Part shown: piece after piece, positions 1 through 64,000 of the stretch
How the letters are laid out: each line of letters starts with the position of its first letter
Numbering within the stretch: the stretch's first letter is position 1
DNA from: Candidatus Multivoradales bacterium
Lineage (GTDB): Bacteria; Acidobacteriota; Thermoanaerobaculia; Multivoradales; JAHEKO01
Assembly (NCBI GenBank): GCA_965223855.1
Contig: CBDCXM010000009.1
Span: 1,984,001 to 2,048,000, forward strand
Direction of reading: 5' to 3'
Length of the DNA: 64,000 nt
Program-made: the position numbers and the translations under genes
The notes under the pieces: generated by a model
What the model was told of the DNA's origin: nothing
The model's database searches: none
Seen by the model: the letters and a program-made list of their open reading frames with translations, nothing else

Positions 1-1
1 C

Positions 2-3000
2 AACCCCGACACCGGTTTCAGGTACTCGCGAGATTTCGGTCGCACCTGGATCGACCCGAACCCCGAGGCGGGACAGTTGGGCGGTACAGTCGTGCTCCAT
101 CCCGTCGTGCAGGACCGGCTGCTGCTGGCGACGGCCGACGGCATCCTCCTCTCGGAGGACGCAGGCGACACGTGGACGACCGTCGAGGCCGGGAGCAGAG
201 CGACTCAGATCGGTTTCTTCGGGCCGAACCCGGAGGTCGCCTACGCTGCAACTCTGGACGGCATTCTCCGGTCGAACGACGGGGGAGGCTCCTGGGAGCG
301 GGTCAACGAGATGGGGGGACTGGCCCTTGCGACGGACTCATCGTCGCCTGAGACGGTGTACGTCGCTTCGCCTGGAGCGTCCGCGTACCTGGGAAGAGTG
401 ACGGTTCCCCAGTTCGCGGCCGGAATCTGGGTGTCGCGCGACGGCGGCGAACATTTCTCGAGGCTAGGCCCGGAGATCCGAGCCCAAGCGAAGGCCATCG
501 ACGCCTTCCCCTTCCGGCCCGCCGTCACTCCCGGAGGCATTGCCACGTCCTCTTCCGACCCCGGTTTGCAGGGCCTCATTGCCGCGGGCGGGTCGGGGTC
601 CTTCGACGTCTCCTCCTTCGGAGCATTGTGTGACGGCGTGGAGGATGACACCTCAGCCATCCAGGCTGCGGTGGATGCCGCTGCACTGGCAAGCGGAGGT
701 ACCGTGGTGCTGCCAACGGGGATCTGTCGCATCGACGGCACGATCCAGATGGCCTCCGGGACCACTCTGATCGGCCAGGGAATCGGTGCGACCTTCCTTC
801 GAAGGGGCGGGATCAACTATCCGGCACCGCACTTCATGGTCGTCTTCGATGGCACCGAAGGGGCTTCGCTTCAGCACTTGACGATCGATGGCAGCCGCGG
901 CCTGGCCTCGGAAGCAACGGGCTCGCTGTCGGGAGTGGAGCTCGATTCGGCGCGAGAGATCTCGCTTCGATCGATTCAGATCAAGGCCCAGGAGGGCATC
1001 GGAGTGGTCGTGAACGGAACGACCACGGAGCTAGCCAACAGAGTCTCGATCCTGGACGCTCGCTTCGACGAAGTCGGCGGTGGCGCTCTCCTGTTGGAGG
1101 GTGAGTGGAGCGACGTGCTGGTGGCAGACTGCACGTTTGCCGACTACGAAGGCGTGCCGATTCGTCACGACGGCACCGGGTCTTCACTCCCGTCCACAGG
1201 TCTCGTCGTAAGCGGATCGCGCTTCACCAGTCAGAGTCCCCAGGTCGCGATTGAACTCGATTGGGTGGTTCGAACAAACATCAGTCAGAACGTGATCGCC
1301 GGCGGCATCGAGCTGGGCGAGGTGGGCTATGCAACGCTCGAGGAGAACGTCATTCGCTCTGACAGCGCTCCCGGCATCCTCGTGGACGACGAGTCGGGAC
1401 CTCTGGTCGTAGCCAACAACGTCGTGGAGAGTGCGGGGGACTGGGGTGTGCGAGCTCCCGTCGCCGGCGGTAGCCTGGTCGGCCTGTCCGTGGTCGGAAA
1501 TCGATTCCGCAGCGACGTGGGAGGAGTGTTCCTCTCAAAAGGGCGGGACGTGCTGATCAGTTCCAACAGCGTGGTAGCGACGTCCTCCGGGGGCACCAAC
1601 CACGGCCTTCTGGTCGCTTCTGATCTATCCGTCGAAAACGTCAGTATCACCAACAACGTCGTCAGGGACTCCCTGACGGGAATCGAAGTGGCCGTCGGTC
1701 AGGCATCCTTCGACACTGCGCTGGTAGCCGACAACCTCATCTATTCGAGCGTCGCCGGAGCTCAGGGGATCGTCATAGACGGCGCGATCTCGAACGCGCT
1801 GGACGGTGGCAACCAATCGGTCGAGATCGAACTCGACACCACGCCACCGACGCTCGCCTTCGTCAGCCCGACGAACGGTTCTTACGTCAACACCGCGAGT
1901 CCCGACTTGATCGTGGCCTTCTCCGACGCTCAGTCGGGAGTCGACACCGAAAGCCTCGCGTTCTTCGTCGACGGTGTCGCCGCTGCAAGCAGCTGCACCT
2001 TCGGCGTGGACAATGCCACCTGCCAACTGACGACTCCCTTGGCGGAGGGACCGGCGGCGCTCACGGCTTCCATCGCCGACCTGGAGGGCAACGTTTCGCC
2101 ACTGGCGGCATCCACGTTCACGGTCGACACCATCCCGCCCGACGCGGTCGATGTTCTGCTGGTTTCAGCCCCGGAGCCGACGGGTGGGAGCACGGCGCTG
2201 GCGGGCTCGCCAGGTGCGGCCGAAGGGTTGACGACCCTGACCGTGACGAATCGAAGTACCTCGGCGACCACAACGACGAACGTGGCCGCGGACGGCAGCT
2301 TCGCCCTGTCGGTTGCCGCGGAATCGGGCGATGTCCTCGAACTCGTGCTGACGGATGCGGCCGGCAACGCCAGCCCTCCGGCTCTAGTCTTCGCCGCTGT
2401 CCCGACGGCGTGCCATGAACCGCCGGACCCCAGCCTCGTAGCCGATCAGAGCCTGCTCTCCAATTACGACATCTTCGAGCATAGTCGCTTCCTTTGGGAA
2501 GGCGATCCTGCGGTCCAGATCGGTGTGCTCCCGGACGCTCTGCAGAGCGAGACGATGGCTCTCGTGCGTGGTTTCGTCTTCGACCGGGAAGGCAACCCGC
2601 TGCCCGGCGTATCGGTCTCGGTGCTGGACCGCCTTGAGTACGGTTGTACGGCAAGCCGAGTCGATGGCTCCTTCGACCTCGCCGTCACCGGTGGTCCTGC
2701 AGTGCTTTCCTTCGAGCGGGACGGCTACTTCTCGGTTCAACGGCGGCAGGACATCGCGGTTCGGGAGCTGACCTCGCTCGAGCAAGTCATCCTCACCGCG
2801 TTGCCCGCAACCGCCGATGCTCTCCTCCTGGGCGCCTCGACGGTGGAGGTCGCTAGGGGTGAGGTAGAGACCGATGCCGACGGCAGCCGACAAGCGACCG
2901 TCCTGGTGCCTGCCGGCGTCACAGCTGAACTCGAGATGCCGGACGGGTCCATGGTGCCGGCTCCCAACCTCACAGTGCGGATCAAGGAATTCACCGTGGG

Positions 3001-6000
3001 CGACCTCGGCCCCGACGCCATGCCGGGCGCTCTCCCTGCGGCCAGCGCCTACACCTACGCCTTCGAGGCCATCGCCGACGAGGCTGAGGCGGCGGGTGCC
3101 ACCTCGATCGTGTTCAGCGAACCGGTCTTCCACTACATCGAGAACTTCCTCGACTTCCCGGCCGGGACGGTAGTGCCCGTCGGGTTCTACGACCGCAAGC
3201 AGGGGCAATGGGTGGCGAGCGACGATGGCGTGGTGATCGACATCATCGGCATCGACGGCGCCGGCCTCGCGGAGCTCGACGTCGACGACTCCGGGCAGGC
3301 TGCGGACGCGGCGACCCTTGCCGGCCTCGGCTTCACGGACGCCGAGAGGGAGAAGCTTGCAACGCTCTATTCGGTCGGCGAGTCGCTCTGGAGGAGTCCG
3401 ATTCCCCATCTGACTCCGTGGGACTGCAACATGGCGTGGCGGAACTCGCCTGAGGACGCGATCAATCCCGATCCCGAGGTCACGGTCGGTGGCGGCGAGG
3501 AGTGCAACGACCAGCAGAGCGGCTCGATCATCGAGTGCCAGAACCAGGTCATCAGGGAGTCGATCCCGATAGCCGGGACGCCGTTCGCTTTGCACTACAG
3601 CAGCGAGCGAGTGGCGGGGCGGGAGTTCGACCGCATTCTCGACATCGAACTGACGCCGGACGAAGTGCCGGAGTCGCTGCAGACTGTGATCCTCGAGATC
3701 AAGGTGGCCGGTCAGGCGCATCGCTTCGAGTACCCGCCCCTGCCGGGCCTCCAGCACACCTTCATCTGGGATGGTCTCGACGCCTACGGGCGTCCGGTCG
3801 TCGGCGAGGTGGCGGTCAAAGGGAGAGTGGGCTTCAAGTATCCGTACCTGATCACCGGAGGGCCGGGCACTGGTCGCAGTTTCGGGCTCCCCTCCGCCTC
3901 GACCCTCACGCGCCCCTCGAGGGACGAGCTGATCGCCTGGGCAGACTTCAGCACCACGCTCCGCTCGCTGAATCTCGGACAGGACGGCGGCCCCCTGGGA
4001 CTCGGCTGGTCAGGCTGGTCGATCACTCCGCAACACATGCATGCCGTTCGCAGAATTGCCGAAGGCAGTCTCTACTTCGGTGATGGAAGCACCTACCCCT
4101 CGGATCAGTTGACGTTTCGGGAGGAGTTCCAGTTCGGCGGTGCCAACGTCGATTACTTCAAGTGGGAGAACGGCGGATGGGTTGTTGCCAACAACACCTT
4201 CCTCGCCGTGGATAGCATGACGACGGACGCGGCTGGCAACGTCTACGTCTCCGAAGGTGGGGGGATCTACAAGTTCATTCCGGGTGATGGCACCTATCGC
4301 ATCGCAGGTGGAGGCGGCTCCACCGCCGATGACATACCCGCAGTGGACGCGAGTCTCAACCAGCCCAGGAGGCTGGACGTGGGGGCCGACGGGACCCTCT
4401 ATTTTGCAGAGCACTTCGGCGGGAACCGAGTGCGACGCATCCGTCCTGACGGGATGATCGACACCGTCTTCTACGTCGACCGGCCTGCCGAGGTCTCGGT
4501 GGGGCCGGACGGGGCTCTCTACGTAGTAGAGAACGAGGGCTGGGACTCGATTCTGAAGGTCGATCCGGACTCGGGGGCGGCAGCGACGTTCGCTGGGGGT
4601 ACCGGCGACACCTGCTCCGACCCTGAGCGAGGTGATGGGGGGCCGGCGACTCTCGCCTGTCTCCGTCTGCACACCACCGTCATGAAACTGGGTTGGATGG
4701 CGGACGGCTCGATGTTGATCCCCGAGGGTCGAACCATGAACCGGATTCGCAGGGTCGCTCCCAGCGGCACGATCACCACGTTCATGGGCGACGACACTCC
4801 CGGCGATCCTGCCTACGGCCTCCACTACAGCAACTCGAGACTCGATTCTCCCAAGATGGTCGATGTCGATCCGGTCTCGGGCTCGATCCTGATTCTCGAC
4901 AGCGGCAATCGGCTCAGTCTGATCCAACCCGATGGGATCATCGTGCCGGTGGATGCGCCCGACGCTCGAGCGATGGAGTACTCGATCGACGGCCGAATGC
5001 ACTGGGTCAACGATCCTATCTTTCAGCCGCCCGCCCGGATGTACGTGCGGGAGTTCAGCGACTTCCGGGACGAGAACGGCAACTTCAACATCCCGTCACC
5101 GGATGCCAGCGCGATCTATCGCTTCGCACCGAACGGCCGGCATCTGGACACCGTCGATGCGGCCACGGGAGACCTGGTCTATCGCTTCAACTACGACGGC
5201 GCCGAGAGGCTCCAGAGCATCGAGGACCGCTACGGCTTGGAGATGACCGTTCAGCGCGGCGGTGGTGGGGCTCCCACCGCGTTGGTGGCCCCGCATGGGC
5301 AGGTGACCAACGTCACGGTCGATGGCGCGGGCAATCTGCTGTCCGTCGTCAATCCTGAAGGCGAGTCGTACTCGATGACCTATGGCGAGGGCGGCTTGCT
5401 GGAGTCGATCACCGACCCGCGAGACAACACGACATCGATGACCTATGACGCCGCCGGCCTGCTGCTGAGCGAGGAAGACGCCAAGGGCGCCACCAAGACC
5501 CTCACCCGAACTGCCGGCACCACCGACTACAGCGTCCTCTTCGCGACCGAAGAGGGTGCGACGGCCAACTACCACATACAGCGCAACGACGACGGAAGCC
5601 AGGACCGCACTCAGACGGACCCCGGAAACGTGGTCACCCTCACGCATCTGAAGAAGAACCTCGGTCGTACAGTGACCCGGCCGGACGGCACCGTCATCGA
5701 TCTCGAACTCGAAGACGACCCGAGGTTCGGAACCCAGTCGTTCGTCCCTCAGCTTCAGGTGGTCACTCCGCTGGGCCTGGTTCGAACGGTGACGACGACC
5801 CGCACGCCGACCTTCGTCGACCCCAGCGGCCCGCAGCGTGACCCGGCCAACCTCGAGACCCTGCTCGAGGAGGTCGACATCAACGGCGAGGTCTACTCGT
5901 CCCTCTACACGTCGGCGACCCGCACCTGGCAGCTGACGAGCCCGGAGGGCCGCACGGCTACCACGGTGCTGAATGCCGAAGGTGAAGTGGAGAGCGTCCA

Positions 6001-8248
6001 GCGTCCCGGCCTCCACCCGGTGACCATGACCTACGACACCGAGGGCCGGCTTGTAGAGACGCGGATGGGTGTAGCCCCGGACGAGCGAGTCACGACCTAC
6101 GCGTACGGCACGGCGGGATGGCTCGACTCGATGACGGACGCCGAGCAGCGCACCTTCGGGTGGCAGAGGGACCTCGTCGGCCGACCGCTCGTCACCGACT
6201 ATCCGGACGCGAGCCAGCTCGACACCGGATACGACGACAACGGCAACCTCATAGACCTCGCACCTCCCGGGCAGCCGTCGCACGCCTTCACCTACGACGA
6301 CGTGGACCTTCCCGATACCTATCAGGCCCCCGGCAATCCCGCGGAGGACCTTGACTTCAACCTCGATCGGCAGCCGATCACCCTCACCCGGCCCAGCGGC
6401 GAGGTCGTGACGTTCGAGTACGACGCCACCCGCAGGCTGACCAAGATCGACACGACGACCGACGACCACACGATGGTCTATCGATCCATCAGCAACCAGC
6501 TGCTATCCCTGTCGCACTGGCCTCAAGGCTCCGGCATCGGTACCGGCCAGACCCTGAGCTTCGAGTACGACGGCTTCCTGCCGACGAAGACCACCTGGTC
6601 AGGCACCGTCGGCGGCACGGTGCAGCACGACTACGACGACGACTTCCGCGTCGACAAGCAGACGGTCTACAACGGCCTGGTGATCTCGTACGGCTACGAC
6701 CTGGACAGCCTGCTGACCCAGGCCGGGTCGCTCGGCATCGTCCGCGACCCTGCGACCGGTTGGATCGACACTACGACGCTCGGCGTGATCGACACGAGCC
6801 AGGGCTACAACGGCTTCGGCGAGATGGACTCCTTCGAGGCAACCGTCTCTGCGGCCCCGGTCTATTCCGCTTCCTACGTCCACGACGACCTCGGCCGAAT
6901 CACCGAGAAGACCGAGACCATCGACGGCGTGACCTCGGTGTACGTCTACGAGTACGAAACGAGCGGTCGACTCGACAAGGTCTGGAAAGACGCCGCCCTG
7001 GTCGAGGACTACGGCTACGACGCCAACGGCAACCGCACCTCGTACGACGGCATGTTCGGGCCGGCGACCGGCAGCTACGACAGCCAGGATCGCCTCCAGA
7101 CCTACGGCTCGCGCACCTACAGCTTCGACGCCGACGGCGATCTCACGTCCGTCAGCTCCGGTGGCTTCCAGACGACCTACGACTACGACGCCATGGGCTC
7201 GCTGCGACAGGTCGTGCTCGATACCGGGGTCACCATCGACTACACCGTCGACGGGCTGAACCGCCGGGTCGGCAAGTCGATCGGCGGCGTGCTGGTGCAG
7301 GGCTTCCTCTACCAGGACCAGCTCAACCCGGTGGCGGAGCTCGACGGCGCGGGCAACGTGGTCAGCCAGTTCGTCTACGGCACGCGGGGGCACGTGCCGG
7401 ACTACATGACGAAGGGGGGCACGACCTACCGCATCGTTTCCGATCACCTCGGGAGCGTTCGCCTCGTCGTCAACACCTCGACGGGAGCGATCGTCCAGCG
7501 GATGGACTACGACTCGTTCGGGCGGGTGATCTTCGACGACAACCCGGGGTTCCAGCCATTCGGCTTTGCGGGCGGGTTGTACGAGCCGCAGACGGGGTTG
7601 GTGCGGTTCGGGGCGAGGGATTACGAGGCGGTGACGGGGCGGTGGACGGCTAAGGATCCGATTGGGTTTGGGGGTGGGGACAGCAATCTGTATTCGTATG
7701 TGGGACAGGATCCGGTGAATCTGGTGGATCCGAGTGGGGAGATTGTGCCGCTCGTAGTCGCGGGTGCGCTGGTTGGTGGTGCAGTTGCGGGAGGTCTGTA
7801 CGGGGCGTTCACGGATGACTTCACTTGGTGCGGGTTCTGGGGCGCTGTCGCCGGTGGCGCCATCGCCGGAGGGGTCGGTGTCGTTGCGACGCCGATTGCG
7901 GCGTCTCTAGGGTTAGGTACAGCCTGGACCGGGGCAGCGATAGTCAACGCGGGAGCAGGCCTGACTGCGGCGGTCGCGACAGCCGCGATTGACCCAGGCC
8001 AACCCTTGTCGATAGCGTTTCTTAGTACCTCTGCGGCGTTCGGAGGGCTAGGAGGTGCGCTCGGCGGAGCGGCGTTTCCAACGACAGGAATGTCCAACTT
8101 CCGCCAGGTTGGCTTTCCTAGGACATGGCGAGGAGTAACTCCGAGGGCGCTTGGCGGGACGATGGGGCAGAACGCGAGGCGTTCGGTTTGGCAGGGAGGA
8201 ACACTCGGTACAACGGTCGGATTTCTAGGTCCTTCTTATGTGCAATGA
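2..8248 (+). CDS. Giant teneurin-like RHS/YD-repeat protein (Asp-box propeller, pectate-lyase-like beta-helix, Ig-like, FN-plug, NHL, YD shell, RHS core, C-terminal tip); 5'-truncated
   Basis: The frame is open from nt 2 (NPDTGFRYSRDFGRTW), so the true start lies upstream. Asp-boxes SRDFGRTW, SEDAGDTW, SNDGGGSW, SRDGGEHF. Pectate_lyase_3-like start FDVSSFGALCDGVEDDTSAIQAAVD. Teneurin-like VRGFVFDREGNPLPGVSV..DGSFDL and HTFIWDGLDAYGR. Many YD repeats. RHS core PFGFAGGLY..GARDY..GRWTAKDP..NLYSYVGQDPVNLVDPSG. Confidence 0.93.
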   Translation, partial: NPDTGFRYSRDFGRTWIDPNPEAGQLGGTVVLHPVVQDRLLLATADGILLSEDAGDTWTTVEAGSRATQIGFFGPNPEVAYAATLDGILRSNDGGGSWERVNEMGGLALATDSSSPETVYVASPGASAYLGRVTVPQFAAGIWVSRDGGEHFSRLGPEIRAQAKAIDAFPFRPAVTPGGIATSSSDPGLQGLIAAGGSGSFDVSSFGALCDGVEDDTSAIQAAVDAAALASGGTVVLPTGICRIDGTIQMASGTTLIGQGIGATFLRRGGINYPAPHFMVVFDGTEGASLQHLTIDGSRGLASEATGSLSGVELDSAREISLRSIQIKAQEGIGVVVNGTTTELANRVSILDARFDEVGGGALLLEGEWSDVLVADCTFADYEGVPIRHDGTGSSLPSTGLVVSGSRFTSQSPQVAIELDWVVRTNISQNVIAGGIELGEVGYATLEENVIRSDSAPGILVDDESGPLVVANNVVESAGDWGVRAPVAGGSLVGLSVVGNRFRSDVGGVFLSKGRDVLISSNSVVATSSGGTNHGLLVASDLSVENVSITNNVVRDSLTGIEVAVGQASFDTALVADNLIYSSVAGAQGIVIDGAISNALDGGNQSVEIELDTTPPTLAFVSPTNGSYVNTASPDLIVAFSDAQSGVDTESLAFFVDGVAAASSCTFGVDNATCQLTTPLAEGPAALTASIADLEGNVSPLAASTFTVDTIPPDAVDVLLVSAPEPTGGSTALAGSPGAAEGLTTLTVTNRSTSATTTTNVAADGSFALSVAAESGDVLELVLTDAAGNASPPALVFAAVPTACHEPPDPSLVADQSLLSNYDIFEHSRFLWEGDPAVQIGVLPDALQSETMALVRGFVFDREGNPLPGVSVSVLDRLEYGCTASRVDGSFDLAVTGGPAVLSFERDGYFSVQRRQDIAVRELTSLEQVILTALPATADALLLGASTVEVARGEVETDADGSRQATVLVPAGVTAELEMPDGSMVPAPNLTVRIKEFTVGDLGPDAMPGALPAASAYTYAFEAIADEAEAAGATSIVFSEPVFHYIENFLDFPAGTVVPVGFYDRKQGQWVASDDGVVIDIIGIDGAGLAELDVDDSGQAADAATLAGLGFTDAEREKLATLYSVGESLWRSPIPHLTPWDCNMAWRNSPEDAINPDPEVTVGGGEECNDQQSGSIIECQNQVIRESIPIAGTPFALHYSSERVAGREFDRILDIELTPDEVPESLQTVILEIKVAGQAHRFEYPPLPGLQHTFIWDGLDAYGRPVVGEVAVKGRVGFKYPYLITGGPGTGRSFGLPSASTLTRPSRDELIAWADFSTTLRSLNLGQDGGPLGLGWSGWSITPQHMHAVRRIAEGSLYFGDGSTYPSDQLTFREEFQFGGANVDYFKWENGGWVVANNTFLAVDSMTTDAAGNVYVSEGGGIYKFIPGDGTYRIAGGGGSTADDIPAVDASLNQPRRLDVGADGTLYFAEHFGGNRVRRIRPDGMIDTVFYVDRPAEVSVGPDGALYVVENEGWDSILKVDPDSGAAATFAGGTGDTCSDPERGDGGPATLACLRLHTTVMKLGWMADGSMLIPEGRTMNRIRRVAPSGTITTFMGDDTPGDPAYGLHYSNSRLDSPKMVDVDPVSGSILILDSGNRLSLIQPDGIIVPVDAPDARAMEYSIDGRMHWVNDPIFQPPARMYVREFSDFRDENGNFNIPSPDASAIYRFAPNGRHLDTVDAATGDLVYRFNYDGAERLQSIEDRYGLEMTVQRGGGGAPTALVAPHGQVTNVTVDGAGNLLSVVNPEGESYSMTYGEGGLLESITDPRDNTTSMTYDAAGLLLSEEDAKGATKTLTRTAGTTDYSVLFATEEGATANYHIQRNDDGSQDRTQTDPGNVVTLTHLKKNLGRTVTRPDGTVIDLELEDDPRFGTQSFVPQLQVVTPLGLVRTVTTTRTPTFVDPSGPQRDPANLETLLEEVDINGEVYSSLYTSATRTWQLTSPEGRTATTVLNAEGEVESVQRPGLHPVTMTYDTEGRLVETRMGVAPDERVTTYAYGTAGWLDSMTDAEQRTFGWQRDLVGRPLVTDYPDASQLDTGYDDNGNLIDLAPPGQPSHAFTYDDVDLPDTYQAPGNPAEDLDFNLDRQPITLTRPSGEVVTFEYDATRRLTKIDTTTDDHTMVYRSISNQLLSLSHWPQGSGIGTGQTLSFEYDGFLPTKTTWSGTVGGTVQHDYDDDFRVDKQTVYNGLVISYGYDLDSLLTQAGSLGIVRDPATGWIDTTTLGVIDTSQGYNGFGEMDSFEATVSAAPVYSASYVHDDLGRITEKTETIDGVTSVYVYEYETSGRLDKVWKDAALVEDYGYDANGNRTSYDGMFGPATGSYDSQDRLQTYGSRTYSFDADGDLTSVSSGGFQTTYDYDAMGSLRQVVLDTGVTIDYTVDGLNRRVGKSIGGVLVQGFLYQDQLNPVAELDGAGNVVSQFVYGTRGHVPDYMTKGGTTYRIVSDHLGSVRLVVNTSTGAIVQRMDYDSFGRVIFDDNPGFQPFGFAGGLYEPQTGLVRFGARDYEAVTGRWTAKDPIGFGGGDSNLYSYVGQDPVNLVDPSGEIVPLVVAGALVGGAVAGGLYGAFTDDFTWCGFWGAVAGGAIAGGVGVVATPIAASLGLGTAWTGAAIVNAGAGLTAAVATAAIDPGQPLSIAFLSTSAAFGGLGGALGGAAFPTTGMSNFRQVGFPRTWRGVTPRALGGTMGQNARRSVWQGGTLGTTVGFLGPSYVQ

Positions 8249-8579
8249 GTTCTGCAAACGAGAGACTCTGGTGCCCGCCGCTACAGCGCTCGTGGTGTTT
8301 GGCTTAGTCACATGGACGACTTTCTCGGGTCCTTGCGAGGACCTGAAGATTCGCGGTTTCTTCGGCGGGATGGCTGCTGGGTTTGTGGCGAGCATACTTC
8401 TCGCTAAAGGTAGTTCACGCAAGGCCAGGCGCGGTCGTTTTCGAGCGCTTGCCGCCTCTATCATCTTGTTGGGGGCAGTTCTTCTTGCCGGTGTTTCGAA
8501 GCTTCTAGCGGCAGGGTTCTTTGCAGGAGCGGGAGTCGTGGTGATGTTTTGCCTTGCAGTCGAGGGTTTCCGCTCCTAG
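8238..8579 (+). CDS. Small multi-pass membrane protein, candidate immunity protein
   Basis: 113 aa with about 4 hydrophobic segments. It overlaps the RHS stop codon and shares the lower-GC composition of the toxin tip. Confidence 0.6.
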   Translation: MCNEFCKRETLVPAATALVVFGLVTWTTFSGPCEDLKIRGFFGGMAAGFVASILLAKGSSRKARRGRFRALAASIILLGAVLLAGVSKLLAAGFFAGAGVVVMFCLAVEGFRS

Positions 8580-8686
8580 AGTGCTCTTAGAGGTTCGCGC
8601 CCCTCCTAGAGGTGCCCCCTCCTAGAGGTGCCACTCGAATCCTGTAGGAATCCGGCCCCCCTAGAGGTGCCCCCTCCTAGAGGTTC
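8572..8686 (+). repeat. Array of short (CCCCT)CCTAGAGGT(G/T)C mini-hairpin repeats
   Basis: Exact 16-mers CCCCTCCTAGAGGTGC at 8600-8615 and 8616-8631. Variants at about 8572, 8585, 8656 and 8671, with another at 8882. Confidence 0.9.
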
Positions 8687-9092
8687 CGGGTGAATAGTCG
8701 AGAGCGAGGCTGCTTCGTGGTGGAGCCGCTCATGGGGAGCTTGTCGACCCTCGCGGTCAGGCCCTGAGCGCGCTGTGCATGCTTGAGATCCCGGCTTGGG
8801 AGCAGCTCTCACGGTGCTCAGCGCGACCTGGACGGTCTCTCCGACCCGCTTGCGCATAGCAATCCCTCGACCTCGGAGGGTCCCCTCCTAGAGGTTCCGG
8901 GTGAATAGTCGAGAGCGAGGCTGCTTCGTGGTGGAGCCGCTCATGGGGAGCTTGTCGACCCTCGCGGTCAGGCCCTGAGCGCGCTGTGCATGCTTGAGAT
9001 CCCGGCTTGGGAGCAGCTCTCACGGTGCTCAGCGCGACCTGGACGGTCTCTCCGACCCGCTTGCGCATAGCAATCCCTCGACCTCGGAGGGT
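8671..9092 (+). repeat. 211-bp tandem direct duplication (8671-8881, 8882-9092), rich in stem-loops
   Basis: The two copies read identical by eye, and each starts with CCCCTCCTAGAGGTTC. Confidence 0.95.
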
Positions 9093-10167
9093 CGATGGGT
9101 AGGGATCCGGAAGCGGGACCGGGCGACTAGCCGGCGCGCGCCGTGGAGGGCTGGTAGGTGTGCGGCCTGAAACAGCCTTCGGGGAAGCGCGCCACCCGAC
9201 CCTGGCGGAGTGCCTTGGATGCCGCGCGGTACTCGAGCAAGAACCACCGGTAGGCCTCTTCCATCGCCCGACGCACCCCGGCGTCACGGGCATGGAATCT
9301 TGGGGCAGGCGTGCGCTTGAAGCGCTCTGGCCGGTCGTGAGGATCCTGGGCCAGGATCGCCTTGCGACCCAGGACGGGCTTGCCGGTTGCCTCGTGCGCC
9401 TCCTCTACGGCCTTGACCATCTGGCGGACTCGCTCGCGGTAGTCCGCGTCATCCAGATGTTCCCAGCAAGGGATCGGCGTCAGCTCTAGAAGGTGCTTCG
9501 AGGCGAAGCGCCTCGAAGGATTCGCTTCTCCCCGACGGTGCGCTCGATACTGTTCGGAGCGGTCGATCCACTCGCCTTCCATCGCTTCGCCGGAAAGCAG
9601 CGCATGCGTGCTCGTCGCTCCAGGCCAGTGACGAGGTGAAGCGACAAGCCGCTCCTTCACGCCTTGCTCGAGCAGATAGCGCAGCCGGCGAATGTGATCC
9701 TCGGGTGTCTGGCTGACGACCACATCCGTGTAGCGGCGTCCCCAGAAACGCTCCCTCCAGGCGTGGATTCTCCCGATCTCGCGAGCGACGTTGGAGTTGA
9801 CGTAGGTCATGAAGCTCGCCATCTGTTCGACGTCGGTGGGCCTCAGCAGCAGATGGGCGTGGTTCGACAGGTAGACGAAGCCACAGACTCGCATCCCCGT
9901 TCGCGCCTGGGCGCGAGCGAGGATGCCGACGACCCGGTCGCGCACCTTAGCCGACGGACGCAACAGGTACCGGCCGTGTTGCGTCCGGACCGTGATCTCG
10001 ACGAGGGACTCCTCCGGCAGATAGCGAAGCTTCCTGGACATTCCATGGAAGAGGACGCGACCGTGGCGCCGAATCTTGCACGCTTCGCCCGGTCTCTTGT
10101 TACGGCGTGAAGACGCGAGTTCGGCGGCGAATGTGAACCATTCGCCTGGAACCCCTCTCGGGGGAGG
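8882..10167 (-). mobile_element. Putative RAYT/Y1-HUH element bounded by imperfect inverted end motifs
   Basis: Left end GAGGTTCCGGGTGAATAGTC (8891-8910) matches the reverse complement of 10136-10155, GGGGTTCCAGGCGAATGGTT, at 15/20 positions. Each motif overlaps an outer mini-hairpin. Confidence 0.6.
9127..10041 (-). CDS. Y1 HUH transposase (REP-associated tyrosine transposase-like)
   Basis: MSRKLRY..VEITVRT..LLRP, HUH motif LSNHAHLL, FWGRRY, and LRYLLEQGVKERLV..P..WP..S. The ORF track's 760-aa ORF is an over-extension of this gene. Confidence 0.85.
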   Translation of the reverse strand: MSRKLRYLPEESLVEITVRTQHGRYLLRPSAKVRDRVVGILARAQARTGMRVCGFVYLSNHAHLLLRPTDVEQMASFMTYVNSNVAREIGRIHAWRERFWGRRYTDVVVSQTPEDHIRRLRYLLEQGVKERLVASPRHWPGATSTHALLSGEAMEGEWIDRSEQYRAHRRGEANPSRRFASKHLLELTPIPCWEHLDDADYRERVRQMVKAVEEAHEATGKPVLGRKAILAQDPHDRPERFKRTPAPRFHARDAGVRRAMEEAYRWFLLEYRAASKALRQGRVARFPEGCFRPHTYQPSTARAG

Positions 10168-10178
10168 ACTGATCGCCC

Positions 10179-10568
10179 TCAGTTGACCAGTGCGATGCCG
10201 AAGAACCTCCGGCAGTCGCCCGGCAGGCAGCCCGAGGGGTTCTGGCTGCTGGCCGTGTGGACCCAAAGCCGTACCGACTTGTCGTGGGCCATCGCAGTGT
10301 TGACGATCGCCATCGCCTGCTCGACCCGACTCTGATCGGAGTCGGCGATGGAGAAGAAGGAGACCGCGACGTCGCCGTACCTGCCGACGTTGAGCGGCGA
10401 CTGACAGCGAACGTGGTAGCGGCTGCCGAAGAAGACCGCCGACTCTGTCGGCTTGCAGTACTTGGTGACCGTTGCCGGGAGCGGATCGTCCGCGGCTACG
10501 CCGCCGGCGATGGCTGCGATGGCGAAGAGGGCGATGATCGGCACAGCGATGCGATGAGGGAGGGGCAT
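10179..10568 (-). CDS. Small secreted protein with 4 Cys, unknown function
   Basis: AGGAG RBS. Signal peptide MPLPHRIAVPIIALFAIAAIAGGVAA followed by a mature part of about 100 aa. Confidence 0.75.
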   Translation of the reverse strand: MPLPHRIAVPIIALFAIAAIAGGVAADDPLPATVTKYCKPTESAVFFGSRYHVRCQSPLNVGRYGDVAVSFFSIADSDQSRVEQAMAIVNTAMAHDKSVRLWVHTASSQNPSGCLPGDCRRFFGIALVN

Positions 10569-10881
10569 TGGGGACTCCTCTTGTGATGAAGCAACTGGGA
10601 TAGGGCGACGCCTGGCATCGTACCGCCCGATCCCTTCGCGGGGTTCCGGGTGGACACCGGATCGGCCTCTTGCAGCCTTCGGTACCGAGCGTCGAGGCGA
10701 GCGTGATGAAGGTCGCTCGAGATCGTGCCTTGAGAGCACCCATCGCGACGCTTCGCTTCTCGATGCCACCTTGAACGCCGAGCGTCGCCGACTCGATGAG
10801 GCGCCACCATCCCTGCGGTACTCTAGGTCGCCGTTCCGAAAAAGTCGGGAGCCGGCTTGTGAAGGAGCGAAGCAGAGCACG

Positions 10882-11646
10882 ATGAGGGTTCTCGCGGTTA
10901 TCGCGGCGCGCATGGGGTCCAGCCGGCTGCCGGGCAAGGCCTTGATGCCCCTGGCGGGCCGACCGATGCTCGAGCGGCTGATCGAACGAGCGAGGTTGTC
11001 CGGCCGGGTGTCCGATGTCGTCGTCGCCACCACCGAACTCGAAGCCGATGACGAGCTCGAGGCGCTTGCCGGCAACCTCGGGGTGTGCTGCTTCCGAGGA
11101 TCCGAGGACGACGTGCTCGGTCGCATCGACGCCGCGATTGATACGGTCGCCTGCGACGCGGTGGTGCAACTGTTGGGGGACAACCCTCTGGTCGATCCGC
11201 GGCTGATCGCCGATGTCCTCGATGCCTACGTCGCCACGGGTGCCGGGTGGATGGTGACTGCGACGGACGAACTTCCACGGGTGCCGGATGAGATGCCTCG
11301 CTTTCCGATCGGGGTGCGGGTCGAGGTATTCAGCCCTGCAGCGCACCGGCTCTGCGCCGAGCGGGCGGGGGACGCTCATTCCCGAGAGCACTCGTCGAGC
11401 TTCGCTCACAAGAACCCGGGCGTGTTCGACCTCGACTACTTCGCAGCGGACGGGCCGTGGGCGGCCGTCAGCCGCCCCGGCTACACCTTCGCGATCAACT
11501 ACCGCCAGAACTACGAGATGGTGCAGGTGATATTCGATCGTCTCTACCCCGTGGCGAGCGACTTCTCGTTGGCAGACGCCATCGGCCTGGTGGAAGCCGA
11601 TCCCGAGCTCATGGGCGGAATGGGGCCGCCGATGGTTGCATCGTGA
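10882..11646 (+). CDS. SpsF-like cytidylyltransferase
   Basis: AVIAARMGSSRLPGKAL, FRGSEDDVLGR, GDNPLVDP, REH. Confidence 0.88.
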   Translation: MRVLAVIAARMGSSRLPGKALMPLAGRPMLERLIERARLSGRVSDVVVATTELEADDELEALAGNLGVCCFRGSEDDVLGRIDAAIDTVACDAVVQLLGDNPLVDPRLIADVLDAYVATGAGWMVTATDELPRVPDEMPRFPIGVRVEVFSPAAHRLCAERAGDAHSREHSSSFAHKNPGVFDLDYFAADGPWAAVSRPGYTFAINYRQNYEMVQVIFDRLYPVASDFSLADAIGLVEADPELMGGMGPPMVAS

Positions 11647-13031
11647 GGGTCAAGACCACCGTCTACGTTCCGTGTCGCAACTACGGCCGCTTTCTCCGAG
11701 AAGCGATCGAGAGCGTCGTGGCCCAGTCGACGGACGATTGGGAGCTGATCGTCATCGGCGACGGACCCGAGGACGAAACCGCCGCCGTTGCCGAGAGTTT
11801 CGTCGAAGCCCAACCGAAGCGGATCCGCTACTTCGAGCACAAGGAGCCTCGCGGCCTGCGCGCGTGCGCCAACCACGCCCTCGACCTGGCGCGGGGCGAC
11901 TATGTCATGCGTCTCGACGCCGACGATTATCTGGACGAGAACGCGCTCCTCGTGCTCTCGAACTACCTCGATCGTCATCCCGATGTGGCCCTCGTCTACC
12001 CGAACTACACCTACATCGACGAGGCGGGCCGCTTCCTGGGTCTCGAGCGACGCAAGAAGGTTGGCGATGAGGCCCGGTTGCTCGATCTGCCGGCGCACGG
12101 CGCGTGCACCATGGTGCGCAAGCGGGCGCTCAAGAGCGTGGGCGGCTATGACGAGGTGTACAGCGCTCAGGATGGTCACGAACTCTGGTTGAAGGTGCTG
12201 CATCGTTACCAGGTGGCCAATGTCTCCACGCCGTTGTTCTTCTACCGGCAGCACGGCGCGTCGATGTCGAACGACCAGGAGCGCCTGCTCGCGGCGCGGC
12301 GGCAGATCAAGCGCGATCTCGTGAGGCGCCAGGAGGGCCGGGTCGCGCCCCGCATCGTCGCCTTGATCCCGGCCAAGAACACCTACGAACATCTACCGAA
12401 CGTCGTCACGGAATCACTGGCCGGCCGGCCCCTGCTGGAGTACGCCCTGGCCGCGGCCGAAGGGGTGGAGGGGCTTGCTCAGGTCGTGGTCACGACCGAC
12501 GCCGACGACGTGGCGGACTACTGTGCCGGGCGCGAGGGCGTGCTCACGCTCCGACGACCGATCGCCCTCTCCCATCCGCGCGTGACGATCAGCCAGGTGG
12601 TGGATCACGCGGCAAGGGAGCTCGAGACCGGCCACGAGATCTTCCCTGACATCGTTGCGCTCCTGAGCGTGCATTCGCCGTTGCGCCGAGCGGAGCACGT
12701 CCGCATGGCTATCGACACGCTGCTTCTCTACAACGCAGACAGCGTCCTCAGCGTTTACGAGGACTTCGACCTCCACTTCATGCATGGGGCGGAGGGGCTG
12801 GAACCCCTGAACGAGGCGATGCTCCAGCGACTTAGACTCGAGCGCGAGGCGCTCTACGTCGATAACGGAGCGATCAAGATCATGTGGCGTGAGGCGATCA
12901 CGCCCGATGGTCTCCTTGGCGCTCGAATAGGCCACACGGTCATGTCACGATCGGACAGTCTCCAGATCAAGAGCCGGGAGGACTTCCGGATGGCTCGCCA
13001 CCTTCTCGAGCGAGAGGGGTCGACGCCATGA
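11643..13031 (+). CDS. GT2 glycosyltransferase fused to a NeuA-like cytidylyltransferase domain
   Basis: GTGA overlap with the upstream gene. N-terminal VPCRNYGRFL..RLDADD. C-terminal ALIPAK..LAGRPLLEY..SPLR..DNGAI. Confidence 0.88.
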   Translation: MRVKTTVYVPCRNYGRFLREAIESVVAQSTDDWELIVIGDGPEDETAAVAESFVEAQPKRIRYFEHKEPRGLRACANHALDLARGDYVMRLDADDYLDENALLVLSNYLDRHPDVALVYPNYTYIDEAGRFLGLERRKKVGDEARLLDLPAHGACTMVRKRALKSVGGYDEVYSAQDGHELWLKVLHRYQVANVSTPLFFYRQHGASMSNDQERLLAARRQIKRDLVRRQEGRVAPRIVALIPAKNTYEHLPNVVTESLAGRPLLEYALAAAEGVEGLAQVVVTTDADDVADYCAGREGVLTLRRPIALSHPRVTISQVVDHAARELETGHEIFPDIVALLSVHSPLRRAEHVRMAIDTLLLYNADSVLSVYEDFDLHFMHGAEGLEPLNEAMLQRLRLEREALYVDNGAIKIMWREAITPDGLLGARIGHTVMSRSDSLQIKSREDFRMARHLLEREGSTP

Positions 13032-14053
13032 GTGTCGAGCCCTTTCCCGCCGGGAAGGTCCTGGTGATCGCCGAGATCGGAGGCAACCACGAGGGTGACT
13101 TCGCCGAAGCGGTCCGCCTTCTCGATCTGGCTGCGGACTCGGGCGCTCATGCCGTCAAGTTCCAGGTGTACAGCGCGGATGGTCTGGTCAATCCGCGCCA
13201 GAGTCCGGACCGCCATCGCCACTTTCAGGGCTTCTCGCTGCCTCTCGATCGCTATGTCGAGCTGGCCGAGCGCTGCGCGCAGCGGGGCGTCGAGTTCATG
13301 GCCTCCATCTGGGAGACCCGGGCGCTCGACGCACTCGATCCGTACATCGAGGTTCACAAAGTCGGCTCCGGCGACTTCAACGCCTGGGAGATGATCGAGG
13401 CGCTGGTGGCGACCGGTAAGCCGCTGATTCAATCGTGCGGTCTGGCAGAAATGTCCGAAGTCGAACGCTATGTGGAGTTCGTCGGCGCTCTCGACCCGAG
13501 CTACATCGACGGCCAGAAGCTCTGCCTGATGCAGTGTTCGGTGGCCTATCCGAGCACCGAGGCCGACGCCCACGTGTCAGCGATGGTCGCCATGGGTCGC
13601 GCCACAGGCCTGCCGGTGGGCTACTCGGACCATACGACGGACAGCTTCGCCGCCCAGGTGGCTGTGGCCATGGGCGCTCGAGCGGTCGAGATGCACTTCA
13701 CCGACAGCCGGGAAGGAAAGACCTTTCGCGATCATCAGGTGTCCGTGACCCGCGATGAGATGCGCCGTTTCGTCGGCACGATCGAGCGCATCCACCGGGT
13801 TCAGGGAGCTTCGGAGAAGACGCTGACCGCGGCCGAACGGGCGACCGACCACCTCGTTTCCTTCCGCCGCGCCGTCTATCCCGCTCGCGACTTACCCGCC
13901 GGCACCGTGCTCGGACGGGGCGATCTGGTGTCGCTGCGCCCGAACGTGGGCCTCGATGGGCGCGAGTACCATCGTCTTCTCGGTCGCCGGCTCAAGGTCG
14001 CAAAGGGGGCGCTCGAGCCGATGTCGTGGAGTGATGTCGAGGAGGTCGAGTGA
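13028..14053 (+). CDS. neuB: NeuB-family nonulosonic acid synthase with SAF domain
   Basis: IAEIGGNHEGD, AVKFQ, KVGSGD, GYSDHT, EMHFT, C-terminal RRAVY..LRP. Confidence 0.92.
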   Translation: MSVEPFPAGKVLVIAEIGGNHEGDFAEAVRLLDLAADSGAHAVKFQVYSADGLVNPRQSPDRHRHFQGFSLPLDRYVELAERCAQRGVEFMASIWETRALDALDPYIEVHKVGSGDFNAWEMIEALVATGKPLIQSCGLAEMSEVERYVEFVGALDPSYIDGQKLCLMQCSVAYPSTEADAHVSAMVAMGRATGLPVGYSDHTTDSFAAQVAVAMGARAVEMHFTDSREGKTFRDHQVSVTRDEMRRFVGTIERIHRVQGASEKTLTAAERATDHLVSFRRAVYPARDLPAGTVLGRGDLVSLRPNVGLDGREYHRLLGRRLKVAKGALEPMSWSDVEEVE

Positions 14054-15015
14054 ATCGCTGCCTGTTCAGCGCGCCGGCGGGGTTCATCCCGGAGGTGAGG
14101 GCCGAGTACGAAGAGCTCTTGCCGACCACCTTCGCCGAGATCTGGACCCGGGAGGAGCTGCCCGCGACGAGTGCCGCTACCGTCTGGGTGGTGAACCCGG
14201 GCCAGTCCTTCGTGATCGACGGTTCAGTGCTGGCGCGTTTTCCCGAGCTTTGCCTCCTCGTCACGCCGTCGACCGGCAGCAACCACATCGACCTCGACAG
14301 GTGCCGCGCGAATGGCGTGGCCGTACGGACGCTGCTGGATGATCGAGCCGGGCTGGAGACGATCAGCGCGAGCGCCGAGTTCACTTTCCTGCTCCTGCTC
14401 AACACGCTGCGCCGGCTCGATGTCGGCGTCGCCGAGGTCAAGGCGGGACGATGGCGCCAGCGAGAGGACCTGCTGCGGGGTCGGGAGCTCGGCGGCAAGC
14501 GGGTAGGCCTCGTCGGACTGGGCCGCATCGGCCGCCGCCTGGCGCGCTACTGCGCCGCTTTCGGGGCCGAGGTGCGCTATCACGACCCCTACGTCCCCAC
14601 GGCCGGCGAGCTGCCTCACGTTACCCTTGACGAACTCTTCGGCGGGTCCGACGTCGTCTGCGTTTGTTGCGCTTTGACGGCCGAGACCGACGGCCTGATC
14701 ACAGGCGACCTGATCCGGCGGTTGCCGCGCGGCGGAGCGCTGATCAACACATCGCGCGGTGAGGTGCTCGCCCAGGCGGAGCTGCTGGAGGTGCTGGGGG
14801 AGCGCGAAGACCTTCGCGTCGGTCTCGACGTCCTGGCCGGCGAGACGACGGCCGAGCACCTGGGCGGCGAACTCCTGGCGTTGCACGACGCCGGCCGAGT
14901 CGTCGTCACGCCCCACATCGCCGGGGCGACGGTCGAGTCCCAGGAGAAGGCGGCGCGGATCGCCCTCGGACTCATCGCCCGCCACTTCGGCGTCGAGTCG
15001 GGTGCGCATGGCTGA
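14050..15015 (+). CDS. D-isomer 2-hydroxyacid dehydrogenase (SerA-like)
   Basis: STGSNHID, GLVGLGRIG, INTSRGEV, GLDVL, TPHIAGAT. Confidence 0.9.
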   Translation: MNRCLFSAPAGFIPEVRAEYEELLPTTFAEIWTREELPATSAATVWVVNPGQSFVIDGSVLARFPELCLLVTPSTGSNHIDLDRCRANGVAVRTLLDDRAGLETISASAEFTFLLLLNTLRRLDVGVAEVKAGRWRQREDLLRGRELGGKRVGLVGLGRIGRRLARYCAAFGAEVRYHDPYVPTAGELPHVTLDELFGGSDVVCVCCALTAETDGLITGDLIRRLPRGGALINTSRGEVLAQAELLEVLGEREDLRVGLDVLAGETTAEHLGGELLALHDAGRVVVTPHIAGATVESQEKAARIALGLIARHFGVESGAHG

Positions 15016-16903
15016 GCCGACCGGAGGGTGGGCACGCCGGATCGGCGTCTCGGGAGGCGGGGCGTCGGGCGACTCCCGGCAGGCGATCCGGTTCTTGCGC
15101 GAGGTCGTCACCCTGCGGCGCGGTTGGGTTGGGGCGTTGCTCGCGCTCAGCCTCCTCGCGGCGATCTTCGAAGGGACCACGATGGGCGTCCTGGCGCTGG
15201 CGCTCCAGGTCGTCACGTCCTCCGGCGTGCCGGAGCTGGCGGCGGAGTTCGGCCGTATCGGTGCATGGGTCGATCGCCTGGCCGCGGGCTGGACGGAGCA
15301 ACGACTCTTCGTCGGGCTTGTCCTCTTCGCCGTCGCGAGCCAGCTTCTGCGCAGCGCGGCGACGCTCGGGAGTCAGTTCGTGACTGCGCACCTCGTGTCA
15401 CGCGTGGAAGCCGATGCTCGGCAGAGAGTCTTCCGGCAGATCGTGTCGATCAGTTACTCCGCAGTCCGGCGGCGCAAGGCCGGAGACCTTGCGAGCTTCA
15501 CCAACGAGGTGACGCACCTGGGCGCGGCCATCGTCGAATTGAGCGCACAGGTCATGCAGGTCGCCCTCATGGCCGCGTACTCGCTCGTTCTTCTCTGGAT
15601 CTCCTGGAAGCTTAGCCTGGCGGCCCTCGCCGCGGGAGCGGTCATTCTGTTCCTGATGAGAGGCCTGACGCGCAGGGTCTTCGTTCGTGCCGAGGCCTTC
15701 AAGACCGCACTCGTCGATCTCAATGCCACGGTGGTCGAGTACCTCCATGGCCTCGCCGTCGTCCGGGCACACGCACGCGAGGAGGCCGCCACCATGGACG
15801 TCGGCGAGCGCATCCACTCGGTGGCGCGGTCGCGGCGCGCCATGATCGCCTGGCAGGCAACCCTCGCTCCGACGATCGACGTCATCACCGTGCTCGGCCT
15901 CGCCGGGTTGCTCCTGGCCGGCTACTTCCTGCTCGGCGACGCGCGTCTCGCTCTTGCCGCCAAGATGGCGACGTTTCTCTTCGTGCTCTACCGCCTGATC
16001 CCCAGGATCTCGATCCTCAACAAGAACTGGGGGCGCATCGTCGGGCGCTTGCCGTTCATCGAGCGCATCGCGGCCTGGGTGCGAACCGACGACAAGGAGT
16101 ACCCGTCCGACGGCAAGCATGTCTTCACGGGCCTCGCGGAGGGTATCCGGATCGAGGGCGTGACGTTCCGATACGACGACGCGGATCGCTTCGCGGTCGA
16201 GGGGCTCGAGTTCGAACTCCCGGCCGGGGGGATGGTCGCTCTCGTAGGCGAGTCGGGCTCGGGCAAGTCCACCCTGGCGAGGCTGCTGCTGCGCTTCCAC
16301 AGGCCCGACGAGGGCCGAATTCTCGTCGACAACCGAGACCTGGGAGAGCTCGAGTGGAACTCGTGGCGGCAGCACCTCGGCGTGGTCAGTCAGGACACGT
16401 TCCTCTTTCACGCGAGCGTCCGGGACAACATCGCATTCGGTGTCGGGCAGGCGACCGACGAGGCGATAGAGACGGCCGCGCGGGCGGCCCACGCCGACGA
16501 GTTCATTCGTGAGCTTCCCGAGGGCTACGACACCGTGCTGGGTGAGCAGGGTGAGCGCCTCTCCGGCGGCCAGCGCCAACGCATCTCGATCGCTCGTGCC
16601 CTTCTCAAGGATCCGGCCATCCTCATCCTGGACGAGGCGACGAGCGATCTCGACAGCCGGGCCGAGCGCGACATCCAGCAGGCGATCGAGGCGCTACGCG
16701 GTGAGCGCACGATCCTGGTGATCGCGCACAGGCTTTCGACGGTCCAGGCGGCGGACGAGATCGTCGTCCTGGAGCGGGGCCGGATCGCGGAGCGAGGCGT
16801 GCATCGGGAACTTCTCGGTCTGGGTGGACGCTACGCGATGCTCTGGCGGCTCCAAGCGGGTCGCGAGGGGCAGAGTGAGGAGTCCCGGGGGGCGTCGCGT
16901 TGA
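15008..16903 (+). CDS. ABC transporter permease/ATPase (MsbA/PglK-like lipid-linked glycan flippase)
   Basis: N-terminal TM domain, Walker A GESGSGKST, LSGGQRQR, ILDEATS, IAHRLST. Confidence 0.92.
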   Translation: MAEPTGGWARRIGVSGGGASGDSRQAIRFLREVVTLRRGWVGALLALSLLAAIFEGTTMGVLALALQVVTSSGVPELAAEFGRIGAWVDRLAAGWTEQRLFVGLVLFAVASQLLRSAATLGSQFVTAHLVSRVEADARQRVFRQIVSISYSAVRRRKAGDLASFTNEVTHLGAAIVELSAQVMQVALMAAYSLVLLWISWKLSLAALAAGAVILFLMRGLTRRVFVRAEAFKTALVDLNATVVEYLHGLAVVRAHAREEAATMDVGERIHSVARSRRAMIAWQATLAPTIDVITVLGLAGLLLAGYFLLGDARLALAAKMATFLFVLYRLIPRISILNKNWGRIVGRLPFIERIAAWVRTDDKEYPSDGKHVFTGLAEGIRIEGVTFRYDDADRFAVEGLEFELPAGGMVALVGESGSGKSTLARLLLRFHRPDEGRILVDNRDLGELEWNSWRQHLGVVSQDTFLFHASVRDNIAFGVGQATDEAIETAARAAHADEFIRELPEGYDTVLGEQGERLSGGQRQRISIARALLKDPAILILDEATSDLDSRAERDIQQAIEALRGERTILVIAHRLSTVQAADEIVVLERGRIAERGVHRELLGLGGRYAMLWRLQAGREGQSEESRGASR

Positions 16904-18108
16904 CCGCTCACGAAGCGCGTCCCGTGGTCCTCTGCTTTGCGTACCACCGGCTTCATTGCTTCGTCTATCAGAGACTGTTCGCGGAGCTGCGCTCGCGCGG
17001 CGCCGAGCCGATCTGCGCGCTCTTCGGCGAGCACGTGGTCAACGGCCAGATCGAAGGCGAGCTGGTCGATGCGCTCGCAGCCGAATGCGAGGTGGTCCGT
17101 CTCGACAAGACGCTCGGCGAGCGCCTCATGGTGCGGCTCGTCCCACGCTGGGCACCCGGCAGCGGAAGGGACGCAAGCTGGGGCAGGAGAGGGAGTCGCC
17201 TGATCGAGCGCTTCGGTTCGCGACTGGAGTGCGTGGTCGTCCCGATGGAGTCGGCGGGTCGCTACCTGGCTCCGGCCGCCAGGCGGTACGGCCGTTTCGT
17301 CGCTCTCCAGTACGAGCCCTTTATTCAGTATGGTAAGAGCAAGACGATAGCGCGGCTCGAGGCCGAGCTGTTCTGCGCCTGGGGGCAGCAGGACTCGAAG
17401 GGGCTGCGCCGCGCCGGGGTGACCGCGCCGATCTATCCGGCCGGTTCGCCGATCGTGGAGCTCGCCTCGCGATTCGACTTCCCCCCGCTCGCTCGTGATC
17501 GGCCGCTCACCGTGCTCTACACGACGACACCTCTCCTGAGGCAGCGGCGGTTGGACTTTGCCGTGCGTCTGCCGTTCACCATGGAGGACTACCGCGAGAT
17601 GAAGCTCGCGGCCATGCGTGACCTGCATGCTCTGGTGACGCAGCATCCTCAGATCTCTGTCGTCGTGAAGCTCCACCCCATGGACGAGGGGAAGGTCGAG
17701 CGGGACTTCCTCGAAACGGTCGGAGACGTCTCGATGTCGCTTCTCGAACATCAGCCGACGGTGCCGATCGCCGAGCACATCGCAGCCAGCGATCTTCTGG
17801 TCACTCTTGGTTCGACCACGGCTTTCCAGGCGATCTGCAGCGGGACCCCGGTCGTGTTCCTCAACTACGGGAGCTGGACCGGTAAACACGAGATGGGCTA
17901 CCTGGCATACACCTTCGCGCTGGCGGCGACTGATTCTTCCTCCCTGCTCTGGGCGGTGGAGAAGACGTTGGGCGACCCCTCCACTCAGGCCGTGCTCGAG
18001 AACGGGCGTCGCCGCTACCTCGGACAGGTGGTCGAGGCGGACGGCGAGGAAGCCGTTGAGCGTACGTGCGACGCTCTGATGGGGCGTCTCGACCCGGCGA
18101 TGGTCTGA
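16900..18108 (+). CDS. Orphan GT-B-fold protein, candidate CMP-ulosonate or CDP-polyol transferase
   Basis: CAWG..GSP, VKLHP, SDLLVTLGSTTAFQA..GTPV. Located in the NeuB operon. Confidence 0.6.
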   Translation: MTAHEARPVVLCFAYHRLHCFVYQRLFAELRSRGAEPICALFGEHVVNGQIEGELVDALAAECEVVRLDKTLGERLMVRLVPRWAPGSGRDASWGRRGSRLIERFGSRLECVVVPMESAGRYLAPAARRYGRFVALQYEPFIQYGKSKTIARLEAELFCAWGQQDSKGLRRAGVTAPIYPAGSPIVELASRFDFPPLARDRPLTVLYTTTPLLRQRRLDFAVRLPFTMEDYREMKLAAMRDLHALVTQHPQISVVVKLHPMDEGKVERDFLETVGDVSMSLLEHQPTVPIAEHIAASDLLVTLGSTTAFQAICSGTPVVFLNYGSWTGKHEMGYLAYTFALAATDSSSLLWAVEKTLGDPSTQAVLENGRRRYLGQVVEADGEEAVERTCDALMGRLDPAMV

Positions 18109-18199
18109 GCAGCAGCCTCTCCGAAGAGGTGACCGTGGACACTTCACCTCCCGATCGAACGTCTGGAGAGTTGGCAGCCAGTCGGGCAAGGACACTTTC

Positions 18200-19618
18200 T
18201 TGATCTTCAACACGCCCATCTTCTTCGCCTTCTTCATGGCGTTCCTGGCCCTCTACGGCCTGGCCCTCGTCGGGCGTCAGAGACCGAGAGTCCATCTCGT
18301 CCTGGTCGCCAGTCTCGTGTTCTACGGCACCTGGAACTACCGTTTCATCCCACTCCTCGTGGGAAGCGCGGTCGCCGACTACTTCATTGCTCAGCGAATC
18401 GCAGCGACAAAGGTGCCCCGACGAAGGAAGTTCTGGCTCTCGCTCTCCCTGGCAATCAACCTCGGAATCCTCGGCCTCTTCAAGTACGCGGACTTCGTGC
18501 TCGTCTCGGTGGCCGACTTCCTCGCACTCTTCGGGGTCGAGACGAGTTTGCCGACGCTGGCCTGGGTGCTGCCGGTCGGTATCTCCTTCTATACCTTTCA
18601 GAGCCTGAGCTACACGATCGACGTCTATCGCGGCGACATGGAGCCCCGGCGCGGACTCGTCGAGTTCACGGCGGCGCTGGCGTTCTTCCCGCAGCTCGTC
18701 GCCGGCCCCATCCTGCGGGCCAACCAGATCCTGCCGCAGATCCACCGCCTCCCGGTGCCGACCTGGGACGGGGCGAAGCACGGGTTCCTCCTCGTGACCG
18801 CCGGAGTGATCAAGAAGACAGCCGCAGATCTCCTCGCCCTGCCGGTAGCGACGGCCTTCGACAGTTCAGGCAGCGTCAGTCTGCTCGAGACCTGGACGGG
18901 CGTTCTCGCCTTTGCCGGGCAGATCTATGGCGACTTCGCCGGCTACACCGACATGGCGATCGGCATCGGGCTGATTCTGGGCTTCCAGATCCCGCTCAAT
19001 TTCAGGGTGCCCTACTTCGCCGTCTCACCGGTCGACTTCTGGCGGCGCTGGCACATCTCGCTCTCGAGCTGGCTGCGCGACTATCTCTACATATCGCTCG
19101 GGGGCAATCGCGACGGGAGACGACAGCGCAACGTGATGATCACCATGTTGCTGGGCGGTCTGTGGCACGGCGCCGCCTGGACCTTCGTCGTCTGGGGAGC
19201 GTTCCACGGGGTGATCATCTCGGCCTCTCATGCCCTGGCTCGATGGGGACCGCTGCGCTCCTGGAACGCGAGCCGATCGCCCCTCGTCATCCTTGCCAAG
19301 TGGGCACTGACCTTCTACCTGGTGCTTCTGGGCTGGGTGATCTTCCGCGCCCCGAACCTCGCCGGGGCATGGTCGTTGATTCTCGATCTCCACGGTCTGG
19401 GAGTGAGCTATGCCGAACCGGCGAGCACCGCCAAGCGGATCTTCGTCGCTACTGTGGCCGCCGTGGGAGCCATGCACGTCATGGACTACCTGGTCCTCCG
19501 GAAAGCGACCGTGATCGAGCGACGCACCTGGTTGCTCCTGACCCTCGTGGTGCTCGGGCAGGCGCTTTGCCTCCTCATAGGAAAGCCGAGTGATGAGTTC
19601 ATCTACTTCCAGTTCTGA
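18200..19618 (+). CDS. MBOAT O-acyltransferase (AlgI/PatA-like)
   Basis: LPVGISFYTFQ, FFPQLVAGPI, DFWRRWHISLSSWLRDYLYISLGGNR, GGLWHGA, C-terminal FIYFQF. Confidence 0.95.
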   Translation: MIFNTPIFFAFFMAFLALYGLALVGRQRPRVHLVLVASLVFYGTWNYRFIPLLVGSAVADYFIAQRIAATKVPRRRKFWLSLSLAINLGILGLFKYADFVLVSVADFLALFGVETSLPTLAWVLPVGISFYTFQSLSYTIDVYRGDMEPRRGLVEFTAALAFFPQLVAGPILRANQILPQIHRLPVPTWDGAKHGFLLVTAGVIKKTAADLLALPVATAFDSSGSVSLLETWTGVLAFAGQIYGDFAGYTDMAIGIGLILGFQIPLNFRVPYFAVSPVDFWRRWHISLSSWLRDYLYISLGGNRDGRRQRNVMITMLLGGLWHGAAWTFVVWGAFHGVIISASHALARWGPLRSWNASRSPLVILAKWALTFYLVLLGWVIFRAPNLAGAWSLILDLHGLGVSYAEPASTAKRIFVATVAAVGAMHVMDYLVLRKATVIERRTWLLLTLVVLGQALCLLIGKPSDEFIYFQF

Positions 19619-20867
19619 CAGCCGGCCCCGTTCGGCTCGGTCGATCTTCGCGAGGATCTACCTCACTGTGGGACTCGGCATGCTCGTGGCTCTGGCGATG
19701 GTTCGGCTCGTTGCGTCCGCCTACGACTTCCGAAGCGCCACGGTGCTCGATCGCGTCCTTGAGGCGAAGGCAGCGCTGCCGGCGGTGACGGAGCAGGAGG
19801 GCGTCGCCATCTTCTTCGGGTCGTCGATGATGGAGGCCGCGTTCGCGCCGCGGGTGTTCGATCGCGAGATGGCGGCTCGGGGGGCCTGCGTGCGCTCGTA
19901 CAACTTCGGCTTTGGCGGTCTGAACCCCGTCTTTCAGGAAGTCCTGGCGCGGCGGGTGCGGGACGCCTTCGAGGCTCGGGGACGACGTCTACCCCTGGCG
20001 ATTCTCGAGTTCAATCCGTTTCAGGCGACGGAGGTGCGCTGGCAGCGAGCCCAGCCCGTGCTCGACGCCTTTCTCGCCGAGCTGATCACGTCGCGCGAAC
20101 TGTGGGAGATCGGCAAGGAGGATCCGGAGCGCGGCTTCCAGCTGGCGAACATCGTCTACCTCCGCGACAAGGTCTCGGCCGAGATGATCACCCATCGGCT
20201 CGGCGAACCGCTGCGGCCCGGGCGCAAGAAGAGCGAGCTAGCCGTCGATCGCGAGGCGGAGCGCCGGATCGACGAGCTGCGGGAGCGTCTTCGGCTGCTC
20301 GACGAGCGCGATTTCGCCGCTCGCGACGACCGCGAATGGGATCTGGAATGGCAGGGCGGCGAGAGCATCGCCGAAGAGCGCTCGTCCGAGGTCCTGGAGC
20401 TGGCCCAGGCCTTCTACGCGGCGCTGCGCAGCAACCGGCGCATGGACGACGACCGCCTCCGGAGGATCCACACCGCCGACATCGAGGAGCTTCGCTTCTC
20501 GGAGGAGCTCGTAGCGGCATTCGTTCGGATGATCGGGATCTTCCAGAGCTTTGCGGACGAGGTCGACGTCGTGCTGCTGCCGCGAAACACCGACTGGATA
20601 GAGTACACGCCGGCAGGGAGGGAACGCTTACAGGACGTCCTCGAGCGGATCGAGCGCGAGACGCAGGCTGTGGTACGGAACTTCCAGGTAGTCGACGCGG
20701 TGATTCCCGAGATGTTCAGTGACACGACCCACCTGGCTCGGTACTCGGGCGACGAGGTCTTCAGCCGTTTCCTCGCAGAGTTCTATTCGTCCCGCTGGCG
20801 CGAGCTCATGGGTCAGGAGAAGCCTCCCGGAGCTGAGCTACCGGCGGGCCTCTGCGAGTCCGAGTAG
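19593..20867 (+). CDS. SGNH-like periplasmic partner of the MBOAT (AlgJ/DltD-like)
   Basis: N-terminal TM helix, FFGSS, YNFGFGG, FSDTTHL. Overlaps the end of the MBOAT gene. Confidence 0.7.
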   Translation: MSSSTSSSDSRPRSARSIFARIYLTVGLGMLVALAMVRLVASAYDFRSATVLDRVLEAKAALPAVTEQEGVAIFFGSSMMEAAFAPRVFDREMAARGACVRSYNFGFGGLNPVFQEVLARRVRDAFEARGRRLPLAILEFNPFQATEVRWQRAQPVLDAFLAELITSRELWEIGKEDPERGFQLANIVYLRDKVSAEMITHRLGEPLRPGRKKSELAVDREAERRIDELRERLRLLDERDFAARDDREWDLEWQGGESIAEERSSEVLELAQAFYAALRSNRRMDDDRLRRIHTADIEELRFSEELVAAFVRMIGIFQSFADEVDVVLLPRNTDWIEYTPAGRERLQDVLERIERETQAVVRNFQVVDAVIPEMFSDTTHLARYSGDEVFSRFLAEFYSSRWRELMGQEKPPGAELPAGLCESE

Positions 20868-20962
20868 GGTGTCGCCGTTGACCGAGGGCCCTTGCCGACC
20901 GAAGAGCTGTGGTTCCTCGCGATCTCTCCGGCGACGCTCGTCGCCACTGGGGCCGCGGCCGG

Positions 20963-21889
20963 CTAGTTGCCGCCGGCTCGCGATTCGAACCAACTCACGG
21001 TGCGGGAGATGCCCTCGTCGAGAGCCATCGGAGCCGGAAGTGCCAGGTCGGCGCGCAAGGCTGACGCGTCGACCGAGGAGCGACGTTGCTCTCCCGGCTT
21101 GCCGGCGGCATGCTGCGCGGGCCTGTCGAGACCGAGGGCAGCAGCGAGGGCGGCGTAGAGCTCGACGACGGTGGTCTCGATGCCGGTACCGACGTTGTAG
21201 GTGTGGAATCCTTTCCGGCCGAGGGACGCGAGGTTGGCGCTGACGACGTCGGAGACGTGGATGTAGTCACGAGTCTGCAGTCCGTCACCGTTGATAGTGC
21301 ACGTCTCCCCGGCCAGGAGGCGGTTCAGGAAGATGGCGACGACGCCGGCCTCGCCGTGTGGATTCTGGCGCTCGCCGTAGACGTTGGCGTAGCGCAGACA
21401 GGTGGCATCGAGGCCGTGCTCGACGTGAAAATAGTAGAGGTAGCGCTCACCGGCGAGCTTGGCGACACCGTACGGTGACACCGGCCGTAGGGGGTGGTCC
21501 TCCCGCGCGGGGAAGGTCTCCTGCTCGCCGTAGATGGCGCCGCCCGTGGAGGCCAGGATCACTTGACCCACCCCTCCCTCGACAGCGGCCTGCAGGAGAT
21601 TCAAGGTGCCCAGGATGTTCGTTCGGGCGTCGAAGATGGGATCCTCCGTCGAGCGCCGCACGTCCATCTGAGCCGCGTGGTGGAGGATGACGTCGAAGCC
21701 GTCCCTGACGATCGCTGCGGCCTCCTCGCTACCGATGTCTGCGATATGAAGCTGAGTTCCCGCGGGGACGTTTACCCGTCGGCCGCTCGATAGATCGTCG
21801 AGGATCGACACCGAGTGACCCGCAGCGACCGCCTGCTCGGCGACATGTGATCCGATGAAACCGGCACCGCCGGTGACGAGGAGTTTCAT
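20963..21889 (-). CDS. NAD-dependent epimerase (UDP-glucose 4-epimerase-like)
   Basis: VTGGAGFIGSH, STGGAIYG, SPYGVAK, RYANVYGERQ. Confidence 0.9.
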   Translation of the reverse strand: MKLLVTGGAGFIGSHVAEQAVAAGHSVSILDDLSSGRRVNVPAGTQLHIADIGSEEAAAIVRDGFDVILHHAAQMDVRRSTEDPIFDARTNILGTLNLLQAAVEGGVGQVILASTGGAIYGEQETFPAREDHPLRPVSPYGVAKLAGERYLYYFHVEHGLDATCLRYANVYGERQNPHGEAGVVAIFLNRLLAGETCTINGDGLQTRDYIHVSDVVSANLASLGRKGFHTYNVGTGIETTVVELYAALAAALGLDRPAQHAAGKPGEQRRSSVDASALRADLALPAPMALDEGISRTVSWFESRAGGN

Positions 21890-21952
21890 GACGGGAGTTC
21901 CTCTTGTGTGGGGGAAGGGAAGCGGCGCGGATCCGGGGTCGATCAGCGGGCC

Positions 21953-22924
21953 CTAGGCGGCCGCGAAGAGCTCCGAGTAGTGATCGATGCAGGCCGCCAG
22001 TCCAGCGCTGAGAGCGGTCGCCGGCTCGTAGCCGAGAAGTCTCCTGGCGCGATCGAGATCGGCCAGCGAGTGCCGGACGTCGCCCGGGCGCTCGGGAGCA
22101 TGCCCGGGGGGCGGGCCGGCGCCGACGGCATTGCGAACGAGATCCGCCACATGATTGATAGTGGTCCGCTCTCCTCCGGCGACGTTCACCACCGTGTGTC
22201 GCTCGGGGAGATCCACCGTGGCGGCGAGCAGATTGGCTCGCACGGCGTCGTCGACGAAGGTGAAATCGCGGCTCTGCTCGCCGTCTCCATGCACGATCGG
22301 CGGACGCTTCTCGAGGAGGGCGGCGAAGAAGCGTGGAATGACCGCAGCGTAGCTACCCTCCGGGCGCTGGCGTGGGCCGTAGACGTTGAAGTAGCGCAGG
22401 CCTACGAACGTCATGCCGAAACACCGTGCGAAAACCTCGGCCAGCTCTTCGTTCGTCTTCTTCGACAGAGCGTAGGGGGACAGCGGCTTGCCCTCCTCCC
22501 CTTCGAGCTTGGGCAACGCCGGTGAGTCTCCGTAGACGCTCGACGACGAGGCGTAGACGATCCGTGTTACGCCTTGGCTGCGTGCCGCACTGAAGATCCG
22601 TGCGGTTCCGGTGACGTTGACATCGAGGGTGGCGAACGGGTCGCTCATCGAGCGGGGCACGGAACCGAGGGCCGCCTGGTGAAAGACCAGCGAGCAACCC
22701 TCGACCGCGCGGTTGACCGCGTCGCCGTCGCGCAGATCCCCCTCGATGAACTCGATGCGCTCGCGGGCGGCGTCGAGATTCGCCGCCAGCCCCGTGCTCA
22801 GGTCGTCGAGCACCCGGACCTTCGCTTCGGCCGAGACCAGGGCATCGACGAGGTGTGAGCCGATGAAGCCGGCGCCACCGGTCACCAGCACCCGTGCTCC
22901 GGCGAGCCCTCCGATCGAGCTCAA
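21953..22924 (-). CDS. UDP-GlcNAc(A) 4-epimerase (WbpP/TviC-like)
   Basis: HQAALGSVPRS, YASSSSVYG, SPYALSK, LRYFNVYGPRQ..YAAVIP. Confidence 0.9.
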   Translation of the reverse strand: MSSIGGLAGARVLVTGGAGFIGSHLVDALVSAEAKVRVLDDLSTGLAANLDAARERIEFIEGDLRDGDAVNRAVEGCSLVFHQAALGSVPRSMSDPFATLDVNVTGTARIFSAARSQGVTRIVYASSSSVYGDSPALPKLEGEEGKPLSPYALSKKTNEELAEVFARCFGMTFVGLRYFNVYGPRQRPEGSYAAVIPRFFAALLEKRPPIVHGDGEQSRDFTFVDDAVRANLLAATVDLPERHTVVNVAGGERTTINHVADLVRNAVGAGPPPGHAPERPGDVRHSLADLDRARRLLGYEPATALSAGLAACIDHYSELFAAA

Positions 22925-24870
22925 TTCAGCGGCTCCTCGCGAGCATCGAAGCCACTGTCGATCTCGTGGTAGTCCGGTGGCTGTGGGAACCGCGATTCGG
23001 GAATGAGTTCCACGAGGAGGCGGCGAAGCGCTTCGTCGTCGAGGGGGCTGCCCGCGTTCTCGAGATCCGCGACGAGTTCGCGGAATCGCGTCCCTGGCGA
23101 CTGGACGCGCCCGACGAGTACCTTCGGATGGGTCGTCGGAGCGATCTCCTCGCCGGTGAGCTCCAACTCCTCAGTCAGCTTCTCACCCGGCCTCAGACCG
23201 ACGAACTCGATCGTAATGTCCTCGTAGGGGCGATAGCCCGAGAGAGAGATCATGTCTTCGGCGAGTTCGGCGATCCGGATCGGGCGGCCCATATCGAGGA
23301 TCATCACGTCGCCGCTCCTCCCCAGGGTGCTGGCCTCGAGCACGAGCTGGGCCGCCTCCGGAATCGTCATGAAGTACCTCATGGCATCGCGGTGGGTCAC
23401 GGTGACCGGTCCGCCCTCGGCGATCTGTTGCCGGAAGATGGGTACGACTGAGCCCGCCGATCCCATTACGTTGCCGAAGCGCACTGCGACATAGCGGGTC
23501 GAGTCGAACTCCGAGGCGAGGTCCTGGCAGATGAGTTCGGCGATCCGCTTCGAGGCGCCCATGATCGAGCTCGGTCGAACGGCCTTGTCCGTCGAGATCA
23601 GAACGAAGGCCTCGATTCCGAACTCTCCAGCGGCTCGCGCGACGTGGCGCGTGCCGGCGACGTTGTTCTTGATCGCTTCGCCCGGGTTCGACTCCATCAT
23701 TGGTACGTGTTTGTGCGCGGCCGCATGCAGTACGACGTGCGGCCTGAAACGACGGAAGACCTCTGCCACCCGGCCCGCATCGGTCACGTCGCCGACGACG
23801 GGCACGACGTCGAAGCGCGGCTCCTCTGCGAGCACCTCGCGGTGGATGTCGAAGAGAGCCCCCTCGGCTCGCTCGAAGAGAATCAGCTTGCTGGGGCCGA
23901 AGCGCGCCACCTGGCGGCAGAGCTCGCCGCCGATCGAGCCGCCGGCGCCGGTAATGAGGACGCGTCGCCCTGTCAGGAATCGTTCGATCCGATCTCCGCT
24001 GATCTCGACCGGCTCGCGGCCCAGGAGGTCCTCGATCTCGACGTCCCTAAACCGGCTGATCGACACCCTCCCCTGGAGGATCTCGTAGAGGCCCGGGATG
24101 ATGCGGACTCGAAGTCCGGCGCTCTCGCAGGCCTTGACGATCGCCCGGATGACGGCGGCGCGAGCGTTCGCGATGGTGATGACGACCTGGCGAACGTCGT
24201 GCTCGGCGGACAGCTGCTCGAGGTCCGCGAGCGCTCCCAGGACCCGCCGGCCGTGAATCTGGGTGCCGAGCTTGGCTGGGTCGTCGTCCACGAAGCCGAC
24301 GACGTCGAGGCCGGTATCGCCTCGGCCGGTGATCTCCCGCATGACGGCGACGCCGGCACGCCCCGCACCGACCAGAAGAACACGCTCGGCCGAGCCTTCG
24401 CTGTTCGTCTGTCGCTGCTCCCGCTCATAGCGTTCGTACATCGAGCGGCGGAGCACTCGAATCGCCAGCAGGCCGGCGAAGGCGAGTGCGGCATCGAGCA
24501 GGATGATCGAAAGCGGAACGCGCCAGGCGTCATGGCGTTCGGGAAGTCCCAAACGCAGGGCCAGGATCGGGAGAGCGGCCAGAAAAGCGCCACGGGCGAA
24601 GACCCAGATCTCGGCCATCCCAACGTAGCGCCAGACGAAACGGTAGATGCCCGTCAGGAGAATGACGCTGAACTGTGTCAGCAGAACGACCGGCGCCTGA
24701 ACCCACGCGCGCTGCAGCTGATCTTCCGGGATCGAGAAGTCGAAGCGCAGGAGATACGCCAGCGCGAAAGCGGTCAGGAGGACCGCGATGTCGATCAGGT
24801 ACTGCAGCTCCCGCCGGAGATGACGCTCCCAGAAGGGCCTTGGCTGAGTAGGCTCGAAGGTGGGGTCCAT
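22921..24870 (-). CDS. Membrane-bound UDP-GlcNAc 4,6-dehydratase (PglF/WbpM/CapD family)
   Basis: N-terminal TM helices, TGAGGSIGGE, HAAAHKHVP, STDKAV, RFGNV.GS.GSV, GLRPGEKL. Confidence 0.93.
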   Translation of the reverse strand: MDPTFEPTQPRPFWERHLRRELQYLIDIAVLLTAFALAYLLRFDFSIPEDQLQRAWVQAPVVLLTQFSVILLTGIYRFVWRYVGMAEIWVFARGAFLAALPILALRLGLPERHDAWRVPLSIILLDAALAFAGLLAIRVLRRSMYERYEREQRQTNSEGSAERVLLVGAGRAGVAVMREITGRGDTGLDVVGFVDDDPAKLGTQIHGRRVLGALADLEQLSAEHDVRQVVITIANARAAVIRAIVKACESAGLRVRIIPGLYEILQGRVSISRFRDVEIEDLLGREPVEISGDRIERFLTGRRVLITGAGGSIGGELCRQVARFGPSKLILFERAEGALFDIHREVLAEEPRFDVVPVVGDVTDAGRVAEVFRRFRPHVVLHAAAHKHVPMMESNPGEAIKNNVAGTRHVARAAGEFGIEAFVLISTDKAVRPSSIMGASKRIAELICQDLASEFDSTRYVAVRFGNVMGSAGSVVPIFRQQIAEGGPVTVTHRDAMRYFMTIPEAAQLVLEASTLGRSGDVMILDMGRPIRIAELAEDMISLSGYRPYEDITIEFVGLRPGEKLTEELELTGEEIAPTTHPKVLVGRVQSPGTRFRELVADLENAGSPLDDEALRRLLVELIPESRFPQPPDYHEIDSGFDAREEPLN

Positions 24871-24878
24871 GAGGGTCT

Positions 24879-25946
24879 TCAGGTCGCGCGGCGGCGCCAC
24901 CAATCGAGGAACTTCCGACGAGCGTAGACTACCAGCGTTCCCCGCCGGGTAGCCTCCTTCAAGCGGTGCCGTCGGTGCCTTCGCCTCAAGCTCTGTCGAT
25001 AGGACGGGTCGAAGGTGTGGGCGAGGCAGTGCGCGAGCAGCCGCCCCGCGCCGCTCCCGGTCGCGGGCAGACGACCGCTAGCCAGGGAACTCAGCAGAGA
25101 GTAGAGCGCACGGAGATCGTCTCCGGCGATCGAATGGGCGACGAGTTTCTCTACGTCTGAGGGGGGGTGCCATGGTGGCGGTCCCTCGGCCAGATCGATC
25201 AGATCGCCCAGTACGCGGAGAAGCGGATAGGCATTGGGACTCATCACGTGCTGGTCGAACCCATGAGCCAGCGTATGCGCCGTCATGACCGAACGCGACG
25301 GGATCCAGCAGCCCGGCCTGTGCTCGGCGGCTCCGTCGTGATCCCCTACGGCCTCGGCGCGCATCCACTCGCCGCGGTAGCCGACTCCGCGAAGGCGATC
25401 GTGGATGTCGAGGACGCCCCAGCCCGGAGCTCTCAAAGGCAGGAGATGATGCTCGTTGCGTTGACCTGTCGCCGGGGTGAAGCCTTGCGCTTGGAGTAGG
25501 CTCGATAGCGCCACGGCGAAGGTGGTCTCGGCGAGGATGTCGAGGTCGCCGACCTCGCGGCTTCCAGCCTTGGCGAATCCGCCGGCGACGAGCGCGAACC
25601 CTTTGAGAAGGAAGATCCTCTCCCCGGCCTGCGAGGCTAGTTCGGAGAGGGTCTCGACGAGGTCGCCGTAGGCCACGTAGTGGCTCGCCGCCTGCCGTCT
25701 GGCGGCCTCGAACCAGTCGCAAGCGATCGCAGCGTGACGCCAACGCGCGGCGAGGCGGGGAGCGAGCCCGCTCCGTCTTGCCACCTTGTCAACGCCTGGG
25801 GCGGCTTCGGGACTCTCGGCGAGGGGTCCGTAGGCGTGAGCCAGAACCCAGCGCTGGGCCTCCCCTGGAGCCAGTGGCGGTGGATCGAGGCTACGGCTGA
25901 GGGAGCGTCTCAAGCCCACTCCCGTTCCCCCTAGACGTGGGGACAT
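24879..25946 (-). CDS. Nucleotidyltransferase family protein (NTP_transf_5-like)
   Basis: LLKG..R..GDLDIL, LDIH..L. Confidence 0.7.
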   Translation of the reverse strand: MSPRLGGTGVGLRRSLSRSLDPPPLAPGEAQRWVLAHAYGPLAESPEAAPGVDKVARRSGLAPRLAARWRHAAIACDWFEAARRQAASHYVAYGDLVETLSELASQAGERIFLLKGFALVAGGFAKAGSREVGDLDILAETTFAVALSSLLQAQGFTPATGQRNEHHLLPLRAPGWGVLDIHDRLRGVGYRGEWMRAEAVGDHDGAAEHRPGCWIPSRSVMTAHTLAHGFDQHVMSPNAYPLLRVLGDLIDLAEGPPPWHPPSDVEKLVAHSIAGDDLRALYSLLSSLASGRLPATGSGAGRLLAHCLAHTFDPSYRQSLRRRHRRHRLKEATRRGTLVVYARRKFLDWWRRRAT

Positions 25947-27067
25947 TGGGAGCGCACAACGCTCACGACCCGCTCGAGATCCTCCGAGGAGAGACTCGAG
26001 CCGCTCGGCAGGCAGAGGCCTTGCTCGAAGAGCCGGCGCGAGACGTCACCTCCCCGCACGCGGCAGCCAGCGAAGACCGGTTGCAGGTGCATGGGCTTCC
26101 AAACCGGCCGCGACTCGATATTCTCGGCCTCGAGAGCAAGGCGGACCGCCTCGCGATCGGCACCGAAGGCTCGCGGGTCGATGGTCAGGCAGGTCAGCCA
26201 GCGCGTGGCGGTGCCGAAGTCGGCTTCCGGCATGAACCTAAGTCCCGGAAGATCGCTCAGCCGCTCGTCGTAGATCGAAAAATTGCGGCGTCGGGCAGCC
26301 ACGCGATCGTCGAGAACTTCGAGTTGCGCGCGGCCCACGGCCGCCAGCAGGTTCGACAGTCGGTAGTTGTAGCCCACGACCGAATGCTCGTAGTGCGGCG
26401 CCGAGTCTCGCGCCTGGCTGGCCAGGAAGCGTGCCCGCGCGATGCCCTCTTCGTCGTCGCTGACGAGCATGCCGCCGCCGGAGGTCGTGAGAATCTTGTT
26501 GCCGTTGAAGGAGAAGGCGCCGAACCGACCGAAACGCCCGACGGATACTCCGTGGTAGGTGGCGCCCAGGGCTTCGGCCGCGTCCTCGACGATGGGGATC
26601 TGCCATGGCGCGCAGGCCTCGCGGATGGCCTCGTGGTCGGCGCTCTGACCATAGAGGTCGACGGTGAGGACTGCGGCCGGCATCCCATTCCGCGCGGCGC
26701 AAGCCTCGAGCTCTCGACGCAACAGCTCCGGGTCGAGGTTCCACGTCGTGGGATCGGCGTCGATGAAGACCGGCTTCGCTCCCAGGTACGTGATCGCGTT
26801 GGCGCTCGCAGCAAACGTGAGGTCCGAGCAGAGGACCTCGTCTCCCGGACCGACGCCCAGGATCTCGAGAGCGAGATGGAGCGCTGCAGTGCCCGAGGAG
26901 AGTGCCGCGGCGTGGTCGACGCCCACCCGCGCCGCGAACTCGCGTTCGAAGGCGTCGACCTCGGGACCGAGGGGAGCGATCCAGTTGGAGGCGATCGTCT
27001 CTTCCAGACGAACCAGCTCGCCGCCGCTCAGGTGGGGCGGTGAGAGATAGACCCTCTTCGCGGTCAT
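25931..27067 (-). CDS. DegT-family PLP aminotransferase (PglE/EpsN-like)
   Basis: YLSPPH, NWIAPLGP, EDAAEALG, SFNGNKILTTSGGG, GLCLPSG. Confidence 0.93.
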   Translation of the reverse strand: MTAKRVYLSPPHLSGGELVRLEETIASNWIAPLGPEVDAFEREFAARVGVDHAAALSSGTAALHLALEILGVGPGDEVLCSDLTFAASANAITYLGAKPVFIDADPTTWNLDPELLRRELEACAARNGMPAAVLTVDLYGQSADHEAIREACAPWQIPIVEDAAEALGATYHGVSVGRFGRFGAFSFNGNKILTTSGGGMLVSDDEEGIARARFLASQARDSAPHYEHSVVGYNYRLSNLLAAVGRAQLEVLDDRVAARRRNFSIYDERLSDLPGLRFMPEADFGTATRWLTCLTIDPRAFGADREAVRLALEAENIESRPVWKPMHLQPVFAGCRVRGGDVSRRLFEQGLCLPSGSSLSSEDLERVVSVVRSQCPHV

Positions 27068-27729
27068 GACGGGGGCGCGCTCCGTTCGAGGGGCCTCGCC
27101 GGGACGCCCGCCACGGTCGTTGTCGCTGGCACGTCTCGGGTCACGACGGCTCCCGCGCCGACGACGGCCTCGGCCCCCACCTTCAGGTACTGGACGATCG
27201 TGGCGTTCGAGCCGACCAGCACCGCTTCGCCCAGTTCGACTCCTCCCGAGACGACGGCACGCGGATTGAGCGTGCCGAAGGCGCCGATCCTGGCTTCATG
27301 GCCGAGGGTGACGCCGACGCCTACGAGCGCGAATGGGCCGATCTCGAGATGGACCGTACCGGTGGCGCCCGCCGCGACGATCGCGCCCTCGCCAATCCTC
27401 ACCGTCTTCGGATCGAAGGTCGCTGTGGGGTGGACGAGGGTCGGGAAGGAGACCTCGGGCAGCATCGCGCGCACCGCGGAGGCGACGCGACGCCGCGCCT
27501 GGGGTGAACCGATCGCGATGACGACGCCGTCGATGTCGGTCTGGTGTCGCGTGAGCCAGTCGACGTCACCGACGACCAGCTCGTCGCTGTCGGTCGGACC
27601 CAGAGCGCCGAGATCGGAGACGACATGACCGAGGACTTCGTAGCGGGGCGAGTCCTCGTTGAGATCGTCGAGGAGCCACCGGAGCTCCCGCGCGACGCCA
27701 CCGGCGCCGATGATGATCAAGCGTTCCAT
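27064..27729 (-). CDS. PglD/NeuD-family sugar acetyltransferase
   Basis: IIGAGG, IAIG, hexapeptide repeats, GAGAVVTRDV..GVPAR. Confidence 0.9.
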   Translation of the reverse strand: MERLIIIGAGGVARELRWLLDDLNEDSPRYEVLGHVVSDLGALGPTDSDELVVGDVDWLTRHQTDIDGVVIAIGSPQARRRVASAVRAMLPEVSFPTLVHPTATFDPKTVRIGEGAIVAAGATGTVHLEIGPFALVGVGVTLGHEARIGAFGTLNPRAVVSGGVELGEAVLVGSNATIVQYLKVGAEAVVGAGAVVTRDVPATTTVAGVPARPLERSAPPS

Positions 27730-28379
27730 GGTCCACCGTCGTCCTGTTGGGTTCCTCGGAACCTGGGCATCGTCGAATGACCGCTTGCCGATACCCCCCT
27801 ACCGGTCAGGACCACGCCTGCGGTGCGCAGCAGGATTCTCAAATCGAGAGCCGGCCCCAGGCGCTCGACGTACCGGACGTCCAATTCTAGCTTCTCGTCC
27901 CACTCGATGGCGTTGCGACCGTTGACTTGAGCCCATCCCGTGATGCCGGGCCGGATTTCGTGCCGCCGTCGCTGCCGAGCGTCGTAGCGCGGGAGGTACT
28001 CGGGCAAGAGGGGTCTCGGTCCAACCAGACTCATGTCTCCGGTGAGTACGTTCCAGAGCTCGGGTAACTCGTCCAGACTGGTGCGCCGCAGCCAGCCCCC
28101 GAAACGGGTGAGGCGCCGGTCGTCCGGGAGCGGCGCTCCGGCTCGGTCCCGGGCGTCGGTCATCGTCCTGAACTTGCGCAGGAGAAACAGCCGCTCGTCC
28201 TTGCCGGGGCGGGTCTGCGAAAAAAGGACCGGCCGCCCGAGCGACAGGGCGACGGCCAGGGCCACGAGAAGCCCTAGCGGAAGGGCGACAGGAGCGAGGA
28301 GGACCAGGAGCGTCAGATCGAGCGCCCGCTTCCCACCCCGGCGGTACCAGCTCGCGCGGCTCGTTGGTGTGCCGCTCAC
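27717..28379 (-). CDS. Initiating phosphoglycosyl transferase (PglC/EpsL-like)
   Basis: KRALD, KFRTM, SLDELP, GDMSLVGPRP, PGITGWAQVNGR. Confidence 0.94.
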   Translation of the reverse strand: MSGTPTSRASWYRRGGKRALDLTLLVLLAPVALPLGLLVALAVALSLGRPVLFSQTRPGKDERLFLLRKFRTMTDARDRAGAPLPDDRRLTRFGGWLRRTSLDELPELWNVLTGDMSLVGPRPLLPEYLPRYDARQRRRHEIRPGITGWAQVNGRNAIEWDEKLELDVRYVERLGPALDLRILLRTAGVVLTGRGVSASGHSTMPRFRGTQQDDGGPWNA

Positions 28380-29572
28380 GAGAGATCTCCGCCGAGCCCG
28401 AGTTCACGATAGACCGCATGCCAGGCTTGCGCGATGGCTCGCGTGTCGAAATCGCGCGCCGCGCGAGCGCGACCCGCCTCGCCGTGCTGCTTGCGGAGAC
28501 CGGGATTGAGCAGGTACTCGGCGAGCGCACGAGACAGCGCGGGAATGTCACCGACCTCGACCAGCGTCCCGCACACACCGTCTTCGATCGCGTCGACCGT
28601 GCCCGTAGCGCGATAGCCGACGACCGGCAGACCTGCGGCGGCCGCCTCCAGCGGCACGTTGGGGAAGCCTTCGCGGTAGGAGGGTAGAGCGACGACATCC
28701 AGGGCGCCGTAGAGCCGCTCGACTTCGTCCGTGAACGGATGCCGCCGCACGTTCTCGTGGGCGTGCAGGGTCTGCTCGAGATCTGCCCCGACAGGGTCGC
28801 CGGTTTCGAAATCCCCGACGAGCAGGAGGTGGGCGTCCGGGATCTCGGCGCGGAGTAGCTCGAAGGCGGCATGGAGGTCGGCGATGCCCTTGTCGCGCGT
28901 GAGGCGGCCGATGAAGCCGATTACCGGTGCATCCCCGGGCAGGTCGAGTTCGGCGCGGACCGACCGGCGTATGCTCGGGTCTCGCGCCCTCTCGAAGGCA
29001 CCCGCGTCGACCCCGTTGGATGATCCCTTGCCGAGGACGCGAAGGGTGCGCCGGCCGGCGAGCCCAAGCTCTCGGTAGCGGTCGCGCAGGCTGGGCGAGA
29101 CACAGAAGAGCTCGGTGGCCAGGCTGGCCGTGATCTGCTCGGCCCGTTGGAGCAACCATCGCCTCAGCCCTCGTGCCGTCTCGAGCCGGAGGCCGCGAAC
29201 GAGGTAGATCACATGCCTGACTCCTGCGAGGCGCGCCGCAACCACTCCCAGCAAACCCGCCTTGGGGGTGCTGGCGTGGACGCAGTCGGGCGCCAGCCGG
29301 CGCAGTCGCCTGACGAGCCGCAGGAGCGTCACCAGATCGGCCCACGGGCGCATCTCACGGGCGATCGCGACGGCATGCACGGAGATGCCGGCCGTCGCTC
29401 CAACTCGGTCGAGGGCGGGCCCAGGGCTCGCCAGCAGATGTACCTCGTAGCCGGTCTCCCGCAGCGACTGAAGCTGTCCGCAAAGGAACCTCTCTGCGGT
29501 CATGGGGTGGGTCACGAGGTAGGCCAACCGGCTCAAGGCGGAACTCAGGGCTAAGGAGCGGAGGGGAGCCAC
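28376..29572 (-). CDS. GT4 glycosyltransferase (PglA/CapM-like)
   Basis: HASTPKAG, GSSNGVD, GRLTRDKG, PSYREGFPNVPLEA. Confidence 0.9.
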   Translation of the reverse strand: MAPLRSLALSSALSRLAYLVTHPMTAERFLCGQLQSLRETGYEVHLLASPGPALDRVGATAGISVHAVAIAREMRPWADLVTLLRLVRRLRRLAPDCVHASTPKAGLLGVVAARLAGVRHVIYLVRGLRLETARGLRRWLLQRAEQITASLATELFCVSPSLRDRYRELGLAGRRTLRVLGKGSSNGVDAGAFERARDPSIRRSVRAELDLPGDAPVIGFIGRLTRDKGIADLHAAFELLRAEIPDAHLLLVGDFETGDPVGADLEQTLHAHENVRRHPFTDEVERLYGALDVVALPSYREGFPNVPLEAAAAGLPVVGYRATGTVDAIEDGVCGTLVEVGDIPALSRALAEYLLNPGLRKQHGEAGRARAARDFDTRAIAQAWHAVYRELGLGGDLS

Positions 29573-30969
29573 GGGTCGGGCGACTGGCTCCGGAGCCTCG
29601 GTGGCGGCTCGCGGCGTGCCTCCCGGGTGGGCTTCTCCTGGCCTGGGCCGCTGGCGGCTGCCGGATCAGGCCGGAGAGCGGCCATCGCAGCTCGATAGCG
29701 CCGAGCGAAGAGCTCAGCTCCGAAGATGACGGCGGTCAGCAGCCAGAACGTGCGCTCGGTGACGTGACGATTGTAGGCGTAGCTCACGAGGAGACTCGAC
29801 AGGCCGGTGGCAAGGACGAGATAGGCGTTGCCGTAGGGCGTGCGTCGCATGGAGAGAAAGCCGAGCCACACGGAGCGAAGGAGTAGGCCCATGAAGGCGA
29901 GATAGAGGCCGAGCCCGATCATCCCCGTCTCGGCGACGAAGCGCATGGGCGTACTGTGGACCTCGTGCCCTGTCGGCGAGTAGTGAGACTTGGCGAAGCC
30001 GCCCCATCCGATGCCGATGAAGGGGTGGGTCGAGAACGCGTGTCGCACACCCTCTCGCTGGAGCTCGAGGAAGCCCTTCTCGACCGCGTCCTTTTCGGAG
30101 ACCGCAAGGGCTTCCTCGAGTCGGTCGTCGATCATTTGGACGCGCGTCTGGAAGAAGGCGAGCTGGGGGAGATAGCGCGGTCCGTAGGCGTACATGAAGT
30201 AGATCAGGGCGAAGGTGAAGACGCCGACGACGACGAGGCGCCAGCGCTTCTGCCGGGTGGCGATCAGGAAGCCGATACCGATGCCGAGGAGGCCGATGAG
30301 AAGCGAGAGGTAGACGGACCTCCGGCCGGCGACGGCGATAGCGTAGAGAGTCATGGCTACGCCGCTGTAGGCGATCAGCCGCTCCCGGAGCTTGAGCTCC
30401 GGCCACTGCGAATAGACGAGCACGATCCAGAAGGCGGTCAGCATGTAGCTCGCCATGTGCGCGCGGTTGCGGAAGGGGCCGACCTCCTGGACAGAACTCG
30501 GGCCGCTCATGCCCGCGACGATGATCCACGGGCCGACGATCAGAAGGGCAATGCCGACCCATCGAAGCAGGCTCCTGGGTGACACGCGATACTGCCGCAT
30601 GAGGTTGAAGATCACCAACAGGAAGAGCGCGAAGAAGATCTGAATCGCGATGTGGACAAGCCCCGCCCCACGCCTGTGGTCCGGGATGTTGAGTTGTGAC
30701 ACGACGGCAATGGCAAGGATGCCGAAGGCGACGCGGGTCGAGGCGTTGAAGGCGAGCGGTCGCCAGGTGCGGGACGAAAGAAGGAAGGCACCTATCAACA
30801 GAAGGCCGAGGATCTCGAAGGGCCCGATGTTGTTGCGAATCGACGGGACGAACTTCGCTTGCGTGAGGAAAGCAGTGAAGACCAGCGCACCGAGCGCGAG
30901 GCGGTAGGTCGCCGGCAGCGCTTCACGGAGGCTCGCGCCGGGTCCCGAGAGAGAGAGTTCATTCCTCAT
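29551..30969 (-). CDS. Wzy polymerase / O-antigen ligase family protein
   Basis: Multi-TM protein with HPFIGIGWGGF..EVHST..ETGMIG. Confidence 0.82.
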   Translation of the reverse strand: MRNELSLSGPGASLREALPATYRLALGALVFTAFLTQAKFVPSIRNNIGPFEILGLLLIGAFLLSSRTWRPLAFNASTRVAFGILAIAVVSQLNIPDHRRGAGLVHIAIQIFFALFLLVIFNLMRQYRVSPRSLLRWVGIALLIVGPWIIVAGMSGPSSVQEVGPFRNRAHMASYMLTAFWIVLVYSQWPELKLRERLIAYSGVAMTLYAIAVAGRRSVYLSLLIGLLGIGIGFLIATRQKRWRLVVVGVFTFALIYFMYAYGPRYLPQLAFFQTRVQMIDDRLEEALAVSEKDAVEKGFLELQREGVRHAFSTHPFIGIGWGGFAKSHYSPTGHEVHSTPMRFVAETGMIGLGLYLAFMGLLLRSVWLGFLSMRRTPYGNAYLVLATGLSSLLVSYAYNRHVTERTFWLLTAVIFGAELFARRYRAAMAALRPDPAAASGPGQEKPTREARREPPPRLRSQSPDPWLPSAP

Positions 30970-32098
30970 CGAGCAGGCCGATCATAAGCTCTACGACGGT
31001 TCGGGTCGCGCGACCGGCGTGGGCGACATGGCGGTCGACGTACTGGCGAGCTCGATCCTGGCGGGCCGGGTCGGGGCGAGCGAGCGTGAGGAGTTCGAGC
31101 GGGAGACTCGGCCCGGGGACGATACCGAGGGCGGCTCCGGAGCTCACGTAGTCGTGGACGAAGCCGTGGCCTGGGGTCGCGAGCACCGCGAGGGGTTTGT
31201 GCCGCCGGAGCGCTTCGAGTCCCACCGTCGAACTCATGATGACGACGACGTCGGCCGCGTCGAGGGCTCGGTCGAGAGGCTCCTCGTCTGCGAAACGAAG
31301 CTTCGAGCCGAGAGCCGAGGTATAGAGGTCGCGCCCTTCACCGGGGTGAGGGCGGAGCGCCAGGCGGATCGAGCCGTCCGCAATCGCTGCTTCGAGCGGG
31401 GCGACGAAGGAGCGGGCGAGAGCGAGCTTCTCGGCCCGCGAACAGAAGCCTTGCGCGTCGATCGGGTTGGTGACGAGGAGGACATCCAGGGGCTCTCCTT
31501 CCCGCCACGGAGTCGGCTCCGGAACCGAGACGTCACCGTCGAATCGGGGGCTGCCGGTGACGTAGATTCGATCGCGCGGAATTCCGATCGATCGAAAGTG
31601 GTCCGCGCTGGCCTCGCCCCACACGGCCAGAGCCCGCGCACCGCCGAGGCCGTAGCTCGAGTCGGCGAGGGGGAGGGTGAAGCGCGCCCCTTCCTGGGCG
31701 AGTACGAAGTCGATTCCGCGCCGGCGGAGCCACGCTGCGAGCCGGTCATAGGGAAAGGCGTCGTCGTTTGGCAGCACGGCGAGCCGCGCCGACTCCGGAA
31801 CGGACCGGCCGAGGCGGGGCTCGATTAGGGCACGCCAGGCGAAGGTGTACAGCGCGCCGCGACCGGCGCCGGGAGTAGCTCCACCGGCAGTACGCCGGCG
31901 CGCGAGCCACCGCGGCCAGAGGCGCTCGACCTCGGCGCCGGCGCGGAGGAGGAGTTCATGAGGTGTGTCGAATCCGCGAAGCTCGCAGAGCGAGCGCACG
32001 CGGCTTGTCACCCCCCGGTCTCTCAGGCCGGCGACGACCGGTGCGAACATCGCGAGGTGATGTGCGGGATTGGAGAGGAAGAAGTCGACGTCAGCCAC
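30959..32098 (-). CDS. Orphan GT-B-fold protein, candidate ulosonate transferase
   Basis: QEG, AVWGE, VTGSPRFD, LRPHP, SSTVGLEA..KP. The GTG start overlaps the end of the upstream gene. Confidence 0.6.
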   Translation of the reverse strand: MADVDFFLSNPAHHLAMFAPVVAGLRDRGVTSRVRSLCELRGFDTPHELLLRAGAEVERLWPRWLARRRTAGGATPGAGRGALYTFAWRALIEPRLGRSVPESARLAVLPNDDAFPYDRLAAWLRRRGIDFVLAQEGARFTLPLADSSYGLGGARALAVWGEASADHFRSIGIPRDRIYVTGSPRFDGDVSVPEPTPWREGEPLDVLLVTNPIDAQGFCSRAEKLALARSFVAPLEAAIADGSIRLALRPHPGEGRDLYTSALGSKLRFADEEPLDRALDAADVVVIMSSTVGLEALRRHKPLAVLATPGHGFVHDYVSSGAALGIVPGPSLPLELLTLARPDPARQDRARQYVDRHVAHAGRATRTVVELMIGLLDEE

Positions 32099-33143
32099 GA
32101 GCCGCCGCCTCGATGGCGCTTCCGACCCGCTGCGACATCCTGACGACGTAGTCGATCTCCTCGAGTGAGGTCGGGTTGTCACCCTGGCCTTGGAGATGGC
32201 GGGCGAAACCTTCGATGATCCGTGCGTGAGGAGAGAGTCCGCGAGCGCGGTCTGTCAGGTAGGCCAGTCGGTCGGGGAGCCACTGCAGGATCCGGGCGCA
32301 GGTGTCGCGCGGCACCGTCGTCCAGGGGCGCTTCCACCTGGCGTCGAGTCCGCGCAAGAGCGTCGCTCCATCGCCCAGAACATCGACCTCGATCACTCCT
32401 TCTTCACCCACCAGGGTCAGCTGGCGCCGGTTGACGGTGCAGTGGGCGGAGTAGTGGATGGTGGCGATGGCTCCGGCGCCGCTCAAGGAGATGGCGACCT
32501 CGTCGATCTGCGCTCCCGAGGGGGCGCGAGGCGTTGCCTGAGCCGTGACGCTGCTCAACTCGAGGGGGCCGATGAAGGCATGGGTCAGATAGAGAGCGTG
32601 GGGAAGGGTTTCGAACCAGCGCCCTCCGGGAAGGCCGTGGGACCAGTGACCGTCGGCCACGAGCATGCGATCGGTCGTCGGGTGGGTGAGGAACTCCCTG
32701 TGCAGCCGCAACGGGCGACCGATGCGCCCCTCTCGAACCCACCCCAGTGCCTTCTGGATGCTGCGCTGAAACTTGATGTTGTGAACCACGCAGATCCGGC
32801 CGAGCGAGTTGCCGAGCTCCGCACGCAGGCTGCGCCAATCGTCGAGGTTGGTAACAACCGGCTTCTCGATCAGCAGGTGCCGGCCCGCCGCGATGACTGC
32901 GTGGGCGATCTCAGCGTGACTTTGAGGCGGGGTGCAGACGTCGACGATGTCGGCATCTGCGATCACAGCGTCGACGTTATCGGCGATCGCGACACCGCGG
33001 TCGCCACCCGCTCGCTGCGCCGCGGCCTCGCGATCGCGATCGTGGATCGCGACGAGGCGGCATCCCCGGGCCCGCTTCCATCCGGCAATGTGGGAAGCGG
33101 AGATGTGTCCGGCGCCGACGAGGCCGACGCGAAGAGAACTCAT
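32091..33143 (-). CDS. Gfo/Idh/MocA oxidoreductase
   Basis: VGLVGAGHI, VCTPPQSH, LIEKP. Confidence 0.88.
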   Translation of the reverse strand: MSSLRVGLVGAGHISASHIAGWKRARGCRLVAIHDRDREAAAQRAGGDRGVAIADNVDAVIADADIVDVCTPPQSHAEIAHAVIAAGRHLLIEKPVVTNLDDWRSLRAELGNSLGRICVVHNIKFQRSIQKALGWVREGRIGRPLRLHREFLTHPTTDRMLVADGHWSHGLPGGRWFETLPHALYLTHAFIGPLELSSVTAQATPRAPSGAQIDEVAISLSGAGAIATIHYSAHCTVNRRQLTLVGEEGVIEVDVLGDGATLLRGLDARWKRPWTTVPRDTCARILQWLPDRLAYLTDRARGLSPHARIIEGFARHLQGQGDNPTSLEEIDYVVRMSQRVGSAIEAAARG

Positions 33144-34270
33144 GAGGTCCCGGTCTCCATCGGGTCGAGCGCGTTGACGTAGTTCGGAAGGATGGCGTCG
33201 AGGTGAAAGCGCCGGGCGCTGCTGCGGGCCGCCTCGCCGAGACGGCGCCGGAGGTCGGCGTCGGAGACTACCCTCGTCATCGCGTCGACGAGAGCAGCAG
33301 GGTCATCGTGGGGGACGAGAATACCGTCCTTGCCCTGGGTGAGGATCTCTCGGGGTCCGAACGGGCAGTCGGCGGCCACGACTGCCGTGCCGCATGCCAT
33401 TGCCTGAATGAGAATGCCTGGCAGGCCTTCGAAGCGCGAGCTCAAGACGAACGCAGTGGCGCGATGGAGGTAAGGATAGGGATTGGGGCGAAAACCGGCC
33501 AGTCTGACGTCTGGTGCAATGCCGAGTTCGGCGGCCTGCCGCTCGAGCTCGACGCGCAACGGACCCTCTCCGAGAATGAGGAGGCGGCAGGCCTGACTTT
33601 GCCGCAAACTGGCGAAGGCCAGAAGCAGCCGGTCGAAGCCCTTGGCATGGACGAGCCGGCCGCCGGCGACCAGGACGGGATCGGGCCCATCGAACCAGGG
33701 TTCCTCGACGGGCGCCAGTGCGTCGAGCTCCAGCTCGGGCGTGACGATTGGGTTGTACACGACCCGGACGTGATCAGGCGGCAGGCCCAGCCGTCGGCCA
33801 AGATCCTGACCCACGCCGGCAGAGACTGCCGTGACGCAGTCCGCCCTGCGATAGAGCCAGCGCTTGGCGGCCAGGAGGATCCACCGCTTGTAGAAGGGCT
33901 GGTCGCGCACGAGACCGTTGCGCTCGGACAGCACAATGCGAGGTCTTCCCGAGTGAGCGCGCCCGGCGGCGAGGGCGAGAGTGAGGTTCGTTCCGCTCGA
34001 CGTGGACAAGGCGATGTCGGGTCGGCGCTTCCTCAGGAGACGCGCCAGAGGGAGCACTCCGGCCAGGAGATTGACCGCCTCGAGATCGACCACCTCGACG
34101 TCCCCGGGAAGCTCGGGCATTAGTTGCCCGCCGCTCGCGAGGAGGACCAAGGTAGGGGAGAAACGGGAGCGATCGAGGTGACGCAGGAGCGTCACGGTCA
34201 CACGGTCGGCCCCACCGACGGATAGCGAAGGACGAACGACGAAGAGCGAGCGCGGTGCGACGGCGCTCAC
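33140..34270 (-). CDS. GT4 glycosyltransferase
   Basis: GGADRV, YNPI, GRLVHAKGF, SSRFEGLP..QAMACG..DCPFGPREI. Confidence 0.9.
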   Translation of the reverse strand: MSAVAPRSLFVVRPSLSVGGADRVTVTLLRHLDRSRFSPTLVLLASGGQLMPELPGDVEVVDLEAVNLLAGVLPLARLLRKRRPDIALSTSSGTNLTLALAAGRAHSGRPRIVLSERNGLVRDQPFYKRWILLAAKRWLYRRADCVTAVSAGVGQDLGRRLGLPPDHVRVVYNPIVTPELELDALAPVEEPWFDGPDPVLVAGGRLVHAKGFDRLLLAFASLRQSQACRLLILGEGPLRVELERQAAELGIAPDVRLAGFRPNPYPYLHRATAFVLSSRFEGLPGILIQAMACGTAVVAADCPFGPREILTQGKDGILVPHDDPAALVDAMTRVVSDADLRRRLGEAARSSARRFHLDAILPNYVNALDPMETGTS

Positions 34271-35415
34271 GAAGAGCCCGATCGCGTTTCGAAGCCGAGT
34301 TCGCGAAGGATGCGCCGCGCTCGAAGATCCCAGGTGTAGCTCTCGGCGACGAGTTGCCGCGCCGCGGCTCCCAGTCGTGCTGCGAGATCGGTCTCCGCGA
34401 GGAGTCGACGGACGCTTGCGATCCACTCCGCGAGCTGTTCCGGCTCGGCCAGGAGGGCCGTCTTCTCGTGGTCGAGAACCTCCCGCAGCGCGGGAAGGTC
34501 GGCGGCCACGATGGCCCGGCCTGCCGCCATCGCCTCGAACATCTTGAGGGGCGACATCCAGGGCGCCAGATCGCTTCTCCCCGTGGCTCCGGCGACCCTG
34601 CGACCGTAAGGGAGCAGCACGACATCGAGTTCGGCGTAGTAACGCCGCACCTCAGCCGGACTGACGAAGCCGTGGAGGGTCAGGTTCTCGGGGAGGGCCG
34701 CGCGTGCCAGGCGGGCGAGCTTCGAGGGGTCTCCACCGACGACGTGGAACGAGGCCTCGGGCAAGTTGGCGGCGAGTGCGACGAGGAGCTCGAGGCCCTT
34801 TCCGGGATAGAGCTGACCGACGTAGCCGACGCGCGGCCGCGGGGCTGCTTTCAACGACCTGGGCGGCGGTCCGCCAGGCGGGTCGAGGCTCGCCGCATCC
34901 GGGGCCACGACGACCGGCAGGCTCGAGGGGAGCCCTCCGCACCGACGGTAGGCATGGGCAAGCGACTCGGTGATAGTGACTAGGCCACGACAGGAAGGGG
35001 CCGACAGGAAACGCTTCTGTCTTCGACCGAGCGTTCCCGAGCCCGGTGGCTGGTGCGCTTCGAACGCAAACGGGACCTCGGCCCGGGCTGCCGAGGCCGC
35101 ACCGTCAGCATCGCGGCAGTAGAAGAGATCAGTCTCGTCCCGATGAGCGCGCACGTGCCGGTTCAGGCAATAGCGGTAGAGCAGGCCGCCGCCCCTGACG
35201 GCCGGTCGCGAAAGCGGAGTCCAGGTGAGTTCTGCCGCGACGCCGTAGAAGGCGAAGATATCGTCGATCCCCGGTTCTTGACGCGGTGGGCACAGCTTGG
35301 TGACGAGGGTGACGTCATGGCTCTGCCTGGCCCAGGCGGCGCAGGTGTTGATGACCTGAATCGAGCTCGCCCGGCGGGAGGGGACATACGATTGTGAGAG
35401 GTAGTGAAGTCTCAT
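34267..35415 (-). CDS. GT4 glycosyltransferase
   Basis: ASSIQV, YVGQLYPGKG, MSPLKMFEAMAAG. Confidence 0.9.
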   Translation of the reverse strand: MRLHYLSQSYVPSRRASSIQVINTCAAWARQSHDVTLVTKLCPPRQEPGIDDIFAFYGVAAELTWTPLSRPAVRGGGLLYRYCLNRHVRAHRDETDLFYCRDADGAASAARAEVPFAFEAHQPPGSGTLGRRQKRFLSAPSCRGLVTITESLAHAYRRCGGLPSSLPVVVAPDAASLDPPGGPPPRSLKAAPRPRVGYVGQLYPGKGLELLVALAANLPEASFHVVGGDPSKLARLARAALPENLTLHGFVSPAEVRRYYAELDVVLLPYGRRVAGATGRSDLAPWMSPLKMFEAMAAGRAIVAADLPALREVLDHEKTALLAEPEQLAEWIASVRRLLAETDLAARLGAAARQLVAESYTWDLRARRILRELGFETRSGSS

Positions 35416-35465
35416 GGCGCCACGAGCAGGGAGCGAGCAGCCGGGATGTGGTGGAGCGACGTCTC

Positions 35466-36584
35466 TCAGCGATTGCTGGCGATCTCCCGCCGAAGCACTT
35501 CGACGATGCGCTCAGCAGCTCTTCCGTCCCACAACGGCGGCATGCGTCCGGTTTCTCGATCGAGCGGGCGCGCCAGCTCGCGTTCGACGAGATGGAGAAT
35601 CCGTCGCGGATCGGTGCCGGCGAGGACGTTTGTGCCAAGCTCGACGGTGATCGGACGTTCCGTGTTGTCCCTGAGCGTCAGGCAGGGCACTCGCAGCGCC
35701 GTAGTTTCCTCCTGAATGCCGCCTGAGTCGGTCAGCACCAGGCGCGCACCGTCCAGTGCGGCCAGGAACTCGAGGTAGCCGAGCGGCTCGGTCAGGACAA
35801 ACCCGGATTCGGAGGTGAGGACCTCGGCCGCGGAGCCCAGGTGCCGGCGCGTCCTGGGGTGTACCGGAAAGAGGATCGGCAGAGTCGTCGAGATCCGGGC
35901 CAGAACCTCCAAGAGTGCTAGAAGGTTCTCCTCTTCATCGACATTGGAGGGTCGATGGAGCGTAAGTACGGCGTATTCTCCCACCTCGAGGCCGTGCCGC
36001 TCGAGAACGGCAGGCTGCAGCCGCTTCGCCTCCTGGAGGCTGTCGATCAGGCTGTCGATCATGGTGTTGCCGACGAGGTGGACTCGATCGGGCGAGGCAC
36101 CCTCACGTTCGAGGTGCTCGACGCCGCTCGCTTCGGTGACGAAGAGCAGATCGGCGATTGCGTCAGTGACGATGCGGTTGATCTCCTCCGGCATCGTGCG
36201 ATCGAAGGAGCGCAGGCCGGCCTCTACGTGCGCGACGGTGAGGCCCAGCTTGGCGGCGGTGAGGGTGGCGGCGACCGTCGAGTTGACGTCACCGAAGACG
36301 ACCACGACCTGCGGTCGATGCTCGGCGAGGATTGGCTCGATTCGCTCCATGACCTGCGCCGTCTGGACGGCATGGGTCCCGGAGCCGACGTCGAGCATGA
36401 GATCGGCGGCGGGCAGCTCGAGATCACGGAAGAAGAGGTCGGAGAGGGCGGCGTCGTAGTGCTGTCCCGTATGGATGATCTGGAGCCGGAGGTCGCCGGT
36501 GGCGGCAGCCGCCTTGACCAGGGGCGCCGCCTTGACGAAGTTCGGTCGTGCTCCGACAACGAACGAAAGGAGAGGCGCCGTCAT
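35466..36584 (-). CDS. wecB: UDP-GlcNAc 2-epimerase (non-hydrolysing type)
   Basis: VGARPNFVK, HTGQHYD, HVEAGLRS, TLHRPSNVD, TDSGGIQEE, TERP. Confidence 0.92.
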   Translation of the reverse strand: MTAPLLSFVVGARPNFVKAAPLVKAAAATGDLRLQIIHTGQHYDAALSDLFFRDLELPAADLMLDVGSGTHAVQTAQVMERIEPILAEHRPQVVVVFGDVNSTVAATLTAAKLGLTVAHVEAGLRSFDRTMPEEINRIVTDAIADLLFVTEASGVEHLEREGASPDRVHLVGNTMIDSLIDSLQEAKRLQPAVLERHGLEVGEYAVLTLHRPSNVDEEENLLALLEVLARISTTLPILFPVHPRTRRHLGSAAEVLTSESGFVLTEPLGYLEFLAALDGARLVLTDSGGIQEETTALRVPCLTLRDNTERPITVELGTNVLAGTDPRRILHLVERELARPLDRETGRMPPLWDGRAAERIVEVLRREIASNR

Positions 36585-37315
36585 GACTCACGCCTGGCGG
36601 GGGTGGCAACGGCGATGAGATTCTTGCCCCGCACGATCTCCGCCTTGAGATGGAGAGTGTGGCGATAAAGGAGCTGGAACGCGCGCCAGGCCAGGCCGTC
36701 GAAGACCCAGCGAGCGAGGCGCCGGCGGTGGAGCGCGTACTCGCCGTGAACCGAGAGGACTTTGAAGCCGCTGAGACGCAGCACCTGAGCCAGGCTTTCC
36801 TGCGAGAAGCCGAGCTCGTGGGTGAAGTCGACGTAGCGGGTTCGCACGTTGAGCGGGTTGCTCAGGTTGGGCACACGCAACAGAAGGCGGCCCTCGGGGG
36901 CGAGTCGGCGAGCGATCGCTCCGAGGGTGGCGAGGGCCCTGGCCTTGTCGAGGTGTTCCAGCACGTCGCTCAGGACGACGGCGCCGAAGAACTCGCGGCT
37001 TCGCTCGAGGTAACTCAGGCCGTCGGCCACCTCGACGTCCTCGAGGCCCCTCGCGCGGCAGAAGGCGATCTGGTCCTCGGAGATGTCGATGCCGCGGTAG
37101 GCGTAGCCCATCGATTCCAGGCAGGTCAGAAACGCCCCGACGCCGCAACCGATTTCGAGGATCGGCAACGATCGGTCCTCGGGTAGGTAGGGGCCGAAGT
37201 GGCGTTCGTACATTCGCGCGGAGCGGGCGAGCCCCTCCTCGCTGAGATCGTTGCGCGCCGCGTAGGTGTCGGCGTTGTAGGTCGCGTAGACGTTGTCGGG
37301 GTAGCTGTCGGTCAC
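36581..37315 (-). CDS. Class I SAM-dependent methyltransferase
   Basis: LEIGCGVG, DVLEHL, RVPN, DFTH. Confidence 0.88.
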   Translation of the reverse strand: MTDSYPDNVYATYNADTYAARNDLSEEGLARSARMYERHFGPYLPEDRSLPILEIGCGVGAFLTCLESMGYAYRGIDISEDQIAFCRARGLEDVEVADGLSYLERSREFFGAVVLSDVLEHLDKARALATLGAIARRLAPEGRLLLRVPNLSNPLNVRTRYVDFTHELGFSQESLAQVLRLSGFKVLSVHGEYALHRRRLARWVFDGLAWRAFQLLYRHTLHLKAEIVRGKNLIAVATPARRES

Positions 37316-38394
37316 GGGGAGGTTCTGCGCTCGGCGTCGAGGAGTTCTCTGAAGTAGCCGAGGATATCGCCTGCGATGACGCGCCAGTCGAGTTCGTTGC
37401 ACGCCTTCGCTCGGGCGCCCCGGCCGAGCATCGCGCGCACGGCGGGATCACGCAAGGCGCCGAGGGCTCGAGCCAGTGCATCGACACGCCCCGGCGGCAC
37501 GACCCACCCGGACTTCATGTGCTCGACGACAGAGCCCTGGTCACCGACATCGGTCACTACGAGCGCCTTGCCGAGGGCCATGTACTCCGGGAGCTTGGAG
37601 GGGAAGCCGGCCCGAGCCGTTGCCGAGTCCGGGCGTGGAATGAGGAGGACGTTGGCCTCTTCGAGGGCTCGGGGCACCTCGTCGTAGGGGAGGGGCCCGG
37701 TCAACGTCAGGCGATCGCCGAGAAGTTCGCGGGCCTGGTGGTCTACGCCCGTTTCGCCGGCGTCTCCCACGAGGATCGCCCGCGGCCGGGGCTCGAGTCG
37801 CTCGATCGCCTCCAGCAGCTGCGGCAGGCCCTGGTAGGAGCGGAAGTTGCCGGCGTAGCCGAGGACGAGTTCGTCGCCTGGGGCGCCCGGGCTCTCCACG
37901 AAGAGCTCGGGGTCGACGCCTCCCCATACGACCTGCGAGCGTACGCCGCGCCGTTCCGCGCGGGTGGCAAGCTGTCGGCTGACCGTCGTACAGGCGTCGA
38001 TTCGGTTCAGGTACCGCTGCTCGATCCACCAGAGCCGAGCCGCGCTACGAAGCCTGCGCGACCAGGGGCGCTCTCGCTCTTCGAGCTTCTCGGCGATTGA
38101 GTTGCCGTGGAGATCCGCGACTGCCAGGCAACCGGTAACGGAGGCGAGGACGGGAAGCGCCTTGTGGGTGTGGCCGTAGAGGACGTCGGGGTTGAAGTCC
38201 CTCACGAGGTCGCCGAGATCACCGTCGATGAGCGGCACATGACGCACGCCGGGAAGGTCGAGCACCGGATCTCGACTGACGGTCGCGACCGCTACGCCAT
38301 CGTGGCCTGCAAGCGCCAGAGCCATGTTGCGGGCTCGCGAGGGCGTGCCGCGACTCTCTCCGAGGCGGCCGCCGTAGTAGACCGAGATCCTCAT
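37312..38394 (-). CDS. GT4 glycosyltransferase
   Basis: YAGNFRSYQG, FPSKLPEYMALGK..TDVGD. Confidence 0.88.
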   Translation of the reverse strand: MRISVYYGGRLGESRGTPSRARNMALALAGHDGVAVATVSRDPVLDLPGVRHVPLIDGDLGDLVRDFNPDVLYGHTHKALPVLASVTGCLAVADLHGNSIAEKLEERERPWSRRLRSAARLWWIEQRYLNRIDACTTVSRQLATRAERRGVRSQVVWGGVDPELFVESPGAPGDELVLGYAGNFRSYQGLPQLLEAIERLEPRPRAILVGDAGETGVDHQARELLGDRLTLTGPLPYDEVPRALEEANVLLIPRPDSATARAGFPSKLPEYMALGKALVVTDVGDQGSVVEHMKSGWVVPPGRVDALARALGALRDPAVRAMLGRGARAKACNELDWRVIAGDILGYFRELLDAERRTSP

Positions 38395-38425
38395 CGGCTC
38401 GCGCGGCAGCCTCTGGCGAGGAGCG

Positions 38426-39355
38426 TCAGCTCCCCGTGCTGGTCGAGGCGTAGACCCGGCGCATCCAGGCGACCGTGCGCGCGACCCCCTCGTCGAGCTG
38501 AATGGTCGGCGCGTGGGCGAGGTCTCGAACCGCCCTCGAGACGTCGACCTTCTTGTTCTTCGTCGTAAAGGGCTCGGCCTCTCTGTACTCGACGAGCGAA
38601 TCGTCGATGCCGACAGCGGCGAGGATCAGGTCGGAGAGGGTCTTGATGTCGTGGTACTCGGTGCTGGCGATGTTGTAGACCTCGCCGGGGACGAAGTTGT
38701 CGATGATGTTCGCCATCGTTGTCGCCGTGTCGGTGATGTAGGACGAAGTGCGGTGATGATCCAGGTAGACCGTGTACGGCATGCCGTGGAGCGCCCGGTA
38801 GGTGAAGAGGCAGTTCACCGAGCGGTAGGGGCTGTAGTACTCCCCCTCGCCGTAGGTGTTGAACAGTCGGACGCGGACCGACTCGGTCCCGTGCATGGCG
38901 TGGGAGTTGAGGATCTGCTGCTCGTTGACCCACTTGGTGATCGCGTAGTCGTTGAGCTGACGGACCTCGAGATCGTCCATCACCGACTCTTCCATCACCC
39001 CCTCGTAGTCGCCGTAGACCTCCGAGCTCGAAGTGAAGACGAGCTTGAAGCCGAGCCTCTCCTGCATCCGGATCAGGTTCTTGGTGCCGATCGCGTTGGT
39101 CCGCCACAACGTGTCGTAGTAGTCCTCGCCGTTCCAGCGGCCGAACTCCGCCGCCAGGTGGTAGACGAAGTCGAACTCCGCCTTCTCGAAGGCGCGCTCG
39201 ACCTGCCGGAACGAGCCGACATCGCAGCGGACGTAGTGCGGGTCGTGATGATGCGGGAGGTCGGCGATCCAGACGTCGTGCCCGCGGTCGCGGAGGATCC
39301 GGACGAGGTGGCCGCCGACGACGCCGAGGCCGCCGGTTACGAGAATCGAACTCAT
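38426..39355 (-). CDS. NAD-dependent epimerase/dehydratase
   Basis: VTGGLGVVG, HLAAEFGR, SSSEVYG, NDYAITK, RLFNTYG. Confidence 0.9.
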   Translation of the reverse strand: MSSILVTGGLGVVGGHLVRILRDRGHDVWIADLPHHHDPHYVRCDVGSFRQVERAFEKAEFDFVYHLAAEFGRWNGEDYYDTLWRTNAIGTKNLIRMQERLGFKLVFTSSSEVYGDYEGVMEESVMDDLEVRQLNDYAITKWVNEQQILNSHAMHGTESVRVRLFNTYGEGEYYSPYRSVNCLFTYRALHGMPYTVYLDHHRTSSYITDTATTMANIIDNFVPGEVYNIASTEYHDIKTLSDLILAAVGIDDSLVEYREAEPFTTKNKKVDVSRAVRDLAHAPTIQLDEGVARTVAWMRRVYASTSTGS

Positions 39356-39479
39356 GGGAGGGATCAGTCCAGGGAAGGGCGCGTGGCTGCGCCGTGGCGT
39401 GAAGAGGCGGCGCCCGATAGTACCTGCTGAATCGGCGCCGCGGAAGGCGCGCCAGACCTGCTGAGGGAACCGCTACCGG

Positions 39480-40877
39480 TCAGCGACCAGGGGGCACCGG
39501 CTCCGTTCGCCGCTTCATCCGGTAGATCGATCGCTCGGACCCTTCGAGTCGCACGCGATCCTCGATTTCGAAGAGCGGCTCGAAGGCGGCCTCGAAGTGC
39601 GAACGATCGTAGCCGGGGAAGACATCGGCTCGCGAGGAGAGCAGGCGGTCGACCTGCGAGTCGCTCTTCGGCACCCACTCGATGACGAGGTTGCGCGAGC
39701 AGTCGGCGAACCATGCGGCGAGCATCGGCAGCGGGACGTTGTTGCCGATCGCCAGGTGGTGGACGAGAGCGAGCGCCAGCACCAGGTCGGCAGGGCCGCG
39801 GTCGAGGAGACTGCTGCGCTCGCGGTGGTGCCAACCGAGCGCCGGGCTCGGGTTGGTGAGATCGATCTTGAGCGGCAGCAGCGTCGAACTGCGCTGCTCG
39901 CAGGAACGCTCGTAGGCCCCTTCGACCGCGCGCCAGTCGCCGTCCATCGCGACGGTCGGAATGCCTCGCTCGGACGCGAGCGCCGAGAAGCGGGCGTCGT
40001 TGGCACCGAGATCCCACACCTCGGCCGGCGCGAGCGCATCGAGTGCCGCCTCCACCACCGAGGCCTTGTGACGAGCCGCCTCGTCGTCGTAGTTGGTCGC
40101 CTCGTAGTAGCGGCCCCATTCGGTCGACCCGCTCGGCGAGCGGAGCCGGCGCACGGCCGCAGCAAGGCTTTCCACCAGGCCCTCCCGGGCCTGCCGGGAG
40201 ACACGAAAGCTCTCGGCGGCGCGGCCCGAGCCGGCCATCCGGCGTTGGCTCGCGGCATGGAGGAAGAGATGAGAGAGGAGGCCGAAGCGCAGCCGGGCGC
40301 GCCGCGGCAGGAGTCGGGCTGCCAGATCGAGCGGCACGCCGTCGAGATGGGCTTTCAGGAGATCGCTGGTCCTCGGGTCGCGGAAGCTTGCGAGCGCGAG
40401 GGGGGCGAGGAAGTGCTGACAGAACTGCCGGTAGGCGACCCAGGGTCTGCCCTCCCGGTAGCGCTCGAACGAGAGGGTGTCGATGAGCACCGGCCGCGAG
40501 CCGCGGAACTGCACGTTGTAGGCGGAGGCATCCTTGAGGGACATGCCGTGGGCCAGGGCGAGTCGCTCGACGTCGAGGGTAAGGAGGGCCGCGTCCCTCA
40601 GCTGAGCGAAGCACCACTCGTACGGGTAGGAGATGAACGGGACGACCTCCGGCCGCAGGATCCGCCACGCGTCGGCACCGGCGGCGGGATCGGTTTCAAC
40701 CTCGTGGTGAGCGACCAGCCAGCCGCGCTCGGTCAGAGCGGCGTAGAGACCCGAGTCGACGAGTTGTTCGTAGTCGTCCCGGTAGGAGGCGCCGACGTGG
40801 CGGTAGAGGACCCCGTCTCGGCGGAAGACGAAGCCGCTCGGATCCCGGAACGAGGCGGGGTCGCGCGCCTCGCTCAC
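39480..40877 (-). CDS. NoeA-like protein: N-terminal kinase-like domain plus C-terminal SAM methyltransferase
   Basis: SFRDPSG, ISYPYEW, LKDASAYNVQF, LIDTLSF; then WDLGAN and LALALVHHL. Confidence 0.8.
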   Translation of the reverse strand: MSEARDPASFRDPSGFVFRRDGVLYRHVGASYRDDYEQLVDSGLYAALTERGWLVAHHEVETDPAAGADAWRILRPEVVPFISYPYEWCFAQLRDAALLTLDVERLALAHGMSLKDASAYNVQFRGSRPVLIDTLSFERYREGRPWVAYRQFCQHFLAPLALASFRDPRTSDLLKAHLDGVPLDLAARLLPRRARLRFGLLSHLFLHAASQRRMAGSGRAAESFRVSRQAREGLVESLAAAVRRLRSPSGSTEWGRYYEATNYDDEAARHKASVVEAALDALAPAEVWDLGANDARFSALASERGIPTVAMDGDWRAVEGAYERSCEQRSSTLLPLKIDLTNPSPALGWHHRERSSLLDRGPADLVLALALVHHLAIGNNVPLPMLAAWFADCSRNLVIEWVPKSDSQVDRLLSSRADVFPGYDRSHFEAAFEPLFEIEDRVRLEGSERSIYRMKRRTEPVPPGR

Positions 40878-41122
40878 GAACCTGGCGAGTCGTCGTCGCT
40901 GGGCTTCGTCTTCGGGGAGTCGCGGCGGAAGAAACCGACGATGCGGCGCCAGTAGGTACGAATCGCCATGCCGGCTGCCAGCAGGCCGGCGAGGACCGCC
41001 TGCAGCAGGAAGCTGCCGCTACCCGGGTCGATGTAGGCTTGCGCGGTCGATATCGGGACCAGCAGGATTCCGAGGGCAAGAACGACGACTCGTTCGGGAG
41101 ACCGCTGAGACCGTTTCCGCAT
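40874..41122 (-). CDS. Small membrane protein with an AYIDPGSGS motif
   Basis: 82 aa: signal-like segment ending AQA, then YIDPGSGSFLLQ, a TM helix and a basic/acidic tail. Its stop overlaps the NoeA-like start. Confidence 0.8.
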   Translation of the reverse strand: MRKRSQRSPERVVVLALGILLVPISTAQAYIDPGSGSFLLQAVLAGLLAAGMAIRTYWRRIVGFFRRDSPKTKPSDDDSPGS

Positions 41123-41132
41123 CAGCGGGATT

Positions 41133-41822
41133 CTAGTCGAGTGGGATGCGACCGCCCTCGCCGGCCGCCCACGGGAAGAGCGTCGCAAACCCGGTCAGGT
41201 CGGAGAGACGCGGGCCGTCGTAGTCGGAGAAACGGTCCGCCTGCTCCGGCGTTTCGCGCAGGCAGAAGGCGGCGCCGGAGGCGAGGGCGGCGTCGTAGTC
41301 GGTGCGACCGTCGCCGAGGAAGAGAAGGGCTTCGGGCTTGACGTCGAGGTCGGCGGCGAGGGCGCGCAGGATCGGCTCCTTGCGCCGCGGTGAGCCGTGG
41401 ATGCCAGCGAAGCGCCCGGCCCAGCCGCGCGCCGTCACGAGGCGGACGAGCTCTTCCTCCGGGATCCCGGAGGCGATGAATCGAGGGATCGCGAGTCGCT
41501 CCAGGAGATCTAGCAGCGCCGTCGTGCCCTGCACCTCCGGGCACTCGCGAGCGCGCTCGAAGACGAGACGGGAGAAGGCGGTGCCGAGCTCTTGCAGCCG
41601 GTCCCGACCAGGCACCCGGCCGAGCAGGTGCTCCTCGATCCAGCGGAACTTCTCGAAGCGAGACGCTCCTAGGTGCCGCTGGTGATGATCGACGATCGCC
41701 CGGTGGTGCTCGGGGTGATCCGGGTAGAGGGCGACGAAGGCCTCGGTCTTGATCTCGACCGATTCGATCAGCACTCCGTCGCAGTCGAAGACGACGGCGG
41801 CCGGCCTCGAGAGCTCGCTCAA
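41133..41822 (-). CDS. HAD-family phosphatase
   Basis: FDCDGVLIES, ASG, GSP..K, LGDGRTD. Confidence 0.88.
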   Translation of the reverse strand: MSELSRPAAVVFDCDGVLIESVEIKTEAFVALYPDHPEHHRAIVDHHQRHLGASRFEKFRWIEEHLLGRVPGRDRLQELGTAFSRLVFERARECPEVQGTTALLDLLERLAIPRFIASGIPEEELVRLVTARGWAGRFAGIHGSPRRKEPILRALAADLDVKPEALLFLGDGRTDYDAALASGAAFCLRETPEQADRFSDYDGPRLSDLTGFATLFPWAAGEGGRIPLD

Positions 41823-41823
41823 C

Positions 41824-42540
41824 TCAGAGCTCGCGGACGCCGGGCAGCGCACTCAGCCACCACTCGGAGACGCCGAGGTCGAGGTGGGTGTGGATATCGC
41901 GCCCGGTGACCCAGTTGCGGACGATCGGCTTCGACCGCCGGCCCATCCACCACCATGGGTTCGGCCCGTCGCGACGATCGACCGTTGTGTGACGGAACGC
42001 CCAGACGCCCTGGTCGTAGTAGTACGCGCGCGGGTAGGACTGGCGCTCGGTCGAGACGTCTCTCTCCCCGCCGTAGGGGGCGAGGACGCCGTCGACGATC
42101 TCGAGCGCCCGCAGCGGGTGGTCGTCCGCCGCCTCCCACACCGTCATGACGGAGTCGAGCGTCGGGTCGGCGTCGAGCTCGGCGAGACAGCGGTCGATCA
42201 GCTCGCCGTCGACCATCACGGTGTTGCCTAGCAGAAGGACGACGTTCGCGAGATCGGGGTGGATCTCGCGCACCCGGTGCACGGCGTCCCGGATGACGTC
42301 TCCATGGTTCACCGTGTCGCCGCCGAGCTCGTCGGGGCGCTCGAGGACCTCGGCGCCGGCGTCGAGGGAGGCGACGGCGATCGCTTCGCCGTCGGTCGAG
42401 ACGAACACGGCGTCGATTCCCTCGGCTTCCTGCGCCGCGGCGATCGGGTAGGCGACGAGAGGCCTGCCGGCGACCGGGTGGACGTTCTTGTCGCGGATCG
42501 ACTTGCTGCCGGCGCGGGCGGTGACGATCGCGGCGTTCAC
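41824..42540 (-). CDS. NeuA/KdsB-like cytidylyltransferase
   Basis: ARAGSKSIRDKN..AGRPL, VSTD, ERP, DIH..D. Confidence 0.88.
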   Translation of the reverse strand: MNAAIVTARAGSKSIRDKNVHPVAGRPLVAYPIAAAQEAEGIDAVFVSTDGEAIAVASLDAGAEVLERPDELGGDTVNHGDVIRDAVHRVREIHPDLANVVLLLGNTVMVDGELIDRCLAELDADPTLDSVMTVWEAADDHPLRALEIVDGVLAPYGGERDVSTERQSYPRAYYYDQGVWAFRHTTVDRRDGPNPWWWMGRRSKPIVRNWVTGRDIHTHLDLGVSEWWLSALPGVREL

Positions 42541-43409
42541 GCCCGTGTCTCGCGGTCGATCTCGTCGAGCATTTGCAGGAGCCCCTGCCCCATGTCGACA
42601 TAGCAGTCGGAGGTGAGTTTGCGCCCGACCTTGGGGGAGAAGGAGTACGGGGTCATCCGGTAGTGCTCCTCCGACGGTTCGGTGTAGTCGATCGACAGAT
42701 CGCGGCCGAGGATCTCGGAGAACATGGTGAAGAGATCGCGCAGCCGCAGCGGATGCGGCCCCGACAGCGTCAGCGCCTGGTTGGCGAACTGCGGCTCGAG
42801 GGCGCGCACGCTCAGTCGCGCGGCGTCCTCGACGTGAATGTAGTCGCGCGCATCGTCCGGCGTGCCGGCATGGGCGATCGCACCTTCCTGGAACGCGGCC
42901 TTCAGCAGCCGGTGCACGCCGTTGGAGCGGTCGGCGCGGGGGCCGTAGAGGCTGCCGTAGCGCAAGATCGTGTACTCGAGCCCGTAGCGGCGCTGGTACT
43001 CCTCGGTGTACGCCTCGCACGCCTGTTTGCTGCAGCGGTAGAAGCCGCCGGCGCGACTGTAGACGTAGACGGTGCTCGCCAGCACGAACCGCTCCGCGCC
43101 GGCCTGCCGAGCCGCCTCGAGGGCGTGGACGGTGCCGACGACGTTGGTCTCGGCCGTCTCGACGGGGGAGTCGCCCGCCTCGTCGAGGTCGGCCGCCGCC
43201 GCGAGATGGAAGACGGCGGAGCAGCCCTTCGCCGCTTCGGTCAGCGCCTCAAGGTCGCGGACGTCGCCGTCGAACATCGTTTGCCCCTGGGTGAGGTAGG
43301 GGGAAGCGGTGCGGTCGAAGACGACGACCTCGTGACCCGCCGCGACGAGAGCGTCGGCGACGAAGGAACCGAGGAACCCGGAACCGCCGGTGACGAGCGC
43401 TCGGCTCAT
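42537..43409 (-). CDS. NAD-dependent epimerase/dehydratase
   Basis: VTGGSGFLGS, ASTVYVYS, FYRCSK, RYGSLYGPR. Confidence 0.9.
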   Translation of the reverse strand: MSRALVTGGSGFLGSFVADALVAAGHEVVVFDRTASPYLTQGQTMFDGDVRDLEALTEAAKGCSAVFHLAAAADLDEAGDSPVETAETNVVGTVHALEAARQAGAERFVLASTVYVYSRAGGFYRCSKQACEAYTEEYQRRYGLEYTILRYGSLYGPRADRSNGVHRLLKAAFQEGAIAHAGTPDDARDYIHVEDAARLSVRALEPQFANQALTLSGPHPLRLRDLFTMFSEILGRDLSIDYTEPSEEHYRMTPYSFSPKVGRKLTSDCYVDMGQGLLQMLDEIDRETRA

Positions 43410-44335
43410 GACGAGCGCTTGAGGAGTCGAATCAGGTTATCCACGGCTTCCAGCTCCATCGCGACCCTGCCTTCCACGGCGTAGGAGCCGATGTGAGGGG
43501 TCAGCAGGACCCTATCGAATCCGGCCAGCGGGCCCGAGTAGGGCTCGTCCTCGAAGACGTCGAGATAAACGCCGCCCAGCCGATCGTTCCTGAGTGCCGC
43601 GAGTAGGGCCGCTTCGTCGATGAGCGAGCCTCGTGCGCAGTTGACGAGCAGGCCGTCGGGGCGCATCGCTTCGAGCTCCTGCGGGCCGATCAGGTGCCGG
43701 CTCCCTCTCTCGATATCGGCGTGGAGGGTGACGATGTCGCTCTCCTTCAGCAGGCGATCGAGTGCGACGAGCTCGATACGGTGTGCCTCCGCGAAGGCGA
43801 GATCCGGTCGTGGCTCGCTCGCCAGCAGGGAGACCTCGAAGGGTGCGAGCAGGTCGGCGAGGCGTCTGCCGGTACGGCCGAGCCCGACGATGCCGACGCT
43901 GCGGCCCCTGAGAAGGCGTCCCATCGGTTTCGACCAGCGGCCCGCGCGGAGGTAGCGATCGGCCGTCGAGACGTGGCGGAGCAGGTCGAGAATGCCGGCC
44001 AGCGCCAGCTCGGCGACGGCATCGACATGGGCCGACTCGGTGTGCGCGACGGCGATGCCGAGCTCGTCGGCCGCCGCGAGGTCGACGTTGTCGATCCCCA
44101 CGCCGCAACGGGAGATCGCCCGCAGTCGCGGGCACTGCTCGAGCACCTCGCGGTCGAGCGGCTCGGTTCCGGCGATGAGCCCCTCCGCGGAGCCCGCCAG
44201 CTCGACGACCTCGGACGCGCTGAGCTTGCGGCCGTGGGGGTTGAGAGAGATCTCGAAGCCTGGAGCACGCAGCCGTTCGAGCGGCTCTGAGTCGTATCGA
44301 CCGAAGGTGCTCGTCGAGACGGCGACGAGCCGCAT
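43406..44335 (-). CDS. D-isomer 2-hydroxyacid dehydrogenase (SerA-like)
   Basis: AGTE, SRCGVGIDNVD, GIVGLGRTG, NCARG, LDVF..EP, TPHIGS. Confidence 0.9.
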   Translation of the reverse strand: MRLVAVSTSTFGRYDSEPLERLRAPGFEISLNPHGRKLSASEVVELAGSAEGLIAGTEPLDREVLEQCPRLRAISRCGVGIDNVDLAAADELGIAVAHTESAHVDAVAELALAGILDLLRHVSTADRYLRAGRWSKPMGRLLRGRSVGIVGLGRTGRRLADLLAPFEVSLLASEPRPDLAFAEAHRIELVALDRLLKESDIVTLHADIERGSRHLIGPQELEAMRPDGLLVNCARGSLIDEAALLAALRNDRLGGVYLDVFEDEPYSGPLAGFDRVLLTPHIGSYAVEGRVAMELEAVDNLIRLLKRSS

Positions 44336-45651
44336 CAGGCGCGCACCACGTTCGGCGTCCCCTTCGGCAGCGCCCGTCTGGTGTCGATCACCAGTCGTGC
44401 GTGCCGCTTCACCAGGTCGTAGTCGACGTCGGAGTGGTCGGTCACCACCACCACGGCGTCGTAGCTCTCGAGCGTCTCGGCATCGAGAGGTACCGATCGC
44501 TTGTCCGGCAGATCGCTCCAGCTCCGCATCCGCGGCGCCTCGGGGAAGTAGGGGTCGTGGTAGTCGATGCTCGCCCCCTCGGCGTCGAGCAGCGAGAGAA
44601 TCTCGAAGGCCGGGCTCTCGCGCGGATCGGCGACGTCCGCCTTGTAGGCGATCCCCAGCAGCAGGACACGGCGATCGGTCAGGTCGTCGCTGCCGAGAGC
44701 CCGCTTGAGGCGGGAGACGACGTGCCTGGGCATCTCGATGTTGACCTCGCCCGCCAGCTCGATAAAGCGTGGTTCGAGACCATGTTGCCGAGCCTTCCAG
44801 GAGAGATAGAACGGATCGATCGGAATGCAGTGCCCACCCCAGCCGGGCCCGGGATTGAACCTCATGAAGCCGAACGGCTTGGTCTCGGCGGCGTCGAGCA
44901 CGTCCCAGACGTCGATCTCCATCGCGTCGAAGACGACCTTGAGCTCGTTGACGAGCGCGATGTTCACCGCCCGGAAGATGTTCTCGAGAAGCTTCGAGGC
45001 CTCCGCCGTGCGCGCGTCGGCGACCCTGACGATCTCGACCACCGCCTGCTCGTAGAGCGCTTCGGCGAGATCGCCGGCGGCCTCGTCGACGCCACCCACG
45101 ACCTTCGGGATGACGCGGGTGGAGAAGCTGGGGTTGCCGGGATCCTCGCGCTCGGGAGAGTAGGCGAGGAAGACATCCTCGCCGACCGTGAGGCCCGACG
45201 ACTCGAGCAGCGGCAGCAGGAGTTCCTCGCAGGTCCCGGGGTAGGTCGTCGACTCCAGCACTACCAGTTGCCCCGGTCTCAGAATGGCGGCGATCGCCTC
45301 GCCGCTAGCCTGGACGAAGCGCATGTCGGGCTGCCGCTCGGCGTCGAGCGGCGTCGGCACGCAAATCAGGATCGCGTCGGCCTCAGCGAGCCGGCCGAAG
45401 TCGGAGGTCGCCTCGAAGGACCGCGCCTCGACCGCCTTCCTGACGCCCTCCTCTTCGATGTGGTCGATGTAGCTTTCCCCGGCGTTCAGGGTGGCGACCT
45501 TTTCCGGATCGACGTCGAAGCCGAGGACCGGGAAACCAGCCTCGACGAAGGTGAGAGCCAGCGGCACACCGACGTAGCCGAGGCCGACGATGCCGACCTT
45601 CGACGATCGGTCCTGGATCTTCTCGAGAAGCGCGCGGGCGGTTTCGTTCAC
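44335..45651 (-). CDS. UDP-GlcNAc/ManNAc 6-dehydrogenase (WbpA/WecC/TviB family)
   Basis: GLGYVG, CVPTP, ESTTYPG, SPEREDPGN, GGHCIPIDP, YKAD..DPRESP. Confidence 0.93.
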   Translation of the reverse strand: MNETARALLEKIQDRSSKVGIVGLGYVGVPLALTFVEAGFPVLGFDVDPEKVATLNAGESYIDHIEEEGVRKAVEARSFEATSDFGRLAEADAILICVPTPLDAERQPDMRFVQASGEAIAAILRPGQLVVLESTTYPGTCEELLLPLLESSGLTVGEDVFLAYSPEREDPGNPSFSTRVIPKVVGGVDEAAGDLAEALYEQAVVEIVRVADARTAEASKLLENIFRAVNIALVNELKVVFDAMEIDVWDVLDAAETKPFGFMRFNPGPGWGGHCIPIDPFYLSWKARQHGLEPRFIELAGEVNIEMPRHVVSRLKRALGSDDLTDRRVLLLGIAYKADVADPRESPAFEILSLLDAEGASIDYHDPYFPEAPRMRSWSDLPDKRSVPLDAETLESYDAVVVVTDHSDVDYDLVKRHARLVIDTRRALPKGTPNVVRA

Positions 45652-45820
45652 GGAGCGGGGAGGGAGATCGAGAGCGACGACCGTCCGGAGCGCCGGGCGG
45701 CAGGGAGGAGCCCGGCCCGGAGAGGAGGGTGTCGGGAGACGTTTGGAAGTGAAGTCCGCCCGAGCTCGAGCTGCGGTGGTCAGGCTTCGGCAGGAGCCGC
45801 GCCGGACGTCACAGGGAGGC

Positions 45821-46576
45821 TCAGGGCTGACGAGGCGATGCCGGCGGCGTGTGCTCGATGATCGCGCCGGAGACGACCCCGGAAGCGACCGATGCGAGCG
45901 GTGGCACGAAGCCGAAGCCGACCACGCATGCGCGGCAGAACTCGTCGGGGTGCAGAATCCTCTCGGTGTCGATACGGGTGACGATGCCGTCACACAGCCA
46001 GTGGAAGACTTCCTTGTCGGCCTGAGCGGTCGAGGTCTCGCCGACGGTGAGGTTGTCGGCCCAGCCGCGCTGGCGGGGCGTGAGCGGCTCGCGGCAGTCC
46101 TCGTCGAGGACCGACACGAGTTGGGTCTCGGAGCGCCCTCGAACCTCGCCTGCAGCGTCGTAGACGGCGACGTAGTACTCGGCGGCCTCCTGGCCCTGGT
46201 CTTCGAGGTAGTCCTCCAGCCAGTCGCGGTCCCGGTCCTTCATCCAGTCGCGGGTCTCGAGGATCTCCCACCAGTCGTCGGTGAGGTGATGCTGCTCGCG
46301 ATTCTCGGGGCGCGGAAACGTCGTCCAGTAGCGGTCGTCGCCCGACGCGGCGCTGCCGACGTAGTAGAAGGCGCCTACGGGGTTGAGGCGACGGAAGTAC
46401 AGGCGGACGTCGTCTCCGCCCTCCAGACCGCCTACGGCGGCTTCGAGCACGGCGTTGGCCTCGAGCGGCAGGCACTCGATCGGCGTGAGATCAAATGTGG
46501 GCTCGGCGGCCCAGGCAACGGGCGTCAGGGCCAGCGCCACTCCCGCCGCGGCAATATAGCGAAGCATAGACAGCAT
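45821..46576 (-). CDS. Secreted acidic hypothetical protein with a C-terminal hydrophobic segment and ASPRQP tail
   Basis: Signal peptide ending VAWA-A, and its own upstream promoter. Confidence 0.75.
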   Translation of the reverse strand: MLSMLRYIAAAGVALALTPVAWAAEPTFDLTPIECLPLEANAVLEAAVGGLEGGDDVRLYFRRLNPVGAFYYVGSAASGDDRYWTTFPRPENREQHHLTDDWWEILETRDWMKDRDRDWLEDYLEDQGQEAAEYYVAVYDAAGEVRGRSETQLVSVLDEDCREPLTPRQRGWADNLTVGETSTAQADKEVFHWLCDGIVTRIDTERILHPDEFCRACVVGFGFVPPLASVASGVVSGAIIEHTPPASPRQP

Positions 46577-46635
46577 CCCCCTTCGAATCAGCAGGCTCCT
46601 TGGAACTGCTCTCCCCTTCCTGCGTACGCGGGCGA

Positions 46636-46665
46636 AGCATACGTTTCGCCGGTGGATGGCGTCAA
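46636..46665 (-). promoter_or_regulatory. Sigma70-like promoter
   Basis: TTGACG-N18-TATGCT on the minus strand, upstream of 46576. Confidence 0.55.
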
Positions 46666-46702
46666 CCTCGACGGGCCGGAGCCGAGACGTTTGGCGCGCC
46701 GC

Positions 46703-48136
46703 TCAACGCGGCAGAATGACGGCCCGATAGCGCTCGACGATGTCGGTTCTCTCGAGTCGCGGGAGCACCCTCGCGAGGGCCTTCGCCGCCGCCTCTGTGT
46801 CCCCCGATTCGAAGAGCGCGACGGCCAGATAGAAGCCGATTTCGGGCCGGTCCGCGGCGCTGCCGGCCCTCCGAAAGGCGTCGACAGCACGCTGCCAGGC
46901 GCCTGCCCGGTAGGCAGCTTCGCCCGCCAGCAGCTGCGGCTCCGGATCGTCGGTGTGTCGAGCGGCCAGGTCGAGCGCTTCCCGCTCGACCTGTTCCAGG
47001 GCCTCGTGGGTGGCGGCATCGTCGAGCTGGCGGCGAAGTCGGGACAGGTCGGCGGCGCTCGCCAGGGTCGGCGATTCGGTCTCCCTCGATCCGTGAGCGG
47101 GTGACTCGACTGCGGACGCCTCGTCCGGCGCTGCAGGCCTGGTCAAGGCTTCGTTCACGGCTCCAGAAGGAGCAGCCTGAGGGAGGGTGGGGCGGGCGAG
47201 AGGCGCCACCTCCGTCTCGTCTCCGAGCTGGGCGACGATCCGGCGCTCGCGGCGAGCGAACGGCCGTTCGATCCGTCTCGTCTCGGGGAGGTGGACGACG
47301 ACCGATCCCGCCTCGCTCCAGCGGCCGGCCGCGGTGAGGCAGTCGAGGGTCAGGAGCAGCTCCTCGTCCGGCAGTTCCGGGAGCTCGCAGTGGCTCAGGC
47401 TCTCGAGGTTGGGACACTCCCCGGCCTGCAGCGTCGCGCGCTCACGCCAGCACAGCGGGCGAGGGTCGGACGGGAAGCGCCGGGCGAGGACGTCGATCAC
47501 GGGCACGGCACGCGGCCCCTGCCCGACGTCGATCGCCGTGGCGGCCAGAGACAGGCTCCAAGTCGCGTCGGCTGGGTCGGCGGCTGCGAGCCGTTCGAGT
47601 TCGCCGAGGCGCTCCTCGGTGGGGAGCGCCTCGAGTCGCTCGAGCCGCTGGCGTCGGAGGATCCCGGCGAACGCCGGCTGCGATGCGAGGGTCGCTTCTT
47701 CGATCCACTCCGCGGCGAGTGTTTCGAAGCGCTCGCGCAGCGCGTCGTTCGGCAGCCGCGCGTAGCTCCCGTAGACGGTGTCGGCTTCGAGAACGCTGCG
47801 GAACGCCTCGTCGAAGGCCGCCGCACCGGCGTTCTCGCCGCGGGCGACGGCGTGCGCGACTCGCGCCCGGGTCAGCAGTTCCGGCGTATCGAGCAGCCCG
47901 AACGCAGCGAGCTCGAGCGAGCGCTCGGCCCGGGCCGCGTCGCCGGAGTCGAGCCATCGGAGACCCTGCTCGAGGAGGCCCCGGTAGAAGGGATCCGCCT
48001 CGCCCGCCGCTCCCGACGGGGACGGGAAGGCGGTCGCCAGCAGGAGCGAGGCGACGACCAAGACGGGACGCGAAAGGTCTGCCAACCGGCGCAGGCCGGG
48101 CGACCGCTCCGATCCGATGGGCGGTGAGGACTCCAT
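46703..48136 (-). CDS. Secreted TPR-repeat protein
   Basis: Signal-like N-terminus and helical repeats such as LAGEAAYRAGAWQRAVDAF..FYLAVALFESG. Confidence 0.72.
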   Translation of the reverse strand: MESSPPIGSERSPGLRRLADLSRPVLVVASLLLATAFPSPSGAAGEADPFYRGLLEQGLRWLDSGDAARAERSLELAAFGLLDTPELLTRARVAHAVARGENAGAAAFDEAFRSVLEADTVYGSYARLPNDALRERFETLAAEWIEEATLASQPAFAGILRRQRLERLEALPTEERLGELERLAAADPADATWSLSLAATAIDVGQGPRAVPVIDVLARRFPSDPRPLCWRERATLQAGECPNLESLSHCELPELPDEELLLTLDCLTAAGRWSEAGSVVVHLPETRRIERPFARRERRIVAQLGDETEVAPLARPTLPQAAPSGAVNEALTRPAAPDEASAVESPAHGSRETESPTLASAADLSRLRRQLDDAATHEALEQVEREALDLAARHTDDPEPQLLAGEAAYRAGAWQRAVDAFRRAGSAADRPEIGFYLAVALFESGDTEAAAKALARVLPRLERTDIVERYRAVILPR

Positions 48137-48146
48137 GGTGTCTTCC

Positions 48147-50381
48147 TTAGGCTGCGTCGTCCTCGGCTGACTCGGCCGACTCGGCGTAGGCCTCGTAGTA
48201 GCGGTAGCGCCGGTCGTAGTAGCGGCCTTCCCTCGGGTTGTAGCGGTTGAGCACGACGCCCAGGATCTTCACGCCCGCCATGGTGAGCTGCTCCTTGCAG
48301 GCGGTCGCCGCGTCACGCTCCACCTGATTGGCGCGCAGGCACAGGACCACACCGTCCGAGATCGAGCCCGGCAGCACGGCGTCACTCACGGCCAGCACCG
48401 GGGGGGAGTCGATCAGCACGAAGTCGAAGTTCTCCCGCGCCCAGTCCGCCAGACGCCGCATGCGCTCGGAGGCGAGGAGCTCGGACGGATTCGGCGGGTG
48501 AGGGCCGGAGGTCATGACGAAGAGCCCCGGCACCGAGCTCTTCTGGACGAGCCCGTCGCCCGATTCGCCCGCGGTGAGAGCGTGTACCAGTCCGCGAGCG
48601 TTCGAGAGCTCGAACACTCTGTGCAGCCTGGGCTTGCGCAGGTCACCGTCCACGAGCAGCACCCGTTTGCCCAGCTGGGCGAGGACCGTGGCGAGGTTGG
48701 TGGAGGTCGCCGTCTTCCCCTCGCCGGACTCGGCGGAGGTGATGGTGACGAGCCTCGGGTCGTCGGCGCTCGAGAGCAGGAGCGCCGTCCGCAGCGATCG
48801 GTAGGCCTCGGAGACGGCCAGTCTCGGCTCGGTCACCGGCAGGAGCTCGACCACTTGCGGTCGCCCGCGAGCGCCGCGATCGGCCGCGCGCGGACGGGCG
48901 ATGCCGTAGCTCCTGGTGTCCGCCTCGACGTCGGGGATGACCGCGAGCACAGGCAGGTCGAGCAGCCGCTGCACGTCCTCCGGGCTCTTGACTGTCCGGT
49001 CGAGGAAGTGAAGGCCGAGGACGAGGGCGATTCCGAGCAGCAGCCCGGAGCCGAGGCCGAGGGTGACGTTCTGTTCGAGCGACGGTCGAAACGGGGCGCC
49101 GGGGCGCAGGGCGGTGTCGATGACGTGGACGTTGGAGCGGGTGTCGTCGTCGGTCTCGACCCCTGCCGTCAGCTCCGCCTCGGACTGCCGTTCGACGAGT
49201 TCCGCCAGGCGCTGACGCTTCGCCGCCACCTCCATCTGCAGGTTGGCGAGCGGCAGCGACTCGACGTTGAGGGTGAGGTTGTCCTGCTGGAGTTGCTCGC
49301 GCTCCTCGTCGATACCCTCCACGAGACGCAGCGCCGCCTGCCACTCGTTGTAGGCGGCCTGCCGCGCCGCTCGCGCCTCGGCTGCGATCGCCTCTTCGTA
49401 GCGGCGACGGGTGTCGTCCATCTGCTTCTGCAGCTCTCTCATCGAGGGGTGGTCGGGCTTGTAGGTGTCGAGGCCGGTCTGGTAGTCGCGCTCGTAGGCG
49501 AGCAGGTCGGACTCGAGCCGGGTGACCGAGCTGCGGCCGGAGTTGGCCGCGATTACCGCGTCGGGCGTCCCGACGAGATCGCGGTAGCGCTGCTGGCGGG
49601 CGAGAGCGTTCGACATCGCGGTCGTCGCCTGTTCGTTCATTCGCAGCAACGCCTGGCCGGCACTGTCGAGCGTCGTGTCGGCGCCGACATCGCCGCGCTG
49701 GCCCATCTCCTGGATGCGGCGTTCGAGCGTCTCGACCTCGGTTCGCAACGCGTCGATCTGGTTGTTGAGGACCTTGTTCGCCTGGTTGAGAGTCTCGCGT
49801 CGTTTGTCGATGCCGAAGTCGATGAACGCCTGAGCGAAGCCGTTGGTGATGCGCTGAACGAGTGCCGCATCGGTGCCGACGTATCTCAGGTCGAGAAGCT
49901 CGGTCCCTTCCACCGGATCTACGGTCAGGCCGCCGAGGAGCCGGTTGGCGAGCGCCGCGCGGTAGAGCTCGTCGTCCTCGGCGGAGTACCCCTCGCCGTC
50001 CGCCGTCGCTCGGCCGCCCACGAACTTCGGATCGGTGGCCAGGCCGAGATCGTCGATCACCCTCTCGGCGAGGCCGCGACTGCGCAGCAGCCGGTACTGG
50101 GTGGGGAAGTACTTCATGTTGGTCCACTGGTCGAGCCAGGGATTGCGGTCTTTCGAAACCGACACGACGGTGCGGGGCTCGATCTGCAGCCTCGTCGACG
50201 CCTGGTAGAGCTTCGGCGACACGGCGTAGCGGGCGACTCCGATCCCGAGTCCCACGACCATGGCGCCGACGATCCACGGCCACTTCGCCAGCAGCAGTCG
50301 GGCGTAGAACGCCGGGTCGAAACCGGGAGTCCCGGAGGGGCGAGCGGGCGCTTCGGTCAGGATCGGCTCGTCGAATCTCAC
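48147..50381 (-). CDS. wzc: Polysaccharide co-polymerase / BY-kinase
   Basis: Wzz-like N-terminus, coiled coils, YKPDHP, Walker A SAESGEGKT, DGDLRKP, IDSPP, C-terminal Tyr cluster RYYDRRYRYYEAY. Confidence 0.93.
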   Translation of the reverse strand: MRFDEPILTEAPARPSGTPGFDPAFYARLLLAKWPWIVGAMVVGLGIGVARYAVSPKLYQASTRLQIEPRTVVSVSKDRNPWLDQWTNMKYFPTQYRLLRSRGLAERVIDDLGLATDPKFVGGRATADGEGYSAEDDELYRAALANRLLGGLTVDPVEGTELLDLRYVGTDAALVQRITNGFAQAFIDFGIDKRRETLNQANKVLNNQIDALRTEVETLERRIQEMGQRGDVGADTTLDSAGQALLRMNEQATTAMSNALARQQRYRDLVGTPDAVIAANSGRSSVTRLESDLLAYERDYQTGLDTYKPDHPSMRELQKQMDDTRRRYEEAIAAEARAARQAAYNEWQAALRLVEGIDEEREQLQQDNLTLNVESLPLANLQMEVAAKRQRLAELVERQSEAELTAGVETDDDTRSNVHVIDTALRPGAPFRPSLEQNVTLGLGSGLLLGIALVLGLHFLDRTVKSPEDVQRLLDLPVLAVIPDVEADTRSYGIARPRAADRGARGRPQVVELLPVTEPRLAVSEAYRSLRTALLLSSADDPRLVTITSAESGEGKTATSTNLATVLAQLGKRVLLVDGDLRKPRLHRVFELSNARGLVHALTAGESGDGLVQKSSVPGLFVMTSGPHPPNPSELLASERMRRLADWARENFDFVLIDSPPVLAVSDAVLPGSISDGVVLCLRANQVERDAATACKEQLTMAGVKILGVVLNRYNPREGRYYDRRYRYYEAYAESAESAEDDAA

Positions 50382-51259
50382 AGGAACGACTCCTTCACGA
50401 CCACCAGGTCGCCATCGACGAGAGGGATGTCCAGGTCGTCGCCGGCGAGGATGCGCCGGAAGTTGGCGGCGATCTCGTCGCGGCTGCCGTCCCCCCGCTC
50501 GCGGCGGATGGTGATGCGCGGCGAAGCGCGGTCGGTCAGCCCCCCGGCCTTCGCGATCGCCGTCAGTAGTGTGGCGCCGCCGCCACGGGCGCTCAGGGTG
50601 AGCGGGCCCTGGGTGGCGACTTCGCCCAGGAAGTAGACGGTGATGTCAGCGGCGATCGGAGCGACGATCACGTCGCCGGCCCTGACGATCAGATTCTCGG
50701 CGGAGGTCGAGCCGCCCGCGATCCGGTCCGTCGGGATCGTGAGGCTCTCGGAGAGCCTGCCGTCGATGGAGGTGCGGGTGATCTCGATCCGCCCGTCGTG
50801 TTGTTCGGTGAGCCCTCCCGCCGCGGTGAGTGCGTCGAACAGGGTCCATCGGGAGGTCAGGAAGTGCGTGCCCGGCTCCACGACCGCGCCGAGCACCCGG
50901 ATCGGCTGAGAACGGTACTGCGTGACCGAAACCGTGACCGTGGCGCGTTGCAGATAGCTCTCCTCGAGCACCCTGCGGACGGTCTGGGCCACCTCATCGA
51001 CGGTGCCGCCGGCGACCTCGATCGGGCCGGCCAGCGGCAGCGAGACCGTGCCGTCGTTGCTGATCGTCCAGCTGCCCTCGATCGAGTCGTCCTCGTAGAC
51101 CTCGATCGCCAGCTCGTCGCCCGGCCCGACGCGGTAGGAGGAGTCCCCCGTCGCGGCGAATGCGGCAAGCGGAAGCAGCGCCAGGAAGGCAGCCGCCGGC
51201 AGCCGTCGGCACGCGGCGATGCAGTGCGCAAGGGTCGATCGGCACACAACTTCCATCAC
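50378..51259 (-). CDS. wza: Polysaccharide export protein (Poly_export plus SLBB domains)
   Basis: YRVGPGD, DGTVSLPLAG, GAVVEPG, AGGLT, GDLVVV. Confidence 0.88.
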   Translation of the reverse strand: MMEVVCRSTLAHCIAACRRLPAAAFLALLPLAAFAATGDSSYRVGPGDELAIEVYEDDSIEGSWTISNDGTVSLPLAGPIEVAGGTVDEVAQTVRRVLEESYLQRATVTVSVTQYRSQPIRVLGAVVEPGTHFLTSRWTLFDALTAAGGLTEQHDGRIEITRTSIDGRLSESLTIPTDRIAGGSTSAENLIVRAGDVIVAPIAADITVYFLGEVATQGPLTLSARGGGATLLTAIAKAGGLTDRASPRITIRRERGDGSRDEIAANFRRILAGDDLDIPLVDGDLVVVKESFL

Positions 51260-51343
51260 GACAGGCTACCACGCCGCCCCTGTAGGGAAGGGGTCACACG
51301 GCCCCACCCACAGCGGCGCGCGGAGGGCGCTGGAAGAGAGCGA

Positions 51344-52669
51344 TCAGAAGGGAAATTCGGGGAGGTCGACGCGCACCGTCGATCGGAGCACGGTGAGGGT
51401 GCGGTCGAACGGGTCGAGGTTGGAGTCGATGTCGATCTCGCTGATTCCCAGCAGCAGTTCGAGGCGGTTGCGCAGCGGGATCTGCACGGTGAACCCGACG
51501 GTCGTGACCTCGTCGGACCGACCTTCGTTCGGGCCCCCGGTACCGACGTAGTCGTCACTCCCGTCCTCGAGGAAGGCGCGGATCTCGATGTCTCGAACCC
51601 CCCGTGTGCCTCCCGTGCCTGCCGTGCCTCCCCTCCTTCCCCAACCGGCCGAGAGACCGGTCACCTCGCTCGTGAAGTAACTCGCTGCATCGAGGGCGGA
51701 GTAGACGACGGAGCGCGAGCGGTAGAGCGCCGTGCTGGTGCGTGTGCCGAAGCGGACGGTGCCGCGCGCCAGCCCTCCCTCCTCCTCACGAGTCCCGAGA
51801 TCGGGATTGTCGAACTCGAGCTCGCGGCGATTGATCGCGAGGTCGAGCTGCAGGCGGTTGCCGTTCAACCTCACCTCCACGAACGGGGAATCGCTGCGAT
51901 TCGAGCGGCCGGTGGTGTCGTCGTCGAACCGGGTGTCGATCGTCCGCCATCCGACATCGACTCTCAACTTGTCGTCAGGCTCGTAGCCGACGCCGAAGGC
52001 GGCCTCGTCCTCGCTGCGGGCGAGCGCGAGTACCGGCGCCAGCATGCCCTCGAGCGTCTCGGGCTGCGAGAACGTCGTCTCCTCGGTGGCGAGCGAGGCG
52101 AACAGTTGCCACGGGCCGCGGACGTCGAAGCGGGCGTCGGCGCCGAGGCGGTCGGTCTGGATCGTCGTCCGGAAGCGGAACTCGTTGTTGACCGGCCGAT
52201 CCGACTCGACGCGGCGCGCCACGAGTTGGGTGGTGGCGCGGTTGAAGAGGCCGAAGAGGGCGGCTCCGTAGGAGAGGTTGAAGCGCCGCAGGTCTTCGTT
52301 CTTCTGCCACCAGGTGTAAGTCGGATGCGCGAAGGCCGAGAGGATGCCGTCGCTACCGAGGGGCAGATAGAGGTCGAGGCCGGCGCGAGCGGTCGCCGTG
52401 AAGTCGGAGACCCGCTCGCCGGGCGCGTCGTCGCCCTCGTCGAAGACGTTGTCGATGTAGCGCAGGTCGCCGAGTCCGAGCCGGGGCTGGAGGCGGAAGC
52501 GGCCGGCGCGCCACGGCGCCTCGTCGAGCTGCTCGCGAACCCGGTCCGCGGCGGCGATCGGTCCCTCGGCGAGCGAGCCGGGGTCGGCGTACTGCGCCTG
52601 CGCGAAGGCGGCGACGGGGAGCAGGAGGATCGGCGCAGCAGCGCGGGCGATCGTGCGGAGTGAATGCAT
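51344..52669 (-). CDS. Outer-membrane beta-barrel associated with EPS export
   Basis: Signal peptide, YIDNV motif, alternating beta strands and a terminal Phe. First gene of the wza-wzc operon. Confidence 0.75.
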   Translation of the reverse strand: MHSLRTIARAAAPILLLPVAAFAQAQYADPGSLAEGPIAAADRVREQLDEAPWRAGRFRLQPRLGLGDLRYIDNVFDEGDDAPGERVSDFTATARAGLDLYLPLGSDGILSAFAHPTYTWWQKNEDLRRFNLSYGAALFGLFNRATTQLVARRVESDRPVNNEFRFRTTIQTDRLGADARFDVRGPWQLFASLATEETTFSQPETLEGMLAPVLALARSEDEAAFGVGYEPDDKLRVDVGWRTIDTRFDDDTTGRSNRSDSPFVEVRLNGNRLQLDLAINRRELEFDNPDLGTREEEGGLARGTVRFGTRTSTALYRSRSVVYSALDAASYFTSEVTGLSAGWGRRGGTAGTGGTRGVRDIEIRAFLEDGSDDYVGTGGPNEGRSDEVTTVGFTVQIPLRNRLELLLGISEIDIDSNLDPFDRTLTVLRSTVRVDLPEFPF

Positions 52670-52766
52670 CGGGCCTCGGGGGTCGGAGTGGGGTAGGTTT
52701 CGACGCGCGCGGATCATACTGTCTGGCACTCCGGAAACGGCACCACGAAAACGCGGCACTCCATCG

Positions 52767-54128
52767 ATGAGGTACCTGAGAACGTTATTGCTCTTCGCCA
52801 TCGTCGTCGGCGCGCCGGTGCCGTTCGGCAGTGTGACGCCGGCGGGTGTTCTCTGGCTCGTCGGCTCCATCGCCGTCGCCCTGGCTCTCTTTCTGGTCTC
52901 GCCGCGATCGCGTTACTCGCTGGCGAAGGTCACGACGCCTCTCCTCTCGCTTCTCGGCCTCGCCGCACTGGGTATCGTTCAGTCTCTGCCCTGGTGGGGC
53001 GGAGAAGCGCTCTCCGCCGCGCCGCACCAGTCGCTGGAGGCAGCAGCCGGGTGGGCCATCGTGGCCGTCGTTCTGGCGATCGGGGCGATGGCGTCCGACG
53101 ACCGCCTCCAGGTCGCGGCACTCCTTCTGGCGGCGGTGGTGGCGGCCGGGTTTCAGGCTCTTTACGGCTGGCGGCGGCTGGTCGTCGGGCTCGGAGAGAT
53201 TCTGGGACGCGAGGTGCCGGGAACGGTGGGGAGGTTGCGCGGGACATTCGTCAACTCCGATCACCTCGCGGTGCTGTTCGAGATCACCCTGGCGGTCGCG
53301 CTGGCCTGGGGGTGGTGGGCGTGGCGGCGCAGCCGAACAGAGCCCCGTCTCGAGCGGCGCCTGTTGCTGAACGGGCCACCGCTCCTCGTGTGGGTCGGCC
53401 TCGTGGTCGCCCTCGTCGCCACGGGATCGCGGGCGGGTCTGCTCGCCTTCTGTGTGGCATTCGTGGTGCAGATCGGCCTGCTGGCAGGGCGGCGTCGCTG
53501 GTGGTGGGCGGCGGCAGCGCTGGCCGGTCTCGTAGCCCTGGCGGCTACGGTCCTCACTGCCGGCTTCGCCGGCGGCGTCGGCCGGCAGATGGAGACCTCG
53601 CTCTACCTGGTTCGCAACAGCCCACGGTTCGAGGTCTGGAGACCCGCCTGGGAGCTCTTCCTCGAGCGGCCTCTGGCCGGCAGCGGGCTGGGGACGTTCG
53701 GAGAGGTGTTCCCCCGCGTCCAGCCGGCGTCGCTCGTCGGCGCCCGTTGGGACCAGGCTCACAACGATCCGCTCGAGCTGCTGGTGACCGGAGGGCTCGT
53801 GGCCGTGCTGTTGCTCGGCTGGGGGCTCTTCTGGCTGCTGCGCACCGCATGGCGCACCTTCCACGGTCGGGGGAGGAGCTGGCAGCGGGCGGCGGCGCTG
53901 GCATGGCTCGCCGCCGTCCCGGCGGTGGCGGTCCATGAGCTCTTCGACTTCGGGTTGACGATCCCGTCGAATGCGGTCTGGATGGCGTTGCTGGCGGGGG
54001 TGAGCGTCGCGGGTGTCAGCGGGTCAACCCGGGCTGCACTTCGCCGGGCGGCAGCTCGACCGCCGGAATCTCGATCGACTGAAGCTCGACGTTCGCTCTC
54101 GCCAGAGTCGACGAACGATCGCTCCTGA
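52767..54128 (+). CDS. O-antigen ligase family protein
   Basis: PFGSV, GTFVNSDHLA, TGSRAG, GSGLGTF, AHNDPLE, HELFDFGL.IPSN. Confidence 0.85.
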   Translation: MRYLRTLLLFAIVVGAPVPFGSVTPAGVLWLVGSIAVALALFLVSPRSRYSLAKVTTPLLSLLGLAALGIVQSLPWWGGEALSAAPHQSLEAAAGWAIVAVVLAIGAMASDDRLQVAALLLAAVVAAGFQALYGWRRLVVGLGEILGREVPGTVGRLRGTFVNSDHLAVLFEITLAVALAWGWWAWRRSRTEPRLERRLLLNGPPLLVWVGLVVALVATGSRAGLLAFCVAFVVQIGLLAGRRRWWWAAAALAGLVALAATVLTAGFAGGVGRQMETSLYLVRNSPRFEVWRPAWELFLERPLAGSGLGTFGEVFPRVQPASLVGARWDQAHNDPLELLVTGGLVAVLLLGWGLFWLLRTAWRTFHGRGRSWQRAAALAWLAAVPAVAVHELFDFGLTIPSNAVWMALLAGVSVAGVSGSTRAALRRAAARPPESRSTEARRSLSPESTNDRS

Positions 54129-55776
54129 GTTCGAGTGAGTAGGGGCGAACGTCGATCGGCATCTCTACGAAGATCTCGCGTCCGGGCGTAGTCGGGTAGG
54201 TGCCGATCCATCGACCGTCCACATGAAGGGTGGTGACCCCGAGCGGAGGTCCGGTCGGGACGAGAGTCAACAGGAGGCCGTCGGCGGTGGCGGCGGGAGC
54301 CGCTGTGAGTCGCATGGAGCGCCCATGTCGCTTCCATGCTTCCGGCTGCCAGGAACGTGCCGCCCAGGTGGCCTGCCAGGCCGTTCGAGTCCCGTCGTCC
54401 CGGCCCGACGGCTCCTTGAGAGCCTGCTCGCGGACGTAGTGATAGCGGATGCCGCGCATCGCTTGCGGCACGCCTTCGAGGGCCGTCAGAGCGGCCTCGC
54501 TGGGACCGGCGGCTCGTGCGAGAGCGAGCCTTGCCAGCGCATCGAGCTCGCTGCTTTGCGATATCGCCACGCTCCGGCCCTCGACTTCCACAGCCTCGCT
54601 AGGCTTCGCAAGGATCGACTCAGCTCGCTCGAAGTCGCCACTCGTGACCGCCCCCCAGGCTGTGAGGGCCGGGAGCAGGCGGGGAGCTAGGCCGGCCAGT
54701 CGCGCCACTGTTTCGCTGCTCAACCCCGGGTCACCGCTGTCGACAAAGCGGCGTAGCGACCATTCAAGCCACGAGGCCATCCAGGCGCCGTCCCGGTCAT
54801 TGACCTCACCAGGAGGGAGGCGCTGCGCCACTTCGTCGAGGAAGGGCGCGCGTCCAGCTTCCACTTCCGCGGCGACTCCCACCTCGCGCAGTCGCTGGGC
54901 GGCGTTTCCCGGGTCACCGCCAGCGAGTCTCCGGCGCGCCTCCTCGAGACGCTCTTCGATCAACAGGCGCAGAGCCTCTCTCTGGCGCCCCGCAGCCATC
55001 GCGACCCGCTCCCAATCGCCGATTCGCGCGAAGTAGTTGCGCAGCAAACGCCACTGACCCGGCCGGTTCGGGATGATCGACAACGCCGTCTCCAGGGACG
55101 GCGCCACCCGCAGCCAGCTCGAAGCGAAGAGGTCGAACGAGCCGGCGTCCTCGAAGGCCAGCTCGAGGATGCGAACGGCCTCTTCCCTCTGCTGCCGATC
55201 GAGAACCGACCAGTTGCCGAGGTAGGTGGCCGCCAGCCAGCGCAGCGGTTCCGGCTGTGTCGGTGCGAGATCGTGGGCGCGCTGCAGCAGCTCCTGCCAG
55301 GTCTCGGCCGCGCCGAGCCGCGGGTCCCGGCGCCGGGTGAAGCGAAGATAGTTGCTCGCTCCGACCACCATGTGCGCCTCCCACGAGCCGGGCCGTCGAG
55401 CGAGCACGGCGGCCCCGAGGTCGTGGGCGACGTCGAGTCGTTCGAGGCCCCGCTCTCTTTCGCGGCGGCGCTCCTGCTCCTCGAGTTCCGCCACCCAGCG
55501 GCGATCGAGCTCGTCGGCGAGCAGCGCACGAGCCAGGAGGAGGGCGCCGGCGTCACGATCGGCGGTCCGAGCGAGGTCAGCGAGCAGTCCAGGTCGTCGG
55601 TCGGGCACCCCTGCCGCCTGTGCGAGCCCGGTCAGGCGCTCGAGCTCGGCGCGCCAGCGGGCGTGGTGGGCGAAGGTGAAGACAGTGGAGGCGGCCGCCG
55701 CGACCGCCAGCAGCGTCGCGAGCAGGGTCGGCAGCCGGCTGCCGACCGCGGCCGGATCGGAACTTGGCGGCTTCAT
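54016..55776 (-). CDS. Membrane-anchored helical/TPR-like hypothetical protein
   Basis: 586-aa ORF with an N-terminal TM helix, helical repeats and a beta-rich C-terminus. Confidence 0.65.
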   Translation of the reverse strand: MKPPSSDPAAVGSRLPTLLATLLAVAAAASTVFTFAHHARWRAELERLTGLAQAAGVPDRRPGLLADLARTADRDAGALLLARALLADELDRRWVAELEEQERRRERERGLERLDVAHDLGAAVLARRPGSWEAHMVVGASNYLRFTRRRDPRLGAAETWQELLQRAHDLAPTQPEPLRWLAATYLGNWSVLDRQQREEAVRILELAFEDAGSFDLFASSWLRVAPSLETALSIIPNRPGQWRLLRNYFARIGDWERVAMAAGRQREALRLLIEERLEEARRRLAGGDPGNAAQRLREVGVAAEVEAGRAPFLDEVAQRLPPGEVNDRDGAWMASWLEWSLRRFVDSGDPGLSSETVARLAGLAPRLLPALTAWGAVTSGDFERAESILAKPSEAVEVEGRSVAISQSSELDALARLALARAAGPSEAALTALEGVPQAMRGIRYHYVREQALKEPSGRDDGTRTAWQATWAARSWQPEAWKRHGRSMRLTAAPAATADGLLLTLVPTGPPLGVTTLHVDGRWIGTYPTTPGREIFVEMPIDVRPYSLELRSDRSSTLARANVELQSIEIPAVELPPGEVQPGLTR

Positions 55777-55842
55777 GGCGCGCGGCTATCTTATGGGCCG
55801 CCGACCGGCGAAGCGATCGCCGTGCCGCCGCACTCTCTTCCC

Positions 55843-56199
55843 ATGCTGCGTCTACTTCCCGCCATCGCCTGGGCTCTCTTGGTCGCAGTCTTCCTTCTCA
55901 CCCCGCCGAGCGGGCTGGAAACCCCGGACTGGCTCGAGCCGTGGGTCGAGGCCGATCTCGACAAGCCGGTCCATTTCGCTCTCTTCCTGATCCTCGGTCT
56001 GGCGGTCGCCTGGTCGGGGAGAGTGCCGGCCCTCGCGAACTTCCTCGGGGTGGTCGCCTACAGCGCTCTGCTCGAGGGGGTGCAACCGTGGGTAGGGCGA
56101 TCGACCGAGGTGGGCGATCTGGTGGCCAATGTGCTGGGTGCGATGGTCGCCTGGCTTCTCGCGCGTCGCTTGGGCCGCCCGTCTCACACAGCCTCCTGA
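55843..56199 (+). CDS. VanZ family protein
   Basis: DKPVHFALF, EGVQPWVGR..GDLVANVLG. Confidence 0.88.
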   Translation: MLRLLPAIAWALLVAVFLLTPPSGLETPDWLEPWVEADLDKPVHFALFLILGLAVAWSGRVPALANFLGVVAYSALLEGVQPWVGRSTEVGDLVANVLGAMVAWLLARRLGRPSHTAS

Positions 56200-56337
56200 G
56201 AGCTCATCGACAGATACCTTGCCGTTGCGACGGCTCCGGTCGGAGCGAAGGGAGCGCCTCGTCCGCCCAGCAGTGCTGATCTATACTCCGCAGCCTCTCG
56301 CGGCAGCTCGACAGTGCCCTGCAGGAGAGATCGATCG

Positions 56338-57291
56338 ATGAAAGTCAGCGAACATCTCGCACGCGCCGAGCGGCCGCTCCTGAGCTTCGAGATCATCCCG
56401 CCGCTTCGTGGGGGCAACCTCGCCAGCCTGCTCGAGCTGATCGAAGATCTGGCACGCTTCGACCCGCCGTTCATCGACATCACCAGCCACGCCGCTCAGG
56501 TGAGCTACGAGGAGACCGGAGACGGCAACCTCGAGCGACGGGTCAAGCGCAAGCGGCCCGGCACGCTCGGCCTGTGTGCCCTGGTGCAGAACAAGTACCA
56601 GATCGATGCGGTGCCCCACGTCCTGTGCAGCGGGTTCAGCCGCGAGGAGACCGAGGACTTCCTCATCGAGCTCAAGTACCTCGGGATCTCGAACGTCCTC
56701 GCCATCCGCGGCGACGAGGGGGCGTACGAGAAGCCGCTGACGTTCGGTCGCAGCGCCAACAAGTACGCGGTCGATCTGGTGGAGCAGGTCGCGGCGATGA
56801 ACGACGGCCGCTACCTGCAGGAGGACCTGCTCGACGCCGAAGCGTCCGACTTCTGCATCGGCGTGGCCGGCTACCCGGAGAAGCACTTCGAGGCGCCGAA
56901 CCTGGTTTCCGACCTGCGGCACACGAAGGCGAAAGTGGAGGCGGGCGCCGACTACGTGGTGACCCAGATGTTCTTCGACAATCGTCACTACTTCGCCTAC
57001 GTCGACGCCTGCCGGGAGCATGGAATCGACGTGCCGATCGTGCCCGGCATCAAGATCCTGACCAGCCGCAGCCATCTCCAGTCGTTGCCGCGCACCTTCC
57101 ACTGCGAGATTCCGGCCGAGCTCGCCGACGAGGTCGGTGCCTCGCCGGCGTCGCGAGCGCGCGACATCGGAGTCGAGTGGGCGACCCGCCAGGCTCAGGA
57201 GCTCATCGATCGCGGCGCGCCGTCGATCCACTTCTACGTGATGGCGAATTCGCGGGCGGTGGCGCGGGTCGTCGAGCAGCTCAAGTTCTGA
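56338..57291 (+). CDS. metF: 5,10-methylenetetrahydrofolate reductase
   Basis: SFEIIPP, VPHVLC, LAIRGD, VAGYPEKH, GADYVVTQMFFD, IHFY. Confidence 0.94.
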   Translation: MKVSEHLARAERPLLSFEIIPPLRGGNLASLLELIEDLARFDPPFIDITSHAAQVSYEETGDGNLERRVKRKRPGTLGLCALVQNKYQIDAVPHVLCSGFSREETEDFLIELKYLGISNVLAIRGDEGAYEKPLTFGRSANKYAVDLVEQVAAMNDGRYLQEDLLDAEASDFCIGVAGYPEKHFEAPNLVSDLRHTKAKVEAGADYVVTQMFFDNRHYFAYVDACREHGIDVPIVPGIKILTSRSHLQSLPRTFHCEIPAELADEVGASPASRARDIGVEWATRQAQELIDRGAPSIHFYVMANSRAVARVVEQLKF

Positions 57292-58675
57292 CGCCGGACT
57301 CCGTCGGCGGTCCGCCCTGGAATCGCCTCAGGTAGGGCCCCTCGACCATGTCGGGGACGGCGCGACGCCGGCACCGCGTGCAAACCACCTCCACGGGATC
57401 TCCCGCCAGGAGCGGCCCGGTCCGAAGCTTGCTGACTCCGCGCACCTCGCAGTCGGAACAGAAGAATGGCATGAGGAGGGATTCGACGCTGAAGCCGGCG
57501 AAGAAGTCCGAGTCGATGTTGAACAGGAGAACCAGCAGGGGTGGGCACTCGGCGATGACGACCGATCTGCCGTCGTCGCGAAGCTGTTCGAGCCAGTCGC
57601 GCCAGAGGCTGTACCCCCGACTGTTGATGTGCGTGACTCCGGAGAGTCGTAGCTCCAGCGAATCTTCGTCCTGGCTGAACAGGAGGTCCTCGAACCGGCT
57701 CTGTTCATTGATCGTGCCGGCGAGTTCGACCACGACACGCGAAGCCCGGTGACTCACCCAGGTCGCCAGTGCCCGCTGCGCCGCAGGGTAGGGCCGGTCC
57801 TCTCTCCTGCGGACGGGCCGAGCCATCAGCTTGCGCAGCTCGACGAGCCTCAGCCGCATCTCGCCGGCCGAGGCGATCCGATGCGCCAGATTGCGGTCGA
57901 GTGCGTCGGCGGCCAGGCGGTCGGCTTCGGCCGGGATTGCCAGATGAGGAGCCAGCTCCCCCGGAAGTCGTGGCTGAGTGCCTTCTATGGCCGCGAGGAG
58001 CGACGGGAGGTCCTGATCCTCATGGGGAAGCCGCCCGCTGACCATCAGCACGAAGAGCACCCCGAGGGCGTAGACGTCGGATCGCGGTGTCGGCCCCGGT
58101 CCATCCGTTCGGAGGAGTTCGGGGGCTACATAGGCCGGCGTGCCGGCGAGTGAAGCGGCGCCGGCCGTCTTCGGCATCGCGAGCGCCAGCCCGAAGTCGA
58201 GCACCTTGACCATGTTCGTGCGGGCACCGTCACGACAGAGGAAGACGTTCTCCGGTTTGAGGTCGCGGTGGACGATGCCGTGCGCGTGCGCCGCTTCCAG
58301 AGCGAAGGCGACTTCGATCAGGATGGACGCCGCCTCGTCGACCGGAAGCGGCCCCGATCGGGCGAGTCTCTGCGCCAGGGTCTCGCCGTCGAGCAGCTCC
58401 ATGGCGAGGTAGGCGCCGTTCTCGATCCGGCCGAAGTCGAGAACCTGGACGATGTTGCGATGACCGATCAGCGAAACCGTCCTGGCCTCGCGCTCGAGGC
58501 GATCGATCGGCTCGCCCCGGAGGCCGTCCCGGCTCACGAGCTTGATCGCCATCCGGCGACCGACCCTCAAGTGCTCGGCGTCGTACACCGCACTCGACCC
58601 GCTCGCGTCGAGTCGGCGGTCCAACCTGTAGCGCCCCTCCAGGATCGTCCCGACCCAGGCATCAGAATCCGACAG
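57281..58675 (-). CDS. Hanks-type Ser/Thr kinase with a C-terminal STAS-like/Zn-ribbon domain
   Basis: AIK, HRDLKPEN, DFG, GTPAYVAPE, SDVYALG; C-terminal INSRG..W, CSDC and CTRC. The start is uncertain (CTG 9 nt after GGAGG). Confidence 0.85.
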   Translation of the reverse strand: MSDSDAWVGTILEGRYRLDRRLDASGSSAVYDAEHLRVGRRMAIKLVSRDGLRGEPIDRLEREARTVSLIGHRNIVQVLDFGRIENGAYLAMELLDGETLAQRLARSGPLPVDEAASILIEVAFALEAAHAHGIVHRDLKPENVFLCRDGARTNMVKVLDFGLALAMPKTAGAASLAGTPAYVAPELLRTDGPGPTPRSDVYALGVLFVLMVSGRLPHEDQDLPSLLAAIEGTQPRLPGELAPHLAIPAEADRLAADALDRNLAHRIASAGEMRLRLVELRKLMARPVRRREDRPYPAAQRALATWVSHRASRVVVELAGTINEQSRFEDLLFSQDEDSLELRLSGVTHINSRGYSLWRDWLEQLRDDGRSVVIAECPPLLVLLFNIDSDFFAGFSVESLLMPFFCSDCEVRGVSKLRTGPLLAGDPVEVVCTRCRRRAVPDMVEGPYLRRFQGGPPTESGVRT

Positions 58676-58769
58676 AACGACAGACCTCCAGAAAATTGGC
58701 GCCGAGTATAGAGGCTCACCGTCTCGAGAACGACTCGGCCGGGTGCATAGCCGGATCTCTCGAGGATCG

Positions 58770-58798
58770 TTGACCCGGTCTCCGATCCCGGCTAGGCT
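58770..58798 (+). promoter_or_regulatory. Sigma70-like promoter of the riboswitch-metH operon
   Basis: TTGACC-N17-TAGGCT. The implied TSS (~58805) coincides with the riboswitch 5' end. Confidence 0.65.
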
Positions 58799-58802
58799 CG
58801 TC

Positions 58803-58920
58803 GGCGCATCAGGAGTGGTCCGGTAGAGACCGGACTCGGCAACCTGGGACGGACACCCAAGGTGCCTCTCGCTCGACGCGAGGATGTGGCCGCCGCCGGC
58901 GGCAACGAACTGTCCGGGTG
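58803..58920 (+). ncRNA. SAM-I/IV riboswitch
   Basis: P1 CATC..GATG, AGGAG, P2, P3 GGCAACC..GGTGCC, P4 CTCGC..GCGAG, P5 CCGCC..GGCGG. The P3 loop CGGACA can pair with the 3' TGTCCG (PK-2). Lies upstream of metH. Confidence 0.88.
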
Positions 58921-58933
58921 GCTCGGTAGCTGC

Positions 58934-58970
58934 GGCCCGCTCCCTGATGCGAGAGCGGGCCTTCGTCGTT
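58934..58970 (+). terminator. Riboswitch-controlled terminator-like hairpin
   Basis: GGCCCGCTC-10 nt loop-GAGCGGGCC followed by TTCGTCGTT (a weak U tract). Confidence 0.65.
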
Positions 58971-59011
58971 GGCCCGCGTCTCGGACGAGCGACGACGAAG
59001 GAGAGCAGCAG

Positions 59012-62000
59012 ATGAACGAACCGACATCCACCCCGATCCCGGAGATTCCTCGGCCGCCGGACCTCGACGAGCGGACCGCAGCGCTCGTCGATGCGCTCGC
59101 CGAGCGCATCCTCGTGCTCGACGGGGCGACCGGTACCGCCCTCCAGGCGTTCGACCTCACGGCGGACGACTTCGGCGGCGACGACCTCGAAGGTTGCAAC
59201 GAGAACCTCGTCGCCACCCGCCCCGACGTCGTGGCTGCGGTCCATCGTCGCTACCTCGAGGCGGGGGCCGACATCGTCGAGACCAACACCTTCGGCGGCA
59301 CGCCGCTCGTGCTCGACGAGTACGGGCTCGGCGATCGGGCGATCGAGCTCAACCGCGAGGCGGCCCGCATCGCGCGCGAGAGCTGCGCCCGCTTCGAGGG
59401 GGACGGCCGGCTGCGCTTCGTCTGCGGTTCGATGGGGCCGACTACGAAGGCGATCTCGGTGACCGGCGGGGTGACCTTCGAAGAGCTGATCGATCACTTC
59501 AGGATTCAGGCGCTCGGTTTGATGGCCGGAGGCGTCGACTACCTGCTGCTCGAGACCTGTCAGGACACCCGCAACGTCAAGGCGGGGCTCCTGGGGATCG
59601 AGGCCGCCTTCGAAGGGGTCGGCTGGCGGGTGCCGGTCGCCGTGTCGGTCACCATCGAGCCGACCGGCACGATGCTGGCGGGGCAGGATGCCGAGGCGCT
59701 GGCGATCTCGCTGGCGCACGTCGATCTGCTCTATCTGGGGCTCAACTGCGCGACCGGGCCGGAGCTGATGGCCGAGCACCTGAGGACGCTGTCGACGCTG
59801 GCACGCACCCGGATCGCCTGCGTGCCGAACGCCGGTCTGCCGGACGAAGAGGGCGACTACAACCAGTCGGCGGACGACTTCCGCGAGGTGTTCGGCCGGT
59901 TTCTCGACGAAGGGTGGCTCAACCTCGTCGGCGGCTGTTGCGGCACGACCGAGGAGCATGTCGCGGCGCTGGCCGACCTCGTCGAGGGCCGCCGACCGAG
60001 GGTCGCCCCCCGTCATCAGCGCTCGTTCGTCTCGGGCATCGAAGCGGTGGAGTTGACCGCCGACAACCGGCCGCTGCTGGTCGGGGAGCGCACCAACGTG
60101 CTCGGTAGCCGCAAGTTCAAGAAGCTGATCGCCGGGGGCGACTGGGAGGCCGCCGCGGAGGTCGGGCGAGCCCAGGCGCGGGGCGGCGGGCAGGTGCTCG
60201 ACGTCTGCATGCAGGACCCCGATCGCGACGAGGCGGCGGACGTGAGCCGTTTTCTCGACCGTCTCGTGCGGATGGTGAAGTTGCCGCTGATGGTCGACTC
60301 GACCGATGCGGCGGTGATGGAGGATGCGCTGACCTACTGTCAGGGGAAGTCGGTCCTCAACTCGATCAACCTCGAGGATGGTCTCGCGCGTTTCGATCAG
60401 GTGGCACCGCTGGCGCGGCGCTACGGCGCGGCGGTCGTCGTAGGCCTGATCGACGAGCAGGGGATGGCGGTCGATGCCGCCCGCAAGCTGGAGGTCGCCC
60501 GGCGCAGCTACCAGCTGCTCACAGAGGACTACGGACTGCCGCCCGAGGATCTGTGGTGGGATCCGCTCGTCTTCCCGTGCGGCACCGGCGACGAGAACTA
60601 CATCGGTTCCGCCGCCGCGACGATCGAGGCGGTGCGGCGCATCAAGGAGGAGTTCCCGCTGTCGAAGACCGTGCTCGGGATCTCGAACGTCAGCTTCGGC
60701 CTGCCGGGAGCCGGGCGCGAGATTCTCAACTCGGTCTTCCTCTACCACGCGACGAGGGCGGGCCTGGATGCCGCGATCGTCAACACCGAACGCCTCGCGC
60801 GCTACGCCGAGATCGGCGACGAGGAGCGCCGTCTGTCGGAGGCGCTCCTCTTCCTCTCTCCCGGCGACGTCGAGCAGAGCGAGGCGGCGGTGGCGGCCTT
60901 CACCGAGCACTTCAGGGGGCGCAAGAGCCAGGCGGCAGGGCCGCCGATCGAGACGTTGCCGCTGGAGGACCGGCTGGCGCGCGCCGTGATCGAGGGGACG
61001 AAGGAAGGGCTGACGGACAACCTCGAGGCGGCGCTCGCCGACGACCGATGGCCCGATCCGCTGGCGATCATCAACGGGCCGCTGATGAAGGGCATGAGCG
61101 AGGTCGGCCGGTTGTTCAACGACAACCAGCTGATCGTCGCCGAGGTGCTGCAGAGCGCCGAGGTGATGAAGGCCGCGGTGAACTTCCTCGAGCCGCACAT
61201 GGAGCGCAGCAGCGGCGCCAGCCGCGGCAGGATTCTGCTCGCCACCGTCAAGGGTGACGTCCACGACATCGGCAAGAACCTTGTGGACATCATCCTCAGC
61301 AACAACGGCTTCGAGGTCGTCAACCTCGGGATCAAGGTGCCGAGCGAGCAGCTCGTGCAGGGGGTTCGCGAGCACGGGCCGGACGTGATCGGTCTGTCCG
61401 GCCTGCTGGTCAAGAGCGCCCAGCAGATGGTGTCGACCGCCGGCGACCTGGCGGCGGCCGGGATCGACATGCCGCTGATCGTCGGTGGCGCCGCTCTCAC
61501 GAGGCGCTTCACGCATCGGCGCATCGCTCCCGAGTACGGGGGGCCGTGCACCTACGCGACCGACGCGATGGACGGGCTGCGACTGGTCGAGGGGCTGACC
61601 GACGCCGACCAGCGGCCGGCGCTCGAACGCGAGATCCTGCGCCTGCAGGAGGAGGATCGCGTCGCCGAGGGGGCGAGTCGCAAAGCGGCGCGCCCCCGGA
61701 GACGGGCTGCTCCCGAGATCGACCGCACGCTGCCGGCGCCGTCCCCGCCCGATCTCGAGCGGCACGTCGAGCAGCTCGATCTCGACAGCGTCTGGGAAGA
61801 GCTCAACCCGCAGATGCTCTTCGGCAAGCACCTCGGTCTCAGGGGCTCGGTCGCTGCGCTCGCGGCCGCGGGTGACGAGCGCTACCGCAAGCTCGAAGCG
61901 CTGATCGAGGATCTCAAGGACCGTGCGCGCGGCGGTTCGCTGTCCGCGCAGGCAGTGTGGCAGTTCTTCGCGGCGACACCGGACGGTGATCGTCTCGTGC

Positions 62001-62506
62001 TGACCGACGCCTCCGGCGCGACGGTGGCGGAGTGGGTCTTCCCGCGGCAGGACGACGGCAGCGGCCTATGCCTGACCGATTTCGTTCTTCCCGAAGGCGA
62101 CCACGTCGCGCTCTTCGTGACGACGGCGGGAGAGGGGGTCCGCGAGCAGGCAGAGGCGTGGAAGCAGGAGGGGGAGTACCTGCGCAGCCATGCCTGGGCC
62201 GCCCTGGCACTCGAGACGGCGGAGGCGGCCGCCGAGTCTCTCCATCGGCGTCTGCGCGAGTTGTGGGGCTTCGGCGATGCGCCCTCCATGAGTTTGCGCG
62301 ACCGTCTCTCCGCTCGGTATCGTGGCAAGCGGTATAGCTTCGGCTATCCGGCTTGTCCCGATCTCGAGGGCCAGGTGGCGCTCTTCGAGGCGCTCGAGCC
62401 CGCGGCGATCGGGGCGCGGCTGACCGACGGATTCATGATGGATCCCGAGGCGACCGTCTCCGCCGTCGTGCTGCATCACCCCGGGGCCAGATATTTCGGT
62501 GTGTAG
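59012..62506 (+). CDS. metH: Cobalamin-dependent methionine synthase
   Basis: LDGATGT, GLNC, GGCCGT, GERTN, TVKGDVHDIGKN, RYSFGYPACP. Confidence 0.96.
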   Translation: MNEPTSTPIPEIPRPPDLDERTAALVDALAERILVLDGATGTALQAFDLTADDFGGDDLEGCNENLVATRPDVVAAVHRRYLEAGADIVETNTFGGTPLVLDEYGLGDRAIELNREAARIARESCARFEGDGRLRFVCGSMGPTTKAISVTGGVTFEELIDHFRIQALGLMAGGVDYLLLETCQDTRNVKAGLLGIEAAFEGVGWRVPVAVSVTIEPTGTMLAGQDAEALAISLAHVDLLYLGLNCATGPELMAEHLRTLSTLARTRIACVPNAGLPDEEGDYNQSADDFREVFGRFLDEGWLNLVGGCCGTTEEHVAALADLVEGRRPRVAPRHQRSFVSGIEAVELTADNRPLLVGERTNVLGSRKFKKLIAGGDWEAAAEVGRAQARGGGQVLDVCMQDPDRDEAADVSRFLDRLVRMVKLPLMVDSTDAAVMEDALTYCQGKSVLNSINLEDGLARFDQVAPLARRYGAAVVVGLIDEQGMAVDAARKLEVARRSYQLLTEDYGLPPEDLWWDPLVFPCGTGDENYIGSAAATIEAVRRIKEEFPLSKTVLGISNVSFGLPGAGREILNSVFLYHATRAGLDAAIVNTERLARYAEIGDEERRLSEALLFLSPGDVEQSEAAVAAFTEHFRGRKSQAAGPPIETLPLEDRLARAVIEGTKEGLTDNLEAALADDRWPDPLAIINGPLMKGMSEVGRLFNDNQLIVAEVLQSAEVMKAAVNFLEPHMERSSGASRGRILLATVKGDVHDIGKNLVDIILSNNGFEVVNLGIKVPSEQLVQGVREHGPDVIGLSGLLVKSAQQMVSTAGDLAAAGIDMPLIVGGAALTRRFTHRRIAPEYGGPCTYATDAMDGLRLVEGLTDADQRPALEREILRLQEEDRVAEGASRKAARPRRRAAPEIDRTLPAPSPPDLERHVEQLDLDSVWEELNPQMLFGKHLGLRGSVAALAAAGDERYRKLEALIEDLKDRARGGSLSAQAVWQFFAATPDGDRLVLTDASGATVAEWVFPRQDDGSGLCLTDFVLPEGDHVALFVTTAGEGVREQAEAWKQEGEYLRSHAWAALALETAEAAAESLHRRLRELWGFGDAPSMSLRDRLSARYRGKRYSFGYPACPDLEGQVALFEALEPAAIGARLTDGFMMDPEATVSAVVLHHPGARYFGV

Positions 62507-62541
62507 CGCGATGTCGGGGGCAGGAGAGAGAGGAGAGAGGA

Positions 62542-62841
62542 TTGAGGGACGGGAAGTTGTGTGTGGTGGCGCGCGTGCGTGCCACCTACGATCAGACGGA
62601 GCGCGTGCGGGAGATCCTGGAGGAGCTGGTGGAGCCGACGCGTGCGGAAGCGGGTTGCCACCGGTATGACCTCTTCGTGAGCGAGGAGGATCCGGGCGAG
62701 TTCGTCTTCATCGAGGAATGGGAGGACGAGACGGCTTTGACGTCCCACTTCGCCACCACCCATTTCGAGGCGTCCGGAGCGGCGCTGACCGGCCTGCTGG
62801 CGGAACCGACGACGATTCTGCGCTACAGCAGGGTGCGCTGA
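62542..62841 (+). CDS. ABM-family putative quinol monooxygenase
   Basis: TRAEAGC..YDL, FVFIEEW..AL..H. Purine-rich RBS and TTG start. Confidence 0.85.
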   Translation: MRDGKLCVVARVRATYDQTERVREILEELVEPTRAEAGCHRYDLFVSEEDPGEFVFIEEWEDETALTSHFATTHFEASGAALTGLLAEPTTILRYSRVR

Positions 62842-62902
62842 ACCGACCGGTCGCCTCGGGGCGACCCTCCTCGTCGCAGCTGTCCTCGGATACCCTCGGC
62901 CG

Positions 62903-64000
62903 ATGACTCGAAACCGGTTGGGACTGACCTACGACCTGCTCGCGGAGTCCGAGGTCGCGGCGCGGTCGAAGGCGCGCGACCTGGTGGTCGAGCAGACGGT
63001 GGAGATCCCCGACGGGTGCTACTCGGACGAGATCGCCCGCTCGATCGTCAGCCGGATCGAAGCGCTCGAGGAAGTCGAGGAGGGGTGCTTCCGTCTGGAG
63101 GTGACGGTCTCCCCGGCGCTCGTCGGCCGTGAGATCGGCCAGCTCTTCAACGTCCTCTTCGGCAACATTTCGCTCTTCCGCGGCGTCAGGCTGCGGGCGA
63201 TCGACTGGCCGGCCGGTCTGCTGGAGCTCTTCCCGGGGCCGCGATACGGCATCGCCGGGCTGCGACGCCGGTGCGGTGTCGAGCGCCGACCGCTCCTGTG
63301 TGCCGCCATCAAGCCGGTCGGCAAGACGCCCGGGGAACTGGCCGCCGACTGCGCCGACTTCGCACTCGGCGGTGCCGATCTCATCAAGGACGACCACTCG
63401 CTGGCAAACCAGGCGAGCGCTCCGTTCGCCGAGCGAATCGCCCGCTGCCAGGCGGCGGTGGACGAGGTCAACGCTCGCACCGGAGGCAACACCCTCTATC
63501 TCCCCAATCTGCCGGGAGATCCGCGGTTTCTCGCTGAGCGTCTCGAGCGGCTCGAGGAAGCCGGCTGCGGCGGGGTGATGCTCTCGCCGCTGCTCTTCGG
63601 CATCGAGGCGACGGCCGAGCTGGTGCGCAGCGGCGAGTTCGTCGTCCTCGGGCATCCGACCTTCAGCGGAGCCTTCTTCGGCGACGCTCACGGCATCGCT
63701 CCCGAAGTGCTGTTCGGCGATCTCTACCGCCTTCTGGGGTGCGACGGGGTGATCTATGTCAACGTCGGCGGGCGCTTCGGCTGGACCCTCGAGCAGTGTC
63801 AGGCGGTCAACGAGGCGTTGCGACGGAAGCTGCCGGGGATCGAGCCCGCCTTCCCGGTGCCCGCCGGTGGTGTGCAGACCGGTGAGGTCGGCATGCACCT
63901 CGAACGCTACGGAGCCGACACCATGGTGCTGATCGGCGGCAGCCTCTACCAGCAGGGGGATCTGGCGGCGGCGACCGCTCGACTGCGCGAGGATCTCGAG
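62903..64000 (+). CDS. RuBisCO-like protein (form IV, DeepYkr-type); runs off the window end
   Basis: Translated by hand: EQTVE, QLFNVLFGNISL, FPGPRYG..GLR, AIKPVG, GGADLIKDDH, GHPTFSG, GGRF, PVPAGG, LIGGSL. No stop codon before nt 64000. Confidence 0.92.
   Translation, partial: MTRNRLGLTYDLLAESEVAARSKARDLVVEQTVEIPDGCYSDEIARSIVSRIEALEEVEEGCFRLEVTVSPALVGREIGQLFNVLFGNISLFRGVRLRAIDWPAGLLELFPGPRYGIAGLRRRCGVERRPLLCAAIKPVGKTPGELAADCADFALGGADLIKDDHSLANQASAPFAERIARCQAAVDEVNARTGGNTLYLPNLPGDPRFLAERLERLEEAGCGGVMLSPLLFGIEATAELVRSGEFVVLGHPTFSGAFFGDAHGIAPEVLFGDLYRLLGCDGVIYVNVGGRFGWTLEQCQAVNEALRRKLPGIEPAFPVPAGGVQTGEVGMHLERYGADTMVLIGGSLYQQGDLAAATARLREDLE

Follow-up and report, generated by a model that had tools for sequence, protein, structure and literature searches.

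Bacterial teneurin-like proteins (TLPs) were described in February 2026 in Nat Commun as a polymorphic toxin family in which almost all members have an immunity gene downstream, while outside the Myxococcota they occur in <3% of species, and the Acidobacteriota genomes in that study are two, both Holophagae (PMC13018210). The RHS core motif of these proteins is defined as PxxxxDPxG with a second DPxG ~20 residues upstream, the N-terminal cleavage site of the TLP of Bacillus inaquosorum (BiTLP) lies between G723 and S724, with C719, and the hydrophobic C-terminal domain (CTD) of BiTLP permeabilised E. coli on delivery to the periplasm (PMC13018210). According to the discussion of that paper, the route by which TLPs reach their target cells is unknown, and no obvious delivery machinery is apparent (PMC13018210).

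Here we compare with these systems a giant gene at the beginning of the window, i.e. the whole 64,000-nt stretch of DNA that was analysed. The window start truncates the gene, and extension in the 5′ direction, which the earlier note had called for, recovered the full TLP open reading frame of 2952 aa, with its ATG at G000:C9:1983390, 611 nt 5′ of window base 1, and its stop codon at window 8246-8248. The full protein consists, in this order, of a signal peptide, Asp-box propeller, pectate-lyase-type beta-helix, Ig domains, TTR, TIP, FN-plug, NHL, YD shell, RHS cleavage motif and CTD. The features are given below in window coordinates, with Pfam positions in the numbering of the window protein.

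1..8248, + strand: window part of the TLP gene (full gene 2952 aa; GC3 of the body 0.82)
5′ of the window, + strand: predicted Sec-type signal peptide in the first ~40 aa of the TLP (hydrophobic segment aa 15-37)
1..571, + strand: C-terminal part of the Asp-box (BNR) beta-propeller (full-length aa ~51-394; 4 Asp boxes)
572..1880, + strand: right-handed parallel beta-helix, the "head" (full-length aa 395-830; PF12708-type N-cap and Asn ladder; Pect-lyase_RHGA_epim at 201-265, 3.9e-13; Beta_helix at 435-595, 1.8e-13)
1847..2392, + strand: two bacterial Ig-like domains (Pfam Big_7 and Big_6), joining the head to the teneurin-type core
2543..2794, + strand: TTR (transthyretin-like) domain (PF25020, TTR_TEN1-4 at 848-931, 6.2e-17; aligned to BiTLP from residue 386)
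2795..3841, + strand: TIP insertion and FN-plug (385-bit alignment over BiTLP residues 386-835)
3518-3523, + strand: Gly/Ser pair corresponding to the site of N-terminal autoproteolysis in BiTLP (ECNDQQSG/SIIEC, the slash marking the putative cut)
3635-3841, + strand: Pfam FN-plug (PF24329, FN-plug_TEN1-4 at 1212-1280, 27.5 bits vs a cut-off of 27.8)
4337..4906, + strand: NHL beta-propeller repeats (PF25021, TEN_NHL at 1446-1635, 27.1 bits, at the cut-off; repeated alignments to the BiTLP NHL)
5084..7699, + strand: YD/RHS shell (PF25023, TEN_YD-shell, 1.4e-41; RHS_repeat in five stretches; 403.6-bit alignment to BiTLP residues 1266-2130)
7655..7738, + strand: RHS core autoproteolysis motif (DPIG at aa 2756; PVNLVDPSG ending at aa 2783)
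7739..8248, + strand: polymorphic CTD of 169 aa (placed by composition, GC3 break and recurrence after a DPxG motif)
8238..8579, + strand: 113-aa membrane ORF (~4 hydrophobic segments; 11-nt overlap with the toxin stop)

Judged from its sequence, this giant secreted protein of 300 kDa is a bacterial teneurin-like YD-shell toxin carrier, a toxin class that is itself already known. The earlier note had proposed the same from motifs, and this is borne out by the match of the core to the solved BiTLP (9ifo, 9pt5) at E 3e-254 and to the metazoan teneurins 2-4 at 1e-53 to 1e-72, vs only ~1e-14 to T6SS Rhs proteins. Pfam recognises TTR, FN-plug, NHL and YD shell in the correct teneurin order; the FN-plug score is just below its cut-off and is joined by the BiTLP alignment that spans TTR, TIP and FN-plug, and the NHL score, at its cut-off, is joined by four aligned stretches on the BiTLP NHL repeats. 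The RHS core motif has two DPxG 24 residues apart, the second being the DPSG at aa 2780. The plug autoproteolysis serine is also present, with SG/SIIEC at aa 1377/1378 aligning with EG/SIIGA of BiTLP at this putative cleavage site, and the cysteine upstream of the Gly/Ser pair is conserved relative to BiTLP. Pfam searches did not find PAAR, VgrG-binding or DUF6531 domains of the kind expected for a T6SS Rhs protein. Overall the teneurin motifs, Asp boxes, beta-helix, YD shell and RHS core named in the earlier note are all present by Pfam and motif reading, with two corrections needed; with regard to the motifs it had assigned to the FN-plug, FIWD..DAYG does lie inside the Pfam FN-plug, whereas VRG.V...G.PL.GV.V..DGSFDL sits in the TTR domain. 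The TLP core was found in 29 of the 121 sampled genomes of the order, the present genome counted, and TLPs are thus common in this lineage.

The CTD, with 21% Gly, 18% Ala, 11 GxxxG motifs, 4-5 hydrophobic segments and one Cys in its 169 aa, is a probable membrane-inserting toxin. At nt ~7650, close to the cleavage motif at 7727-7739, there is a fall in GC3 from ~0.92 to ~0.60; GC3 is 0.586 in the CTD and 0.588 in the 113-aa ORF (low for this genome), vs 0.82 in the TLP body. The CTD also follows a DPxG motif in six other RHS/TLP proteins (39-56% identity), one of which is a DUF6531-type RHS that is 45% identical all the way from the motif to its end. No Pfam family was found for the CTD even at E<=5, its Atlas neighbours were unnamed clusters (named ones scoring <=0.84, no more than leads), the region after the RHS core gave one marginal PDB match (SGS4, E 0.006), and no match to the CTD was found in 400 other genomes sampled from the phylum. 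The 113-aa ORF is a probable immunity protein, its position corresponding to that of the TLP immunity genes in PMC13018210; no homologue of it was found among 553 candidates, and its Pfam matches were at chance level only. We infer that the CTD is toxic to membranes and that the 113-aa ORF has an immunity role.

Upstream of the teneurin-type core, the four Asp boxes (S-x-D-x-G-x-x-W/F) begin at window nt 26, 152, 272 and 434, with two looser ones 5′ of the window by sequence reading, and for the propeller an exhaustive search gave matches down to E 8e-53 on proteins labelled Sortilin-Vps10/PSII_BNR by Pfam. An AF2 model of the propeller alone (pLDDT 77.6, pTM 0.77) had as Foldseek neighbours 3b7f (7.7e-16), GH74 enzymes (~1e-13), DAIP, Ycf48 and Vps10, and so, as modelled, this single propeller resembles half a GH74 enzyme, Ycf48, DAIP or Vps10 and not a sialidase. 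An assignment as GH33 sialidase, an enzyme with a six-bladed fold and the (F)RIP arginine motif, was rejected, there being no sialidase in the best 50 Foldseek rows, no Pfam BNR_2 and no RIP motif seen in aa 40-400. A GH74 xyloglucanase was likewise rejected, since a GH74 enzyme has its active site between two seven-bladed propellers in tandem, and here there is only one propeller of ~350 aa, whose alignment takes in about half of a GH74 chain of 700-770 aa (TM normalised to target ~0.3). Within a longer AF2 model the propeller was poorly resolved, with pLDDT <50 over most of aa 1-400. Binding of proteins is also within reach of beta-helices and Asp-box propellers, examples being PfbA, DAIP, Ycf48 and Vps10.

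The earlier note had also seen a beta-helix of tailspike or pectate-lyase type, and the model (pLDDT ~90 over aa 400-800) indeed has a right-handed beta-helix fold, with Foldseek neighbours among polysaccharide epimerases, lyases, hydrolases, tailspikes and one adhesin: AlgE4 (1.6e-9), alginate epimerase/lyase, CBA120 TSP3 (1.3e-8), PfbA, RbmB, Sf6, HK620, phi29 gp12 and polygalacturonases. The profile of the head family matched AlgE4 at 3e-30. The available part of PMC7385640 gives Tyr149, Asp152, His154 and Asp178 as the catalytic residues of AlgE4. Y149, D152 and H154 are not conserved in the alignment of the family profile with 2pyg, where they line up with the non-catalytic consensus residues a, s and t and the present TLP reads AQEGIGVVVNG, and Asp178 falls outside the well-aligned stretch. 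The conserved columns, most of which are structural (N-cap, Asn ladder), do not define a catalytic or sugar-binding site; the charged residues conserved across the family are E286, R311, D381 and D/E366, and position 234 is a near-invariant Asp in the family and an Arg in the present TLP. AlgE4 is the closest enzyme, and its catalytic residues are absent. We read the head as a binding module rather than a shown depolymerase, and would expect binding and not cleavage; the earlier claim of a depolymerase finds no backing either in these residues or in the propeller, which is not sialidase-like.

None of the 13 other TLPs of the order that were checked has a beta-helix or Asp-box domain. Their heads are Rax2-type propellers with Ig arrays (8/13), CBM96 (2/13), Ig domains only (1/13) or without a recognised domain (2/13), and since the order's TLPs have several head types, the head looks like the variable targeting end of the TLP system. 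The main text and/or 11 of the 12 supplements of PMC13018210 hold no mention of pectate, pectin, beta-helix, BNR, sortilin, carbohydrate, CBM, lectin or polysaccharide, and the novelty of the present TLP is its head, not its toxin. This head is rare. With the first 1040 aa as query, 17 proteins including the query's own had E<=0.001 among 7999 candidates scored, the 16 others covering 9-24% of the query (by reading, the Ig region), and no head relative was found; an exhaustive search found one that this search had missed. Homology of the G003 TLP begins at full-length aa 813, in the Ig domains. A profile scan of genome contigs with the beta-helix alignment matched at least 590 stretches, with at least 158 relatives, 80 of which were kept as 79 loci; among the matches listed only the one at locus L029 spans nearly the whole beta-helix (residues 10-403, E 1e-46), the others being mainly the generic PF12708 N-cap, with a next best E of 1e-12. 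In metagenome contigs, 437 pattern matches led to a single locus, L109.

The head family has two copies in the present genome, and these are adjacent, the gene for a free beta-helix protein overlapping the TLP gene by 4 nt. Among the matches listed, such a free secreted paralogue lies directly 5′ of the giant gene in all four loci holding the family (the present one, L109, G022 and L029). The giant protein of L109 (P0023) is a TLP, while those of G022 and L029 are Ig-rich and adhesin-like and lack a toxin. P0023 is 54% identical to the present TLP over 2395 residues, beta-helix head included, and has a free beta-helix gene directly 5′ and a small ORF 3′, as at the present locus; it differs in having no Asp-box propeller (the beta-helix starting at residue ~38), in its CTD and downstream ORF, and in its neighbours, which are glmS and glmU and not an EPS locus. 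A reading of the free paralogue as a lipoprotein, from LLAC in its signal region, was set aside, as the signal regions of three homologues (P0032, P0041 and P0045) have no lipobox. Complex prediction of the head with the free paralogue, made for the two paralogues with small custom alignments of 5 and 7 rows, scored 0.78 vs 0.00 for the best control, a mark that 116 of 157 solved complexes attain, as do 2 of the 215 mismatched pairs. At least 89% of contacts were common to the runs, and the partner had a pLDDT of at least 85. In the predicted interface every rung contributes along the same flank, and two residues of the head that are conserved in the family, E286 and R311, are part of it. Two helices packed side by side, as predicted here, recall the subunit packing of tailspikes, and the score may stem from the model's memory of solved trimeric tailspikes with side-by-side beta-helices. 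We infer a heterodimer of head and free paralogue, and glycan binding.

The polysaccharide locus, extending from ~10.77 to 55.78 kb of the window, is real, as the earlier note had stated in placing an ulosonate polysaccharide locus near the toxin, and begins 2.2 kb downstream of it. NeuB, UDP-GlcNAc 2-epimerase and a CMP-type cytidylyltransferase are encoded there, together with a DegT aminotransferase, a PglD-like acetyltransferase and a Polysacc_synt_2 dehydratase; the locus further has genes for GT2 and GT4 transferases, an ABC exporter, Bac_transf, MBOAT, Wzy_C, Poly_export (Wza) and a Wzc-like ATPase. As the second correction to the earlier note, the 2.2-kb gap contains a Y1/IS200-like transposase gene on the minus strand, and a promoter and terminator scan of 8000-11000 gave nothing above shuffle expectation. 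The G014 TLP is followed by a gene 44% identical to this transposase gene, but synteny of toxin and transposase was rejected, as the family is multicopy, with 27 matches in the genome (~20 near full length). No polysaccharide genes were found beside any of seven other TLP loci (judged for G003, G014 and L109 from their flanks, and for G014, G113, G122, G051 and G032 from how far away Poly_export and Bac_transf lie, the nearest at ~34 kb), or beside the two beta-helix-headed adhesin loci (G022, L029). The co-location of homologues with EPS loci, named in the earlier note as a check on its idea of glycan-based kin discrimination, is therefore not seen, and because other loci do not conserve the capsule link, that idea rests on a single adjacency and is unsupported. 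The place of the toxin beside the capsule locus looks coincidental, and the claim should be dropped unless an experiment revives it.

Taken together, we consider a membrane-active TLP toxin with downstream immunity and a two-chain glycan-binding beta-helix head moderately probable. Family membership, domain order, the motifs, the composition break, the conserved gene pair and the rarity of this head are shown. The TLP would be exported via its Sec signal peptide, the TTR-TIP-FN-plug-NHL-YD-shell scaffold would enclose the 169-aa CTD, and a cut at the RHS aspartyl-protease motif would free it. The glycine-zipper-rich, hydrophobic CTD most likely inserts into and permeabilises the target cytoplasmic membrane, and protection of the producer most likely falls to the small multi-pass membrane protein whose gene comes directly after it; CTD and immunity protein were presumably acquired as one cassette. 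The TLP beta-helix would pair side by side with the free secreted paralogue encoded directly upstream, and this two-chain, tailspike-like module would bind cell-surface polysaccharide and set the place where the toxin docks.

An alternative in which the head, rather than targeting, serves the producer as a display or anchor device, via the free beta-helix protein or its own polysaccharide, with targeting residing elsewhere or nowhere, would account for the same head and partner fronting two toxin-free, Ig-rich giants, as expected of generic surface display, and is compatible with adjacency to the producer's own EPS locus. That adjacency is not conserved, however, and by alignment reading the signal peptides of the free paralogues are ordinary, and neither a membrane anchor nor a wall anchor can be recognised in them; the data do not separate self-binding from target-binding, and we regard a display role as rather unlikely. 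It is quite improbable that the beta-helix, alone or together with the propeller, actively depolymerises capsule and that toxin and ulosonate locus together form a system of glycan-based kin discrimination. Several fold neighbours are true depolymerases or lyases (CBA120 TSP3, Sf6, HK620, RbmB, polygalacturonases, alginate epimerase/lyase), a few charged residues are family-conserved, and NeuB and CMP-transferase genes lie close by, but the AlgE4 residues are missing, the family Asp at position 234 is replaced by Arg, the propeller is a single GH74-like half without sialidase traits, and the capsule link is absent from all other loci compared and interrupted here by a multicopy transposase-like gene.

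A protein for adhesion or social signalling, as in teneurins, with the CTD as membrane anchor or inert cargo, is very improbable. The adhesin-like domains of the head and the absence of an enzymatic family for the CTD would suit it, and a role in cell-to-cell communication is left open in the discussion of PMC13018210; against this, both sites of cleavage, the RHS motif and the N-terminal one, are intact, and the CTD behaves as a portable cassette (own composition, matching small ORF, recurrence on unrelated RHS bodies), which is the signature of polymorphic toxin/immunity modules. Returning to the membrane-active toxin with a two-chain head, a more specific version, in which this head is a portable receptor-binding device of TLPs that reads target polysaccharide like a tailspike or tailocin fibre and is swapped as a cassette between toxins and adhesins, is speculative and seems unlikely. 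The locus nevertheless offers a testable lead on how TLPs reach their targets, combining a polysaccharide-type head with a conserved, co-encoded predicted partner, and the head cassette is reused on non-toxin surface giants. A beta-helix head with a co-encoded look-alike may show how TLPs find their targets, and if the two-chain reading is true, it would be the first handle on their target choice and docking.

Of the known systems, the present TLP shares the TTR-TIP-FN-plug-NHL-YD-shell core with BiTLP (PDB 9ifo/9pt5), which with MfTLP belongs to the known TLPs, and both BiTLP and the present TLP have two DPxG motifs, a Gly/Ser site with upstream Cys, a small polymorphic CTD (169 aa here vs a TLP average of ~15 kDa, PMC13018210) and a small downstream gene. 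They differ in host lineage and in the head, which consists of Ig-type adhesion domains in BiTLP and here of an Asp-box propeller and a pectate-lyase-type beta-helix with a co-encoded free paralogue. The metazoan teneurins 2-4 (e.g. 6fb3, 6fay, 7bam) have the FN-plug, NHL and YD-shell superfold in common with it, but are type II membrane receptors without RHS cleavage motif and TIP, with the C-terminus outside the shell (PMC13018210). In T6SS Rhs effectors (RhsA 7q97, RhsP 8h8a, Tse15) and the BC components of Tc toxins, a YD shell encloses a C-terminal toxin that is released by a DPxG aspartyl protease, as predicted here, although similarity to these is far weaker (~1e-14 or worse), and unlike the T6SS Rhs effectors the present TLP combines a Sec signal peptide with a plug and NHL of teneurin type. 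The mosquito proteins SGS1/SGS4 (8fjp, 9on3) are RHS/YD-derived giants as well, with marginal sequence similarity, and are secreted eukaryotic proteins of horizontal origin. Finally, phage tailspikes (Sf6, HK620, CBA120 TSP3) and the A-modules of AlgE4-type mannuronan C5-epimerases have a right-handed parallel beta-helix with the same N-cap as the head; depolymerases of the tailspike type are homotrimers with a defined acidic catalytic pair, whereas the predicted partner of the head is a separate, paralogous chain.

Reading of the upstream DNA showed that the start of the window (G000:C9:1984001-2048000) truncates a long plus-strand ORF encoding a bacterial teneurin-like protein (TLP). The ATG startcodon lies 611 nt upstream of window base 1 and the stop codon at window positions 8246-8248, and the TLP is therefore 2952 aa long. 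Its first ~40 residues form a Sec-type signal peptide with an Arg-rich n-region and a hydrophobic segment (aa 15-37), and the cleavage site was read by eye as SHA↓SN. The domains and neighbouring features are as follows.

Features of the TLP and its surroundings (window positions unless stated otherwise)
nt 26, 152, 272 and 434, plus strand: four canonical boxes of the Asp-box propeller (direct reading); two looser boxes lie upstream of the window (direct reading)
after the propeller, plus strand: PF12708/PF13229 beta-helix (Pfam)
after the beta-helix, plus strand: Big_7 and Big_6 Ig domains (Pfam)
after the Ig domains, plus strand: teneurin TTR, FN-plug and NHL, in that order (Pfam)
after NHL, plus strand: RHS repeats and teneurin YD shell (Pfam)
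C-terminal end of the TLP, plus strand: DPIG ... PVNLVDPSG cleavage motif, then a 169-aa tail (direct reading)
aa 2784-2952, plus strand: C-terminal domain (CTD), formed by this 169-aa tail (composition and direct reading)
8238-8579, plus strand: 113-aa ORF overlapping the end of the TLP gene, with ~4 hydrophobic segments
9127-10062, minus strand: Y1/IS200-like (HUH, 'NHAHLL') transposase-like gene, ~311 aa
10771-55776: surface-polysaccharide locus, 45 kb (Pfam annotation)

Pfam and direct reading bear out the coordinates and motifs given for this protein in the earlier note, apart from VRG.V...G.PL.GV.V..DGSFDL, which had been taken for an FN-plug motif and belongs to TTR. When aa 1041-2770 were searched against the sequences of solved structures, the best matches were 9ifo and 9pt5 (E 3e-254), both named 'teneurin-like protein' and representing the Bacillus inaquosorum member BiTLP, followed by teneurins 2-4 (1e-53 to 1e-72), with T6SS Rhs proteins at ~1e-14 or worse. 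Bacterial TLPs are polymorphic toxins (PMC13018210, Nat Commun, Feb 2026). That paper describes their TTR-TIP-FN-plug-NHL-YD superfold as invariant and their N-terminal 'adhesion domains' as variable; the shell encloses a CTD of ~15 kDa that is cleaved at PxxxxDPxG, the plug is itself cut at a conserved Ser, and an immunity gene lies directly 3' of the toxin gene. Every defining sequence feature in this description is present in the window protein: there are two DPxG motifs spaced 24 residues apart, SG↓SIIEC aligns to the EG↓SIIGA site of BiTLP, and a Cys 4-7 residues upstream of this site is also conserved with BiTLP. Judged by sequence, the protein belongs securely to a known family, one that was described only recently. 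It is the only TLP in its genome; a second giant open frame outside the window (3659 aa, G000:C9:993607-997067) has a weak teneurin-YD-shell match of 20 bits, below the cut-off, and a Y1/IS200-like gene copy lies ~1.6 kb downstream of it.

At the toxin end, in-frame GC3 (GC at the third codon position) breaks sharply at nt ~7650, adjoining the cleavage motif at nt 7727-7739: it drops from ~0.92 to ~0.60 and stays low through the 113-aa ORF (CTD 0.586, ORF 0.588, TLP body 0.82). Gly accounts for 21% and Ala for 18% of the CTD, which contains a single Cys besides 11 GxxxG motifs and 4-5 hydrophobic segments. No Pfam family matches the CTD even at E<=5, and no homologue of the 113-aa ORF was found in the homologue search. 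The CTD recurs on six other RHS/TLP proteins at 39-56% identity, including a 1494-aa DUF6531-type RHS protein which is 45% identical from the end of the YD shell, across the motif, to the C-terminus. Because of the GC3 break, the shared composition, this recurrence and the adjacent membrane-type ORF, window 7650-8579 carries the signature of an exchanged toxin/immunity cassette. The BiTLP CTD is also hydrophobic, and E. coli was permeabilised once it was exported (PMC13018210); with the cassette signature, this makes a membrane-inserting toxin and a membrane immunity protein the most likely roles of the CTD and the 113-aa ORF. In genome G014, an orphan 341-aa ORF with RHS repeats (L027:16670-17692), ~0.9 kb downstream of the TLP gene, may be a displaced toxin-tip cassette.

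The 45-kb ulosonate polysaccharide locus pointed out in the earlier note is present and carries nonulosonate genes. It encodes a CMP-type cytidylyltransferase, NeuB, UDP-GlcNAc 2-epimerase and a PglD-like acetyltransferase, together with DegT aminotransferase, Polysacc_synt_2 dehydratase, UDP-glucose dehydrogenase and MBOAT, several GT4/GT2 transferases, Bac_transf, an ABC exporter, a Wzc-like ATPase, Wza and Wzy_C. Some of its other ORFs, 400-590 aa long, belong to no Pfam family. Beyond the locus, window 56314-62506 carries ordinary housekeeping genes, one for MTHFR and one for a B12-dependent methionine synthase of full length (1214 aa).

The earlier note took this adjacency to suggest glycan-based kin discrimination and proposed a check on whether homologues co-locate with surface polysaccharide (EPS) loci; at the TLP loci examined they do not. 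There are no EPS genes in the TLP flanks of the same-genus genome G003, of G014 or of the metagenomic locus L109 (which has only glmS and glmU), and in five contiguous genomes the TLP is ~599 kb (G014), ~240 kb (G113), >1.7 Mb (G122), ~376 kb (G051) or ~34 kb (G032) away from the closest gene for Poly_export or Bac_transf. Likewise, no EPS genes adjoin the beta-helix loci of G022 and L029. The linkage is thus not conserved, and the 2.2-kb gap that separates the polysaccharide locus from the toxin and its putative immunity gene contains the Y1/IS200-like gene. Across the genome, 27 matches to this gene's family were counted, of which ~20 are near full length (54-88% identity), and a 44%-identical gene lies downstream of the G014 TLP. 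This leaves kin discrimination with a single adjacency, which is probably fortuitous.

The proposed capsule-binding or depolymerase head is partly supported. The AF2 model of the beta-helix is confident (pLDDT ~90 over aa 400-800), and its Foldseek neighbours are epimerases, lyases and hydrolases (AlgE4 and AlgE6 A-modules, an alginate epimerase/lyase, RbmB lyase, polygalacturonases) and tailspikes (CBA120 TSP3, Sf6, HK620, phi29 gp12), as well as the adhesin PfbA. The family profile matches AlgE4, a mannuronan C5-epimerase, at 3e-30. The AlgE catalytic residues Tyr149, Asp152 and His154 (PMC7385640) face non-catalytic residues in the family alignment. Among 12 family members the conserved columns are mostly N-cap and Asn ladder, with few charged positions (E286, R311, D381, D/E366); at position 234, where Asp is near-invariant in the family, the window TLP has Arg. 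The propeller model (pLDDT 77.6, pTM 0.77) resembles the BNR 'putative glycosyl hydrolase' 3b7f, DAIP, Ycf48 and Vps10 domains, and one of two GH74-enzyme propellers, with no sialidase among the matches listed at ranks 1-50. As modelled, both folds are of a polysaccharide-handling kind without an evident active site, which favours binding of polysaccharide rather than cleavage.

Directly upstream, with a 4-nt overlap with the TLP start, lies a gene for a secreted 455-aa protein, a stand-alone copy of the head's beta-helix (~33-35% identity); these two are the only family copies in the genome. In 4/4 loci holding the family, a gene for a free beta-helix directly precedes one for a giant protein that opens with the beta-helix, the giant being a TLP here and at L109 (P0023), a 3263-aa Ig/Laminin_G protein with two tandem beta-helices in G022, and a 2114-aa Ig/PKD protein at L029. 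Complex prediction for head and free paralogue scored 0.78, a mark attained by 116/157 solved complexes and 2/215 mismatched pairs, against 0.00 for the best of three controls, which did not include homodimers. The runs share at least 89% of contacts, partner pLDDT is at least 85, and in both helices each rung contributes one flank to the predicted interface, which includes E286 and R311. The score has to be read with the chains being paralogues, the alignments self-built and shallow, and side-by-side packing of beta-helices familiar from solved tailspike trimers; so qualified, the prediction supports binding of the free paralogue to the TLP head. GroEL (L004:10270-11931, upstream of the window) precedes the free beta-helix gene by ~1.1 kb, placing the toxin operon between housekeeping genes.

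Within the order, the TLP core occurs in 29/121 sampled genomes (this one included), far above the <3% that PMC13018210 gives for phyla outside Myxococcota. At loci L012-L025 and L110-L120 of this order, the open frames are up to ~5500 aa long and mostly have Rax2-type propeller and Ig-array heads. None of 13 other TLP heads contains a beta-helix or Asp-box domain: eight have Rax2-type propellers with Ig arrays, two CBM96 with Ig, one Ig alone, and two are without a family. The G003 TLP is 57% identical from aa 813 on, with an unrelated N-terminus. The beta-helix family was found in 2/41 genomes among relatives (this one included), and the species-representative collection gave only one further near-whole-domain match, L029, from a Candidatus Multivoradales MAG (Acidobacteriota). 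An exhaustive search of representative sequences identified one other beta-helix-headed TLP, P0023, which shares 54% identity with the window protein across 2395 residues and has no propeller. Set against the text and most supplements of PMC13018210, whose charts could show such heads, the window protein is a TLP with a new and rare head variant.
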